This document shows, piece by piece, positions 1-64,000 of a stretch of 64,000 nt of DNA. Below the pieces are notes generated by a model. It ran no database searches. It saw only the letters and a list, made by a program, of their open reading frames with translations, and was not told where the DNA came from. The position numbers and the translations under genes were made by a program. Origin of the DNA: Marsupella aquatica (taxonomy: Eukaryota; Plantae; Marchantiophyta); the NCBI GenBank assembly GCA_973895155.1, contig OZ316895.1:17925780-17989779 (forward strand). Reading direction: 5' to 3'. The first letter of the stretch is position 1. Every line of letters begins with the position of its first letter.

Positions 1-3000
1 CCAAAAAAAATAACAACACACCAAAAATTGAGGAATCAAACCAAATCCATATCTTTTGGCAAAACGTCGTAACACATTGCAAGGACAACCCGGCCTCTTG
101 CCGTCTGCCCAGCTACTGCCTCACTGGGGCAAGTGCTACACCTCTACCTCACTACTCTGGCTTGATTCCCTCTTCTGGCTATGAGCTAACTTCCCTAAGC
201 AAACACTAGACTGAGTTCCCCACCGATTCACTATGGGGATCCCCCCCTAAATACTCAAAACAACCCACCAAAGCACCCCTCACGGGGTCACAAGGATGGC
301 GGCTTACCCTAGCGGCGCCGCTAAACCCTTCACTAAGAAACCCCTAAACTAAAAGCATGCGGCACACACATGCTTCTAAAACCCTAAACCTTAAACTAAA
401 AATTGGGCCGATGGTGCCTTCGATGGCGCCCCAACGTTACTCCGTGAACCGTGAAATTGCAAGGAACCCCACAATGGCCAAAACTAGGCGCCCTTCCACT
501 TGCACTTCTGAGTTCACCCTTGGATATCCCTCCTCCTCCTGATCATGAATCACTCAACTGCTCTTGAAACGGACATCAGACGACCAAGTTATGGCCGTTT
601 CAGTATCCCGTAAACCCAACTTCGCCGGACCCTAACTTGCTCATCCTAGCTCCGTTTGAGTAGCGCCACCTCTTGTTGGAATCAGCTCCGCGAGCTCTTT
701 CCAACAAGCCCATGAGTGACCCCTCACAAAAAATTTGGAAAGTCAAGGGGCCGTACAACCACGTCCGTACGACCACTCTAATCCTCATCCTCTTCACTCA
801 CGGTGCCCTGGCTTGAGCCCCGTGAGTGGGCCTCCTCATCACTCTCCACTGGAGTGAGTGCCACTTCACTCCTCTTCTTCTTCACCGGGGTACTCCTTGT
901 GCTAGTGCTCCCCTGCTTCCTCAAATTGGCCAAGGCCTGCCACGCCTTAATGTACCCCTCACCAATGGTGTCCTTCCATAAGGCTGCCTCTTCACCGGAC
1001 CGCAACTCCAACGGTAAAACCTGCCCGGTGACCATGGGAGTCCCAAGGGTGACAGATCGGGGTGGCATCCCCGGGGTCCTCGTGTTGACCTGAGCTTCTT
1101 GTAACGATTTATGTACCTCCCTGAGCTTCTTCTCTAAGCTCTTGCTCTTCTCTTGACTCTTCTTGGCTGCATCCAACAGGGGTCCATACTTCCCACTGAC
1201 TTCCTTCACCACCATCTCAATGGCCCTGGAGATCAAATCCGGGGAAAGTGTGGAGCTAGGTGTGCAGGGGCTCTTCTGTTTCCCCAGACTCAAGGCCTCA
1301 CTCCTCTTAGCCCTTGTCTCAAAGATCACCATTTGACTCCATAGTGCTCCCACCTGGGCTCTTAACTCCACCACTTCTCCAGAATTCTGCTTCTCTTTGG
1401 CCAATGCCTGTTTCAATACTCCAACCTCTTCCGCTTCCTTGGCCTTGGTGGACAAGGCTCCCTTCAAGTTAGAGATCTCTACGTGAGCTGCTTGGAGAAG
1501 TTTAACCTTCTCATGAATGGCCTCCTCCTTGGCCTTGATCACCTCCTTCATAGACAGGGCACTCTGCTCCAAAGTCTCTACTCTGGCGGTGGCCTGCTTG
1601 AGAGAATCTCTCAATGCGTGGACTAGCTTGAGTCCCTCATGGACTCCCTCCCGGAATTCCCGTAACTCTGCCAGGTAGACATCAGGAATGTCGTAGACCA
1701 GGGGCTCCTCCGGATCTCCCACAAGTGATTCAAGCCACTCCAATGTGGAGTCCTCATCCTGGTTTTTTTCCTCTCTATTATCATCCCCAACCGCTGACGA
1801 TGATCCCTCCGTTAGTTTCCCCACGATGGTAGTGGCAATACTCCTGATTTCCGTGGTAAGGGATGATCCAGAGTCTTCCTGTCCCGGGGAAACAATCCAC
1901 CCTTCTGCTCTAGCCAGCAAAAATGACCCCATCAAGTGTACAGCCCCACGTGGTTTCACACTCCCGGGATTGGCGTCCAATAGCTTCTTCAACCCATAGT
2001 ACCACCATCCGTACACATGGGCTGGATAGTTCTTGATGTCCATAGCTACCACGAAATGCTCTCCATTCACCACCCCGGATTGCACGTTACCTAGGACCCG
2101 TTGATGAACTTTGGCCAGAAATCCCTTGTGCTCAGCATCCTTGACGGCGGAAAGAGGAATGGAAGTAGTGGAGATGGGATTAATCACCCAACCGGCCACC
2201 ATTGTCAACGTGAGTTCTCCCCTTATGTTCCAAGGTGTGAATGAGAATTGTTGGTTCTCCAGAAACAGAAGCTTAGCTAACTCCACATGGGGCACTACCC
2301 ATTGGAGACATTCAAAGTAGATTCCTTCCGTACGTAACTCCATTCCGGCCTCAATGTTCCAACTCTTCCCCGAAGGGATTGTAATCTCCACCTTCATGAA
2401 CTCCGTGAGCCTGGTGGCTTGAAAAATATTCCTACAATCCTCCATCACCTTGGCGGAGGTTTTGGGATAAATTCGACGGAAAACCCTCCTACTCACCGGT
2501 GCAGAACTTGCCGCCAGTCCAGTACTCATCATAGCTTCTCTCTCTTCTCTCTCTCTTGCAATCAAAGTCTCAATGTAGTCACGATAAGCAGCCTTGTATC
2601 TCCGAATGCGTGCCGCACTAAACTCCGGTTGATCTAGCAACCATGCATCCAGAAATCAAATCCTCAATCACCAAATCTTGTCACCCGTAGCAATGTCAAT
2701 TCCCTGGCCCGAAACGGCCCCTGTATCCTGATCAATCAATTACCCTCAATTCCCTCAGAAGCCACCCCGTGCTGCTGCCGCTAATGCCCAGAAGAATCGT
2801 GCCAACAAGCCTCAACAATTGACCATGAGAAAGAGCTTCCAAAATAATTGCAAAATGTGGAGCGAGCTTTCGGCAAGAGTTGAGAGAGAGCCCAAGTTTT
2901 TGCTTTTGGCAATGAGTGGGTCTTGCAAAAGAGAGGAAGTGAGAAAATAGGAAGGAGAAAAAAAACCCTGTGGCTCCTTCATGCCATGCGCCCCGGCTGC

Positions 3001-3858
3001 CCTGGTACCCTGGTACCCTGGCTCGCCTCCCTACGCCCTCCTCTCACCAACTTGCGGGAGCCACCCGATAGCACGTGGCCCTATGCAGGGCTCGCACTGC
3101 GCCCTGTTACCTCCAAGGCCCAGGGATTTAATTCCCCCCCCCCTCTTTTTTTCTACACGCTGCCCTATGCAGCGCCTCGTGTATCGGCAGCCCTGCGCCC
3201 TTCTCCTGGCTCGTGGGAGGGTTTAATACCCCCCCTTACTCGCCCCTCTCTTTGGGGCACGGCTCCCGGTACGCCTTCCGTAGCGCTCCCCTCGGTATGG
3301 GGAATTAAATTCCCCCCCCCTCCCAACTCCACTCACGGGAGAGTTAATACTTCCCCCGACTCCTTCCTCCTCCTCGGCTGTGGCCCGGCTGCCCTCGCCC
3401 CGGCTGCCCTGGCTCCAGCTGACCTTCGCGCCCAGCTCGCTCCGCGCCCGGCTGACCTGCACCCCGGTTGACCTTCAAAGATGCCAGGTGGCGTCCACAG
3501 GGGCTGCCCCTTATGGACCCCTTTACTCCAACAACTTAACCTCTCAAAAGAACTCATTCTCTTCTTTTGGCCCTTGTTGTGGTTATACCCATTTAACCCC
3601 AAAAAGAAAAGTTAACCTCTTGGACTTATAGGGGGAACTTGACAATGGTTCAAGCGAAAAGGCCAGGCCACCTATTTGCCCCCCCTCTAGGTTGCCGTGA
3701 CCGTTTAGAACAATTCTGAGAAGGAAATAAAGTAAAGTCCTCCTGGCAGCACCAACTTGAAAGGACGGAATTAACTCAAAAATTAAAAAATGGCTTATTT
3801 ACAGTGGTTATTTACATCGCACAACCCAGTAAACAATTATTGAGGATTTTCGGTGACA
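1..3858 (-). mobile_element. Large LTR-type insertion (probably an ORF-bearing gypsy LTR) interrupting a chromovirus RT; left end outside the window
   Basis: The RT frame (…ELKRVIGS) breaks at 3858/3859. The minus strand starts TGTCACCG there, resembling the termini of the LTRs at 6981-10943 and 44967. A large same-strand ORF lies inside. The other end and the TSD partner (expected GGAAC) are not visible. Confidence 0.55.
778..2640 (-). CDS. Retroelement accessory protein (620 aa) with long coiled-coil C-terminal half; 5' end probably disrupted
   Basis: Long ORF with a globular N-half and a heptad-rich K/E/A/L C-half. The overall layout matches the other LTR-borne ORFs in this window. Confidence 0.6.
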   Translation of the reverse strand: MLDQPEFSAARIRRYKAAYRDYIETLIAREREEREAMMSTGLAASSAPVSRRVFRRIYPKTSAKVMEDCRNIFQATRLTEFMKVEITIPSGKSWNIEAGMELRTEGIYFECLQWVVPHVELAKLLFLENQQFSFTPWNIRGELTLTMVAGWVINPISTTSIPLSAVKDAEHKGFLAKVHQRVLGNVQSGVVNGEHFVVAMDIKNYPAHVYGWWYYGLKKLLDANPGSVKPRGAVHLMGSFLLARAEGWIVSPGQEDSGSSLTTEIRSIATTIVGKLTEGSSSAVGDDNREEKNQDEDSTLEWLESLVGDPEEPLVYDIPDVYLAELREFREGVHEGLKLVHALRDSLKQATARVETLEQSALSMKEVIKAKEEAIHEKVKLLQAAHVEISNLKGALSTKAKEAEEVGVLKQALAKEKQNSGEVVELRAQVGALWSQMVIFETRAKRSEALSLGKQKSPCTPSSTLSPDLISRAIEMVVKEVSGKYGPLLDAAKKSQEKSKSLEKKLREVHKSLQEAQVNTRTPGMPPRSVTLGTPMVTGQVLPLELRSGEEAALWKDTIGEGYIKAWQALANLRKQGSTSTRSTPVKKKRSEVALTPVESDEEAHSRGSSQGTVSEEDED

Positions 3859-4830
3859 GGAACCAATCACACGCTTGAGTTCTAGGAATGCTAACTTGCA
3901 TTCCTGTGTCCACACAAACACTTTGTTTTTCAACATTAGCGTGTCTAGGGGCCTCGCGATCCTCGCATAGTCTTTCATGTATCTCTGATAGAACCCCGTG
4001 AATCCTAAGAAGGCTCTAACCTGCCTTACATTGGATGGGCGCGCCCATTCTTTGATGTCCTTAAGCTTGTCCTGACTAGGCATAATCCCCTCCGGGAGTA
4101 AAGGTATAGCCGAGGAACTGAATCTCATTCATCACAAACTTACTATTGCTAGGTTTAGCAAAGAGACGAGCCTTACAAAGGCAAGAGAACACTTCTCTGA
4201 GCAACTGCTCATGTTCCTCCAACGTTTTCGAGTAGATTAGGATGTCGTCAATAAAGACGACCACTCCTTGGTCCAAAAAATCATGAAAGATGGTATCGGG
4301 GATGGTATTCATCATCTTCATGAACGTTGCGGTTGCATTACACAACCCGAATGGCATAACCAAAAATTCATAGGATCCAAACCTTGTGCGCATCGCGGTC
4401 TTATACTTGTCTCCCTTAGCCATGCGGAGCTAGTAATACCTAGACCGCAAGTCCACCTTTGAAAACTTCTTAGCCCCGGAGAGGCAATCAAAGAGGTCAT
4501 CCATATGAGGTAACGAGTACTTGTTCTTTACCGTCTGCTTATCGAGGGCCCAATAATCTAGACGCACAATCTCAAAGTACCATCCTTTTTGGACACAAAC
4601 AACATGGGCGCCCCATAAGGACTCTTACTAGGACAAATGAACCCTTGGTTGATCAACTCTTCCAAGGCGTTCTTCAACATCATTTGTTCATTCAGGTTTA
4701 GACGATAAGGAGCTTTAGCCTAAGGAGCCAAACTTGGCTCCAACTCAACTTGGTGATCCACTTCTCTCTGCGGGGGTAAACCTTTAGGTAGCTTCTACAA
4801 GAGCACGTCATTGAATTCCTCTAAAATTTC
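3859..4830 (-). pseudogene. Ty3/gypsy reverse transcriptase (frameshifted, truncated by insertion)
   Basis: ORF fragments 4076-4423 and 3808-4128: YEFLVMPFGLCNA, FIDDILIYS, VRAFLGFTGFYQRY. Confidence 0.9.
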
Positions 4831-5201
4831 AGGAATTCAACCGCAGTCGGGCCCAACCTTAGCTGCCTTAACCTTCGGTTGCGAAGTAGCCTCCTTAACT
4901 AGGTGGATCGAGATGAAAGAAGAAACATTCATGTCCACCTTTGAAGTCTTTCCACCATTGCTTCACCGATACACACGGAGACAACCACGACACTTTACTT
5001 ACTTTGAGAAATCTTTCTTTATTTTCGGTAATTTTGTGTACAACGATGAGCTCATCGCCCTTATTGGGACAATGGAGCACCTCATCCCCAGGCTTCAAGG
5101 TAACACTGTGATTTCTGAGATATATAACCTACCCCTGGCCCCCCACTCCCAGTAAAAAATCTCTACCTCCTGTGAACGGACCCCCCTCTAGTACCCCAAG
5201 C

Positions 5202-5655
5202 TGTTATTATTTTTGAAACAATAAAAATTTGTCTTCTTATTTAGAAAAAAAACACATTTTGACAATACTTAATATCATTGATATAATTATAAAGTCCAGA
5301 TTTGAGAATTTGTATATAGGCTTCATTAGTTACATTTTCTTTTATTCAAAGATCTTCCCTCCCTCATATCCAATGGGCAGGGATTTTCCCCATGTGTTTC
5401 CTCATAGGGCAGTTCAAAAAACCCACCCTAAACTCCTCAACATACCCTACCCTAAACCCCAGAACCCCGCCCACAACTTACAACGGCATAGACATGTGTA
5501 CCTATTAGATGATGCCACATGTACCACTAAGCTGATGCCGTGTGGCGAAGATGATTTTATACCCCCTTCCCCAAAATAAATGAGAGCGGAATATCAAGTG
5601 CCCTTCCTTATTTGGAAAGTGACATTTGTATAAAAGAGTGGGTTGCTTAGTTACA
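5202..5655. mobile_element. Approx. 450-bp AT-rich insertion (small solo LTR or MITE) in the chromovirus pro-RT linker
   Basis: Abrupt AT-rich block starting TGTTAT and ending GTTACA. (C)AAGC is duplicated at both junctions, although the exact register is ambiguous. Confidence 0.45.
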
Positions 5656-6980
5656 AGCCAATTCTAAAAATTACTTCAATATGAATGAAGTCAACCCTTG
5701 AATCGTTCTCACGTCCAACCCATTTTACCTAAGAGTGGAGGCCCAAGGAACCTACCGACAAAATGAAGTCTATGGCTTGACCATCTAGAACGTAGAACAT
5801 CTCTTGACACACAAAATTTTGTTGTTCGCCTATGACCTCTACTCAAAGTCTATGTACCACTCTCGACACTATCCCTTTTGTGTCGTTGACGAACTTGCAC
5901 ACTAACAATTGTAGTAATTAACTCTTGCACGTCCACCCCAAGACGTGTCACCGCCTGCCCACTTATGAAGCAGGCGGTCGTCCCTGTATCTACCAAAGGA
6001 ACACCCAAATTACCGTTAGAAGTGACATTCACAAAAATTAGCTTTTCAGGATCCATTGTCTTAACCTTAGGTGTCTTCTCTTGCAACAATACCTTCTCTC
6101 CGGCAGGAATATTCCCTACAGGATTCTTGTCAGCTACTAAGGGTTTGGTTAGAGCGATACTTACCTTAATGCCCTTCTACCGTCCATCTCCGCTTGGCTT
6201 GCCACCTTTTGTGGAACAATCCTTACTTTGATGGCCTATAGCGCCACACGTAAAGCACAAACCTTTAGCCCGCCTATGCTCCGTGAGCGCTGCTTCTTGG
6301 CTTTCTGTGCCAATGAGGTTTCTTTCTTGAAGTTTCCGGCCTTCCGGTTTCACTTTGCTTCTCCGTTCTGGGGCAGGGGATCCAAACCACCGGCCCCCGC
6401 CCCCTCAGGTTGCTTACGCTTATTCCCAGGACCTTTTGCTTTCCTAGCTTCCCCCTTGGATCCCTTCCCACCCACCTTGGCCAAGCCCGACTGGTTATTC
6501 ACCAACGTAGTGGCCTTGTCAAAGGCGTCCGAAAGCATTTTAAACTCATGACGCTTTTCCTATAACTTTTCCCTGAGCAATGGCGGGAGCTTCACTATAA
6601 AGTTGTGAAGTTGTGTATGTAGGGTCTCTTGTCCCGCTGGGATACACACCAACTGGTTTTGGTAATAAGTGATGAACTTTTGGATATCACCCTTGAAGCT
6701 CATCTCCGTTACACATTTTTGAGCGTGCTGCTTTGGGTACTTAGTGGTGACATGAGCACGGAGACCCTCAACCAGGTTTTCCCAAGTCAACGGCAAGGAG
6801 GAGTCCTCTAGCAACTTCTTCCAAGTCAAGGCATAGTCATTCAGGTAAGGAGCAACTACAGTAGCCCAAGTGGATTGCTCAACACACGCGTGGAGATGAA
6901 TCTCCATTGTGGAGAGCCAACTCAGGAACTTTTGTCCACTTTGGTCATAGGCCCCGTTATAAGTTGGAGGAGTCGGTAGC

Positions 6981-9900
6981 TGTCACGTCGTCAGCCTAGG
7001 CCTTAACCCAGGCTTCGGCTTAGACAGGCACATCCTTCGTCAAAATGAGGGTTCGGGCAGGAAGGGATGCACGGAATGCACCTAACTCATGTAAACTAGC
7101 GCTAAGTGCGCCTATTGTCATATACGGACACCTCCTAGGTATGGTTTGTGTTCCACCACCGGAACGTACCTTAGTCGATAGCAGGATCGACCCCGGCTTA
7201 CGGGCTTCTAAGCCTTCGTGTTGTCCGCCTTCGATCTGGATTCGATGATATAGGTACTCAACCCGGGCTCGCAACCACTACCCGCAAGCTGCACCCCGTG
7301 CCCGACTTGGGTAACACGTTTGGCCAAGCGTTGGCACCTATACATGAGATTCACACATACATACGCGCACAAGCATACAATCTCGATTTACACGAAGGAA
7401 ATAATGGGGAAGGATTTTACTACATAGGAGACATATGCGTACACTTAGTTGACCCGAAAGCTCCAGAATGAACAGGTCCAAGGCCGAGGGTGTACACTAC
7501 AACGGAGCCCGGCTTCGCGCTCGCCCAGCGAGATTAGTCCCACACCCTCCCCTCGATACTCTTTCACTCCCAGAGGTCGGGACTCCCCGCACATACCGCG
7601 GATGTCCAACACTGAGACTAAAAACCCTCCCTTGCCTCTACCGAGGGGTGCACTAAATACTAAGGGCCGAGGAACGAAGTGCCCTTGCGCCCAAAGATTC
7701 GCTAACTAAGGTCCTAACTAAGCTGGCTGTCAGGCCGGAAAACGGCTTGTCTTATTAGAAGATCCTAATCTACGCTGATGGTACAGCATGGCAGTGCTGC
7801 TCTAACTAGGGTAGGTACTTGTCCCTATAGCCTAATTGAGCTATTCCTAACTCTACTCTAATCCTACTCCGCCGCTAATGTCTGGCACGCTTGCCAGAAC
7901 CGCCTGAGTGGGAGCGGCTATCCCGCTGCCTTCTGAGTCTGTCGGCGTCCTACTTGAGTAGCTGGACCTGGTCCAGCAGAGATTCGTTTTCCCGCTTTGC
8001 CGCGTCTACCTCTTCCGCGGCCTCCTAGCATGCCTCCTCCAGTTGTTGGGTGTCGCTTGTCAGCTTGTCCACCAACTGGGCCTGTTTAGTGGCTTCTCCT
8101 TGAAGCCATGCCACCTCTGCCTTCAGGGCGTCAATCTCGGCTGTGTCCCGTTGAGACCTGGAATCAGCTTCCTCCAGATCCTTTTGCCAACTGACGGCTT
8201 GCCCCTACAAACTGTGAATCTTGGTTTGGAGCCGTGCAATCTTGGCGTCCTTTCTGAGCCCGACCTGTACTGCCAACGCTGCTTGGGCTCTAGCCTCGGC
8301 AACCTGGTCCTCCATGGCCGTTACCTGAGGCCGTAGTTGCTGGAGTTCAGCCTCCAAGGTTGCCACTTTGTCCTTCAGGTAGGCAGACTCAACCCGATAT
8401 CGCTCTATTCTCTGTGCAGTCTCTGCCTGCGCATGTCCTGCCCTTATTGCCGCAACCAACTCCTGGTTGAAGAAGTAGGCCACCCTCCGGGCCATGTATT
8501 CCCCGGTGTCCCGAGAGATCTGTTGCGAGAAATCTCCCAACAACCCGTTCATAAAAGTGCCCGGCGCAAAGAGTTCCGGATGGTCTAGACTGTGTCCCTC
8601 TGGATTCGGGCACGGACAGACTCCAACCCGTGCGGGAGTAGGAGTGGACACATCCAGCCCTTGAGGTAAGTCGGTCGAAGGGGCTGGTTCCACTGGAGGT
8701 GGGTGGTTCTCCTGCTCCACCGCGGGGGGTGGCGGAATCTCCCCGACCACCGTGGTATCTGCTTCGGGTACGGCTTCATCCGGCCCAGCTTCGACGGCAT
8801 CGTCCCGATTGATCACGTCTAAGGTCGCAATGATGTCAATGGGTATGCCTGGCGGGGCGGCAGCGGCGGGTTGCGGGGCCGGGGTAGCAGGACTTGCAAT
8901 TGCCAGACTTCGGGCCTCGGGCTGCGGTCGCCTTACTTGGGCTGGGAACACCCATTTTGGTGGGGTCAGCTCGGTCTCATTGAGACGCGGGAGGCTCCGG
9001 CGGTCGAAATGAGCGTACCACTCGAGGATGATTTCGACGTGGCTAGAGAAGTACGCCCTCCCACCAAGGTACAAAGTTTTCCTTCTTCGCTCCATCTCCT
9101 CGTGGAACTTCTTGACGAAGAAGGACGCCCACTTCCTGGGCCGATAGTTCTCCACCTGGATAACCTGAGCGGCCGATATTTCTCCTCTAGGTTCCATCAT
9201 GTGGAGGGCATACCGCTGAAACTCTAGGTGTTCTGCTACCTCTGGGATGAGGCACGTCCTCATTAAGAACCCATTGTCCACTACCCCTTCGGTCGGGAAG
9301 CTAGATGACTGGTATTTAGCTCCCTTGCCCCCAGGAGCCCGCGACTCTACCCGGTTTATTCCCTCGGGTAGGCCGAAAATCATCTTCAGACGTGCCTCAT
9401 CGAGACACATCACTCTCCCGTGCGCTCGAGTTTGTTGACAGGCCTCGTCGAAGTTCTGAATGAACTCCGACATATCCTGTCCGTAATACCTGCTTCCGTT
9501 CCAAGGGAGAGAGGCAAGGTGCTCAAACCCTTGGGTCTTCAGATAGCATGCATGCTTGGGGTGGAGGATGTTCTTGTGAACGTTGTCCCCCATGCGATGC
9601 ATGGTCAGCTTGGCTACTGCAACCGTGGCCAAAGGCAACCCAGATACGGCTGCGGGCTCCTTCCTCTTCCTACCCCGAGACTGATTCCCGGGGTGACTAG
9701 AAGAAGGGGACATCTCTCCATCCTCTCGGTCAGGTAGTAGTAGCGCGACTGCCATGAGTATTGGTGCCGGGGCTGCTAGCGTTACCGTGTTGTCCCCTCG
9801 GGCTTGCTGGGGTGGTGCGGGGTTGTTCATACCCCGCGGTCGTCGATTCAGAGGAGGGTGAGCCTCCTCGTCCTCGGAGCTGATATGTACCGCATTCACC

Positions 9901-10943
9901 ACGGATCGTACTCGGAGAGGTGGTGGAACCGGTGGCGGGGACCGGCTTGGCTGAGGCCGAGGAGGTGCAGGTGCAGGTACAGGCACAGTTTGGCAGGCAC
10001 TGGTCGTTGAGGGTAGAGTTGCCATGAAGTTCTGCAAGTGCAGGTGGAGATTTTCCGACGCAAGTGAAGATGGTCCTGTCGACCGGGTAGTGTTGAATTC
10101 ACCATTGATGATAGCCCGGACCCGAGCGGGGATGTGGTCAAAGTGCTGCCGCTGTAAGTCAATCATGCCCGGGATATTGAAGACCTCATCCAGAAGCCGA
10201 AGCAGTGCCTCCCAGAAGCCGATGTATTTGCCTCCGTCGAAGAAGTACCCTGATACCTCTTCGGGTTGGTAAAGCTTGCTCTGGGACGGGTACTGAAAGT
10301 TAAGGAGATAGTGGTGGCGGCCTGCTAGGCGGATGGTTCTCTCGTATTCGCGTTCGATCTCATATCGGTGCGGATTGGCATGTTTCAATGAGTCAGCCAA
10401 GTGCCCTCCGATAGATAGGAACTGAGTCTAGAATCGTATGGCCAAACTGGAAAGGATCATGTGCGACATTCAGGGGAGATAGCAGCTGACTAAGGAAAAG
10501 CGAGAGAGTTGGGATCGAAGCTGGCGCGGGAACTGGAGAGCTTGGTGCACTGCAAAGGATCGGCTCCCTTTTATACCCTGAGAGCTCGTTGATCGCCCGA
10601 CGCCTCCTCGTCGATTATAGGTCAAGCGTTTCACGCTCGCAGTGTACCGGCCCCTTCTCCAGTCCGGGTCAGCTCATGTGCGTGGCCGCCTCTCGGAGTT
10701 CATTATATGGACCCGAGGGAGGGGGAAAAAGGGCCCATTACACGCTCGCAACCCGGGCGTGCGAATGGCGACCCGCCGCCAGCCCGAACATGAATTCCCC
10801 TTATTGACTAATGATTTCCTACTCATAATGCCTACCTAAATAATGTCGTTATGCTAATAATAATGGCCTAAGATACCCCTAACGCGCGTGCTAAGCGCGG
10901 TTAGACCGAATTACTCATTACCCGCTGTACCAACGGCGTCACA
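6981..10943 (-). mobile_element. 3.96-kb solo LTR of a gypsy-type element containing a protein gene
   Basis: TG…CA termini (TGTCACG…GTCACA) with a perfect 5-bp TSD GTAGC (6976-6980 and 10944-10948). No internal gag/pol. TATAAAAGGGAG lies on the minus strand at about 10564-10575. Confidence 0.85.
7875..10469 (-). pseudogene. LTR-encoded accessory protein gene (about 865 codons; longest open part 8205-10400, 731 aa)
   Basis: One reading frame from ATG 10469 to TAG 7875, interrupted by four in-frame TAG codons (10428, 8205, 8025, 7950). Clearly homologous to the ORF at 45520-47577 (HACYLKTQGFEHLASLPW/HADYLKEHQLEQFAHLLW; GGRAYFSSHVEIILEWY/GGKTYLGSHIAIILAWY). Confidence 0.8.
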
Positions 10944-11638
10944 GTAGCTGGTTCACTTGGAACATACTCCGTCCAACTACCATTCCCCCCTCGGGACGCG
11001 TCGCACTCTGACTACTTGGACTAAGTAAGTACTTAATCTGGGCCCCTTTGTGGTGTTCGAACTGCTCATAAATGAGTCGTTGGTCTTGAGTCAACGGACC
11101 CAAACCTTTGTCAGCGGTTGGGCCCTTGCGGGTTGTATGAGGACGGTCCTCCAACCATCTTTCCTTTGCGGGCCACCTGTCCTTAGGTTCCTTTGTGGAT
11201 TTTGGTGACACCCCCGCGACCTACGGGCACCATGACCTCAGCAAACGTTCTAGCACGCCTAGACCACTTTAGGTCTTGAAATTTTTATGTGGTAACAAAT
11301 GGTTTGCCCATAAGGCTCATGCAAACCAGGTTGGTATGCGCATTCCAGACTTAGGAGATTCCAACCTATCCCACTTATCCAAGTAGGATGCTAGTCCAAG
11401 CGGGTAAGCTAACTCCAAACTAGTTAGACCCATTGTTCTCTCCTTGGGGTACTCCCCTTTGGTTTGAACCAGCCCGCCCACAGATGTGAGGCGGGCACCA
11501 TCAACTTCCACTTGCAAAAAGCAAATTGGCCGCCCAACAACCTCTAGCGCCCACGCAATCCAACTTTATCCTCAAGAGGCCTTGAGGAGTGAAACTAGGA
11601 TACAACTCACAAAGTTAGCTACAACTGCCTGTACTAGT

Positions 11639-12520
11639 TCACAACGGCGGTAGGCCGCTTTGCTTATGATAGCTTCCAAGGATCTTTGGGGCATTACCCA
11701 AAATTTCTTCCAGTTCCCAAGTACTCTCAACCTGATCATAGCCAGCCCACTTCACCAAATACTCTAAGATTTGCCTTCCCAACTTGCTTTTGTAACGGTG
11801 GTCCATAATTGCCTCCACCTCAAACTCCTCAGCGTCCTCCACCAACATGGCGTCGGATGCAAGATCTGATCCCGGTTGGGCTCATTGTCTTTGACAAATT
11901 TCTTTAGCCGGCTAACATGGTAGCTTTTGCCTATGCCCATTTCCTTGGGTGTCTCCAGCACCACCAAAACCAGATTATCCTTGTGGGCCCATCGTATGAT
12001 GCGATAGGGCCCCACATATCTGGGAGCCAGCTTCTACTTATGTTCCCATGGTATTGTTTAGGTCTCAATTGCAACCAAACGCTCTCCCCAATTTCAACCC
12101 TTGCTCCTTGTACCAACTTTGGGCAAGGGTCATACCCTTGGTAGCCGCTTCCACAACTAGGCGCTGCTCTCGAATAAAATTTTCCGCATAAGGAACCTTG
12201 CTTTCTGTCCGCCAAGCTTCCGGATTTATGAACCAGGAGGGCGCCTTGGCATCCTCCTTGTGGCCAACACAAACGGCGCAAACCCCGTCGCCAAATGCTT
12301 GGTCGAGTTATACCTAAACTCAACCATTGTTAAGTGCTTTGCCCAATCCTTTTGATTGGCCGTCACAAAGTGATGCAAGTAGTCCTCCACGATAGTTGCG
12401 TCCAAGGAAGGAGCTATTCTGGACGAACAGTGGGCGTTGGTTCTGGTTCCGGCTTATGGCATCGGGAGGACCTATCGCTGACCAACTTACCAATGTCTAT
12501 TGAGCTTGAGTTAGGATGCT
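11639..12520 (-). pseudogene. Chromovirus integrase C-terminus with chromodomain
   Basis: GPYRII…YHVSRLKKF followed by EEFEVEAIMDHRY…EYLVKWAGYDQVESTWE, a group I chromodomain pattern. Confidence 0.9.
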
Positions 12521-14090
12521 AGACTTGGAGAGATCTAGATCCTGAAGGGTTGCTTACCGAGGTGCTTGGTTGCTTGTGCAGACAATGAGGACCATTGAGT
12601 AGCGGCCGTGTTGGAGAGCAAGTGCGGCTTTGTATGAGAGGGGCCGCTGGCGGTGCAAGGTGCTTGGTTGCTTGTGCAGACAGTGAGGACCGTGAAGTAG
12701 TGGTCATGTTGAAAAGCAAGTGCGGCTTTGTATGGGAGGGGCCGTTGGTGGTGGAAGGGGCACTAGGTTACTTGCTTGAGGTATTCCGTGGAGGCATTCG
12801 AGCACCAGGGGCACTTAGGCGTGGGTGTTGGGATTGGTGAGGGCACTAGGTGGCAAGATCCACCACTATTTTTTGAGCTTCCTATTCCTTTTTGAGGGAG
12901 TGGTTAAATAGGGGCGTTCGCACATGGTATACAACTATTTCATAAGATGAACCCCTCGAGGCCGGTTCAGTGCCTGTTTGCTTTTGAGTTGTGGCTCAGC
13001 TATTCTGTGTACGAGGGGTGTGTCATACGGTGCAGGGGCCGAAGCCCCTTGCCAGCAGCGCTCCGCTTCAAGGCAGAAGCACAAGTGCCTTCCATGCCCA
13101 CAATAGTGGCCTCTTCTCTATTCTTAATTTCCAGCTCTTGTCTTTGGGTGTCCTTTGAATGTTCGTCAATCCTTGGCATGTTAATTTGTATGTTTACTTT
13201 TCCTCTTCGTGCCATATCTTGAATCCGATCGAGCTGCATTGTATGGCAGCCCTACTTGGCTGCTGCTTAGAGTTTAGTACATCTATATTGTGTGTTCCCG
13301 TGGACTTAGCTAGCCTTAAGGAGGTGAACCTTGTATCTCTTGTATTGACTACTTGCGCGTTGAATGTGTCATTGGCTTACCATTGTGAATGTTGTCTATG
13401 CTCAACAAGTGTGACTTAACATACATAATAAACTGTGTGATATCGGTTTCAAAAAAATGTTCACACAAATTAGTGTGACTCACTATAATTTTGGTGTCAC
13501 ACTAATTATGTACTCACACTATTTACAGTGGACAGTGTAATATATATCATAGTGCCAAAGGGCAGAAATTTAGACCCCTTGAGCGTGTAAGTTTGATGTT
13601 ATTCAACAACTAAGTTAGAGCACATGAAGAGTTGCATGTTGAAATAGGTTTGAATATGGAGATGAGAGGAAAAAAGAGTAGATTATTCATGATAGAAGTG
13701 CATGCACAAAGTTCCCTTGGTACTCCTATGTCCATAGAGTCCATGCAAAATGATGTAGAAGCCAAAGGGTTTCTTAATTACATTCCTTTGGTATTCCTTT
13801 ATCCATAGTAGTCAAAGGGTTTCTTATGTCCCCTTGGTGTTCCTTTTTCCATAATAACGGAATGGTTCTTATGTTACCTTGGTAAATGTTACAATAGTTG
13901 AAAAGTTTTTTTCTATCCATGGTCCAAACCCTAAAACCAAAAATTGTTAATTAAATAGAAAACTTATACAATCTACTGGAAAACCCTGATATATGAATTA
14001 TAACACGTCCAAAGGTTATTTTCTTTTACCCAATTTTCACCCTTTTCTTTGTTTATTTGAAATATTATTCTTCATTTTCATTGTCTTTAC

Positions 14091-16874
14091 CAGGAAAATA
14101 CTTGATGGGGCCATTCTAATGAAAGATATTCCTGACAAGCCCCTAACTTTTCAAATATACTTAATGGGGCCCCTTGTCCCTGTAACCCTTTCTCAGGACC
14201 TGTCATATTTAGTTTTTCCATTTTTTAATTGTAATATACTATACAACTTTATAAGTCAGTCCACAAGATGTATTGTCTAGAAGCAATTCAATGTACTTTT
14301 GTTTGAAAATACTTATAGAATTTATGTACTAAGTATTCAGCACTTCTGACTCACATATTCGCTGCCCATATTCACTTGTTTCATGTTTTGAAATATTTCT
14401 ACAAGGGAAGTAGTCCATAAGGCACGTAAGTTTTGCTCTTTTTGGTTCTTTCTCTCAATTGTTTGGAATTATTCATAACTGAAAGCATTTCTCCAAAGCA
14501 TAGTTTCACCTTAACTTTAGGAAGGTGAACCAATGGGTTTGGGTGCTATCTGGGTGGTGCCATTTTTTATAAGTTATTTTTTGCAAATAACTCATGTGGT
14601 ACTTAGACAATTCTTTGATACTATTTTTCCAAAACATGTTTGGAAATATTCACCTTAGACGGGAGCATTTCCTTGGTGTCATTTTTGTGATTTCTTATGA
14701 TGTGAGCACCTAGGTAGAGTATATCAGGCAATTTATGCAATGTCACTTAAACAATAATTTTTATTCTTTAGCTTAGTACACAAGGCATTGATTGAATTCA
14801 CAAGGCATCAATTGAATTCATAAAATTGAGCATATAGAATGCACATAGTAACAAGTGTTAAAGCTTTTAGATGACCTTATAATTTTGAGCTCAATGTTGG
14901 TGCAACAACTACAAAATTAGCTATCAAAATCATATCGCAATCAAAATTATATCGCAATCACATCTCTATGATTACTCAAAATTACACCAAAGTCTGCAAA
15001 GTTCAATTTTTGTAAGAGTATGTCAATTACGACTTTGTCTGTGTTTCATTTTTCAGGTTTTATTGAAGGAATTGCAACAACCTGTGAAGTCACATTTTTG
15101 CTTAGGGTTTACTGTAAATTTTGAGGTGACCTGCAGAGACTGATTGTTGCAATGTGATTTCACTGCAAGGAAACTTTTCTTGAAGCAATGGACAAGGGTA
15201 TGGATGCTCGGCCTGAGTGGGCATGGACAGTAGGCAAATTTGATGTGGATTTTGCAGTGCCAGATGGGGATCAAAAAAATCTCACAGTAACTGAAAATCC
15301 CCAAGGGCGATATCACTGCTAGAAAGGATTTGCCAATGACATTCCGAACTTGGGTGGGAAATCACAAGATGAAGGTAAGGATAGTTTCAATTAAATGACT
15401 TGTTGTCCAACAATAGTACATATAAATTGACTTCTTATACCTAAATTTTACATGTTTTTTTCCCAATTTGCAGTGGAGGCGGAAGCATCACGTATTAGAC
15501 TTGGAGAAATGTTTAACAGTTTTGATGAGTTCAATCGTTGCCTTCATTCTTGGAATGTCCTGCATGGGAGGGCTTCTGCTCGGTTGAAAACAAAATACAT
15601 GTTTCATGTTCATGTTTGTCATTTTGGAGCCACTGTCCAAAGGTCTTGCAGCAGGGTTAAGGCACACCACCCTGAGGCTTGCAAGGACCAATCAGATTGC
15701 AGAACAGACTGTGGAGATGACAATGGTGGCTATTGAGACTTAAATGATGACTCCATGGACATGAGAAATGAGCAGACAGAACCAGAGAAGAGTTGTATCA
15801 ATAAATATAGTATTTCAGAATCTCACAAGGAAAATGCCGTACCACTCTGTACATGCCCATTCCCTGGGAGTCTCAACTCTGTCACAAGGAAACCATCACA
15901 AAATTCAAGGCAAGTACTTGGTGCTCTTAACAAAAATTGTGCCTTAACATCATATCCACTGAGGTCCTCTGTGAAACATACAAGTGAATGGATCCCTAGC
16001 TCATGGAAGAAACACTCAGCGGATCCCAAAATGACAAAGAAGTTGGTTTCAAAAACCGGAGCTTGTGGTCAATTAGCAAGATTTTTGTCTCCAAATCCAG
16101 AGGATGGTAGTAAAGGGGATCGATCATCGACTAGAAGGGTACTGTCCAATTCAGAGTTCGTTGCCAACGCAAAAAGAGCACTGGAATCTTGCATATAACC
16201 GTTTGCAATCTGATCCACACTTGTCCCCAATATAAACATAAGTGGCGTGGTCCTAACCAAAAGGCAAGGTGGCTTGGTGAGACTCTTGCATCTCATGTTG
16301 TGAGAATTGTTAGAGTTCCTGTTGGGGAGCTCATTAATGTCTTCAAAATGGATTATAAGAGAAGTATGACATACCAACAAATGCTTCGAGGGAAAGACAT
16401 TGTGAGTCAAGTTCAATTAGTTCTTGAATTTTACCGCATCATTTCCATTATGCTCATGAAATTTTGATTACTGATTGTCAATTGTGGCTCTATTTTTTGA
16501 ATTGCAGGTTCAAGATTGGTATTTGGGTGGCCAGAAAAAAAAGCTATCATGCTATCCCTGCCCTTTTGGAGCAGATTAAACAAGTGGATGCAGGTGTTGT
16601 TGTGATATATGTGAGTCAGAAGTGCTAAATATTTAGTACATAAATTCTATAAGTATTTCTAAACAAAAGTACATTGAATTGCTTCTAGACAGTACATCTT
16701 GTGGACTGATGTATAAAGTTGTATAGTACATTACAATTAAAAAATGGAAAAACTAAATATGACAGGTCCAGAGAAAGGGTTACAGGGACAAGGGGCCCCA
16801 TTAAGTATATTTGAAAAGTTAGGGGCTAGTCAGGAATATCTTTCATTAGAGGGGCCCCATCAAGTATTTTCCTG
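14091..16874 (+). mobile_element. Non-autonomous Mutator-like element (MULE)
   Basis: TIRs of about 268 bp (14091-14358 and 16607-16874) starting CAGGAAAATACTTGATGGGGCC. 10-bp TSD TTGTCTTTAC/TTGTTTTTAC with 1 mismatch. Internal MuDR fragments. Confidence 0.9.
15452..16606 (+). pseudogene. MuDR-type transposase N-terminal fragment (catalytic domain deleted)
   Basis: RLGEMFNSFDEFNRCLHSWNV; ITVCNLIHTC…MTYQQMLRGKDIV; intron then YLGGQKKSYHAIPALLEQIKQVDAG. Truncated at the right TIR. Confidence 0.75.
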
Positions 16875-19800
16875 TTGTTTTTACAGTTGCAAGGTCTAAC
16901 TGTTTTTCTTTGACTTGTTTCAAACACACTTAGTCTTGTTTGGTACTTTTTGCATAACCAACCATTCTTGGTTGTGACAAATAGTGCTCATGTGACTGCA
17001 AAGTGCTTCCTGGGATTTTGGAATGAACTTCCCATGGGGGTACGTCCATAACTACAAACCTGGAGACATGATCCCAATGGCAAAGCAGCCCAATGAAGGT
17101 GGGGGGGGGGAGAAGAGGGGAAATGGCCTAATATCAGCAAGTAATTGATTTATGATTCAAGAAACAAACCAGGAATAAGACACTATGCACCACAGTAATA
17201 TAGAGTTCAAGATTCCCCAGATTCAAGAATTGTGAGGGAGATGGTGGGGACCCTGATGGGATGATGTAGGCCCTATCATTATAACATTACATCCCACCAT
17301 GCATAAAGGCACTGTGTACAACTACGTGGATTAGTGCAGGTGGATCATTTAGTCCCCCAGAATTATAGATTTTTTCTTGACAAGTGCAACTTGACCATCA
17401 CTACATGAAAACTGCATAAGTGCATTTCTGTTTAAGTGCAGGCCTGCATACATGCATTTATCCAATACTCCAGCCCATACATGAGAAGCATTTACCAATA
17501 AGTCCCATGGAAGATCACACAAAGTACTTTCGTGCACTTATCCAGTTGAATAGTGGAGGGCTCAGATATGAAGCCCTGTGTGTGACATTACAAAACAAAA
17601 CAAACTTGACATTTTCTCTCCTAAGAATTATCTTCACCTCTCAACACGTTATCAGCATGTAGCTCTCCACAAGCAATTTTCTTTGAGAAAAAGACCACAT
17701 TTACATTAAATGTTCATAGATTTGACACATTTATTTCTCGATGGGGTAGAAGGAGAATTGACTCAGATTGAAATCGAATTAGAACTAGAAAAGTGGAATA
17801 GGAAGATGTTGGCTCAGGAAGTAAGTTTTTTTTTTTTTTCTTCAAAAATGATCCACGAATCGACTAAGGGGTGATAAAGACCGAGCAGATGTGATAAGGA
17901 ATTCTAGGGATTGCAGGCGATTCATTTTGGAGCTACAAGAAATGCAAATCCCAAACGACTCCGTCACTAGAAGCTGAGCCTTACAGCAATTTGAGAGCAA
18001 AAGAAGGAAGAACGATAAGGACTAGAGACAATTTCAATGGCAGGGAATCAAAATCAAAAGCAACCACTGAAATCTACAGAAACAAGAGAAGCAAAAGCAT
18101 AGCAGTCAAGACACAATTCAAGAAAGGTTTTTTTGAGAAAGAACAACAAGAGAAAACAAGATCAAATGGGAAGTGCTCTTTCTTATCTTTTCCCATGACA
18201 ATCTCTTCCCCAAATTTGAGTGACGATGTGCCTCAGCCCTAATAAACTCATTATTCTACCACATCCGCAAGGCAAACTAGATTTCAGTAACGGACTGACT
18301 GGCAGGAGCCAGCAAACCGATGAGATCCAATTCCATTTGTGGCTTGCATTGCTGACGATCTAGTTGAGTTCATCTCTCATAACACCATCATTCAATTCCA
18401 AAAGCAGGCTGAATTTGGTGGGACATGTGACAATTGTCATAGGACTAGTAGCATCAAGAGAGAGGGATTTCAAACAATGAGGCTTATTGACCAGACTATC
18501 GTCTAACCTTACCACAACACTATCAGAAATTCAACAGAAAGGAGATACGATTTGACAGAATAACGATTCAAAGACAAGAAGCAATAGCATAGACGAAACA
18601 ATAGATGGGCACACATCCACCAAAGAGATTCATAAGGACACTACAGCAAAGAGGAATTACCTACAGACGAAGGCAAGAAGAAGACATCCATAGGGCACAA
18701 TCAATCCACAGACAAAGAGAATTCCACGGAGAAACAGGAGGAAGAACAGATTGTGAGTGACCGGCCAGGAAGGTTAACTATTTTTGAGGAAGAAGAGAAA
18801 TAAACAAGCAAAGTAGCAAACCACAGAAAGGAGTCCGAAGGGAAGCACGACCGAGAGAAGGACGAGAACAATCAAGAGCGGCCAGACCAATTACAAGCAT
18901 AAAGGAGAGAAGCAGAGATCGTTGAGGAGCTTGGAACCAAAGAATGCAAAGAAACAAACCAAATCCCACAACAATCGATCGCACAACGTCGAGAAAACCT
19001 CGAGAAAACATTTATAAGTGCAAACCCTCTTTAAGTGAAAACCCTGTCAAAGAAAATTCAGTTTACAAATAAAAATGTGCAGTTAACCAGGGAAACACTA
19101 AAACATACCAAAAGACCCAACATACCTAAAACTCCATTTGTTTGACAAAAGTACCACCTTGGCAAAGAAACATAATTAAGCCATTAATTGGGTCATCAAA
19201 ATGAATTAGTGGGTTGTAACTAACCACTAATCAAAATTACAAATTTAACAGCAATATACGGGACAAACATGGAAGGATCATCTGTTTGCTTGGCTGGCAT
19301 AAGTTATTACAATGAAAACTCCCTAGACCTCATTCGAGGGGGAGAAAATAATGTATTGCCCCAATCATATAGCCTTAAGACATTCAAATACGAACTGGCA
19401 ATACCAATTACTAATACAAGGTATAGATAGAGGTTTAGGGTATCTAGTGGGGATAGTTGTTAAGCTTACCATGGAGGATATAGGGGCCAACCTCATATAA
19501 GATATAAATATATAAGGTATTTAGACATGACTTAAATTTTGGAATTCCAAGAATGGGTGAAGAATATATGCGCATACAAATGAGAATTTGAGATTTGAGG
19601 GGGAGAGAAGTACACCCTCCTCATATGCATCCATTGGATTATTTGAGCTCCATTTTGCAAATGATATCAAATGAGGAAGTGCCTTTAGCACATGATATGA
19701 AATGAAGTGCACAAGTGCTCTGAGCACATGAAATACCTATGATGGCCAATCATGAAAAGTACTTTGTAAAAACAAATAAGATAAGTGGAGAGAAGAGAAG

Positions 19801-21136
19801 AAAATTTCTCCTTAAGATTTGAAAAGCCATTAATGGAAGTGTGTGAAAATTCCACCATGGCTTTGCCACTACTACTTATGAACATGACATGTATGTTGGC
19901 CAACAATTTATATCACATGGGAAAAATGATTCTCACATATATGGATCCAACGGCAACCAAAGGTAATGGAATGCCACAATGAATGGAGGAAGACTTATGT
20001 ATGCAAGTTGGTTGCAGAAAATGCACATATGATTATAAACACCGTGAAGGAAAACTTGAGATCTAATGAAGAACCCAAATGAAGACTCCCATGTGAAGGA
20101 AGAATGTGTGACCAATCATAAATGAAAACCCAAGATATATTCAAGTTTCTTCATGCTTCAAGCCTCAAGCTTCACCCAGATTAAGAGTTCATATTGACTT
20201 ACTCCCAATAGGGGACCCAATATATTTAAGACCAAAATTTAGATCTATATTTCCACCCCCCTTGAGACATCCAAAATGACTATAAATGTAACATTGGTGG
20301 TGACACTCTTTCCCTTAGAAGAAAGCAAGAGGGTTTTAATGGGACCACACCAATGGATACCATGTACTACATAGATTTAACACTTATTGCTAGATGTTAA
20401 CCCTAGTGTGGTTGCATTATCAATGATAAAACAACCAAGGGGGAGTGTTGTAACCCAAAGATTAAGTTAACATCCAACCCTAGTTAGGGGATTGAGGTAG
20501 GTTTAGGGTTTAGGGTTTAGTACCACTACATGTATATCTAAGGAGGTATTAATAAACCCCCTATGAATGGATGAACCTTAGTTGTTAGTGGACTTAACAT
20601 TTTCTCTCCTAAGAATTATCTTCATCTCTCAATAATAGTCAAATTTTTTTCCTTTCTTGAGAACATTGTGGACTTCTCTAAGTAACCTGGATCCACCAGG
20701 TTTTGCATAGGGGCGGTGGGGCTGACCCAAATCCCAAGAATTTAGGGAATGTTTTCTTTAGATAATTGTTTCCTGCACAAACCAAAGCAAATGCAAAAAA
20801 AAATCTGACACATGGCCTACTTCAATTACTATTTTCATACAGACAATATCTCTTTTCTTTAAGCCACCCAAGCAATTACCTTCAAACTTGTCTAAAGAAA
20901 AGAGGCACTTGTTCTCAAAATTTTCCCTGGGGATTGAACCCTGAACTGTCCATAGAATTAGAATACACCCAGGCCCCTCTGTACAGCCGAGAGTTAAAAA
21001 ACAAGCACAACACGCAGGGCGAGCACTGTTCGGCTGGCTTCTTAGCACTCTGCAAATGTGAGGGCCAAATTGACAGTCTTGCAAAATAGCGCAGCACCCA
21101 GAGCACACACAAGAGTGAAAGTACAAGAGCACACAA

Positions 21137-21432
21137 TGTTAGGAATTGACTCCAGTTCCCGACATAGTTAGCTTGGTCTTACTAGGGTTAGTTAACCTTA
21201 GATTACATTTGGATAAGATCCGCTTAGTTTAGGCCCACTCATCTTGGCCCCCTTGGGGAGTATAGGCTGGAGGGAGAGCACTCTCTCCCTCATTCTTCAC
21301 ATGTACTCTCATTTGCTATGGAGCTTTCAGGAGTTTCTCCACTCGGGGTGTCTTGTCGGTGTAGCGTCTGATTGAGTGAGTCTCTCTCATGTTTCCGCAT
21401 TGCTGTCTAGTCCGGAGCCGACGGTTCTTACA
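21137..21432 (+). mobile_element. Ty1/copia solo LTR (296 bp)
   Basis: TGTTAGG…CTTACA with 5-bp TSD CACAA. Similar to the reverse complement of the copia 3' LTR at 29876-30172. Confidence 0.9.
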
Positions 21433-22217
21433 CACAACCGAGAGGCCTAAAATCTGAGAGCAACATAGGGTGAACTGACAGCACCACATGCGAACAAAAT
21501 ACCACAGCACTGAGATGCTGAAATAGCCAGAAGAAAGAGAGCACACAAACGAGACCATGACCAGCAAGAGCAGCAAGGCCTAAAATATGAGAGCACAACC
21601 TAGGTTAAACGGACAGACCAACTGAGAATGAAATAGCAGAGGACTGAGAGTCCAAACAAACACTGAGCATACAACCGAGAGCACAGCTGAGCGAACCAGA
21701 GAGAGCACAATCGAGAGCAGATAGGGCTGGGGGCGAAAAAAAGGAGCACACAACTGAGGCCACGACCAGCGAGAGCAGCACAAGCGCCACCAGAGCACCA
21801 ACGAGCACAGCACAACAAGAGAGAGCATGAGCTTCACAATGAGCGAACGAGAGAATGAGCAAACTTGGCTAACGAACAAGCCTAATTAGCCATTTTTTTT
21901 ACTAATACAATTGCAGCATGATTCCAAACACTTTTTGGCTGTTGGATTGGTGTAAATGTGCTCTTGGAACCAACAAAATATTTTTGAACCGGAGCTTAGT
22001 AAGGATCTTGCAAGAATATCAAAAAAAAAGTTAAGAAATACAAGTTCTCTTCAAAAACAATTGTGTGCATCTTTATAGAATCTTTGAAAATCTTCCTAAT
22101 TGTTACATTCTCCTCACAATTCAAAATTCCCTTGAAATTGGTAACTAAGCCACCACTACTTGAGGACAACATGCACATATGAAATATCTAACAAATACAC
22201 ACTTACGGGCACAAGGG

Positions 22218-22378
22218 ATACATAGTTCACCTTGTGAAAGATTACCACCACAGGAACACACCAAGTAGCTTATACATGGTTGACCTTGTGAGAGATTACC
22301 TCCATAGGAACACACCAAGTAGCTTATACATGGTTCACCTTTTGAGAGATTGCCTCCATAGGAACACACCAAGTAGCT
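22218..22378. repeat. Tandem repeat, 54-bp unit, about 3 copies
   Basis: GGAACACACCAAGTAGC recurs at 22253, 22307 and 22361. Confidence 0.85.
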
Positions 22379-23334
22379 CTATTAAATTCTAGGTCCAAGT
22401 CTCCATATAGTAAGTTCTCCCAATCTCTTAGATAACTTAGTAACAAGGAACCCAAGACACACTCAAGTTAATTCTTGATAATGACATATCTAGCCTTAAT
22501 CAAGTATCTAATTAATGGATAAGTTAGTTGTATGTAACTATAGATTCAAGAATAAATGTCTAGCAGAAATTCAATTGCCGTAGAACTACTCTGTCTACAT
22601 TAACTGGCCGTTTCACTGATGTTCAACATTAATTAATATTGACAGTACCTTGTGCTACACTACCATTAAATAGTAGATAATATTGGGCTAGTTAATAATA
22701 TAGATAGATAGATAGAGTGTTCATGTAAGGACACTTGTTCACATCAGATTCGTGTATTTCAATGGAGCCTAGTTTGAGTGGATCCTTCCTACATTACTGT
22801 AGTTCATATCGGTGGACATGTGCCTGATGATAATGTTCAACTCAGAGCCCCCACGAATTGAAGAAACGCTTCGGTGTAATGAATCCAAGGAGTATAACTT
22901 ACGTGTCAGCCCCAATACTCTAATTCATGTGAATTACAATTACACCTATGAAGAGTGAAAGAATTTAATACCCCTCGTCTCCTTCAATCGGCTGTGTGCT
23001 GTTCATAAGTTTACTTTCACTCTGAGGGGTTTGATTTCATCAATGCTGCACACTGAGTAACGAGGGTTTTCAGGATTTTTTGGGTTTTTGGGGGTCGACG
23101 ATAATAGTTGAATCGCCATGTCGGAAAACCTCTGCTCCTAACCGCCCTCCTCGCACTCGTCGGAGCTTTGTCGGTTCCCTCTGTGCCTGCGTTTTAGATC
23201 GCATTGCGCCTGAAGTGTTTGTATGACCTGAGTTGGATTGTTGACTAGAAAATGAACTGGACTGTCTCTCAGTCGGTCATGTGGGAGACGTAAGGAGTTT
23301 TGGGGAACGTGGCGTTATAAATCGTCGGGCGGCG

Positions 23335-26300
23335 ATGACGATGGAATATGCACTCAAGGCTGTAAAGCTTGGGGGTTGGGGATTCAATGGAAGTAGAATG
23401 CTGGGGGATAGGGTTGGCCGCGAAAGAGTACCAATCTGTGGTGGAGGAGTCACGTATGGTACGAACCTGCGACTCGCGCATGTCGCCTGCTCCGAGTCGG
23501 CTCAGTCCCCGGCACCGGCCAAGTGAGTGAACCCTACTTTTCATCATTTTGGCTGAAGAATTTTTTCAGTGACGGTTTGCTGTCTACTTATTGCCAAATT
23601 ACTAAACCCCTGCAATTCTTTGAAACGATGTGGGACGTTTTCATTAAAGGTACCTCAATTTTGTGAATTTCTGTTTCATCGTAGGGTTTTAGCTCATTAT
23701 TTTCGATGTCAGTTTTAACGCATGGAGCACCAGTGTGCTGGCTCTCGTGAGTCCGTGGTGTGCGTTCGCACGCTCGTGGTATTTCCTGTGAGCGGCTTGA
23801 ACTCGAGTGTTGTCGGCACAGGCACTAGCGTTTCTTCGAGCCGACGTGGTAGATGTCATGGATGTATCTCCGGAGCTAGGTTTTTGGGGTGGTCATTTGA
23901 GATTTTGAGAGTTTAATATCCTTTCAGAGAACTGCCCTTCCTTCTAAACAGGCTCTCTTGAATGCGGGTGTAGGCGAAAAAAGAAGGTTGAAATTAAGAG
24001 GGATGGGCCCACAAAGCCTGAGTTGAAGTTGGTGAGAGACCTTCAGGAGATCATTATTTCTTGCGATCTTCCTCCCGATGAAGTTCCTACCACGGCAGAG
24101 CTAGCGACACTTGGCAGGTGGGCGCCCTTCGGCTTTGTCGCACGATTCTGTAAGTTTTGATGTTTGCTCCAATTGACGGACGATATATTGTCGAAGGAAC
24201 TTTTTGAAATTGTACGTCAAGTCAGCTCTTGACGAGCCTCTGGTCAGTGAATTTTTTCTTCTTAAATGATCTTATGAGTTGTACGTGGGGATTTCCTTAT
24301 GTTTTGGAAGATCTGGGGTGTTTGTAGACACAGAGATCAGAGCTGTTCATATAGGTCGTGCTTGAGCAGGAGTGCAAGTCATAATTTTGATAAAAGAACG
24401 TATGTCACCTAACGTGAGATCTGATGAACATCTTGAATACGGAATTCCGCTGCTCCGGTTTTTCTGATCCTGGAACCTGATGCTCCTGATTTGTGGAGCA
24501 GCCAAATGAAGACATCTGTATCCAGTGTTTATGAGAACCCAGAAGTGGTAATTTCATTCTGCCAGGATTATTTTGGTCGCAGCTACAGCTTTTTCCCACT
24601 GAAGGAGGTTTAACCCAAAGGATATCTTTATCATTCATATTAAGAATCACTCAGAAGTTGAGCTCCCAAATATTATTTAATGACGTGAAACGGGATTTTC
24701 AATTTACGTTCTGAGCCTCACTTCGTTTTGCAGACTGGATCTGGCAAATCGGGTGAGGCGGAAAGGGTACAAACAAGTTGCGGAGCTTTTGGAGAAGGTA
24801 CGCATCGCAGACACCGATGAAGCCACAGAAATCAAGGGCGTCACAGTCCCTCCTAACGGTTCAGTCGTAAATAACGCGACTCGGAATGATGATGTAGAAC
24901 TTTCATCAGTAAAGGCGGATGAGACGGCTCCAATTGATGCGGAAGAGCTAAGTGATGCAGGAAGCACAACTGATAGAGCTCTTGAAGGATTGCCACCGTT
25001 TGCCGGTCCTAATACTAAACATGCCTACGTGAATGGCCATGCTTCACTCAGAGTTGAGCTAGTTGGAGAAGCCTCAAGGGATAATGTGGCAGATGTTTCA
25101 AAAGTTGCCATTGATCATGCAGTTCTTGGGGAAGCTACAAGTTCCACTTCAGATACAGATTTGTTCCAAGATAACCAACATAACATTGGAGGTACGTGCT
25201 TTTCTTATCATCAGGTGGGTGCCAAATGTGTGGTATTAACTGCAAGGAAGTAGTGTTGTGTCGCAGGAGTGGAGCTGATGATTGGGAACCTGGTAGGTGT
25301 CAGTACGCATATTTTATTGTCTTCGTGAGACAAAACAAACTTTTGGGAGGATGACGGACATTTCTTTGTTTGCCACATAGATATTATTGGCTCAACTCAA
25401 TCAGTGGGTCTTTCCCAAGACCTCAGTAATGACAAGGGAGGCGATAGCACTATTGAGGAAGATTGTGAAACAGATGATAGGAATGATGAGGAAGGTGACG
25501 AGGATGAGTACTATGAAGACGATGACGACGATGATAGTCCTAGACACACACCTGTCAGACCTGATCCTGACATTGCTTATCAAAAAGCTGCTCTGCTGAA
25601 AGCCAAGTTACTGGAGTACCTCGACAATAGGTTAGTTTTTGTAACTTGATGGATTCAGTTGGTAACTTAGTACGTTGTGTTCTGGAAAAAGACCAATTTT
25701 ATTCAGGGTCTGGTCCCAATCCAAAATGGTCTTGTTCAAAATATTTACATATTTCGGGAATTGATATGCGTTGTCTTTCCCGTAGAAACGACGATTTCAG
25801 GACAGCGAAATCACTCGCAAATCCAAAAACGACGAAGGAAACGGTGGAAGTTCAGGAGGAGCAAGTGCATACAGAGCTGGTGAGAAGTTTTAAAGATATT
25901 CTTTGGGTGGCTTTGAATATATTGTTTCAATTATTTCTGTTGCTTTATTCGAGTCGATGATATGTCTGAGAGTCTTTATAGTGCCATAGTTTAACTGCTA
26001 CCGTATCACAAAAGCAATGCGTACTTTTTGGGTTTTTTGTTTGCAGGGTGATGTTCAAGTACCCCAAGCGTTTGATACACCAAAAGAGCTTAAGCACTTG
26101 AAGAGTCTCCTGGTGAGGAATTATGCCTTAAAGAACTTATCGCTGGAAGGGATTTCATTCCTTTCCAAAGCTGCCATGTTTTCTTGATCTAAGTTGATGT
26201 GTACTCTTTGTACTCCACTATCACTTAGTGTAACTTGTTCGCAAGTTTCATCCAGGAGTTGAGAGAACTGGAGCTTACTGAGGTCTCGAAGCAACTCGAA

Positions 26301-27733
26301 GAAGCCAGGGTACGTTTTTATCTGGCTGTGCTGTTCAAGACAGCTGGTTACAACATTGCTCTTATAAAATTTCTGTTCTTTGCTAGGACAGTGATCTAGT
26401 TTCTCGTTTCATGAAAGGTTCTATTGATAAAGTTTCAATGCCTTGGCCCTACCACCTGTGCCAAGCATAGGAAACAATGTGGGTTTCAAGTTGATAGATC
26501 TTTTTAATTACCTTTCCATTGGCCATTAGCCTTTTGGTTTCCGTAACACAGAGTTCTGCTTTACAAGACCAGAGGATCTAGATTCCGTTGATACAACATT
26601 AGATATTGCACCCGTTTTGCTGAATAGATACATCGCAATTAAATAGATGTATATCTCTGGCTAATCTTGGTCTGCAAGGATATCCTTGTGTGCCTTGCAA
26701 TACGTACATTAGTCTACCCCATCAGGATCTGAACCCCGCATCTATAATGGCAGGCAATGCTGTCACTTGCACGTGCAAAAGCAACTGCAGAACTGGTGCA
26801 TGTGAAACAACAAACTGTTGAGCAGGATCTTCGATTACAAGCTGCAGAGCAAGCTGTTTCTCATTTGAAAAAGGTCAGCCTCGAAGTCTGCCTTTTCTTG
26901 TGCCATCCGTGGGCATCACTGAGGCTCAACTTGAACATGCACGTTTGGGACTCTTGCCGCTCATTAAGTTCGAAGAAGGGATTAGCCTTTTCTTATAGTT
27001 GGATGCTTTCTAATAATGCCAGGTACACTTGGAGTGGTGGGGTGAAGCTAGCCGGGTAGAGGTTGCGGGCAGCTTTAATGGTTGGCAGCATAATATTCTC
27101 CTCGAACCAGACTTCTCTTCGGAGATCCCTAAGCCAGATGGGGCAAGGTGGGTTTGCGTCCTTATCTAGTCTCTGTCCATATATACGGCTGACAATGGAA
27201 CAGTAGCTTCCATCAAGGAGATCGAGTTGTTCTTCTTACCAACCTACAACCTACTGTTGTGCTATGCTTCACGAGGTCTAACCAGCACAAGTTTAGGGTT
27301 TATGGAGGTTGCTTTGGATTGTTGGATAACAGTGAATGTTCAGAGTGTCACTTAAGCCATTGGGAGTGAGTACGATACGTGCCGCAGATGATAGTAGAAG
27401 AATTTGGCACTTACTTGGAGTAAGCTACTGGCTGCAGGGGTCCGATGATGTGGGGCACGTATCTCTGCCTTTATCCTGGCGTGTATGAGGTGAGTCAATA
27501 CTTTGCCAGTCTTCATTTGCATTGTTGTCGCGCTCCATTTGGTAGGTTTATTCTCTATCCATGAATTTGGGCAGACGTTTCATCAGTGAAATACAATTCT
27601 CGGATGACTTGGTTACAAAATGTAATTTTTGCCACAGATAAAATTTATTGTAGATGGCAATTGGCAAGTGGATCACAGAAGAGAGGTGGTGATGCGACAC
27701 TCAAACCAAAACAATATCCTGAGAGTGGAGTAG
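23335..27733 (+). CDS. PTST3: PROTEIN TARGETING TO STARCH 3-like, plastid coiled-coil + CBM48 protein, 11 exons
   Basis: GT-AG exons in consistent phase: 23335-23522, 23974-24117, 24734-25191, 25381-25630, 25786-25879, 26047-26112, 26256-26309, 26754-26873, 27023-27147, 27438-27489, 27638-27733. Motifs: VPTTAELATLGRLDLANRVRRKGYK (PTST3-like), a coiled coil, and CBM48 VEVAGSFNGW…LYPGVYEIKFIVDGNW…NNILRVE. Confidence 0.85.
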
Positions 27734-29875
27734 AGTAGTCTTATTTGCATAGTAATTTATTGGGATTCACGGATAGTCGGGCTAGATGTCTGAGCAGGAG
27801 TATTCAACTGTCGAGCATTGAATTTTTGAGAAGCTTATAATGGTGATGAGAAGATGTGCCCAGAACTTTGAAGATAGTCTCACTTTGCAGTATTGACTGG
27901 GTGGTCTGGCCTGTGGTCTACATGAACCTTTGTTATTTTGCGTTGGTTGGTCATAACTCTGCATTTTCGTCATGGATGGGTGACCACAAATTATATCACG
28001 CCTGGGTGTCTGAGGGCGAGAATGTTGCTATCGCTTGCGTGTGACCACAAGGTTCTGGCTCAGTTACTGATTGGACTACGAAACGTAGGGTGATTATTCT
28101 GACATCAAAATAATCACCAAATTCAAAAGTGCTGCGTATTGTTTTTCCGTAAAAGAGGGTTACCTATGTCCTTTATATTAATGAGACTGGATTAAGCTTA
28201 CATAATGTGAATTTCTTTTGCCTGAAACCCATCCCCAGAAATTGGGAGTACCACACTTTTCAAAAGGAAAACAGAACAAGAATGTTTTTGCTAGCCACAA
28301 GAAAGTATTGTTTGCTCCCTTGCTAACAAAAATAATTATGGTCTATAAATTTAATTTATCAATTCTGCTGACTATCTAGCCAACCATAAATGGCTCCCTT
28401 GCTAACAATAATAACCATAATCATACTCTCAATAAACTCAAATTTGTTATAATATAAGTATTATCAGATTATTCAAATTAACCTAACCTTGGTTAAGATC
28501 AGGCTACACATGTACCATAATACAAACTAATGGATGAAGAAGTTGTTGAAATTGCATTAGTGTGGTCTACATTTCATCCAAGGTATTGATAATGGTGTCT
28601 TTGAACTCCAACAAAATTGTATATTGGAGTTTGTCATCTTTTGCAATCTATCTTGCTAACCATAAATGACCTGGTTTCATGAGACAAAAAACCTATTTCG
28701 GGTAAACATTTACTTTTCTTTTTTGCACTTTGTTAAATATCTACACACAATAAATGATCCCGCTCTTTTGTAGCATAGTATGCTTACAAAATAGAATTGG
28801 CAAGAATTAATCCCAATCATTAGATTTAAAGGATTTGTTTTTGTGACCCTGGATTGTGAAGAATAGATACTCTGGATACTATCCCCTTTCATATCCCCTT
28901 TCATTTCTTTTCTTATCCACTTTAATATCCCCTTTCATTTCTTTTCTGTAGGATACCTTTTTCACATTGTGTCTTTTGTGTGCCTTTTGTTCCCTTTAAT
29001 TCCCTTTTCATACTTTGCTTTCTAATTTGTCTTTTGTGTGTCTCTTTTCCCTTTTGTTCAAAACTAATTAATTAGTCATTATTTGTGGTATTATTCATTG
29101 ACCACTCCACGTCAAGACTGGAGTGCAAATTTTCTAGTATACATTTTCATCAATGTTTTGTTTTTTTGTGGGGTGACATCTTTTATAAAAACAATTGAAC
29201 TTTTTATTCATTTTTTCATGATTAAAGTTTAAAGATAGAAATTAAATCCCATCCTAAACCATATTTTTGCATATTTTTGTGCAAGTAGACCCTCTAAAGT
29301 TTTGCTAAAATAGATATTTGTGTTTCCTTGGTTGGGTCATACCATCTTTGAGGCAATGACATCTTTTATGCAACCACTTATTTTTCACAACATCTTTTAT
29401 GAAATGACATCTTATGTGCAACGCATGGGTGCTGAACATAACCACAATGACTGTATGGCCGGGATGATTGATACATAACATGTCTCAACAACTACCTCAT
29501 GAATCTTTCATTTTCTTGTCTCGCCTTAACATATTTTCTCATTTTGACATATTTTTCTCTCCCCAACATCTTTTCATCACCTTGACATTTTGTTCTCATC
29601 TCAACATCTTTTCTCTCCTCCACATTGTTTTCTCTCCATGACATCTTTTCCTCATGTCATGATCATTTTCTCACATTGACATTTTTTCTCACCTCAATGT
29701 CTTTCCTCGACTTGACATCTTTTTCTCACCTTGACATTTCTGTGCAATGCATGAGCATGGTACTATCTCACTATGGTACGACAATGAGATAAAGTTCAAT
29801 CTTGAGGTTCTAATTGTGCAATTTATTATCGTAAATGAGCATTTTGAGCAATGGACATTTTCTAAGCGAGAGCTC

Positions 29876-30172
29876 TGTAGGAAAACCGTCAGCTCCAGAC
29901 TAGACAGCAATGCGGAACATGAGAGCACTCAATCTCACACTACACCAACAAGACACCACGATCATGGAAAAACTCCTGAAGGATCCATAGCTCATGAGAT
30001 TGAACGTGTGAAGAATGAGGGAGAGAATGCTCTCCCTCCAACCTATACCCCCCAAGGGGAACTAAGATGTGTGGGCCTAAATAAGTGGATCTTATCCTAA
30101 ACTAACCAAGGGTCAATTAACCCTAGTAAGGCCAAACTAACTATAGTCGGGAACTCGAGTCAATTCCTAACA
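29876..30172 (-). repeat. Copia 3' LTR (297 bp)
   Basis: TG…CA ends, adjacent PPT, and homology to the solo LTR at 21137-21432. Confidence 0.9.
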
Positions 30173-30226
30173 ATCTCCACCTTGACTCTAGTTCACACAA
30201 TGAGTTAGGTGATATACAATATGTAA

Positions 30227-30748
30227 CTAATTAACATATCTACTAGTCTCCGGTTTGGCCCTAACATTAATTATATCCACACAATGACTAAAGTTACTGG
30301 TAGGTGAAACTTTGGTAAGCATGTCTGCTACATTCTCCTCTGAAGCCACCTTCTCCAAAAACATCTGCTTCGTCTCAATCACCTCACGGATGAAGTGATA
30401 ATGAATATCAATGTGCTTTGTCCTAGCGTGGAACACAGGGTTCTTAGCCAAATGCAAAGAACTTTGACTATCACACAACAACACCGATCTTTCAGGTGAA
30501 ACACCTAAATCACTCACCAATCTCCGTAGCCAGATCAGCTCCTTGGTTGCCTCTCAGTCAGCCATGTACTCAGCCTCAGTAGTAGACAACGCAACACAGG
30601 ATTGAGTTGCTGACTTCCAGTTGATACAACCTCCACCCAGCATAAACACATAGCCTGTAGTAGACTCCCTGTTATCCAAGTTACCAGCATAATCTGAATC
30701 TACAAAACCTTCCAACTCTAATGTAGAGTCTGCTTTACCGTCAAATAG
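30227..30748 (-). pseudogene. Copia RNase H
   Basis: GFVDSDYAGNLDNRESTTGYVF, ALSTTEAEY, HARTKHIDIHYHFIRE, ADMLTK. Frameshift near 30555. Confidence 0.92.
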
Positions 30749-30789
30749 AATCATCAGCCTATTCATTAAAAGTGTATTATTATTTGATT

Positions 30790-31112
30790 TATGTACATTT
30801 GGGCAATGAAAAGTGTACTTTTGGGCTTGAAAAAGTGTACATTTGGCCAATGAAAAGTGTACATTTGGGGATAGAAAAGTGTACAATTGGCCTAAAGAGT
30901 GTACATTTGGGCAATGAAAAGTGTATATTTGAACATCAAAATAGGTACATTTGGCTTTAAAAGTGTACATTTGAGTACATTTGGCCTAGAAAGTGTACAT
31001 TTGAGTGAAAAAAACATACATTTGGCTTAAAAAGTGTACATTTAAGTGCATTTGGTCTAGAAAGTGTAGCTTTGAGTGCAACAAAGTGTACATTTGGCCT
31101 AAAAAGTGTACC
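30790..31112. repeat. Left subterminal repeat array AAAGTGTACATTTGG (about 13 copies)
   Basis: Quasi-palindromic motif repeated every 20-24 bp next to the left TIR. Confidence 0.9.
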
Positions 31113-31358
31113 AACTCTTATTATAATCATTTAAAAGAAAGGAATGAATAGAAAAATCTTTTTAATTATGCAAAAAAAGCAAACATTCATATTCATAACA
31201 ATCAAAAGTTTAGAAAATGAGGAGATAGTATAACTAACACTCAATGGCATGGTCTCACATTAAAACTATTAAAATAGTAAATAACTAGTAGGTACTTGTT
31301 ACTATCTAAGTAACTATCTATTTAATAATTATTATAGCTTCACAAGTAACAACTAAGT

Positions 31359-34300
31359 CTACTTGTCCATCCTTTGGAGATAACTTTGGATAGTTTGTAG
31401 AACATTTCGAGGAATCTTCAAACCTCTGCCCGCCATGTTTTCTTCTTTCATGCCAGATTTAAAACCATACATTGCAGAATTTGCATACTGCCAATGTTGA
31501 GCGTTCTCACCAAACCCTGGATCTCGCTCCCATGTCTTAGTGGACATGAAGCAGTTTAGATACCGTGCACTCTCAGTCACATCAAGTTTAGAGTGTTTAG
31601 GCCTCCACCATTCGACTGGAAACATTGGAGCATATTGTTGAGGCAGAGGAGGGTTTGTTGGAGATGTAGTTGGGACTTCATGCTTAGGGTCAACCGAACC
31701 CAAAGCTCTCACCAACCAGAAATGACCTCCACCATTTTTATTCTCCCAGTCATCCTCTGGTCGAAGAAATACAAAGTTCCCTTGACAAATATCCTGTAGG
31801 GGAATCCACCGTCCTTGTTCTCTCTCAGCTCGAGATCCAACAAATGGTGCCGCTTGATCTTCCATCTCTTCCAAGACCTCATTTTGAAGAGCCGTCATCT
31901 CCGCATTCTCCTCATCTTCACTTGGAGGACCACTTTGATCCGGTTGGTTGACCTTGTAACCAGTGCCATGGTTAGTCTTAGGCCAAAATCCATTTTTCAA
32001 GGGAAATTGAGTACTTCCCTCCCCTTCTAGTGCAAGCCCATTTGTCAACAACTCCACAATTCTCTCCCAATATTTCACAAGAGGAAATCTTTCCTTATAT
32101 GCTATAGATGTCTCATCAGTGCAACTCCTTCTCAAAAAATCAAGGTACTTGGTAAGAAATGGGATAATCTCTTCAGATTTTTTGTGTATCTCTCCAATGG
32201 ATTTAGCTAAGGGCTCTCCACTAGGTAAAAGAAGGGAATTTGTTGTCAGATCTGTTGCCCAAATGCACCTTCCACCAACTGGAGCCCAAGCTTGCTTTAC
32301 ATGGGACTTATACTGAAATATTGGTACATTATCTCTCATAGAGAAAAGAAATGATACAGGTTTTGAGTGACCTTGAATATCTTTAACGTTGAAAGTTTGA
32401 AGATATTCTTTGTAAGATGCAACTTCTTGTATCAATCTGGGAACTGGATGAATGCTCTCACATTCCCAAACCTCTGCCATAAGAGCAAGGAGAGTTGCAA
32501 CTTCCTTGTGCTGAACTTGATATGATACCTTCGAAAAGAGTGCATCAACATCTTCGTGCGTATGACCAACCATAAGAAAAGACATTTGAACAGTTTCAAA
32601 TACTCCTCTACTCACAAGCTCACTACAAAATGCCATGATAGTCTGGTTTTTGTTATCCTTTGCTGAGTTATCCATTTGCAATGTTAGGTGCCTTGGCAAG
32701 GGCTTGAAAGATGGACTGCCTTGTTCCCCATGCATGTCCCCTCCTTGATCCTCACCAAGTTGGGTGGAGACCGTCTCCGTCTGACTCTCGGCTGCATCTT
32801 CAGAACCAATATACCTATTCATTGGAATACTCTTTGGTTCCAAATATCCCTTAAAAAATGCATCAAAGTCAAGAAGGGCTTGAAAGAAAGGTCTATGAGG
32901 TTCCAAATAAAGGCCATCCAACATGTCACCTGTCTTGTCTCCATTGTACTCTTCAAGGTCTCGAAGACACTTAGCCAAGGATGTCACCGTGAAATTGGCA
33001 TCTCCTGGCCAAAGGCCAGTGACACTAAAGTGTGCATAGACTCCTGGATCCCTTCTGTGGGTCAACATCCCTGTCAGAGCAATAGGTAGCGGCATCCCAT
33101 GACCCGAAAGCGATTTAGGAGTACTGACCATTTTTGGAATCCACGTCTTTGCTTGATCCATCTTGTCGTGAATGATGCAAAGATATTCCCCTGGATGTTG
33201 CTTAGCCATCACTCGATGAGCATAGTAAACATATCTACGTGACATTTGCTCACGAAGATGTTGCGCTCGTTTTTCTTCAATTTCAGCACGTTCTTTTTTC
33301 CTTCTTTCTCGCATCAAACTATCTTTGTATTCACAACAAAGAGTACACTTGGCAAATGCACCATCTTTATGGAAACTGAAGTTTGCGAATGATTTGCTCC
33401 AAATCTTGTACAGAGTATTCTCTGTAACTGGAGGAAGCCCCTCTTCCTTCATCTTTGTTCTCACATCTTCCAAAATCTCCAGCTTCTTGTAACATGCTGG
33501 AAGACGATATTCAGTGGAGTCTGTCCCATGAGCCCCAGCATAAGGTATATGAGGCATGGGCTCTGCATTTCGAGTCAAAAAATCCTCCAACAGAGCTCGT
33601 GCATGCAAGGTATTTGACCTTGTTTTCATGGAGCCCGTGTTTCCATGGAACCCAATTTTGCAGCCCTCCACATATCTCCTTTTGTAGTCATAATATTTTG
33701 TGTGGCTAAAGCCATGGATGATTGCAAATGCATGTCTACATACGACCATACCCTTGAGAACATGGTGCCCCTTATCACGAACATCATCTTCTCTGTAGTG
33801 GAAGAGGTTGAAAATGTGTGATGTTTTTGACTCACTAGACATCCCGTGAAATTCTATCCGAATATCTTCTATGTCTTCTCTTGGCATAGTCAGACAACAT
33901 TTCTGCTTGCAACAATTCTCTCTTTTAATTTCATCAATCGAAGCTTCCGTTGTTTTTGAAACTGCCTTGGTTTCCAATAGCCTTCTCTTCTTTTCAATCG
34001 GATCTACATGAGTCCTCTTGTTGAAATTGTATGGCCTTGTGCGCAGCATTCCCCTATCATTTACATTTGGATAGAGATCATCCCTATCCACCGACTCCAT
34101 CCTCTCTGAACCTTCAACCAAAATGTCCGACAAAAATTTCCCATTTGCAAGTAGTTTTGTTGAATCAATTCGCCACCGAACCAAAGTAATTACTCCCCTA
34201 TGGAAGTTGGGAAAGTATTGTGATTCCACCACATCTTTCACAGCAATCCCTACATGGTCCTCACCAAGCATTTCATCGTCAACCGCCGCCGTTTCTTGAG

Positions 34301-35102
34301 GCACAGTGATGGTCCCCGTGGCAACCCTATTGGTTCGATCTGAACCGATGTATAGTTCGACCAACTCTGACATCCAATTTGACCATTGGAAATAGTCACA
34401 ATTAGTTTTAGAAATTTCAACTGAGGGAGACTCCACAACAAAACTCCGCTCTATGTTGATATCATCACCCGCATCCTTCTTTGAGAAACTCTTTCTACTT
34501 CGGACATCTGCCACGTCCCAGAGAACCCATGAGTCTTTTGCCTCGTCAATTGTTTCAGCCCCACTGTGTTTGTAAGGTAAAACCCTACTCCCATGAATGA
34601 CATCAGTGACCCTCACACTGATCCGTGATTCACCAAGTAAAATGTTGTGACATCTTTCCATTGGATTTGTATTGAAAACAACTCCAAGGGCTACACAACA
34701 CCCAAAGATGAACATTTCAACCTCATCCCCTTGCCTCGGAGTGGTCGATGAGTCCTCCTCTACAATTGGATTTTTCTCCAAATTACTCTCGGGTCTATTT
34801 GAACAACTACCTACACTAATGCGTTTTTGAGAATTTGTTGTCGTGGATAGATATGCGCAAGACAAATCCCAAATAACGCAAGAATCAATGGCATCAAAAA
34901 GGTTTTCTGCCCGAGGCATCGGAAATGGTAGTTTTGTGGTTCGGTCAAAAACTTTCTCAATGAGAACTCCCATTCGATTCTCTCTCAACAATATCTTTTG
35001 AACACTATCTTGCGGGTTGACTTTTTGAACTGTCCCGCTCGCAACATCGTAACCATCATTTGTCAATATCACATTGTCTCCTCTCAAAAATATTCCGGTC
35101 AT
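31359..35102 (-). CDS. Transposase, Sola-like/DUF7869-type DDD family, 1247 aa, intact
   Basis: Candidate catalytic motifs IIHDKMDQAK, LQMDNSAKDNKN and FLMVGHTHEDVDALFS. Cys/His clusters (CCKQKCC, VCRHAF…HG, AKCTLC). Three N-terminal repeats of VA.GTV…LGE…V.V..V…W resembling TNP1/En/Spm (Transposase_23) domains. Confidence 0.85.
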   Translation of the reverse strand: MTGIFLRGDNVILTNDGYDVASGTVQKVNPQDSVQKILLRENRMGVLIEKVFDRTTKLPFPMPRAENLFDAIDSCVIWDLSCAYLSTTTNSQKRISVGSCSNRPESNLEKNPIVEEDSSTTPRQGDEVEMFIFGCCVALGVVFNTNPMERCHNILLGESRISVRVTDVIHGSRVLPYKHSGAETIDEAKDSWVLWDVADVRSRKSFSKKDAGDDINIERSFVVESPSVEISKTNCDYFQWSNWMSELVELYIGSDRTNRVATGTITVPQETAAVDDEMLGEDHVGIAVKDVVESQYFPNFHRGVITLVRWRIDSTKLLANGKFLSDILVEGSERMESVDRDDLYPNVNDRGMLRTRPYNFNKRTHVDPIEKKRRLLETKAVSKTTEASIDEIKRENCCKQKCCLTMPREDIEDIRIEFHGMSSESKTSHIFNLFHYREDDVRDKGHHVLKGMVVCRHAFAIIHGFSHTKYYDYKRRYVEGCKIGFHGNTGSMKTRSNTLHARALLEDFLTRNAEPMPHIPYAGAHGTDSTEYRLPACYKKLEILEDVRTKMKEEGLPPVTENTLYKIWSKSFANFSFHKDGAFAKCTLCCEYKDSLMRERRKKERAEIEEKRAQHLREQMSRRYVYYAHRVMAKQHPGEYLCIIHDKMDQAKTWIPKMVSTPKSLSGHGMPLPIALTGMLTHRRDPGVYAHFSVTGLWPGDANFTVTSLAKCLRDLEEYNGDKTGDMLDGLYLEPHRPFFQALLDFDAFFKGYLEPKSIPMNRYIGSEDAAESQTETVSTQLGEDQGGDMHGEQGSPSFKPLPRHLTLQMDNSAKDNKNQTIMAFCSELVSRGVFETVQMSFLMVGHTHEDVDALFSKVSYQVQHKEVATLLALMAEVWECESIHPVPRLIQEVASYKEYLQTFNVKDIQGHSKPVSFLFSMRDNVPIFQYKSHVKQAWAPVGGRCIWATDLTTNSLLLPSGEPLAKSIGEIHKKSEEIIPFLTKYLDFLRRSCTDETSIAYKERFPLVKYWERIVELLTNGLALEGEGSTQFPLKNGFWPKTNHGTGYKVNQPDQSGPPSEDEENAEMTALQNEVLEEMEDQAAPFVGSRAEREQGRWIPLQDICQGNFVFLRPEDDWENKNGGGHFWLVRALGSVDPKHEVPTTSPTNPPLPQQYAPMFPVEWWRPKHSKLDVTESARYLNCFMSTKTWERDPGFGENAQHWQYANSAMYGFKSGMKEENMAGRGLKIPRNVLQTIQSYLQRMDK

Positions 35103-35289
35103 TCCTATAACGTATTCACCTGCACAATTTTAAATGTAAAGTATTAGTTAAGAATGGTCCCAACTAGGAAGCACATAGGTGTCAACCCTCTCCAAGGACA
35201 GTGCGCATATCGGGATATCCCCATCAAGCAAAATAATAGGTCCCCAAAAAGTCCCTATCTAGCCCTAAGATCCCTGATCCCAATTTAGA

Positions 35290-35902
35290 CGTCAGATAGG
35301 GATGATCCCTGTCCAAACGACGGATAGGGTGTCTGTCAGTGTCCAAACGGCGAACAAGGATCATCCCTGCCTAAACGGCGGATAGTGTCTGTCACTGTCC
35401 AAAAGGCGGACACGCCTGATCCCTGTCCAAATGGTGGATCGGGTCTATTCCCTGTCCAAACAACTGACAGGGATGATTCAAGGAAACTTTTCATATTGGG
35501 GTCCAATCAAGCAAATACCTCAAACGGCGGACAGGGATCATCCGGAGAACGACCGCGGACACGGATCCCTATTGAAAGGGTAGACAGGGATCATCCCTAT
35601 CAAAACGGCGGACAGGGACCATCCCTATCCAAATGGCGGACAGGGATCATCCCCATCCAAACAGCGAATATGGATCATTATCCAACCAGAGGATCCAAAC
35701 GGCGAATACGGATCATTATCCAACCAGAGGATCCAAACTGTAGAGGATCCAATAAAGTGCTATAGTTCATATGGTCCTCTACAGTACTCTACGGTGGACA
35801 GGGATCATCCCTATCCAAATATTGGACAGGGATCATCCCTATCCAAACAGCAGATAGAGATGATCCCTATCCAAATAGCAAACAGGGATGACCCCTGTAC
35901 GG
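35290..35902. repeat. Array of palindromic GGACAGGGAT(C/G)ATCCCT(G/A)TCC repeats
   Basis: About 13 copies of varying completeness, many spaced 28-29 bp apart, upstream of the transposase. Confidence 0.85.
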
Positions 35903-37009
35903 ACAATTGACTCTACACACGAATTTAATGTTTGAGAAAAGAACGGTTGGATTGAGATTATCCCAATCGTGAGTTGGGCTGGGATTTTTTCACTTCAACC
36001 TTAACTTAGATATAGTAATTCCTAAATTTGCGGATATCAATGGAATATGCTACAATTCTATAATTAGGTTTAAAGTTACCTGTAATGGAAATGATTCTTG
36101 AACCCAAAACTCAATTTAGTTTATGTTGTCAAACCAAGGATTAAAATACTGTGTTGAAGGGGTAGTTATCAGTAACCTGGTAAACTAAATGCTTCAGGGG
36201 TGTGGAAGAAATTAAAACTAGATGTTCTGTCTGGAAAACAAGAGTGTCTCAATGGGGCTCCGTAATGAACGGACCTGGTTGAGGAACAGAACAAAAATCT
36301 AGAAATGAAAATACCAAATGAGGACCAGCCGGACAACCCCAAGTATCTTATACCAGTTGTTGAAGATCGCCCTTATGGATAAGGCGATGCGTGATCAGCC
36401 TTAAGCAACGGCGAGTGGATTAGGTCGGGCGACGCACTTTAGGGCAGCCGTGCATTTAGGGTTTTCCACTCGCCTCGGCCTCCCACGTGTTTAGTGTGCC
36501 TTGCCTCGCCTCGGGGGGGGGTAAAGGAGGCAGGAGGTCCCACTTGGGCCTCATTCTTCATTCCCTCCTCGCTCCTCGCTCGCTCTCCTCCTTGCTCGCT
36601 CTCCTCCTCGCTCGCTCTCCTCTCTCCTCTCTCCTCCGTCCGCTCCTCCTCTTCTCCACTCCTGCTCTTGCGCTCCTTTGCTCGCTCCTCCGCCTCATTA
36701 TCTTCCAATCTCCTTCACTCCGACGCCTTTGCACTCCTTCGCTTTGCCTCCGCACTAAAGTTTATCCCCATAGCCGCCACGTTAATTGCCCTAGATCTAA
36801 CGCTCTGCAATCCTCCACGTGTCCATAAGGCCACGTGTCACACGATGGAGCCATCCAGACCTATTCCAGTGTGTCTCATCAGTGAGCCAACAGAGGAGAC
36901 AGACCTCTCATCCATTGAGGACATGGTGGAGACGGCCCTCGAGGATTCCAGAGCCTTTCAATCGCTCAATCCAAGTGAGTATCCCAGTAACAAGTTGAAT
37001 ATTTGTGTG

Positions 37010-37412
37010 GTGGACAGAGATGATCCCTGTCCAAGTAGAGTCCAAATAGAAGATAGTCATCTTTATTAGGAATTGGACAGAGATGATCCCTGTCCAAGTA
37101 GAGTCCAAATAGAAGATAGTCATCTTTATTAGGAATTGGACAGAGATGATCTCTATCCAAATGGATGGAGATCATCCCTGTCCAATTGCATAGATATCAT
37201 TTATTTCCAAACTGACGATAGAGGATGTCCTATCAGACGATGCTGAGGACCTTTATTAGGAATTGGATAGAGATGATCCCTGTCCAAGTAGAGGATAGAG
37301 ATGATAATAACGATCGTCAGTATCCTCTCATCGAACAGAGATGATCTTTATTACAAATTGGACAGAGATCATCGCTGTCCAAATAGAGGATAGAGATGAT
37401 CCCTGTCCAATT
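37010..37412. repeat. Second array of the same palindromic repeat (intron 1 of the ParB-MTase gene)
   Basis: GGACAGAGATGATCCCTGTCCAA variants, about 8 copies, including a 63-bp tandem unit. Confidence 0.85.
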
Positions 37413-39127
37413 TTTGTCAATTACAAAAGTAAGATTTCCAAACTAATATGCCTGGATGGGACTATTGCAGGGAGCTATCTAAATGCATTGAAACCACAGA
37501 TTTCAGACGCAGATTGCTCCGAGGGAGTCTTGTTGGAGCAGAGCAGAGAAGATTTTCGTTGGGGCCTTGAGTTCTCCAGAGTTGATTTTGATTTCCTTAG
37601 CACGTCAACGAGACGGGATCCCATTTTGTGCATAAAGGTCAGAACTGCAGATCAGGAGACTCTTGTACTCGGACCTGTAGTCTTCATTGGAATTGAAGGA
37701 AGAGGGTTTGTTTCCGTCATTTCTTGAGCTCCATGAAAGGATACGATGGGTTAAACTACATCTACCATCAAAGGCGTATTCTTCAGAATTCAATGTTGAG
37801 TGGTCTGCAGCTGGAGAACTTGGCTTGTTGGCAATGGGCTTTTTCCCTAAGTTGTATTCAACTCAAAAGGTGACTCTTGGAGTGAAGGGGATTCTTCCAC
37901 TTGACATCATGTATGGGTTTCAATATGTGAAGCTTAATATGCATAAACACCAAGGGAATTATACATTTCCGGTGACATGGATTTTAAATAATTTGCTTGA
38001 CAAGGCAGGATTCCTATCATCGGAATCAGGTGTTTTCCTTGACAAGAAAATTATATTTGCGGAGGAGTTTGCAATGGATAATGCAAAAAAGTGGGTAGAA
38101 TCATTAGCCAAGCCTACAAGTGTTGCACCAGTAGTGGTGAACAAGCCTCCAGTAGTTGTTAACAAAGAAGTTCCGAAGCCTAGAAAAATATCTCAGGAGA
38201 CAACAACCGGGACTGCAGGAACAACGGTCGGGACAGCCTCCAAACAAGTGGTAGGGAAGCAAAGACAAAGAGAGAAGAAGGAGCGCAAGAAAACTGAGAC
38301 ACAGCCGAAGGAACCCGAGAAGAAGCCAGTAAAGAAGAAACATAAAACTGACAAGACTATTGCGCGGTCAACTCCGACGGACGTACAGATGCTCCCAGAG
38401 GATGAGGGAGACAAACTTGATGCCCCGGAGGAGAAGAAGGTCTTAGAAGGGAATGATGTTCTCCAAAGAATAGAGCAGTACTATACTTTTGGGATAAATG
38501 AAATATTTTCTATTCCAGTGGAGAAAATTTATCCAGCTCCGGCAAGGTTATGTTACAGGATGCTCAACAGTGCCCATGTGAAGCACATAGCCGAATCCAT
38601 GGTGAAAAACCCTGGACATGAACCTCACGTTGCGGACCTTCTTCCTTACAATCCAAAACTTAGAAAGCTGCTTCATTTTGACAGCACGGAGAACGACCGC
38701 AAAGACCTTCTTGCAGGAGTGAAGAAAGGCGAGATTGTTTTCCTTGCCGTCAGTGGGCAACATTCTGCTAGGGCGGCCAAATGGGTTCTTGAGTGGGCCG
38801 AAACTGATGCCAAGCTCACAGTTTTGGCAAAAAAGTTAAAATATAGGAAGGCTAGATTATTGTCAGACCTTACGCCATCGGCTATACTGGTTGAGCACTC
38901 AATGAGATCAAATGCCATCAATTCTTCGATGGTGTTTCAATCGTGCTTCAAAGATACAATTGTTCATGCAAGAAAACAATTCCTTGAAACTGGAAGACCA
39001 AGAAAGCCAAAGCACGGGGACAACAAATCAAACGCCCAAGAGAGTCAAAAATTTCAGGTGAGAAACATTTTTCTTGTCTCTGTCCAAGAGTGTGACCGTC
39101 CATTACATTGATTTTAGTTCAATATGT

Positions 39128-39322
39128 TTTTGGTTATGACTTGGATGGAGATGGTCTCTGTCCAAGAGTGAGACCTTCTATTCTGTAGATTTTACTTCAT
39201 TCTACTTTTGGTTATGGCTTGGATGGAGATGGTCTCTGTCCAAGAGTGAGACCTTCCATTCTGTAGATTTTACTTCATTCTACTTTTGGTTATGGCTTGG
39301 ACGGAGATGGTCTCTGTCCAAG
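39128..39322. repeat. 78-bp tandem repeat (about 3 copies) in an intron, each containing the palindrome variant TTGGA(T/C)GGAGATGGTCTCTGTCCAA
   Basis: Copies at about 39141, 39219 and 39297, inside the GT-AG intron 39058-39395. Confidence 0.85.
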
Positions 39323-41924
39323 CAAGCGATTGTGTGTTGTCAAATCTCATTGATTGTAGATAACTTACAACATTCTCCCTAATTTTTGACTGTAGGATTA
39401 TCTGGCATTGGCAAGGATGACCATGGGGAGAAAAGACTTGAAAAATGTATACTGGTTACTTTTTGCCGAGAATGATCTTTTCGAGTTATGGCGGTTAGTG
39501 TGCCAGATGTGGATTGATGGAAAACTTCCTGATGGGGCTGGTACACAGGGAAACAAAAGGTCCGAAAAGGCGATAACCGTCGCCATGTTTCGTTGTTTTG
39601 ATGGTGAAATCTCAAATAGAGATTTGACCAGAATTTTGAACAAGGTGAAGTCGGGTCAGATTTTATTGAAGAAAGATCCGACTAATAAGTCAGATGTTCC
39701 AGCGATGGAGGAGTTTGCAAAGGAGGTGAAGATATTGATCAAATTGAAGTCTCTTATTGGAGATTACTACTTCAAGAAGGATCCAAAACACTTCCCAGCA
39801 GATACTGATTGGGCTAAAGTGATTGAAGTCCTCCCATTATTGGGTCCCGATTCGGAGTTGAACAGGTGCCGAAGAGCAGCTGGCGATGTATGGTTGACAA
39901 ATTTGTTGAAGTCGAATCATACAAAGGAGAGTGAGATATTGCCAATGACATTGGTGATGCGTCTAGATGATATTTACTATCAAAAGTTTGGCGGTGGGAC
40001 AAGTTCTCGGACCCAGCCGTGGGTCACATTTTTTAGTAACAACCTAATGAAGACTGTGGATCCGGAGTCATTGGAAGAACAATCTCCAACATGCCCTCTT
40101 GCAATTGTTGATTTCAGCCGACTTCAGCAAAAAGAGTGGACTGAAGTTGAGATTTTGGTCCTCTTCCAATATATAGTATAGCTACCACGGAATCCTACCA
40201 TTGTTGTGATGATAACTGTCCATCCGGGTTATCTTGTACTGAATGTCCTAAGCGCTCTTCGTAAATTAGGACATTCAAAAACTCTGAGTATTCACATTGA
40301 GTATGGGAGTTATTACCGAGATGATCAACCTCACCCTCAGGACTCATGTTGGAAGGGAGGAATAGAAGAGGTTATCTTTGCCGGAATTTCTCGCGAGGAG
40401 AACGTCAGCTGGGATGAAGTGTTCAAGCCCAACCAAATGAAACCAAAATGGGTGTACGGTGAAAAGGATACTGATTTCGTGGTTGAGAAGGTCAAGGGAA
40501 AGGGAAAGGCCAAGGACGCGGAGGAGGAGTCATTGCATGAAGATCTAAAAAATATGATGACCCCAGAAGAGGCGGCAATCCTTCTGCACATGGCACCTCG
40601 ATTTGAGACTGTCGGCGCTCGGGGTGGGTGGGTGAATCCTCACGCCAAACCCACACGGATGATCCAAAAGATCATCCAAACACTGTCCGAGCCGGGGGAT
40701 TTGATTCTTGACTTTTTCTCTGGCGGTCAAGTGATGAAGGCATCCCTTTTTTCTCAACGTGAATGTTTTGTTTATTGTGACTCTCAACATGAGAGACATT
40801 TTGTGGAAGCATACGCTTCGTTCCTTTGTGAGAAGGTTCCCACCATCAAAGATCGTTATGATCGCTATGTCGGTGGAAGTTCTAGACATTGGGAACCCTC
40901 TTCTGCCGCTGTTGCTATTGAGGATGAATCAGATGGTGATCAAGAAGATGGAGCTGACCAATCAGTCAAAGACGATGGGCCATCAGAGGCATACGTGAAG
41001 AATTTGGATGACCAAGTTGGCGAGGGTGAAAATATTGACCTTGTGGACGACGATATGATTGTTGGATCTGCACCTTGTAGTTCACCAATTACAGATGCTG
41101 CCCCCATGGGCCCCAACGAGGGCCAATATGATGATAACTTGGATAGAGATGGTCTCCATCCACAAGTGTCTGGACAAGAGATGGAAGTTGATACTTTTGA
41201 AAAACTTTCTTCAAACAACCTTCTCAATCAAGGTGCGGAGAGGCATGGTGAGTCCAATGAACTCGACACATTGGGATTGAGACCACAGCCCATCCAAATA
41301 GCTTACATTCCCGTGAATGAAGCACGTGCATCCACGACTGCTGACAACCAGGCAGGTGCTTCAATTTGTCCCAATACACTCTTTTCCGCTTCTGATGACA
41401 AATTGGTGTTTGTTCGATCACAATCAAGAAGTCCCGTTATCCTTCCACTCTCAAAAAAGAAAGGGAAGAGAGTAGGATCAACTGGATATAAGTCACTTGA
41501 ATATGATTGTCAATGTTACGTGTGGAAAAGTGGACCCGATGTAGGAACTGAAGTTGCGTTGGATGCTGCTCAATCAATTTTGAACAATGACTCGTACAAA
41601 AAGCACAAGAAAGATCCAACTTATAGAAGTGGAGAATTGGGATTGATAACTCCGGTTTGGTCTGCACCTTATTGGGTAGAGGAGAGTACCTCCGATGTCA
41701 ATTATGAGATCCAACAAGAACTCGGTGATGATATCTTGATTGATGAATATGGATCGCATTGTTAGCCACTTGAGGTCTAGATTGAGCGATGTGACCTTAT
41801 CAATTTGATATAATATAGTCTGTATAATTATACTTCAAGTTTAACAATTAGAGCATCAGTATCAATATCCATCTCCTCTTTACGGTTTCTCAATGAATCT
41901 GATCAGTATGCAGATATATTTTCT

Positions 41925-43058
41925 TTGTGGTTGGCCACTTGTGTTGGATTGACAGAGATGATCTCTATCCAAACTTCAAATGTGGTTTTATCTCTAAGAT
42001 TGGTATTTGTTGCACTTGCAGAACCAAGACCTTGTTCCATCAAGCGCAAATTGCTGATTTTGGATCTTAACAAAATACTTTGGGATTCAGTTGAATTCCA
42101 AAGCAAGGGCAAATCCAGAAATGTTGTGATCCCAAGTGGAGTGCATTGGGATAGAAAAAATGGAATTAGTCGCATGTACACAGAAAGGCCAGGGCTCCAT
42201 GAGTTTCTAAAGTTGGTTTTTGACCGATTTGACGTTGCAATTTGGACATGTGCTGGGGTACATCGAACAGTGAAAATGCTGAACATGATGTTCACTCCTG
42301 AGGAGCGGTTGAAACTTAAGTTTGTATTCACACAAGTGGAAGCCTTTGACACAGGCATTCAAAGGCGTGACATTACAAACGGGAAGGCAAATGTGCTACT
42401 GAAGGATTTTCGGGTGGTATGGAGTGGATTTGGAAATCTATATGATGAAACCAACACCCTCCTTGTGGATGACTCCCCCCTTAAGGCATTTGCCAACCCA
42501 AGCATGACCGGACTATTTCTAGTGCCCTACACGCATGCCAATGGTGGAGATAATTTTCTTCTAACAATTCTTTGGCCTTGTCTTGAGAAACTATCCCATG
42601 CAAGTGACATTAGATGTTATCTTCTTCTTAACTCTCCACTGTGGTCTCTATTGCACATAAAGAGAGACAAGGTAAAAAATGAAATTACTTATGATCAACT
42701 TAGTAAGAGATGTGCAACAAAAATTTGGAAGTCACAGTTTACGCATAGTGTGTTGGACCTCAACAGCAATGAGATTCCTTGGAACGTGAAGCATCGTATA
42801 TGTAGTTTACGTCCTGAGGCAGAACTTGACGATGCACTTGTCACGTCACTTGCTAAAGCATTTGTAGGAAGGGACTATTCAGGTCCGCATAGAGAAAATC
42901 CCAGACACTTTTTGCGGGAGATTATAGCCATTAGGAACAACACCACCAAGTTTCAGCTCCCTGAAGATAAAGGGACTTGCAACCGTGACACTAGGGTAGA
43001 TAGTAAAGGAGACAGGGGCACGTGCTCAAATACACATTGTAAGGAGCACTTTGTTTAG
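41925..43058 (+). CDS. FCP1/NIF-family HAD phosphatase-like protein (true start probably via a splice acceptor near 42021)
   Basis: KLLILDLNKILWDS (motif I variant), ERPGLHEFL…FDVAIWTCA, LLKDFRVVW, TNTLLVDDSPLKAFANP. Confidence 0.85.
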   Translation: MWLATCVGLTEMISIQTSNVVLSLRLVFVALAEPRPCSIKRKLLILDLNKILWDSVEFQSKGKSRNVVIPSGVHWDRKNGISRMYTERPGLHEFLKLVFDRFDVAIWTCAGVHRTVKMLNMMFTPEERLKLKFVFTQVEAFDTGIQRRDITNGKANVLLKDFRVVWSGFGNLYDETNTLLVDDSPLKAFANPSMTGLFLVPYTHANGGDNFLLTILWPCLEKLSHASDIRCYLLLNSPLWSLLHIKRDKVKNEITYDQLSKRCATKIWKSQFTHSVLDLNSNEIPWNVKHRICSLRPEAELDDALVTSLAKAFVGRDYSGPHRENPRHFLREIIAIRNNTTKFQLPEDKGTCNRDTRVDSKGDRGTCSNTHCKEHFV

Positions 43059-43321
43059 AGATATGACTCATGTTAAGCCCCTTAGATAGAAGAAATACAT
43101 TGTAAATTTGGAGATAATTGTATATTATTTTATAATCTATTTGGAGTTATGTCATTTTGTTCACACATATTCAAGGGTTTATTTGTGCTGAAATGTTTTT
43201 ATAAGTATGATCTCTATCCTACTATTCTTTGTGAATTCATAAATAATGATCTCTATCCTATTATTCTTTGTGAATCAATAAATGATATAATATGTATTAT
43301 TTATTAATATAATACTTATAT

Positions 43322-43412
43322 GATTTGGCCTATAAAGTGTACATTTGGAGACCAAAAAGTGTACATTTGGGTTTCTTAAAGTGTACATTTGGGGACATGA
43401 AAGTGTACATTT
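43322..43412. repeat. Right subterminal repeat array AAAGTGTACATTT (4 copies)
   Basis: Same motif as the left array, in the same plus-strand orientation. Confidence 0.9.
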
Positions 43413-43467
43413 CAAGACTGATTTGTGAACAAAAGAAAAGACACTTTTAATGAATAGGCTGATAATC

Positions 43468-44966
43468 CCACAATCTAAGGTACCAGGGTTTGCCATAAAT
43501 CTACTCAAAATGCTAACGGCGTGGGCAATGTCAGGTCTAGTGCATGTCATTGCATACATCAAACTACCCACAACACTATCATAGGGAACCTGTTTCACGC
43601 CAGTCTATCACTCTCACTAGAAGGGCAATCATTTTTTGAGAGTTTAAAGTGGGAAGCCAATGGAGTACCAACTGGTTTTGCATTCTCCATCCCATACTTG
43701 GCAAGTACTTTCTCTAAATACTGCCTTTGAGACAACCATAATTGTCTCTGCTCCCTATCACGATGAATCTCCATCCCTAGAATCTTCTTGGCCTGACCCA
43801 AGTCCTTCATTGAAAACTCCTTACTCAACATTGCTTTTAGATGGGCAACATTAGACTTATTCTCAGCCAAGATTAGCATGTCATCCACGTACAGTGCCAG
43901 CACAATGTAACCAAAGCATGAGTAATTCTCCATCTCCTTCTTGTAAATACAACAATCATGTTCACTCCGTGTGAACCCCTGTGATAACATGAAGGAATCA
44001 AAATGCTTATTCCATTGTTTGGGACTCTGCTTCAATCCGTATAACGAGCGCAAGAGCTGACACACTAAGTGTCTGGTCTTCTTGTCAATAAAACCTGGAG
44101 GCTGAGCCATATAAATCTCCACATCAAGCAATCCATGCAGGAAAGCAGTAATTACATCCATTTGATCTAACTCAAGATCATAGAATGCCACAATTGCAAG
44201 TAAAACACGGATAGTAGCGAGTTTGACAATTGATGAGAAAATCTCTGTGTAGTCCAAGCCCTCCTTCTGGGTGTACCCTTTGGCCACAAGGCGTGCCTTG
44301 TAAGTGCCATCCTGCTTCTTCTTGTACAACCATCTACACGGAACCAGTGTCTTCCCACGAGGCATGTCCACTAAGCGCCAAGTTGAATTCTTCTTCAAAG
44401 AATTCATCTCCTTCAACATTGCCTCCATCCACTTATCCTTCTCTGGAGAGGCCATAGCTTCTTCATAGCTAGAGGGGTCTCCATCTTCAGTGAGCAATAT
44501 AACACTAGGATCATCGTTATGCTCAACAATGTGAACACGAGGATCTGCAAAACCAAATCTATCAGGGTGTTGGCCAAGATTGGCCCTTGTGGAGCGCCTC
44601 AATTGAGGAATTGCACCTCTACCAGAGGGACCAGCAGCTTCCTCAACACCATCAAGCTCCACGTAGTGGGTTCCTCCACCTGCTCCTCCTGATCATCCCG
44701 GGTTCTTGACAACCATTCTTCATCAAAAACAACATTTCTGCTCACAACTACCTTGCAATCGACAGGGACCCACAATTTGTAGCCCTTCTGCCCCAGACTA
44801 AAGCCTAGAAAAATACATTTCTTAGACTTGGGATCCAACTTAGACCTGTGTGTCTGCTCAATGTGAACATAGGCAGCACACCCAAAAACTCGGAGTCTAG
44901 AGTAATCAGTAGGTCTCTTATACCACAACTCAAATGGAGTCTGCATCAACTTACTACTGTGCGGTG
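43468..44966 (-). pseudogene. Copia integrase C-terminus and reverse transcriptase
   Basis: LRVFGCAAYVHI…SKLDPKSKKCIFLG, YKARLVAKGYTQKEGLDY, SLYGLKQSPKQW, LYVDDML, VGSLMYAMTCTRPDIA. Contains frameshifts, a stop and a small deletion. Confidence 0.93.
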
Positions 44967-47602
44967 TGTGACACGGGTAACGTGTCACTTGACCGAACCC
45001 AGGTCGTAGATTAGGACTTATACGGTCATTAGGACCGTAGCCATAGTGTAGAATAGCACGTATAGCCGTCTGTTGCCATTATGATTAGATTAGGAGTAGG
45101 TTAAGATGATCGAATCATTACGAGTTAAGGAAGGGATTATTACGCGCGACCGAGGTACGGTGGCGGCAGCGGAGTAAAAATCAGTTAGAAGAAACACGCT
45201 TGGACCGAGGTGCCAACTTCAGCTCGCTATCAATGACCAAAACGGCCTGGCCTTCTCACGCTCGGGCTCATCCTGGCACCTCCATAAGAGAGGAGCCGAT
45301 GGTGCTGCGGGCCATTTGCTCATGTCTACCTTTCTTTGACTTCGCGGACGTTGCCACCCACTCGCCCTGCTGATCAAATCGAGTCGACCTTTACAAGGAG
45401 ATTATCGAGGGAGAAGAGCGGAATGTGGCAAGATTTAGTTAGGACGAGCGAGGCCTCCACGAGACAGAGGACCAGCCGGGTGGGAACGCGGACTCAACGA
45501 ACCGGACTACGAGGTTAGTATGACCCTCACAGCCTTGGGATTTTGGACCTTGTTTGGCGAGGTAGGTGCTAAGTTCTCCGAGACTTACTGGTACTCTTGC
45601 CCCGAGAAATCCGCTTACGAACGAAGATACGCGAGGCTGGTGACCAAGGTAGCACTGGTTAATTGCGAAAGAACAGCCATCACCAAGGCTCAGCAGACAA
45701 TGGGAAGCGGCGCGTAATCTTACGTTCCTCGGGGAAAGCTCCAACGCCTTCAACTGGGATATGGCTACCCCGATATCACCAGTGCCTCAACCGATGACCA
45801 TCGGAGTACCGCCGAACCAGTCCCAAGTCCGTCCAGTAATCAACACGGAGTGTTCTTTGGGTTCCGAGCGAGCTAGTCCGCAACTCAAACAGTGTCCTTG
45901 TAAGCGGCCAAGGACTACGACGGCCCCCGAATCAACACAGACCGACGCCGCGCCTGCACCTGCCCCGGCAAACCCCCCGACCAACCAGACCCGATGGCCC
46001 CCGGATAACCCGAAGTCCAACTTATTACAGGTAATCCGCGTCCCCGAAGTGGTTTGGATCGCGATCAAGAAACTCGAACATGCAGACTATCTCAAGGAGC
46101 ATCAGTTGGAGCAGTTCGCCCACTTGCTATGGAGGCCGTGCGCCACCGGGCCGAAGGAGATTTGTGAGTTCATCTCCAATTTCGACACTGACGCGTCGAC
46201 CACCAAGGTTTCGGGGCAGGCCTTATCACTCACGGAGCATCGGTTAACGCAAATCTTCTGCCTACCAACCGGGCCGGTGCCGGTGGAAATCCGAATTTGG
46301 GATAAGGAGTATACGCCGCGACACTTCAAACCCGAGGGTAAGACGGACAACGGATACAAGCAGGGGGCGTGCACCAACTTAACCTGTATGGAGCGGCTTA
46401 ACTTCATACGGACTACCCTACACATGATTGAGCCACGATCCGAGATTTCCCTCTGCACGATCGTGCAGGTGGAACAGTACAAGCGACGAAACTGGGCCCA
46501 ATTCTTCTACCGAAGATTCTCGGGGGAGCTGAAGCGGGCTCAGGGTGGTATGGCTATTGGGGGGAAGACTTACTTAGGAAGTCATATCGCCATTATCCTC
46601 GCCTGGTACAAGGCACGGCGGGAGGCCAGAGGAAAAAATATGGCCACCTCAGCCTCGGGTAATGTCACCCCCGCCCCAGAGGAGGCAACCCCGACTACGC
46701 GGACTACCGTCCCTCGGGCAAACCCCGAGCCGGAAGCCCCGACTAATACTCCGCCACCTCCTCCTGTGGAAATTCCACCGCCCCCTTCCGTTGAGCCTCC
46801 ACTACCCGCAGTGCAACCACCCCCAATCCCTCCACCACCTGAAGATATCTTCCCCTCCCCAGCGCTGACTACAGAGGAGATCGTTGCTCCACCCGAGGAG
46901 CCACCGGTACCCGAGAGGATGGAGGACTACCAAGTAGCCCCGGGGACCATGGCCTACGACCTGGTCCAGAAGTTTAGCCAGACTATGTCTGGGGAGCTAG
47001 CAACATACATCGGACAACAAGTCTCGGCGTACTTTCAACCAGCCTTCTTCATGTTAGAGCACCAACCACGGATCGTAAGCCGCCTGGAAGAAGATCTCAT
47101 GGCGAAGGGGAATGAGATCGGGCGCCTCCAGATGTTGGTAGAGCACCTCGAGGAGGAGGCAACAACCCGACGCGAGGAGTTAGTCCGCACCGTCAAATAG
47201 AGGGACGGACTAAACCAGGAGCTAAGCGGAGCGCAAGTCGAACTCAAGAAGCTGGATGACACTGTGCTTCAATTACGCTCAGGGCAGCACAGCAGGTGGC
47301 TAGTCTCTCCGCCGAATGAGATAAATTGCTAGCACAGGACCAGATCCATCGCAACTCCATCGACCAGCTCAATTTGGAGGTAGCACGGCTCCAGACCAAG
47401 GTCGATGAAGCTGCAAATGAGGCGGAGGAGGCGGTACGGGACAACAAGGCCTTGCAGGACCGCATTACCCTGCTCATCCTCCAGCGGGGAAAACCTGGGC
47501 CCACCTCTAATCAAGGCAGCTCGAGGTCTCGTCCCGACAAGGGGACCAGCCTTGGTCCAACCACCTCACACACGTAAGGGGTGGTTAGCGAAGGGTGGAA
47601 GC
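44967..47602 (+). mobile_element. 5' part of an ORF-bearing large gypsy-type LTR inserted in the copia integrase, itself interrupted at 47603
   Basis: Starts TGTGACAC where the copia frame breaks. Promoter-like CATAAGAGAGGAGCCGAT (about 45283) matches TATAAAAGGGAGCCGAT of the 6981-10943 LTR. Carries a homologous ORF. Confidence 0.75.
45520..47577 (+). pseudogene. LTR-encoded accessory protein (fragmented: 45520-45717, 45761-47200, 47326-47577)
   Basis: Homologous to the 7875-10469 gene at the N-terminus (GFWTLF/RF*TQF), in the central domain and in the coiled-coil tail. Confidence 0.8.
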
Positions 47603-50600
47603 TGTGGTGCGTCCCATGGCTCCCTAAACCCAAGAAACCCCCCAGCTCAAGCCGATTCCCGCAGGTTTTGTGCTTGGCGAGGCCGTTTCCGCGGCTTAGC
47701 GGCATGGGACGCTGCTAACCTTCTACTACTACTATTAACATTTTACACACATATACTGGACAGATCCTTCATCGGGTCATGAGATACGTAGCCGGCCTAA
47801 TATAGGCCTTCCCCTGTCTTCCCCTGTCTTCCCCTCCGTCTTGTTAGGTATGTTTGGATTCCGCCGCCGGAATGATCCCCAATAGGCTTGGTTAAGCCGC
47901 TAAGACCTCTCTCAGCTCGACACATCCAACTCTTACTCCCCTGCTTACTTTCCTTCCTTCTGTTGATGTGGGCACTCTTCACACAAGTTAATGCGACACA
48001 CAAATAGCAAAATGACTCATTCTGACTGAGTCATACCATGCACTTGCCATACAAACAGTACATCTCATACACAAGTTCTGCGAACTAAGCCGTGAGGCCA
48101 ACTCTATTCAGCTCTTAGGCATGAGGAAACAAGAATATACACAAGGGTCACTGTATGACTAACCGAGAGCTTCTCGTACTACTTGATCCCAGCCCGGCTG
48201 GTGCAAACTAAAAACTTGCTAAAGAAGAGGCCCTGAGCTCCCCGCTGCCCAGGTACTTATCCTGGTAGTGGATCCGCCATTCTTTGCATCGTAAGCCTAA
48301 TCTACTTAACAGTAATCTACTTGCCCGAATCTACCTATGTACAGCAAGGCAGGAGCACAAGTGTTGCTCCTACCAGTGGGACCGCAATCCCACTAAGCTA
48401 AGTGTCAGGGCCGCTCCTGGTTCTGATCCTAATCCTAAACGTGGAGATCCGCGCCCGCCCTGCCCACTCACGCCTCCTCCCTCCACGTCCGCCCTCCCTA
48501 AAAGGAACGGCGCCCTTGCACCGTCACGACACCGGTGGTGGATCCTTAATGGACGCCCCCAACGCTTCCTCCTCAGCCACTGCCGTAGGCTCATTCCCTG
48601 ACAGATTACCTGCCCTTGACTGAGTCAACTCTCCATCGGCCTGATTGGGTCCACCATCGGCGTCGGCATCGGCTCGAGAATCGGTTACGGCCTCAGCCTC
48701 GGCTACGGTCTCCCCGGCCTGCTCAAGAGGCGGATCTGGAATACTGGCCTCCTTACTGAGTAGTTCGGCTTGGGCCGCACCATCCCTACCTGTGATCATA
48801 GCGGGATCTATTGCCGTATTCATGTCGGAGGATGGTGCTGGTTCTACCTCTTTGGTCACCACGGCTTGTGGAGTCGGATTACTCCTTGACCCTGAAGGTT
48901 TCCGCTTTTTCTTCTTTTCTGGTTCGGCAGCTGGTCCCTTCCCCTTCCCACTTACCTCCGGCACTGGTGCAGTTGGCGCGGCTTTTTCTTCGGCCAGTAC
49001 CACTCCTGGTAACTTGGTTGCCCCAATTGGAGTTGGGCCTGATGAAGACAAGCACCTAAATACTGCGGCTTGTTTCTTCAGCCGCTCCGTTTGGTTGTCG
49101 GCCCGCCGCTGGAGGTTCTCCATCTTCCTCGTGATTTCCTCCAACTCCTCCTGGGTCTCATCCAGGTCCTTGCGTGCCTCCTCTAGTTCCTTCTGGGCTT
49201 CCTCCCGTTCTTGTTTCAAGGTAGTCCTCTCCTCCTGGGTTGCTTTTAGCTCCTTGTCGAGCTCTGCAATGATGACAGACTCCATCTGGTTCATCTTGGC
49301 GTAAGTCTGTTCGAGCATCTCGTCCTTCTCCCTTAGGTCGGCCTTAAAGCTGGCCGTCAGGGACGCAAGCTCCTGCTGCAGCGCCATAATCCCTTGATAG
49401 GATTTCCCTAACTCGGCCTCCTTCTGCTCAAGGGCTCCGCGGATTTTCTCGAGCTCCCCTTTCAATGCCCATTCCTTTCTTTGGGTCTCCGCCATGGCCC
49501 GGCTGTTGGCTGTTATGTGGGCCTCCTCTGTATTCTTCAGCTCTTGCTTCCACTTCTCCCTCTCTTTGATCGTGTCGGCCAACTCTTCCTGTGTCTGAGT
49601 CAGTTTATCCTTGATATTCTGATTATCAGCCTGCGCGGTGTCCAACTGCCCCTGCATGATGTTCAGCTCATGTCGTTTAATCCGCAGTTCATCTTGGGCT
49701 TTCTTGGCCGCCCTTAGATCTTCAATCTCGGCTTCCATCCTCCTAAGCCGCCGAATGACCTCGTCCTTCTTGCTTCTCTCTAAAGCCACCGCTTCTTCTA
49801 ATTGGTGCTTCTCCAACTGCTCCCTATGGAAAAAGGGTCCTACCTCCAACTCCTCTCCAAAGATGCCGAGCGCAAGTTCCCCACACATCTCACCATACTC
49901 CATGGCTCTATTCTTAGCGTAGGTGGAGTAAGTAGAAGTGATCGGCATCGCCCATCGCGGCCTCTGCTCCCAAGCCGTCCTGCGGATCTCTTCAATCGTG
50001 GCTAGAGGTTTGCTTCCTTTTTTGGCTAGCCGCCTGATGTCCTCCGGCCAATCTCCTCCTGGTAAATCCTTTTCCTTAGCCAGGGCGGCCTCCTCCTCCT
50101 GCTTGATTCGCTCCTGAAATTCCTGCACCGTCTGTTTTATGCCGTCGAAGCTCGGGGGAGCAACATCTGGTGGGGGAGACTCAGGGCTACTCTGCTGGTT
50201 GGGGTCCCCTCGCACTACCCTTGGAAGTGTGGGGACAAACCGGCCACAGGTCCTTACTCCTGGAACGTGATGGTCCGACCCATAGCCGGAATTATCATGG
50301 TTGCAGTCCTCCACTGCCTCCTCTACCTCTTGGACGTCCGGCTTCTCCCTCTCCTCTTCGTCGGTAGGAGCTTCAGGCAATTCTGCCTCAGATTCGGAGC
50401 TTGAGGTTCCCACGTACATTCGAACACTTGGCTTGGATTCCGGCCTGATTCTCTCCTTGTCTCCAGCAAAGGGGTTTTCTCTTGTGAGCCGGTGTAGGCC
50501 TACCTCTGTAGTAGTGTCCTGCATTGTTGCCGTTGCCGTTGTTGTTGCCGATGCCGATTTCTTTTCTTTTTCCAGTAGTTTCAGCAGACTCTGCATGCCT

Positions 50601-52271
50601 GGTTGCTGCATCGGCAAGTCCTCCTTCCTGGGCCTAAACACCTGCTCGATCGTAGGACTAACAGGTGGTTGAGGCTTCTCAGCCAACGGCCTCGGCGTTG
50701 GAGCTTCCTCGGGTGCCCTTACCTGCAGGGGAAGTACCGGGGCAAAAGTCTGACCTCTGGCATACCGGCACAACAGCGGCATGTGATAGCCCAGCCGCGA
50801 CACGCTCCCCATGCCGATTACCTGCTGCTCCTCCTTTAAGATCTTCTTCAATTGGTTGAGGAGGTACCCGTTGTAGTCCCGGCTTGGGTCTGGCCTTTCT
50901 GCCAGATAGACCTGTGCCTTGCCGATCTCTGCCCTCGGCAAGTTACAATGCATGGTCACCCGCAAGAAGTCGATCATCTCTCCTATGTGCGGGTTGGTGC
51001 AGGTGTTCCGGAAGAAGCCATTCTTCGTTGATGGCCCGGGGAACGACCGGAACTCCTTGTCAGGCAAGGTCTTCCTGGTATCAACTTTGGTCTTATTGCC
51101 TATCGGCAGGCCAAACACTTCGGCAATTACCTTGGGAGTAAGATAGAAATCCTTCCCATATATCCTCGTGCAATTGGTTTCGGGTTCCCATGACCCCACG
51201 AATTCTAATAGGTCTGACTCCGGTACCTCCGGCTTCAGCCATGGTAATCTTACAAAGGCCTCCAAGCCGGATCCGGCCATGAAGCCTTGGTACTTCTTGG
51301 TCTGCATGGCCGTAAAGCATGCATCCTCCTCCCGTGCAAAATGTAGTTGCACCTCCACCGGTAGGGTTGCCGCCCAGCCCTTCCAGGTGTCATCCTTGGT
51401 TGGAATGGCCTTGATGGGATCGACCTCCTCCTCTTCGGCTTCTCCCTGCCTCCTGCTCTGCTGCTCGGCTGGCTTCTTTGGTGCCGCCGACCTCGTTCTT
51501 TTTGCCGGGGTGGCTTCATCGTTGACGGCTCCCTTCCTCTTCATCTTTGTTGTCGTGGAGGTTTCTCCTAGCACCGTTGCCTGGGTCCACCTTTCCGTGC
51601 TACCCTTTAATTCCCAGTGTATGTCGTTGCAGTTCTTGATGGCCTCTCGGATGCCGACGACGCTGTCTTTGCAAAACAAAAGATTGTCGAATTGATTGGA
51701 AGTAGGCGTCCACAGAAACTCGTCCTTGATGAGTTCGCCTCCTAAGAAAGCCGTCTTCTGCAGCTCCCACAATCGAGCGAGCTCCTGCCATTCTCGAGCT
51801 GCCCTTTCTGATTCCTCGTCCTCGTAAGTCTTGATGTACTCAGTTGCCCGTTCGAACAGGCATCCCCATAAATGTGCCGCTTGATTGACGTTGCTCATAC
51901 CCTCCTTAGGTCGATCGTCGGTATCTACTCTCTCCCCGAGTGCTTGCCTAAGCAGCTGACAGTAGTTGGCCTCCCGTAGTCGTCTGCCTAGTTCGTGCTC
52001 GCAAATGAGCCACCATCTCCTGCAAGCGCTCCTTACCCCTCTCCTCTGCCTGTCCTTCTTCCCGTTGATCCTTCCTAGCCGCCGACGCTTAACGCGCCCT
52101 AACCCTAATCGGGTTTTCACCCTCAGCCTTACCTCCGGCCTCAGCCCGGGTTCCATGGTTGCCCCTAATTGTTTATATTTTCCTTGTTTTGTCCCTATAC
52201 TAAGGTGTTCCTAGGGTGCCTTCCTGCTTTACCCACTTAACCGGCCGAGTGATTCCTGTCTAGGCATCACA
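47603..52271 (-). repeat. 3' LTR (4669 bp)
   Basis: TGTGGTGCG…GGCATCACA. Near-identical to 58496-63154 apart from scattered substitutions and a 10-bp indel. PPT adjacent. Confidence 0.95.
48524..52156 (-). CDS. LTR-encoded 1210-aa accessory protein (central plant-transposon-type globular domain + long coiled coil), intact
   Basis: The ORF lies wholly within the 3' LTR. GLEAFVRLPW…LLEFVGSW…IYGKDFYLTPKVIAEVFGLP aligns with the other LTR ORFs. The real start may be the later MSNVNQ. Confidence 0.85.
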   Translation of the reverse strand: MEPGLRPEVRLRVKTRLGLGRVKRRRLGRINGKKDRQRRGVRSACRRWWLICEHELGRRLREANYCQLLRQALGERVDTDDRPKEGMSNVNQAAHLWGCLFERATEYIKTYEDEESERAAREWQELARLWELQKTAFLGGELIKDEFLWTPTSNQFDNLLFCKDSVVGIREAIKNCNDIHWELKGSTERWTQATVLGETSTTTKMKRKGAVNDEATPAKRTRSAAPKKPAEQQSRRQGEAEEEEVDPIKAIPTKDDTWKGWAATLPVEVQLHFAREEDACFTAMQTKKYQGFMAGSGLEAFVRLPWLKPEVPESDLLEFVGSWEPETNCTRIYGKDFYLTPKVIAEVFGLPIGNKTKVDTRKTLPDKEFRSFPGPSTKNGFFRNTCTNPHIGEMIDFLRVTMHCNLPRAEIGKAQVYLAERPDPSRDYNGYLLNQLKKILKEEQQVIGMGSVSRLGYHMPLLCRYARGQTFAPVLPLQVRAPEEAPTPRPLAEKPQPPVSPTIEQVFRPRKEDLPMQQPGMQSLLKLLEKEKKSASATTTATATMQDTTTEVGLHRLTRENPFAGDKERIRPESKPSVRMYVGTSSSESEAELPEAPTDEEEREKPDVQEVEEAVEDCNHDNSGYGSDHHVPGVRTCGRFVPTLPRVVRGDPNQQSSPESPPPDVAPPSFDGIKQTVQEFQERIKQEEEAALAKEKDLPGGDWPEDIRRLAKKGSKPLATIEEIRRTAWEQRPRWAMPITSTYSTYAKNRAMEYGEMCGELALGIFGEELEVGPFFHREQLEKHQLEEAVALERSKKDEVIRRLRRMEAEIEDLRAAKKAQDELRIKRHELNIMQGQLDTAQADNQNIKDKLTQTQEELADTIKEREKWKQELKNTEEAHITANSRAMAETQRKEWALKGELEKIRGALEQKEAELGKSYQGIMALQQELASLTASFKADLREKDEMLEQTYAKMNQMESVIIAELDKELKATQEERTTLKQEREEAQKELEEARKDLDETQEELEEITRKMENLQRRADNQTERLKKQAAVFRCLSSSGPTPIGATKLPGVVLAEEKAAPTAPVPEVSGKGKGPAAEPEKKKKRKPSGSRSNPTPQAVVTKEVEPAPSSDMNTAIDPAMITGRDGAAQAELLSKEASIPDPPLEQAGETVAEAEAVTDSRADADADGGPNQADGELTQSRAGNLSGNEPTAVAEEEALGASIKDPPPVS

Positions 52272-55200
52272 TAGCTCCCCACTTAATTGTGAAGCGTCCT
52301 CGCGAACAACTTCATCTTCGTCCATATAGTATTTCTTGAGGCGGTCATAATGGATGCGAACTGGATATACCTCTCCCGTAATGTTGGCCAATTGTACGGA
52401 GCCATTGGGGAACATCATGGTTACTCTAAAGGGTCCTAACCAGCGAGTGTAAAGCTTTCCTGGAAACCTACTATACCTACTGTCATAAAGTAGCACAAGA
52501 TCACCGGTATGAATACTAACTACTTTTAACCTTTTATCATACTGCTGCTTCATGATATTCTGTCTATATTCTACTCTCTCGGCTGAAATCATTCTCGCTT
52601 CCTCTAAAGCTTCTAACCTATATTCTTGCTCCTTTAGGCTCTCCTCCGCTGAGGCTCTTTCCTCAATTGTAACTTGAAATGTCGGTATCTCAAGTTGCAT
52701 GGGTACCAGGGCTTCTTGTCCAAAGGTTAAGAAGAAGGGTGTATGACCGGTAGTGGATTTATAGGCAAGATTGTAAGCAAAAACAGCAGCAAACAATTTA
52801 TCATCCCAATCGAGTTTGTTCTGAGCTACTGTCTTGTTCAATATCTTTCCTATAATTCCGTTTGCTCGTTCTGTCAACCCGTTTGCCTTTGGATGGTAGG
52901 GAGTAGTAGGCCTATGTTTAACTAAATACTGCTCATTTAAACGACTAATTATATCATTCAAAAAATGGGTTCCTCTATCACTAACTAATTCTAGGGGTGC
53001 TCCATACCTGGTGAAGATCTGCTCATACATGAATCTAGCCGTAGTAATTGCATCATCCTTCGTTGTTGGTCTGGCCTCTACCCATTTAGTTGCATAATCC
53101 GTAGCCAGGATTATGTACTTGTTCCGTCGAGGGTGGGTCAGTGGTTTCAGAGGTCCAATGTAATCAATACCCCACTTCTCGAATGGTGCTAGAGGTAGAA
53201 TAGGGTGCAGTGGATGCCTGGTGGACGCCCTTGGTCCTCCCGCTCGTTGACAATGATCGCATTGTTTGATAAACTGATAGACATCTTTGTGCAAGGTGGG
53301 CCACCAGTAACCGGCATTTAATATCTTCTTAGACGTGGTTACTGGGGCAAAATGTCCTCCGGCCTCCTCTCCATGCATGGCCCGTAGGACTCGTTTTACC
53401 TCTCTCTTTTCCAAACATCTTTGAATCGTGCCGTTGATTCCATGCTTGTGCAGTATGCCTTTAATGCACTGATACTGTCTGACCTTCCGCACAAAGACTG
53501 CGGCTTGCTCTCGGCTTAATCCTGGCTGTAATCTGGAAGTGCTGAGAAATTGTAAAATCTCAGGGTACCATGTACCAGCTATTTCCACAACGAATAGCTC
53601 CTCGTCGGGGAATCGATCATCGATGCAATCCGTGGCAGGTTTACCTGTGATCCTTGAAAAGAAGTCGGCATTGGCATGTAACTTTCCCGGCTTGATCCTC
53701 AGCTCATAGTCAAACTCCTGTAATAGCAAAATCCATCTTGCTACTCTGCCTGTAAGGTCCGGCTTATTGACTAGGTACTTCAAACTTTCATGATCAGTAT
53801 GAAAGATTACCTTGTACCCTAGTAAATAATGCCTAAACTTTTTACAAGAATAAATGACTCCTAATGCTTCTCTTTCCGTGGTAGAGTAGTTCCGTTCGGC
53901 ATCGGCAAGCTGACGGCTTGCGAAGTATATGGGATGGTCCCTTCCTTTCTCATCCAACTGACTTAGTACTGAGCCAATACAGAAGCCCGAGACATCTACA
54001 AAAACATGAAAATCTTTGTTCCAGTCCGGTGCTATCATGACTGGGGCCTCTACTAACATCTGCTTCAATTCTACCACCGCTGTGACTCGTTCGGGTGTGG
54101 GTTCGAAGTCTGCTCCTGCCTTGAGCATATTGGTTAATGGTAAAGCTAGCTTGGCAAAATCCTTGATGAACCGGCGATAGTAACCAATGCATCCCAAGAA
54201 GGATCTTACATCCTTTATGTTCTTAGGTTGCATGATATCTAGCCATACTGCTAGCTTACCTTTGTCAATCTCAATGCCCTTCCTTGATACCTTGTGACCT
54301 AGTAGCACCCCCTCGGTTACTGCAAAAAAACATTTATCTGGGTGTAACTTGAGACCCACCTCTCTACATCTCATGAAGGTTTTCCTGAGGTATTTAGCAT
54401 GTTTCGATGCCTTCCCGAATACTGCAAAGTCATCAATGAAGATTTCCATGAACTTTCTCAAGTAATCATGAAAAATGTTCACCATTAATCGTTGGAACAT
54501 AGCTGGTGCGTTGCAGAGTCCAAACGGCATACGATTGAAGACATAGATCCCCCATTCCGTGATGAAGGCCGTCTTGATTTGGTCTTCCTGCCGAATCCTG
54601 ATTTGGTTATAACCAGAGTATCCATCCATGAATGAATATAGTTCATGACTGGCTACCATGTCTAGTACCATATCAGTAAACGGTAAAGGAAAATGGTCTT
54701 TTAATGTTGCTTCATTCAGCTTCCTGTAATCCTGACAAACCCGGATCTTGGGTTTACCATCGGGTCCAGCTTTCTTGGGAACTATCACAATTGGAGACAC
54801 CCAGTTTGAATGCAGGACTGGAGTGATGAATCCAGCTTCCACTAGTTTGTCGATTTCTGTTTTGACCAGCAGGGAATACTTCGGGTTCATCCTTCGAATT
54901 GGTTGTCGAAATGATTTGGCTCCTAACATGAGATCAATTCGATGTTCCCCTAGTGTTGGATCTACTCCCTTTAGATCTTGGTGACTCCATGCAAACACAT
55001 CCTGAAATTCAATCAATAAGTCTCTGATCTCTTTCTCGAGCTCAGGTGCTAGGTTTCTCCCTAAGTTCAGTTCTCTTCCCTCTCCTAAGTCGAGCTTCCG
55101 ATATTGCCGTGCTTGGATCATATTAATCTGCTTCTTCAAATTCGGGTCCAGTTCGGCTTCCAGTCTCTCTAATCTCATACCTCCATAAACTGGGATCTCG

Positions 55201-55526
55201 GCTGGACTAGCCGAGTCGGTCCCTTCCTTGGTGTCCATAGATTGTCCCCTTACCGGTCTATTCAGTTTTGAATTAGTGGTCGGCTCCCCTTCCTGCCTTG
55301 GCTCTGGATCGTGTCTGTCCATCTCATCCACCTCTTGCTCCTGAGAGTTAGGCCGTTGTGCTCTCTCGGCTTCTAATAGGGCCTCAATTTGTTCTGCCCT
55401 CGTAATCGGCTTGTATGCCGATCCCTTGGTATTTAATTCCTTGCCGATGATCGATGGCGTTGTGAACCCTGCCGGCTCTGCCACAATGCCTGCAGAAAAT
55501 CCATTGTCCCTGCTACTGCTCCCCAC
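52260..55526 (-). CDS. pol: Pol (RT-RNase H-integrase), expressed by probable -1 frameshift from gag-pro
   Basis: RVCQDYRKLN, MPFGLCNAP, FIDDF, VDVSGFCIG, HGEEAGGH…CDHCQ, WGIDYIGP, SDRGTHF, WLGPFRV. Confidence 0.96.
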   Translation of the reverse strand: MGSSSRDNGFSAGIVAEPAGFTTPSIIGKELNTKGSAYKPITRAEQIEALLEAERAQRPNSQEQEVDEMDRHDPEPRQEGEPTTNSKLNRPVRGQSMDTKEGTDSASPAEIPVYGGMRLERLEAELDPNLKKQINMIQARQYRKLDLGEGRELNLGRNLAPELEKEIRDLLIEFQDVFAWSHQDLKGVDPTLGEHRIDLMLGAKSFRQPIRRMNPKYSLLVKTEIDKLVEAGFITPVLHSNWVSPIVIVPKKAGPDGKPKIRVCQDYRKLNEATLKDHFPLPFTDMVLDMVASHELYSFMDGYSGYNQIRIRQEDQIKTAFITEWGIYVFNRMPFGLCNAPAMFQRLMVNIFHDYLRKFMEIFIDDFAVFGKASKHAKYLRKTFMRCREVGLKLHPDKCFFAVTEGVLLGHKVSRKGIEIDKGKLAVWLDIMQPKNIKDVRSFLGCIGYYRRFIKDFAKLALPLTNMLKAGADFEPTPERVTAVVELKQMLVEAPVMIAPDWNKDFHVFVDVSGFCIGSVLSQLDEKGRDHPIYFASRQLADAERNYSTTEREALGVIYSCKKFRHYLLGYKVIFHTDHESLKYLVNKPDLTGRVARWILLLQEFDYELRIKPGKLHANADFFSRITGKPATDCIDDRFPDEELFVVEIAGTWYPEILQFLSTSRLQPGLSREQAAVFVRKVRQYQCIKGILHKHGINGTIQRCLEKREVKRVLRAMHGEEAGGHFAPVTTSKKILNAGYWWPTLHKDVYQFIKQCDHCQRAGGPRASTRHPLHPILPLAPFEKWGIDYIGPLKPLTHPRRNKYIILATDYATKWVEARPTTKDDAITTARFMYEQIFTRYGAPLELVSDRGTHFLNDIISRLNEQYLVKHRPTTPYHPKANGLTERANGIIGKILNKTVAQNKLDWDDKLFAAVFAYNLAYKSTTGHTPFFLTFGQEALVPMQLEIPTFQVTIEERASAEESLKEQEYRLEALEEARMISAERVEYRQNIMKQQYDKRLKVVSIHTGDLVLLYDSRYSRFPGKLYTRWLGPFRVTMMFPNGSVQLANITGEVYPVRIHYDRLKKYYMDEDEVVREDASQLSGELCDA
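52272..52284 (-). other. Polypurine tract
   Basis: AAGTGGGGAGCTA immediately 5' of the 3' LTR on the minus strand. Confidence 0.75.
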
Positions 55527-58426
55527 TTAGCCATTTCATCCAATTGGTCTACATCCTTTACTTCCTCCGGAATTGCAGCTAAAAAGGTGGATTCTATTGT
55601 AAAGCAGTCCTCGACCTCTTCGTCTTCTTCTTCCAAGTCACCTTCCATTGGTTCTTGCCATAATCCGCTGGGGGGTACCTCTGGTCCAAAGACACCTTCT
55701 TCGGTTAGGTTAGTGAGGCATTCTAACCAACGTACTTCATCGGCTGACTCCAGTCCACTGTCGTACCCATCTACTTCCCTTATGCTTTTCCTACGGTCAT
55801 CCTTAGTGTCCCAGGATACTGTGATAGAGGGGGTCCCGAAAGTGAACTGCTTTTTACCCCAATCTTCTATTACCTCGGCTAGGTACAGCCATGGCCTACC
55901 AATCAATAGTCGGAATGACGTAGGATTTACCGGCTTCATTACTACATAGTTAATGCTAAAGAAGATACCTCCTATCTCTGTCTTGATGCCGGTTAACACT
56001 CCCGTAGGAATGACCTGATATCCATTGGCCATGTTCAACACTCTTCCAGTCATCTCCGGTGTTAGACCCCACCCTTTTGCTGTTGAATCAATCATAATAC
56101 ATACCCCTGATCCTCCATCGATGGGTACCCGTAGTAATAATTCTCCTTGAATCATTAATGGTAATGCTGGGGCTCCTTGATCTTCTTCTATCATTAGTAC
56201 GTCGGATCTGGTTGCTACCTTGGGTAATCTCGGCTTGCCGAGAATAGCCTTCCTTAATTGCTTCCGGAAGTACGGGCTATTTTTCAATAGTTGACCTACT
56301 GTTGCCGAGACTCTAGATTCTAGTACATCTTTAGCCAGGTCATAGGGAACAATCGGCTTCTCCTCTGGTGGTGTTTCTGTCTTGGATTCGGCCAGTTTTG
56401 CCACGCTAGTCTCCACAGCTGTTGGGTCTTCCGAAGCAAACAATGCTTTTGCTCGTTTTACATCCTTGGCAATGGCTTCGGTATTCTCCAGGGTTTCTAA
56501 TTCTCTTAGTTGTTCCTTAACACTAGCCGTAACAGAGGGGTAGAACAACTTAGGATGATCTCGATTGAAGTCGCTATCTTGTGAAGGATTGGTTTCACTG
56601 GTGGGCTCATGGCTTACCTGTATTGCCGGAGCCCTCCCTTCTCCTTCTGTTGATGTTGACGAAGAGTCGATCCTTTCCTCCGTAACCTTCCCTTTATTTT
56701 TGGCCAGCCCATCCCACCTTTCCTTCCTTCTGGTAGATCGAGTAGAGACCCGGTAGCAATCATGATCTAAATCCTCCTCTGAGAAGGTTGATAGGGCTTC
56801 GGCCTCATCATCAGATGGTACGAACTCTGCCTCGGCATCCTCTTGCCATCCTAGTTCGATGTGGTTGATTTGAACTCCTCCGGGGGTAGTACCTGGCGGT
56901 AAGATCTTGATCGGCAAAAGCTTATGATTTGCGGCCAGGCCTGCCAACCAAGTAGGACATTGCCCTAGCATATGACCTTCCTGTCGGCATCCCATACATA
57001 GCTGAGCTGGTTGTCCATCACCCTGTTTGCGTGCATTCGGGCATTCTCTAGCAAAATGGCCAGGTTGACCACAATTATAGCACGCCGCAAATCTTTGCAC
57101 ATTCAGCCTAGGAGGTACTGACGGGTTCTGAATAATCCGAGGATACATCTCTCCTGGATTGTTCCTTAACCCTGACCACAGAGATGCAGGTCTGTTGGAT
57201 AGGTCTCGTGCTCCAATCTCACTGATGCCGAAAACACTATCAGCGGCATCTCCTAAAAAGTACTCTACTTCTCCCTGACATGGTCTGATCTCGGCCACAT
57301 GCCGAACATGATTAGTATTAAGCTTAGGACACGCATCTTTATGGTGTCCGGTTTTATAACATAAGGCACACCATACAGAGCTATCCTCCTGTACTACCTT
57401 CTTCTTTGGTTTTACCTCTGCAATGATAGCCTTAAGTTGCTCGGTAAGGGCTACGATGTTATCTGGTGGCTTAGCCTCCATCTTGACTTTCGTCTTCCCT
57501 CTCCTTCTGCCCTTCCTTTTCCTAGTTTTTTCTTCTTCAGAACTAGAAGATGACTCACTCTTGCTACTCCCACTATCCGAGCTTGACTTATCACTTCTAG
57601 ACTTCTTGGGATGTTTCTTCTTCTTATCTTTTTTCTTATGGGGTGATCCCTCCTCTGATGAGGAACTCTCAGACTTAAGCTGTTTCTTCCGGCTTGTGAT
57701 ATCTGCATTAATGTATAATTGAATATCCTTAATTGCTTCGGCTAAAGTCTCCGGGTTCTCCTTCCTAATTGCAAAACTCATCTTCTGTGGCAAAGCATTC
57801 ACCAACCATTGAAGTTGCATACCTTCAGATGCATTGGTCTTTGTACGTCTTACCAGTTTCTGAAAGCGTTGCAAGAACTTCCTGAAGGATTTGTTCTCCT
57901 TGAACCGAAGTTGTCCCAACTTCAGCACTGCTAGTTCTGAAGTTCCAATGGGTCGAAACTCCTTAACAAAGAGTGTTTTGAAGATATCCCAGATGGCTTG
58001 ATCTTCCATATCTAATGCTCTGTACCAAGGCCTAGCCTCACCCTTGAACAGGCCGGGAAGAATTTGCATCTTGATGGCCGATTCTCCATTTGCTGCAGCG
58101 GTTCCCTCGAAATCATCCAACCATTCGTCCGGATCCTCATCTCCTCTCCCATGAAATGCCTTGTAATGTATGCGCGACCACTGGCTCAATCTGGTCCCTG
58201 GCCTCTCGTCTGGCCGTGCCTCTGGTTCCCCCATGTCGGTTGGAGACTCACTTCTCCTTACCGACTCTTCTTCTGGTATGTCTTCTTCGACGCCACTTCC
58301 AGTTTCAGAGCTACCAGCTCTTTCTGCCCCTCTCAGTCGCTGTGTATCATGCCACCCGGCGAGCTGCTGCAGTCGAGCTCTCTCCCGTTGAATCACTCTT
58401 TCTTCCCTTGGCGTAAGGTCAGTCAT
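55433..58426 (-). CDS. gag: Gag-protease (997 aa) with three CCHC zinc knuckles
   Basis: FHGRGDEDPDEWLDDF capsid-like start; CALCYKTGHHKDAC, CYNCGQPGHFAREC and CMGCRQEGHMLGQC knuckles; protease IDGGSG…LLIGRPWL. Confidence 0.95.
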   Translation of the reverse strand: MTDLTPREERVIQRERARLQQLAGWHDTQRLRGAERAGSSETGSGVEEDIPEEESVRRSESPTDMGEPEARPDERPGTRLSQWSRIHYKAFHGRGDEDPDEWLDDFEGTAAANGESAIKMQILPGLFKGEARPWYRALDMEDQAIWDIFKTLFVKEFRPIGTSELAVLKLGQLRFKENKSFRKFLQRFQKLVRRTKTNASEGMQLQWLVNALPQKMSFAIRKENPETLAEAIKDIQLYINADITSRKKQLKSESSSSEEGSPHKKKDKKKKHPKKSRSDKSSSDSGSSKSESSSSSEEEKTRKRKGRRRGKTKVKMEAKPPDNIVALTEQLKAIIAEVKPKKKVVQEDSSVWCALCYKTGHHKDACPKLNTNHVRHVAEIRPCQGEVEYFLGDAADSVFGISEIGARDLSNRPASLWSGLRNNPGEMYPRIIQNPSVPPRLNVQRFAACYNCGQPGHFARECPNARKQGDGQPAQLCMGCRQEGHMLGQCPTWLAGLAANHKLLPIKILPPGTTPGGVQINHIELGWQEDAEAEFVPSDDEAEALSTFSEEDLDHDCYRVSTRSTRRKERWDGLAKNKGKVTEERIDSSSTSTEGEGRAPAIQVSHEPTSETNPSQDSDFNRDHPKLFYPSVTASVKEQLRELETLENTEAIAKDVKRAKALFASEDPTAVETSVAKLAESKTETPPEEKPIVPYDLAKDVLESRVSATVGQLLKNSPYFRKQLRKAILGKPRLPKVATRSDVLMIEEDQGAPALPLMIQGELLLRVPIDGGSGVCIMIDSTAKGWGLTPEMTGRVLNMANGYQVIPTGVLTGIKTEIGGIFFSINYVVMKPVNPTSFRLLIGRPWLYLAEVIEDWGKKQFTFGTPSITVSWDTKDDRRKSIREVDGYDSGLESADEVRWLECLTNLTEEGVFGPEVPPSGLWQEPMEGDLEEEDEEVEDCFTIESTFLAAIPEEVKDVDQLDEMAKWGAVAGTMDFLQALWQSRQGSQRHRSSARN
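55456..55502 (-). promoter_or_regulatory. Candidate -1 ribosomal frameshift signal (G_GAU_UUU + hairpin)
   Basis: The heptamer lies in the gag/pol overlap and in the correct phase, followed by a 5-nt spacer and a GGCAUUGUG…CACAACGCC stem. Confidence 0.7.
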
Positions 58427-58471
58427 TACCTACGCTTCCGTTCTAACTTCATATCTCACGGCTTAAGAAAT

Positions 58472-58491
58472 GCCCCCTCCATCTAGCGCCA
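58472..58491 (-). other. Primer binding site
   Basis: TGGCGCTAGATGGAGGGGGC lies 4 nt downstream of the 5' LTR. The cognate tRNA was not determined. Confidence 0.8.
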
Positions 58492-58495
58492 AAAA

Positions 58496-61400
58496 TGTGG
58501 TGCGTCCCATGGCTCCCTAAACCCAAGAAACCCCCCAGCTCAAGCCGATTCCCGCAGGTTTCGTGCTTGGCAAGGCCGTTTCCGCGGCTTAGCGGCATGG
58601 GACGCTGCTAACCTTCTACTACTACTATTAACATTTTACACACATATACTGGACAGATCCTTCATCGGGTCATGAGATACGTAGCCGGCCTAATATAGGC
58701 CTTCCCCTGTCTTCCCCTCCGTCTTGTTAGGTATGTTTGGATTCCGCCGCCGGAATGATCCCCAATAGGCTTGGTTAAGCCGCTAAGACCTCTCTCAGCT
58801 CGACACATCCAACTCTTACTCCCCTGCTTACTTTCCTTCCGTCTGTTGATGTGGGCACTCTTCACACAAGTTAATGCGACACACAAATAGCAAAATGACT
58901 CATTCTGACTGAGTCATACCATGCACTTGCCATACAAACAGTACATCTCATACACAAGTTCTGCGAACTAAGCCGTGAGGCCAACTCTATTCAGCTCTTA
59001 GGCATGAGGAAACATGAATATACACAAGGGTCACTGTATGACTAACCGAGAGCTTCTCGTACTACTTGATCCCAGCCCGGCTGGTGCAAACTAAAAACTT
59101 GCTAAAGAAGAGGCCCTGAGCTCCCCGCTGCCCAAGTACTTATCCTGGTAGTGGATCCGCCATTCTTTGCATCGTAAGCCTAATCTACTTAACAGTAATC
59201 TACTTGCCCGAATCTACCTATGTACAGCAAGGCAGGAGCACAAGTGTTGCTCCTACCAGTGGGACCGCAATCCCACTAAGCTAAGTGTCAGGGCCGCTCC
59301 TGGTTCTGATCCTAATCCTAAACGTGGAGATCCGCGCCCGCCCTGCCCACTCACGCCTCCTCCCTCCACGTCCGCCCTCCCTAAAAGGAACGGCGCCCTT
59401 GCACCGTCACGACACCGGTGGTGGATCCTTAATGGACGCCCCCAACGCTTCCTCCTCAGCCACTGCCGTAGGCTCATTCCCTGACAGATTACCTGCCCTT
59501 GACTGAGTCAACTCTCCATCGGCCTGATTGGGTCCACCATCGGCGTCGGCATCGGCTCGAGAATCGGTTACGGCCTCAGCCTCGGGTACGGTCTCCCCGG
59601 CCTGCTCAAGAGGCGGATCTGGAATACCGGCCTCCTTACTGAGTAGTTCGGCTTGGGCCGCACCACCCCCACCTGTGATCATAGCGGGATCTATTGCCGT
59701 ATTCATGTCGGAGGATGGTGCTGGTTCTACCTCTTTGGTCACCACGGCTTGTGGAGTCGGATTACTCCTTGACCCTGAAGGTTTCCGCTTTTTCTTCTTT
59801 TCTGGTTCGGCAGCTGGTCCCTTCCCCTTCCCACTTACCTCCGGCACTGGTGCAGTTGGCGCGGCTTTTTCTTCGGCCAGTACCACTCCTGGTAACTTGG
59901 TTGCCCCAATTGGAGTTGGGCCTGATGAAGACAAGCACCTAAATACTGCGGCTTGTTTCTTCAGCCGCTCCGTTTGGTTGTCGGCCCGCCGCTGGAGGTT
60001 CTCCATCTTCCTCGTGATTTCCTCCAACTCCTCCTGGGTCTCATCCAGGTCCTTGCGTGCCTCCTCTAGTTCCTTCTGGGCTTCCTCCCGTTCTTGTTTC
60101 AAGGTAGTCCTCTCCTCCTGGGTTGCTTTTAGCTCCTTGTCGAGCTCTGCAATGATGACAGACTCCATCTGGTTCATCTTGGCGTAAGTCTGTTCGAGCA
60201 TCTCGTCCTTCTCCCTTAGGTCGGCCTTGAAGCTGGCCGTCAGGGACGCAAGCTCCTGCTGCAGCGCCATAATCCCTTGATAGGATTTCCCTAACTCGAC
60301 CTCCTTCTGCTCAAGGGCTCCGCGGATTTTCTCGAGCTCCCCTTTCAACGCCCATTCCTTTCTTTGGGTCTCCGCCATGGCCCGGCTGTTGGCTGTTATG
60401 TGGGCCTCCTCTGTATTCTTCAGCTCTTGCTTCCACTTCTCCCTCTCTTTGATCGTGTCGGCCAACTCTTCCTGCGTCTGAGTCAGTTTATCCTTGATAT
60501 TCTGATTATCAGCCTGCGCGGCGTCCAACTGCCCCTGCATGATGTTCAGCTCATGTCGTTTAATCCGCAGTTCATCTTGGGCTTTCTTGGCCGCCCTTAG
60601 ATCTTCAATCTCGGCTTCCATCCTCCTAAGCCGCCGAATGACCTCGTCCTTCTTGCTTCTCTCTAAAGCCACCGCTTCTTCTAATTGGTGCTTCTCCAAC
60701 TGCTCCCTATGAAAAAAGGGTCCTACCTCCAACTCCTCTCCAAAGATGCCGAGCGCAAGTTCCCCACACATCTCACCATACTCCATGGCTCTATTCTTAG
60801 CGTAGGTGGAGTAAGTAGAAGTGATCGGCATCGCCCATCGTGGCCTCTGCTCCCAAGCCGTCCTGCGGATCTCTTCAATCGTGGCTAGAGGTTTGCTTCC
60901 TTTTTCGGCTAGCCGCCTGATGTCCTCCGGCCAATCTCCTCCTGGTAAATCCTTTTCCTTAGCCAGGGCGGCCTCTTCCTCCTGCTTGATTCGCTCCTGA
61001 AATTCCTGCACCGTCTATTTTATGCCGTCGAAGCTCGGGGGAGCAACATCTGGTGGGGGAGACTCAGGGCTACTCTGCTGGTTGGGGTCCCCTCGCACTA
61101 CCCTTGGAAGTGTGGGGACAAACCGGCCACAGGTCCTTACTCCTGGAACGTGATGGTCCGACCCATAGCCGGAATTATCATGGCTGCAGTCCTCCACTGC
61201 CTCCTCTACCTCTTGGACGTCCGGCTTCTCCCTCTCCTCTTCCTCGGTAGGAGCTTCAGGCAATTCTGCCTCAGATTCGGAGCTTGAGGTTCCCACGTAC
61301 ATTCGAACACCTGGCTTGGATTCCGGCCTGATTCTCTCCTTGTCTCCAGCAAAGGGGTTTTCTCTTGTGAGCCGGTGTTGGCCTACCTCTGTAGTAGTGT

Positions 61401-63154
61401 CCTGCATTGTTGCCGTTGCCGTTGTTGTTGCCGATGCCGATTTCTTTTCTTTCTCCAGTAGTTTCAGCAGACTCTGCATGCCTACTTGCTGCATCGGCAA
61501 GTCTTCCTTCCTGGGCCTAAACACCTGCTCGATCGTAGGACTAACAGGTGGTTGAGGCTTCTCAGCCAACGGCCTCGGCGTTGGAGCTTCCTCGGGTGCC
61601 CTTACCTGCAGGGGAAGTACCAGGGCAAAAGTCTGACTTCTGGCATACCGGCACAACAGCGGCATGTGATAGCCAAGCCGCGACACGCTCCCCATGCCGA
61701 TTACCTGCTGCTCCTCCTTTAAGATCTTCTTCAATTGGTTGAGGAGGTACCCGTTGTAGTCCCGGCTTGGGTCTGGCCTTTCTGCCAGATAGACCTGTGC
61801 CTTGCCGATCTCTGCCCTCGGCAAGTTACAATGCATGGTCACCCGCAAGAAGTCGATCATCTCTCCTATGTGCGGATTGGTGCAGGTGTTCCGGAAGAAG
61901 CCATTCTTCGTTGATGGCCCGGGGAACGACCGGAACTCCTTGTCAGGCAAGGTCTTCCTGGTATCAACTTTGGTCTTATTGCCTATCGGCAAGCCAAACA
62001 CTTCGGCAATTACCTTGGGAGTAAGATAGAAATCCTTCCCATATATCCTCGTGCAATTGGTCTCGGGTTCCCATGACCCCACGAATTCTAATAGGTCTGA
62101 CTCCGGTACCTCCGGCTTCAGCCATGGTAATCTTACAAAGGCCTCCAAGCCGGATCCGGCCATGAAGCCTTGGTACTTCTTGGTCTGCATGGCCGTAAAG
62201 CATGCATCCTCCTCCCGTGCAAAATGTAGTTGCACCTCCACCGGTAGGGTTGCCGCCCAGCCCTTCCAGGTGTCATCCCTGGTTGGAATGGCCTTGATGG
62301 GATCGACCTCCTCCTCTTCGGCTTCTCCCTGCCTCCTGCTCTGCTGCTCGGCTGGCTTCTTTGGTGCCGCCGACCTCGTTCTTTTTGCCGGGGTGGCTTC
62401 ATTGTTGACGGCTCCCTTCCTCTTCATCTCTGCTGCCGTGGAGGTTTCTCCTAGCACCGTTGCCTGGGTCCACCTTTCCGTGCTACCCTTTAATTCCCAG
62501 TGTATGTCGTTGCAGTTCTTGATGGCCTCTCGGATGCCGACGACGCTGTCTTTGCAAAACAGAAGATCGTCGAGTTGATTGGAAGTAGGCGTCCACAGGA
62601 ACTCGTCCTTGATGAGTTCGCCTCCTAAGAAAGCCATCTTTTGCAGCTCCCACAATCGAGCGAGCTCCTGCCGTTCTCGAGCTGCCCTTTCTGACTCCTC
62701 GTCCTCGTAAGTCTTGATGTACTCAGTTGCCCGTTCGAACAGGCATCCCCAGAAATGTGCCGCTTGATTGACGTTGCTCATACCCTCCTTAGGTCGATCG
62801 TCGGTATCTACTCTCTCCCCGAGTGCTTGCCTAAGCAGCTGACAGTAGTTGGCCTCCCGTAGTCGTCTGCCTAGTTCGTGCTCGCAAATGAGCCACCATC
62901 TCCTGCAAGCGCTCCTTACCCCTCTCCTCTGCCGGTCCTTCTTCCCGTTGATCCTTCCTAGCCGCCGATGCTTAACGCGCCCTAACCCTAATCGGGTTTT
63001 CACCCTTAGTCTTACCTCCGGCCTTGGCCCGGGTTCCATGGTTGCCCCTAATTGTTTATATTTTCCTTGTTTTGTCACTATACTAAGGTGTTCCTAGGGT
63101 GCCTTCCTGCTTTACCCACTTAACCGGCCGAGTGATTCCTGTCTAGGCATCACA
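58496..63154 (-). repeat. 5' LTR (4659 bp)
   Basis: Second copy of 47603-52271, followed by the PBS on the minus strand. Confidence 0.95.
59407..63078 (-). pseudogene. Second copy of the LTR-encoded accessory gene, split by one nonsense mutation
   Basis: CAG>TAG at 61015-61017 relative to the 3' LTR copy; ORFs 61015-63078 and 59407-61011 are in the same frame. Confidence 0.9.
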
Positions 63155-64000
63155 GAAGGGCATTGAGATTGACAAAGGTAAGCTAGCAATATGGCTAGAT
63201 ATCATGCAACCTAAGAACATAAAGGATGTAAGATCCTTCTTGGGATGCATTGGTTACTATCGCCGGTTCATCAAGGATTTTGCCAAGCTGGCTTTACCAT
63301 TAACCAATATGCTCAAGGCAGGAGCAGACTTCGAACCCACACCCGAACGAGTCACAGCGGTGGTAGAATTGAAGCAGATGTTAGTAGAGGCCCCAGTCAT
63401 GATAGCACCGGACTGGAACAAAGATTTTCATGTTTTTGTAGATGTCTCGGGCTTCTGTATTGGCTCAGTACTAAGTCAGTTGGATGAGAAAGGAAGGGAC
63501 CATCCCATATACTTTGCAAGCCGTCAGCTTGCCGATGCCGAACGGAACTACTCTACCACGGAAAGAGAAGCATTAGGAGTCATTTATTCTTGTAAAAAGT
63601 TTAGGCATTATTTACTAGGGTACAAGGTAATCTTTCATACTGATCATGAAAGTTTGAAGTACCTAGTCAATAAGCCGGACCTTACAGGCAGAGTAGCAAG
63701 ATGGATTTTGCTATTACAGGAGTTTGACTATGAGCTGAGGATCAAGCCGGGAAAGTTACATGCCAATGCCGACTTCTTTTCAAGGATCACAGGTAAACCT
63801 GCCACGGATTGCATCGATGATCGATTCCCCGACGAGGAGCTATTCGTTGTGGAAATAGCTGGTACATGGTACCCTGAGATTTTACAATTTCTCAGCACTT
63901 CCAGATTACAGCCAGGATTAAGCCGAGAGCAAGCCGCAGTCTTTGTGCGGAAGGTCAGACAGTATCAGTGCATTAAAGGCATACTGCACAAGCATGGAAT
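63155..64000 (+). mobile_element. Inverted partial pol (RT end-RNase H) of the same gypsy family, running off the window
   Basis: Reverse complement of 53437-54282 with only a few substitutions. Confidence 0.93.

Follow-up and report, generated by a model that had tools for sequence, protein, structure and literature searches.

A multi-copy Sola-like DNA transposon with ParB-methyltransferase-fold and phosphatase-like cargo and its own palindromes

According to the accessible sections of the source, Sola elements have 4-bp target-site duplications (TSDs), terminal inverted repeats (TIRs) of 11–1124 bp and sizes from 2 to over 15 kb (PMC10741241). In the available text on Sola1-1_Ec32 from Ectocarpus, a giant Sola element with a 4-bp TSD carries an opposite-strand gene of 1104 aa that is ParB-like and an N4C/N6A-methyltransferase (MTase), and its authors propose self-binding and self-modification (PMC12477816). 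Plavaka (EnSpm) elements of the red alga Bostrychia carry ParB and N6A-methylase accessory genes (PAG1-3), and their tandem inverted repeats are proposed as ParB targets in the accessible part of the preprint (bioRxiv 10.1101/2025.02.11.637652). For VANDAL elements of Arabidopsis, the available sections report experimental proof that an element-encoded protein, VANC, recognises element-specific repeats and counters silencing (PMC5735166). Other accessible excerpts describe Sola2-Fanzor1, a Sola element of short TIRs and 4-bp TSDs that carries another gene besides the transposase (PMC3627910), and DUF3723 as conserved cargo of the giant Starship elements of fungi (bioRxiv 10.1101/2021.12.13.472469). 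The Marchantia amino-MTase DN4MT1 carries TSPPY (Marchantia preprint).

Ends, insertion site and copies of the element

The window, that is, the whole 64-kb stretch of DNA analysed, which likely comes from a liverwort-like land plant, contained a Sola-like element of the cut-and-paste type at 30753..43463 (12,711 bp, 12.7 kb). Its left (30753-30775, + strand) and right (43441-43463, − strand) TIRs, ATCAGCCTATTCATTAAAAGTGT, were 23 bp long with 0 mismatches; the sequence had no further match in the 64 kb beyond these two and none in 100 shuffles. AATC flanked the element on both sides (30749..30752 and 43464..43467). The insertion interrupts a host copia element on the − strand, with the RNase H side as the insertion target at 30227..30748 and the RT/integrase side (RVT_2, 228 bits) at 43468..45078. 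Excising the element together with one TSD yielded the copia frame NPGTLDCGILFDGKAD, and uninterrupted copia relatives spanned 30747→43465 with identical spacing in 4/4 public runs. Because this empty-site spacing was constant, the TSD length is fixed at 4 bp. The perfect TIRs and the AATC duplication with a restored copia frame, both claimed in the sequence-only reading, were hence borne out. Inside the TIRs lay subterminal arrays (+ strand) of a AAAGTGTACATTTG-like motif, with 11 copies mostly ~22 bp apart on the left (30810..31096) and four on the right (43334..43413). The left array is likely a set of transposase sites, and the transposase would act on the TIRs and the subterminal repeats.

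The transposase ORF (31359..35102, − strand) is open from the ATG at 35102 and encodes 1247 aa with a Pfam DUF7869 match of 148 bits. Its DDD residues D646, D811 and D851 were invariant in 16 aligned relatives, and residue 683 was R in the window copy and G in other copies. This agreed with the earlier description of an intact DDD transposase. The Sola-type assignment held as well: the AATC duplication is 4 bp long, the transposase is of the DDD type, and the 23-bp TIR and the 12,711-bp size fall within the ranges of the superfamily. The termini read ATCAG in the window element and AACC in a relative (L011), the latter resembling the AACCG given for Sola1-1_Ec32 in the available text. The two cargo genes follow one another on the + strand, so that the divergent orientation described for them applies relative to the transposase, the only gene that diverges from them, but not relative to each other.

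In the public runs, contig depth, which is not a copy number, was 14.5 for a single-copy flank vs. 248–455 for internal contigs in run X2; in run X5 it was 104–149 for close-subfamily contigs over the transposase, ParB and MTase regions, and in a ~90%-identical subfamily it was 346.5 over the transposase and 344.1 on a contig from the MTase end to the phosphatase. The element was covered in 30/30 bins in run X6 (organism C); runs X7 and X8, in which cover of the cargo was very shallow, were left out of the evidence. Among the contigs of the public runs, none spanned the whole element, and none revealed a further insertion flanked by a TSD of its own. The matching high contig depths support a real, multi-copy element whose transposase and cargo were amplified together. 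The view of a multi-gene mobile element gained support from these matching depths and from relatives of the ParB-MTase gene in liverworts.

The ParB-methyltransferase gene

A putative short first exon, with an ATG followed by a GTGAGT donor (36847..36974, + strand), was recognised from sequence only. The next exon (37500..39057, +; 5' boundary approximate) encodes an N-terminal domain, a basic linker and the ParB/Srx domain (~38476-39000, +), with ISGQHS at 38749-38766. Splice sites delimit a phase-0 GT-AG intron (39058..39395, +), and its junction FQ|D agrees with the Calypogeia proteins P0036 and P0063. The last exon (39396..41765, +) comprises a helical domain, a beta-class amino-MTase fold (~40005-40850, +; motif IV DFSR at 40110, motif I DFFSGG at 40710), an acidic tail and a conserved DEYGS end. 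An in-frame TAG at 40179-40181 is private to the window copy, position 40179 being part of a sense codon in all covering contigs of 4/4 runs. Likewise private is an extra base near 37720 that causes a frameshift; contigs without it made up all of the depth in X6 and in three of the four runs, and ~90% of it in the remaining one. The gene is therefore split by an intron and, in the window copy, not intact but broken by lesions that other copies do not share. With this gene dead, the window copy would rely on intact copies in trans.

Relatives of the ParB-MTase protein, 22–47% identical, are present in named liverwort genomes, and in Riccia each of two annotated proteins, P0110 and P0146, contains both domains in one chain. 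Among the Riccia locus tags listed, those of the ParB-MTase gene were not adjacent to transposase tags. A weak search for fused MTase forms of greater length found none, a metagenome scan returned a single 1.8-kb locus, and scans of viral contigs with the transposase, the phosphatase and the palindrome gave no match. Distant relatives of the transposase lay in two long loci, and in both of these a ParB-like gene runs divergently: L011 (10.9 kb, TSD ATAA, 14/14 TIR; hhalign 78%, E 2e-5) and L009 (13.75 kb, TSD TTAG; weaker ParB match, 17%). Since these distant loci also carry such a gene, the ParB-MTase gene is not a recent Pack-type capture, the outcome that would have weakened the sequence-only reading; the phosphatase-like gene was absent from both loci.

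The ParB domain went undetected in Pfam, PHROGs, NCBIfam and PDB sequence searches and was seen only by fold and Atlas searches. Its structure model had a pLDDT of 90, and the best 10 Foldseek matches were all Noc, ParB, PadC or Srx (best E 2e-3). In VIA, PadC matched with a moderate Z of 7.4 (rmsd 3.2, 97 aligned), and all matches down to Z 4.7 were ParB/Srx-like. The helical region gave generic fold matches only (Z ~5), from which no helix-turn-helix for sequence-specific binding is demonstrable. The CTPase clamp of bacterial ParB has a GxxRxxA box, GERR. This box was not found; the family has GQHS in its place (H in 53/53, Q in 49/53), so that a CTP clamp is not implied. For the MTase region, the matches were CcrM (Z 15.7, rmsd 4.5, 207 aligned) and MboIIA (Z 15.6), with a Foldseek E-value of 7e-7 and a Pfam N6_N4_Mtase score of 27.1 vs. 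a cut-off of 26.7, and motif IV precedes motif I in the permuted beta-class order. Both folds of the proposed ParB-like and beta-class amino-MTase protein were hence confirmed, but its catalytic DPPY is missing: the window reads DFSR, and none of 12 homologues has (D/N/S)PP(Y/F/W).

This absence weakens any marking mechanism. Retained are a putative SAM-binding end (DFFSGG and an acidic residue after the next strand) and, in the window and 8 close homologues (4 clusters), the catalytic-position Asp and the following Arg. Judged by these motifs, the MTase is probably non-canonical or catalytically dead, and because PPY is missing it would more likely engage or shield DNA than write a canonical 6mA/4mC mark. 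The opposite view is improbable, namely that an altered motif (D-F-S/G/T-R) still supports catalysis and that the enzyme labels its own element with 6mA/4mC, GATNATC being one candidate site, so that silencing by the host is blocked. The retained Asp and Arg, the conserved motif I and the preservation of the entire fold speak for it, as do the same proposal for the Ectocarpus element in the available text (PMC12477816) and the existence of functional 4mC enzymes in liverworts (Marchantia preprint); the loss of PPY in 12/12 homologues and the inactivity of transposon-borne amino-MTase domains in DIRS1 (PMC4738411) speak against it.

Palindromes and the phosphatase-like gene

A 23-bp palindrome with a symmetric GAT-N-ATC centre occurred at 20 sites at ≤3 mismatches, all within the element (0 in 100 shuffles), and at ≤4 substitutions 22 times within the element and nowhere else in the 64-kb window. 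The palindrome array had not figured in the sequence-only reading. Nine copies at ≤4 substitutions cluster in the divergent intergenic region (35293..35970), seven in what is probably the first intron of the ParB-MTase gene (37011..37409) and three in its phase-0 intron. Single copies lie within the transposase CDS (34068..34090), within the MTase-gene CDS (41140..41162) and directly before the phosphatase-like exon (41949..41971). The CpG observed/expected ratio was 0.71 in the palindrome-rich intergenic region vs. 0.36–0.39 in copia, a contrast too slight to build on, given that promoters are often CpG-rich.

Our preferred reading, which we regard as about evenly poised between right and wrong, is that of a multi-copy Sola-like element whose ParB-MTase-fold protein would bind the element's own palindromes. 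By analogy with VANC and VANDAL, ParB would load, presumably as a dimer, on palindromes in the shared promoter and introns, and such binding would keep the element expressed or mobile. The earlier idea of self-marking or anti-silencing stays plausible and gains the palindromes as a likely target, although both cargo enzymes have altered catalytic motifs; should the MTase methylate, their symmetric centre would be the natural site. That the ParB protein and the palindromes instead serve transposition or autoregulation, by compacting or pairing an element of 12.7 kb or by repression at its own promoters, seems improbable to us. Members of the ParB family are able to bridge DNA and to spread along it (the top fold matches were Noc, ParB and KorB), palindromes cluster at the shared promoter, L011, with 32 copies of its own palindrome, has clusters near both ends, and giant elements typically carry ParB cargo as far as the available sources go. 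However, the ends of the window element bear a subterminal motif unlike the palindrome, which is internal here, and the conserved MTase fold would be left unexplained.

The phosphatase-like coding region (42021..43058, + strand) has 345 open codons, with motif I DLN (42063-42071), the WT, K and DD motifs present and HAD motifs II–IV retained. It exceeded the Pfam NIF cut-off (59.5 vs. 21.8 bits), and its nearest solved relative was UBLCP1 (E 8e-8). It fell far short of the cut-off of the curated FCP1 profile TIGR02250 (19.2 vs. 135.25 bits), and likewise for the best HAD-IIID match (54 vs. 192 bits). FCP1 CTD phosphatases have a DxDx(T/V) motif. Here motif I reads DLNKIL, with DxN in place of DxD. 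What had been called an FCP1/HAD gene therefore has a NIF/HAD-like domain but is not FCP1 proper, which leaves the suggested link to the Pol II CTD unsupported; a weak enzyme or a phospho-binding adaptor would be more likely than a CTD phosphatase. Two 5' ends are candidates, an own ATG at 41959 and a splice to an upstream exon, for which a donor at 41356 is in frame with an acceptor at 42022. The donor next to the stop codon of the MTase cannot produce an in-frame MTase-phosphatase fusion, since joining it to the acceptor at 42022 yields a stop.

The NIF/HAD protein would likely be a later-acquired helper. We consider it very unlikely that this gene, possibly with all of the cargo, is a host-captured neutral passenger of the Pack type, for which its nearest Atlas cluster (mostly Streptophyta NIF proteins), its absence from L009 and L011 and the lack of a clear start of its own would argue. 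Synonymous changes made up 7/18 of the cargo variants and 2/6 in the phosphatase gene, a biased small sample without clear purifying selection (counts from 35 of 40 listed among 718), and the latter count also fits a passenger. Nevertheless, the frame is open with its HAD motifs kept, the gene shares a contig with the MTase end in the ~90%-identical high-depth subfamily and is covered in organism C, and neutral capture does not fit the great age and wide distribution of the ParB-MTase gene. Unlikely, too, is a three-part anti-silencing kit of a land-plant Sola lineage in which ParB would read the palindrome, the MTase with its rewired active site (D-F-x-R) would write or shield a non-5mC mark at GATNATC, and the captured NIF phosphatase, possibly spliced on (41356→42022), would alter a phospho-switch of chromatin or transcription.

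Comparison with described systems

The claim that this combination was undescribed was largely wrong: the available text on Ectocarpus already reports a Sola1 element with ParB and N4C/N6A-MTase and a self-modification hypothesis (PMC12477816). The design of Sola with ParB-MTase is thus already published (Ectocarpus, 2025), and ParB genes next to arrays of inverted repeats have been described too, in red algal Plavaka. New relative to the algal design are the phosphatase-like gene and the occurrence in a land plant, neither of which turned up in the literature searched. The exact 23-bp element-only candidate target provides material for direct tests, together with sister copies that are intact and with two or more subfamilies of high depth. 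An MTase that is devoid of the canonical catalytic motif bears on how such accessory proteins work, and the family may help explain the persistence of amino-MTases of bacterial type in the genomes of bryophytes. The three-part kit, if true, would represent another VANC-like system, unrelated to the first, and would offer a programmable tool for site-specific epigenetic work.

As far as the available text goes, Sola1-1_Ec32 resembles the window element in being giant, with a 4-bp TSD and an opposite-strand ParB and MTase gene, and differs in its 21.5-kb size, 282-bp imperfect TIR, AACCG termini and brown-algal host; its main text, in the accessible sections, does not mention FCP1, a phosphatase or a palindrome (PMC12477816). 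Sola2-Fanzor1 shares, in the accessible excerpts, the short TIRs, the 4-bp TSD and an extra gene, but its cargo is TnpB-like. DN4MT1 of Marchantia has TSPPY, whereas the ParB-MTase family of the window is without PPY. Clusters of DUF3723 are among the Atlas look-alikes of the ParB region (0.94–0.95, not alignment-based) and conserved giant-element cargo, but Starships are tyrosine-recombinase elements, according to the available part of the source. Plavaka, in the accessible preprint text, is likewise a giant DNA transposon with ParB and methylase genes and inverted repeats as proposed targets, but has a transposase of another superfamily, with ParB joined to a 2OG-oxygenase and the methylase joined to SET, and no phosphatase. 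VANDALs are Mutator elements. The likeness to VANC and VANDAL would lie in the model of action, which is proven in Arabidopsis and is a proposal for the window element.

Element borders, transposase and surrounding sequence

The 12.7-kb element at 30753–43463 is real and well preserved. The 23-bp TIR was located at two places only in the 64-kb window, 30753 and 43463, and at none in 100 shuffles. AATC adjoins the element at either end, and excising the element with AATC made the copia frame whole again. Copia relatives without the insertion bridged the site with equal spacing in four of four public sequencing runs, which fixes the target duplication at 4 bp. The transposase is an open 1247-aa DUF7869 protein on the minus strand, and its residues D646, D811 and D851 were unchanged across 16 aligned relatives. 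The borders, 4-bp TSD and intact DDD transposase proposed in the sequence-only reading were thereby upheld. The homologues of the transposase (n = 34) included 16 named Riccia sorocarpa proteins (34–51% identity) and one from Branchiostoma; together with cargo homologues from Calypogeia fissa, the Riccia proteins tentatively suggest a land plant of liverwort type as host. A subterminal repeat, AAAGTGTACATTTG, was present in 11 copies at the left end and 4 at the right. All three Sola features tested (4-bp TSD, DDD transposase, and TIRs together with size) were found.

Other features were observed elsewhere in the window. Two 4.67-kb direct repeats (47603–52271 and 58496–63154; 98.6% identical) flank a gypsy gag-pol on the minus strand (52260–58429) and look like very long LTRs; each holds a long ORF without Pfam match, of 1228 aa in one and split by a stop into 692 and 535 aa in the other. 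Directly after the second repeat, 63145–64000 is an inverted, 99.3%-identical copy of gypsy pol (53437–54292), which appears to be a recent rearrangement or nested copy. Further ORFs without Pfam match, of 625 aa (778–2655), 740 aa (8205–10427) and 515 aa (45653–47200), are probably retroelement accessory ORFs. An inverted repeat pair (14091–14358 and 16607–16874; 268 bp, 95.5% identical, spanning about 2.8 kb) is possibly another TIR element.

Cargo genes and palindromes

Both cargo genes lie on the plus strand and are thus not divergent from each other, contrary to the earlier reading. The ParB-MTase gene has a phase-0 GT-AG intron (39058–39395), and its spliced junction agrees with two annotated Calypogeia proteins; cargo homologues also came from Calypogeia fissa, and the Riccia proteins P0110 and P0146 carry both domains in a single chain. 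Two lesions mark the window copy: an in-frame TAG (40179) and one additional base around 37720. A sense codon replaces the stop in all covering contigs of runs X1, X2, X3 and X5, and the extra base is absent at full depth in X1, X2, X5 and X6 and at about 90% in X3, so that the window gene is dead and that of the family intact. The intact protein, its first exon being tentative, is estimated at about 1,300 aa.

The ParB exon had 103 relatives at E up to 0.001 (HMMER, cluster representatives). A model of this region built from 53 sequences (pLDDT 90) gave only Noc, ParB, PadC and sulfiredoxin among its ten best Foldseek matches, none at E below 0.001, and aligned with PadC at Z 7.4 (rmsd 3.2, 97 residues). 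The expected ParB box motif is GERR; here it differs, being GQHS. Fold comparison of the helical region yielded generic matches alone (Z about 5) and did not establish an HTH. The MTase model, with the stop read through as X (pLDDT 70), matched beta-class amino-MTases (Z 15.7; Foldseek E 7e-7), and both domain assignments of the earlier reading were borne out by these fold matches. Motif I was D(F/L)FSGG in all 10 homologues long enough to include it, motif IV reads DFSR in the window, and the catalytic motif (D/N/S)PP(Y/F/W) occurred in 0 of 12 homologues. Active 6mA/4mC self-marking is an unlikely alternative.

A 23-bp palindrome, TGGAYRGRGATNATCYCTRTCCA, which the earlier reading had not included, has 20 sites at up to 3 mismatches, all within the element, and none in shuffles. 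Since its consensus came from the element's own copies, the contrast between inside and outside is the real test: a looser search gave 22 sites inside vs. none in the remaining 51 kb. Clusters of them occupy the divergent intergenic region and two introns, the likely first one and the second; lone copies stand in two coding regions and ahead of the phosphatase exon. A structural or autoregulatory role of the ParB-MTase protein and these palindromes appears improbable. We favour, at roughly even odds, a protein that would bind the element's own palindromes and thereby keep it expressed or mobile, as VANC does, its MTase fold working without canonical chemistry.

The third gene encodes a NIF/HAD protein with UBLCP1 as nearest solved structure; its Atlas neighbours were NIF clusters from streptophytes and large viruses. 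The HAD part of the earlier FCP1/HAD assignment therefore stood and the FCP1 part did not, the score being far below the FCP1 cut-off and motif I reading DLN; the suggested Pol II CTD target found no support here. With a gap of just about 250 bp to the MTase stop, the gene may be spliced onto an upstream exon. Within sequence that could not otherwise be aligned, a short stretch, (Q/E)AGAS (41344–41364), is conserved in the window, the Calypogeia protein P0036 and the homologues P0035 and P0039. It overlaps a CAG|GTG donor whose frame fits that of the phosphatase acceptor, and this may be a conserved site of alternative splicing.

Joint occurrence of the genes and distant relatives

None of the public-run contigs spanned the element, nor did a second insertion come to light; joint travel was therefore judged indirectly. 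In X2, the depth was 14.5 for a flank contig that is identical to the window and 248–455 for contigs inside the element, which extend from its left end to the phosphatase. Contig depth does not give copy number, and the window may itself come from the X1/X2 study. In X5 (another organism code), contigs of a close subfamily had depths of 104–149 over transposase, ParB and MTase; in a subfamily about 10% diverged, the transposase contig (346.5) matched one linking MTase end and phosphatase start (344.1). X6 (a third organism code) covered 30 of 30 bins; X7 and X8 covered the cargo only thinly. The matching high depths of cargo and transposase contigs speak, indirectly, for genes that travel together. 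Synonymous changes made up 7 of 18 in the cargo and 9 of 17 in the transposase, and the few variants behind these counts, 35 of 40 listed among 718 and a biased subset, did not reveal selection.

Among prokaryotic genome contigs, 13 transposase loci were found, 11 of them under 7 kb. The two long loci, apparently eukaryotic DNA within bacterial bins, each have TIRs and a 4-bp TSD and carry a ParB-like ORF in divergent orientation (hhalign 78% in L011, 17% in L009). L011 holds an intron-bearing, 10.9-kb Sola-like element (2868–13774; TSD ATAA; TIR AACCACTTCCAATT) with 32 copies of its own palindrome, TTGAAATTTCAA, near both ends and a possible degenerate methylase exon. The 13.75-kb element of L009, a bacterial MAG contig (3760–17509; TSD TTAG), has the same layout. 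The phosphatase-like gene was absent from both loci. Neutral carriage, a reading that applies mainly to this gene, seems very unlikely.

Comparison with known systems

VANC serves as a model for self-recognition by an element-encoded protein (PMC5735166). For the window element, the structure, folds, motifs and palindrome distribution are demonstrated, and we infer palindrome binding by the ParB-MTase protein, its influence on chromatin and whatever part the phosphatase may play. The boldest reading, in which the element would direct an anti-silencing kit at itself by means of a rewired methyltransferase, is unlikely. Searches of the literature, mostly outside subscription journals, returned no Sola element with an FCP1-like phosphatase and no liverwort DNA transposon with ParB and methylase, although Repbase moss Sola1 entries may hold such genes. 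The Sola and ParB-MTase design, of which the earlier reading knew no description, is already present in PMC12477816: Sola1-1_Ec32 of Ectocarpus shares with the window element a 4-bp TSD and an opposite-strand gene for ParB and an N4C/N6A-MTase, is 21.5 rather than 12.7 kb long, and is proposed there to bind and modify itself. Bostrychia Plavaka elements likewise carry ParB and methylase accessory genes adjoining inverted-repeat arrays (bioRxiv 10.1101/2025.02.11.637652). PMC4738411 lists MTases fused to ParB-HTH from chlorophytes and chytrids, as well as MTases of DIRS1 that are inactive. The element thus belongs to a recently described kind, to which it adds a land-plant setting, a phosphatase-like third gene, a palindrome of defined sequence and an MTase that has lost its catalytic motif.

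Follow-up and report, generated by a model that had tools for sequence, protein, structure and literature searches.

The combination of ParB and methyltransferase (MTase) domains in a transposon accessory protein is already published for the Ectocarpus element Sola1-1_Ec32, where, in the available text, a protein encoded head-to-head is proposed to bind and methylate its own element (PMC12477816). Phage fusions of ParB_N and N6_N4_Mtase (PF02195 + PF01555) are also described, and in ParB-fold proteins an R-to-A exchange in Box II abolishes NTP binding (PMC12704722, available text). The beta-class enzymes CcrM, M.RsrI, M.MboIIA, PvuII, N4CMT and DN4MT1 are encoded by host genes; in N4CMT and CcrM it is the motif IV residues that hold the amino group of the target and stack on the flipped base, changing the S and Y of the N4CMT SPPY motif to Ala abolished activity, and rotifer N4CMT marks transposons for silencing. 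Two further systems are relevant as far as their available text goes: VANC21 binds a short motif that its own element has amassed as tandem repeats, in introns and between genes (PMC5735166), and the DAM-like MTase domains of DIRS1 keep an amino-MTase fold while every copy has substitutions at the catalytic residues (PMC4738411).

Here we describe a comparable locus from the liverwort Marsupella aquatica, found in a stretch of 64,000 nucleotides (the window; positions are counted from its first letter). It is a DNA transposon of 12,711 bp (30753-43463) with three genes, and an earlier note on this DNA was right to see a phage-type fusion of ParB-like and beta-class MTase-like parts, interrupted by introns, on a plant DNA transposon: the element is bounded by terminal inverted repeats (TIRs). 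The reading we prefer, with about even confidence, is that the accessory gene of this 12.7-kb transposon, which would move by cut-and-paste, encodes a catalytically dead, phage-derived ParB-MTase fusion; the protein would bind a 25-bp palindrome in the non-coding DNA of the element and mark the element as self, and this would probably keep it expressed or mobile. The features are:

30749..30752, no strand: left target-site duplication AATC, identical to the 4 bases adjoining the right end
30753..30775, plus strand: left TIR, 23 bp, 23/23 identity with the right TIR
30792..31111, no strand: left subterminal array of 22-bp units with core AAAGTGTACATTT, from repeat analysis
31359..35129, minus strand: transposase, DUF7869, 1256 codons stop to stop, open
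35292..35896, no strand: 7 copies of the 25-bp palindrome (<=4 mismatches) in arrays between the genes, mostly with a 28-bp period
36845..36974, plus strand: putative first exon of the accessory gene, with ATG and GT donor in the sequence
36975..37470, plus strand: predicted intron 1, phase 1, GT..AG ends, 7 palindrome copies
37471..39057, plus strand: exon 2, with N-terminal domain, Lys-rich linker and ParB-like domain; frameshift at 37720
38500..38870, plus strand: ParB/DndB-like domain, from Atlas model similarity and a weak Pfam DndB match
39058..39395, plus strand: intron 2, phase 0, GT..AG ends, backed by relatives, 3 palindrome copies in 78-bp units
39396..40001, plus strand: helical domain of exon 3 between the ParB-like and MTase-like parts, from a predicted model
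40002..40868, plus strand: domain resembling beta-class amino-MTases, with DFSR as motif IV and DFFSGG as motif I, TAG inside
40869..41765, plus strand: acidic linker and conserved C-terminal domain (~41377 to stop) of exon 3, from alignment A1
41948..41972, no strand: palindrome copy from the repeat scan, in the spacer ahead of the third gene, a probable intron
42022..43058, plus strand: NIF / UBLCP1-like HAD phosphatase-like gene, Pfam NIF E 4e-16, UBLCP1 E 9e-8
43329..43412, no strand: right subterminal array of 22-bp units, from repeat analysis
43441..43463, minus strand: right TIR, a perfect match to the left TIR
43464..43467, no strand: right target-site duplication AATC, repeating the left 4 bases

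The transposase and the accessory gene lie head-to-head on opposite strands. The transposase ORF matches Pfam DUF7869 with an E-value of 3.5e-43, probably has an additional upstream exon, and carries acidic motifs at 33170, 32678 and 32567 that we take to resemble the Sola type; our literature search found no mention of DUF7869. The 22-bp units of the left subterminal array are likely transposase sites. The third, NIF-like gene is directly preceded by a possible acceptor AG at 42021, its DxDxT motif reads DLNKI, and one contig (X2, record 14) covers 41726-42080, from the end of the accessory gene into the NIF-like gene. Deleting the element together with one AATC copy leaves a continuous copia reading frame; a 3-bp duplication (AAT) was discarded, as it would require a mismatched terminal base. 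The 4-bp duplication, seen at this one site, departs from the AWWT preference of Sola1, and the target site of Sola1-1_Ec32 likewise deviates from it (PMC12477816, available text).

As described in the available text of PMC12477816, Sola1-1_Ec32 resembles the liverwort element in having the two domains in one protein, in its placement on the strand opposite to the transposase, in the large element size and in the 4-bp target-site duplication. It differs in protein size (1104 aa, compared to ~1360 codons here), in length and ends (21.5 kb with a 282-bp imperfect TIR, compared to 12.7 kb with a 23-bp perfect one), and in lineage and gene content, the liverwort element having the NIF-like third gene. 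The MTase of Sola1-1_Ec32 is predicted to be active, the comparison being one by description, and the word "palindrome" is absent from the main text. Our literature search found no Sola transposon MTase from a liverwort, while earlier surveys or supplements may describe liverwort members, palindromes or motif loss; a search for a plant transposon with ParB and N4-cytosine MTase returned only PMC4738411.

The 25-bp palindrome occurs in 20 copies (<=4 mismatches) in the element and in none in the remaining 51 kb of the window, and 30 of 30 shuffles gave no match, the pattern having been derived from the same copies that were counted. Eighteen of the 20 copies fall in the 30% of the element that is non-coding, the other two being in the transposase ORF and in exon 3. 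The copies are not independent, because many arose by tandem duplication (28-, 63- and 78-bp units); the core is nonetheless kept while the unit length varies (25, 28, 63 and 78 bp), and 15 of the 20 copies contain the central GATC. A separate 22-bp repeat, distinct from the palindrome, is present at both element ends and can serve the transposase.

The accessory protein, ~1360 codons long, is predicted from three exons. Exon 1 had no match in the single relative compared, and intron 1 is supported by its splice signals and by relatives aligning to the start of exon 2 (E 6e-4). A relative with 34% identity shares intron 2. L001 has a 109-nt GT-AG intron at its position, and P0009 and P0082 read through there. 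No joint matching either intron was seen among the 15 listed of 74, a result with no bearing on splicing. The two introns given in the earlier note (36975-37470 and 39058-39395) thus have GT..AG ends, and the second is backed by relatives; the exons as joined there are not open. This is because of one extra base at 37720, a frameshift in exon 2, so that the three exons stop at codon 129. The premature TAG already noticed is present at 40179-40181, making two lesions and not one.

For the ParB-like domain, we have moderate model-based support for a ParB-like fold. In the ESM Atlas, the model of a relative with 61% identity matches ParB_N and DndB clusters at TM 0.50-0.60, all below the naming bar of the tool, and Pfam DndB is matched at E 0.03 and 0.05 in two of four relatives. 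Our own AlphaFold model of this part was poor (pLDDT 49, 7 sequences) and yielded no meaningful fold match, which is no evidence against ParB; searches of NCBIfam, PHROGs and PDB sequences gave no ParB match, and tblastn against phages gave noise. The peptides first read as ParB/Srx-like are in place and the fold is backed by the Atlas model of one relative, but the Box II GxxR reads GQHS in all eight covering sequences (six once an isoform and a cluster mate are set aside). Both domains occur within one 1009-aa ORF in P0082, which has 38% identity over the ParB-like part and was found as a cluster member; the ParB alignment itself gave no longer fused form among 7870 candidates. The domain that follows is all-helical in the predicted model (pLDDT mostly >85) with no fold assigned, and is a candidate DNA-reading domain.

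The MTase-like domain is more clearly placed. The protein of the window matches Pfam N6_N4_Mtase (PF01555) at E 4.9e-6, with 27.1 bits against a cut-off of 26.7, while the first six relatives all score below the cut-off; the family profile matches M.RsrI at E 1.5e-9, and the predicted model (pLDDT 87) superimposes on CcrM with Z 17.2 (rmsd 3.8, 217 aligned). These results agree with the beta-class motif order proposed earlier, beyond what chance would give, and recover the MTase fold by structure prediction, with all the peptides at their places (Box-I-like at 38554, AVSGQHS at 38746, motif IV at 40098, VI at 40194, VIII at 40362, X at 40632 and I at 40704). The modelled structure is strong support for a permuted Rossmann beta-class fold with motif IV before motif I, which the six enzymes named above share. 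Identity to solved beta-class enzymes is ~13-16%. The nearest Atlas models belong mostly to viral N6_N4_Mtase clusters (TM 0.63-0.65), and in rows 1, 2 and 4 ParB_N is fused in 29, 12 and 11% of members. No relative was found in viral contigs or in prokaryote genomes, and tblastn against phages gave weak matches to the stretch from motif X to motif I alone (15 records, best E 6e-3). Compared to the phage fusions of PMC12704722 (available text), which share its domain order, the accessory gene adds introns, three extra domains and changed catalytic motifs.

These changes set the transposon family apart from the beta-class enzymes, which have DPPY or SPPY, FxGxG and a motif II acid. In a 48-row alignment, (D/S/N)PP(Y/F/W) is found in none of the 29 rows covering motif IV: all 29 are without a proline at either P place and without an aromatic residue at the Y place (R in 24), whereas the first residue is D in 28 and only D or E overall. 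Motif I has one residue less than in a phage enzyme, and FxGxG is absent in 34/34 rows (DFFSGG in 23 of them). The SAM-ribose-binding acid is missing in register in 29/29 rows, and in 15/32 a D stands one place after the motif II position. The word [DSN]PP[YFW] occurs in 0 of 81 proteins fetched, 72 of them via the MTase domain or its clusters. Judged from these sequences, methyl transfer has probably been lost, and because the catalytic motif is missing in every relative examined, DNA binding and not DNA methylation is the likely activity of the protein; the caveat that it might be a catalytically dead DNA-binding protein has become the best reading. The good preservation of the motif IV D and of DFFSGG, with a D near motif II, makes SAM binding or unusual chemistry possible. 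We find no support for the idea that such transposons carried or gave rise to the 4mC/6mA enzymes of eukaryotes: Marchantia DN4MT1 has TSPPY and N4CMT has SPPY, and N4CMT as a structural match (Z 14.5-14.9) is no closer than bacterial beta-class enzymes (Z 15-17). Around motif IV, 16 of 21 listed variants are synonymous, compared to 23% expected, and the variants indicate that the region is still under purifying selection; in a wider list, which holds the 40 best supported of 640 rows, synonymous changes make up 15 of the 36 in coding sequence; many rows there fall in the linker, and many are peculiar to this copy.

A dead domain that is under selection might instead act as a scaffold or decoy, pairing with or blocking a host MTase while another protein reads the palindrome. 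Pseudo-MTases of the METTL14 and DIRS1 kinds are described (PMC4738411, available text), and the fold of our domain also matches METTL3-METTL14 chains; but no partner has been identified, the fusion to a ParB-like part points to DNA, and the palindrome lies within both introns of the accessory gene itself, and we consider this rather unlikely. DIRS1 moreover belongs to another MTase group, with the domain in a retrotransposon polyprotein and with no ParB domain (PMC4738411, available text).

Somewhat less probable still is an active MTase with a non-standard DFxR site, which would place 6mA or 4mC on the element that encodes it, for example at the palindromic GATC. The intact predicted fold, the nearly invariant motif IV D, the strongly conserved motifs X and I, the purifying selection, the frequency of GATC and the proposal for the Ectocarpus element (PMC12477816, available text) all speak for it, but every covered row has lost the two prolines together with the stacking aromatic, the motif I loop is shorter and the acid for the ribose does not stand in register. 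We regard as equally improbable a fuller phage-derived self-recognition system in liverworts, in which a ParB-type dimer loads at parS-like palindromes and the DFxR domain reads, shields or writes a mark at GATC; if true, this would be a second, transposon-owned 6mA/4mC layer in a plant lineage known to use 4mC.

In our preferred reading of a dead, DNA-binding fusion, the palindrome is slightly favoured as the site of the accessory protein. The parent folds, ParB and beta-class MTase, both act as dimers, and because of this a palindrome would be read by a dimer. We note that its reader could also be the transposase, the product of the NIF-like gene or some host factor. By analogy with VANC, an anti-silencing or transposition-helper role is conceivable, if short of probable: both are accessory genes of DNA transposons with a private tandem motif in non-coding DNA, but VANC belongs to the VANDAL transposons of Arabidopsis, which are Mutator-like, its 9-bp motif is not palindromic and its function is demonstrated, and we claim likeness without homology (PMC5735166, available text). 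If the palindrome is bound and silencing lifted, phage parts would have given rise to a second anti-silencing system that is VANC-like yet unrelated to VANC.

The palindrome might also serve the transposase or a host factor as a site, or have arisen merely through tandem slippage, with the gene as a structural helper in end pairing or target choice and with no epigenetic role. The copies are indeed largely in tandem units, and two lie in coding sequence, but the core is kept despite changing unit length and the element has its own subterminal repeats at both ends, and we hold this to be quite unlikely.

The published bind-and-methylate idea is untested in the available text of PMC12477816, and the liverwort family offers a test in a land plant, with a defined 25-bp candidate site and a young multi-copy family in which other copies are without the lesions of this one. 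The prediction is a methylase that is dead family-wide and yet under selection, and PF01555 matches in liverwort genomes are not to be counted as 4mC writers.

Named relatives come from the liverworts Calypogeia and Riccia, mostly annotated as fragments, and no algal name was among the 30 matches looked up. The extra base at 37720 is absent in nearly all contig depth in 4/4 runs, the TAG is absent from 17/17 covering contigs (3 runs), and nearly all other copies compared have neither lesion. That the gene is decaying captured cargo without function, as the two lesions and the fragmentary relatives might suggest, is thus very improbable given their absence from nearly all other copies, the synonymous excess, the open relative P0082 and the family's occurrence in both genera. 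The copy in the window is itself dead because of the TAG and the frameshift; it is unable to make the protein and would be served in trans.

The accessory gene lies in a transposon bounded by perfect 23-bp inverted repeats and flanked on both sides by a 4-bp AATC duplication. Removing the element together with one AATC regains a continuous copia reading frame, and its right flank matches RVT_2. The element has a 22-bp unit arrayed at both ends and contains the following features:

30753-43463: the whole element, 12,711 bp
Inside the element, minus strand: transposase, open over 1256 codons (DUF7869, E 3.5e-43)
36845-41765, plus strand: accessory gene, three exons, head-to-head with the transposase
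42022-43058: third gene, NIF/UBLCP1-like and phosphatase-like (NIF, E 4e-16)

The transposase motifs have what we take to be a Sola-like appearance; the 4-bp length of the target site duplication agrees with Sola1, whereas AATC deviates from the AWWT preference of Sola1. In the third gene DLNKI stands for DxDxT, and because the second Asp is absent its product could likewise be a pseudo-enzyme, the third in the element. Contig coverage of this gene is several-fold deeper than that of the remainder, an excess that may stem from derivatives with the right end only. A CT-rich, microsatellite-like tract (36565-36700) immediately 5' of the candidate start codon of the accessory gene is probably 5' UTR.

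The peptides quoted in the earlier note lie where it placed them, as do both GT-AG introns (36975-37470 and 39058-39395). The three-exon model as given cannot be translated through; a stop appears at codon 129 because of one extra base at 37720 in exon 2. The TAG it had reported, at 40179, is present and is not the sole lesion, as the frameshift accompanies it. Eight sequencing runs from five organisms, none of them recorded as RNA, cover part of the stretch, and three runs cover half or more of it. The extra base is absent from all contig depth in runs X1 and X2, and from 90% (X3) and 96% (X4) in two others, while the TAG is a sense codon in 17/17 covering contigs from three runs (X6 has no cover there). 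Nearly all other copies are free of the frameshift or the TAG, so the gene in the window is one dead member of a family with many copies; as the full length of the gene is not covered by any single contig, we infer rather than see that fully intact copies exist. Splicing of both introns is predicted from sequence, with weaker support for intron 1. Intron 2 has an identical codon boundary in the relative L001 (34% identical), where a 109-nt GT-AG intron is found, and the Calypogeia gene model P0009 reads through this position. Another relative, P0082, is a single ORF of 1009 aa comprising a ParB-like part, a helical domain, a MTase-like domain and a C-terminal domain.

A structure model of exon 3 (48 sequences, pLDDT 87) argues strongly for the beta-class amino-MTase fold that had been proposed: residues 203-491 match such enzymes, with CcrM best among those listed (Z 17.2), followed by BceJIV and MboIIA (15.8), RsrI (15.3), PvuII (15.2) and rotifer N4CMT (14.9), and Foldseek agrees. 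In the ESM Atlas, 8/10 of the matches listed for a Calypogeia relative are N6_N4_Mtase clusters dominated by viruses, of which rows 1, 2 and 4 contain ParB_N-fused members; such fusions are phage-typical (PMC12704722). A ParB fold is likely. For this part, the P0009 model in the Atlas resembles ParB_N and DndB clusters (TM 0.50-0.60, below the naming bar); modelling the part anew gave a quality too poor for use. By features, its nearest clusters are eukaryotic, among them fungal DUF3723 and others from sponge and mollusc; this is a hint that a single ParB-like family carried by transposons may be widespread in eukaryotes. DUF3723 is a conserved Starship gene (bioRxiv 2021.12.13.472469).

The catalytic residues, whose roles we take from N4CMT/CcrM structures (PMC10406627) and an N4CMT mutant (PMC8885841), were counted in a 48-row alignment, with 29 rows covering motif IV and 34 motif I. 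The first residue of motif IV is D in 28/29 rows and E in one; neither P place holds a proline and the Y place holds no aromatic residue in any of the 29, R standing there in 24. Motif I reads DFFSGG in 23/34 and FxGxG in 0/34, its loop being one residue shorter than in a phage enzyme. Where the acid that binds the ribose should stand, an acidic residue occurs in 0/29 rows; a D follows one place later in 15/32. ParB Box II is GQHS in 8/8 sequences. The ParB-like and MTase-like modules look like pseudo-enzymes retained for binding, and the suspicion that the protein is a catalytically dead DNA-binding protein is favoured by this family-wide loss; we consider catalytic death probable. That the MTase-like domain acts on a host MTase, as its scaffold or as a decoy, seems unlikely, and an active methylase of a non-standard type somewhat less likely again. 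A link to eukaryotic 4mC writers, also put forward, is unsupported: Marchantia DN4MT1 has TSPPY (bioRxiv 2021.02.12.428880), whereas PPY is absent here in 29/29 rows. PMC4738411 lists clades of amino-MTases in eukaryotes, as well as DIRS1 MTases that are inactive; its portions on these enzymes include no liverwort transposon clade.

A candidate binding site is the inverted repeat TTGGAYAGRGAT-S-ATCYCTRTCCAA, 25 bp long, with 20 copies in the element at up to 4 mismatches:

Between transposase and accessory gene: 7
Intron 1: 7
Intron 2: 3
Before the NIF gene, in the transposase ORF and in exon 3: 1 each

Eighteen of the 20 fall within the non-coding 30% of the element, and the in-frame copies in the transposase (34067-34091) and exon 3 (41139-41163) leave the reading frames unbroken. 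At this threshold the remaining 51 kb of the window holds no copy; at up to 6 mismatches there are 26 inside and 1 outside. No match arose in 30 shuffled sequences. Because the pattern was derived from these same copies, many of them produced by tandem units, the evidence is the contrast between inside and outside, not the count. We suggest that the accessory protein would most likely dimerise, recognise the palindrome, with the helical domain as candidate reader, and coat its own element; for the binding itself we hold the chances to be slightly better than even. An anti-silencing role is a more tentative proposal, made by analogy with VANC21, a protein that lifts silencing and binds a motif accumulated in VANDAL21 introns and intergenic DNA (PMC5735166); the palindrome is likewise concentrated in introns and intergenic DNA. 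That another factor reads the palindrome and the protein is a structural helper appears improbable. Inert cargo is the least credible reading: around motif IV, 16/21 of the variants listed leave the amino acid unchanged, where 23% would be expected to do so (binomial P 4e-7, optimistic because the variants are linked). Gene-wide, among the best-supported 40 of 640 variant rows, 15/36 coding changes are synonymous.

A word search gave 6 relatives per domain and a full search 59 (E up to 0.001); of 30 matches looked up, the 11 that carry an organism name come from Calypogeia fissa (5) and Riccia sorocarpa (6), and the ParB-like part is 60% identical to Calypogeia, which makes a liverwort the probable host. 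The accessory gene is real, well-defined and liverwort-type, and belongs to a kind of transposon accessory gene described recently (Ectocarpus Sola1-1_Ec32; PMC12477816). The present analysis adds a land-plant family of ParB-MTase-like transposon accessory genes, evidence that catalytic residues were lost family-wide in both domains with selection persisting, and a specific candidate site.

Elsewhere in the window, a separate 2.8-kb element (14091-16874) has 268-bp inverted ends, 96% complementary, and short ORFs with no Pfam match. Two related-looking ORFs, 8205-10427 (740 aa) and 45653-47200 (515 aa), also without a Pfam match, are probably additional ORFs of LTR retrotransposons. Inverted similarity of about 290 bp between 21137-21426 and 29884-30172 looks like two oppositely oriented copia LTRs. 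Two near-identical gypsy-type LTR elements lie 10,883 bp apart in 47603-64000, each with a long additional ORF of no known family (48524-52210 in the first; in the second, a stop at 61015 interrupts it), and an 856-bp inverted match joins 53437-54292 and 63145-64000.
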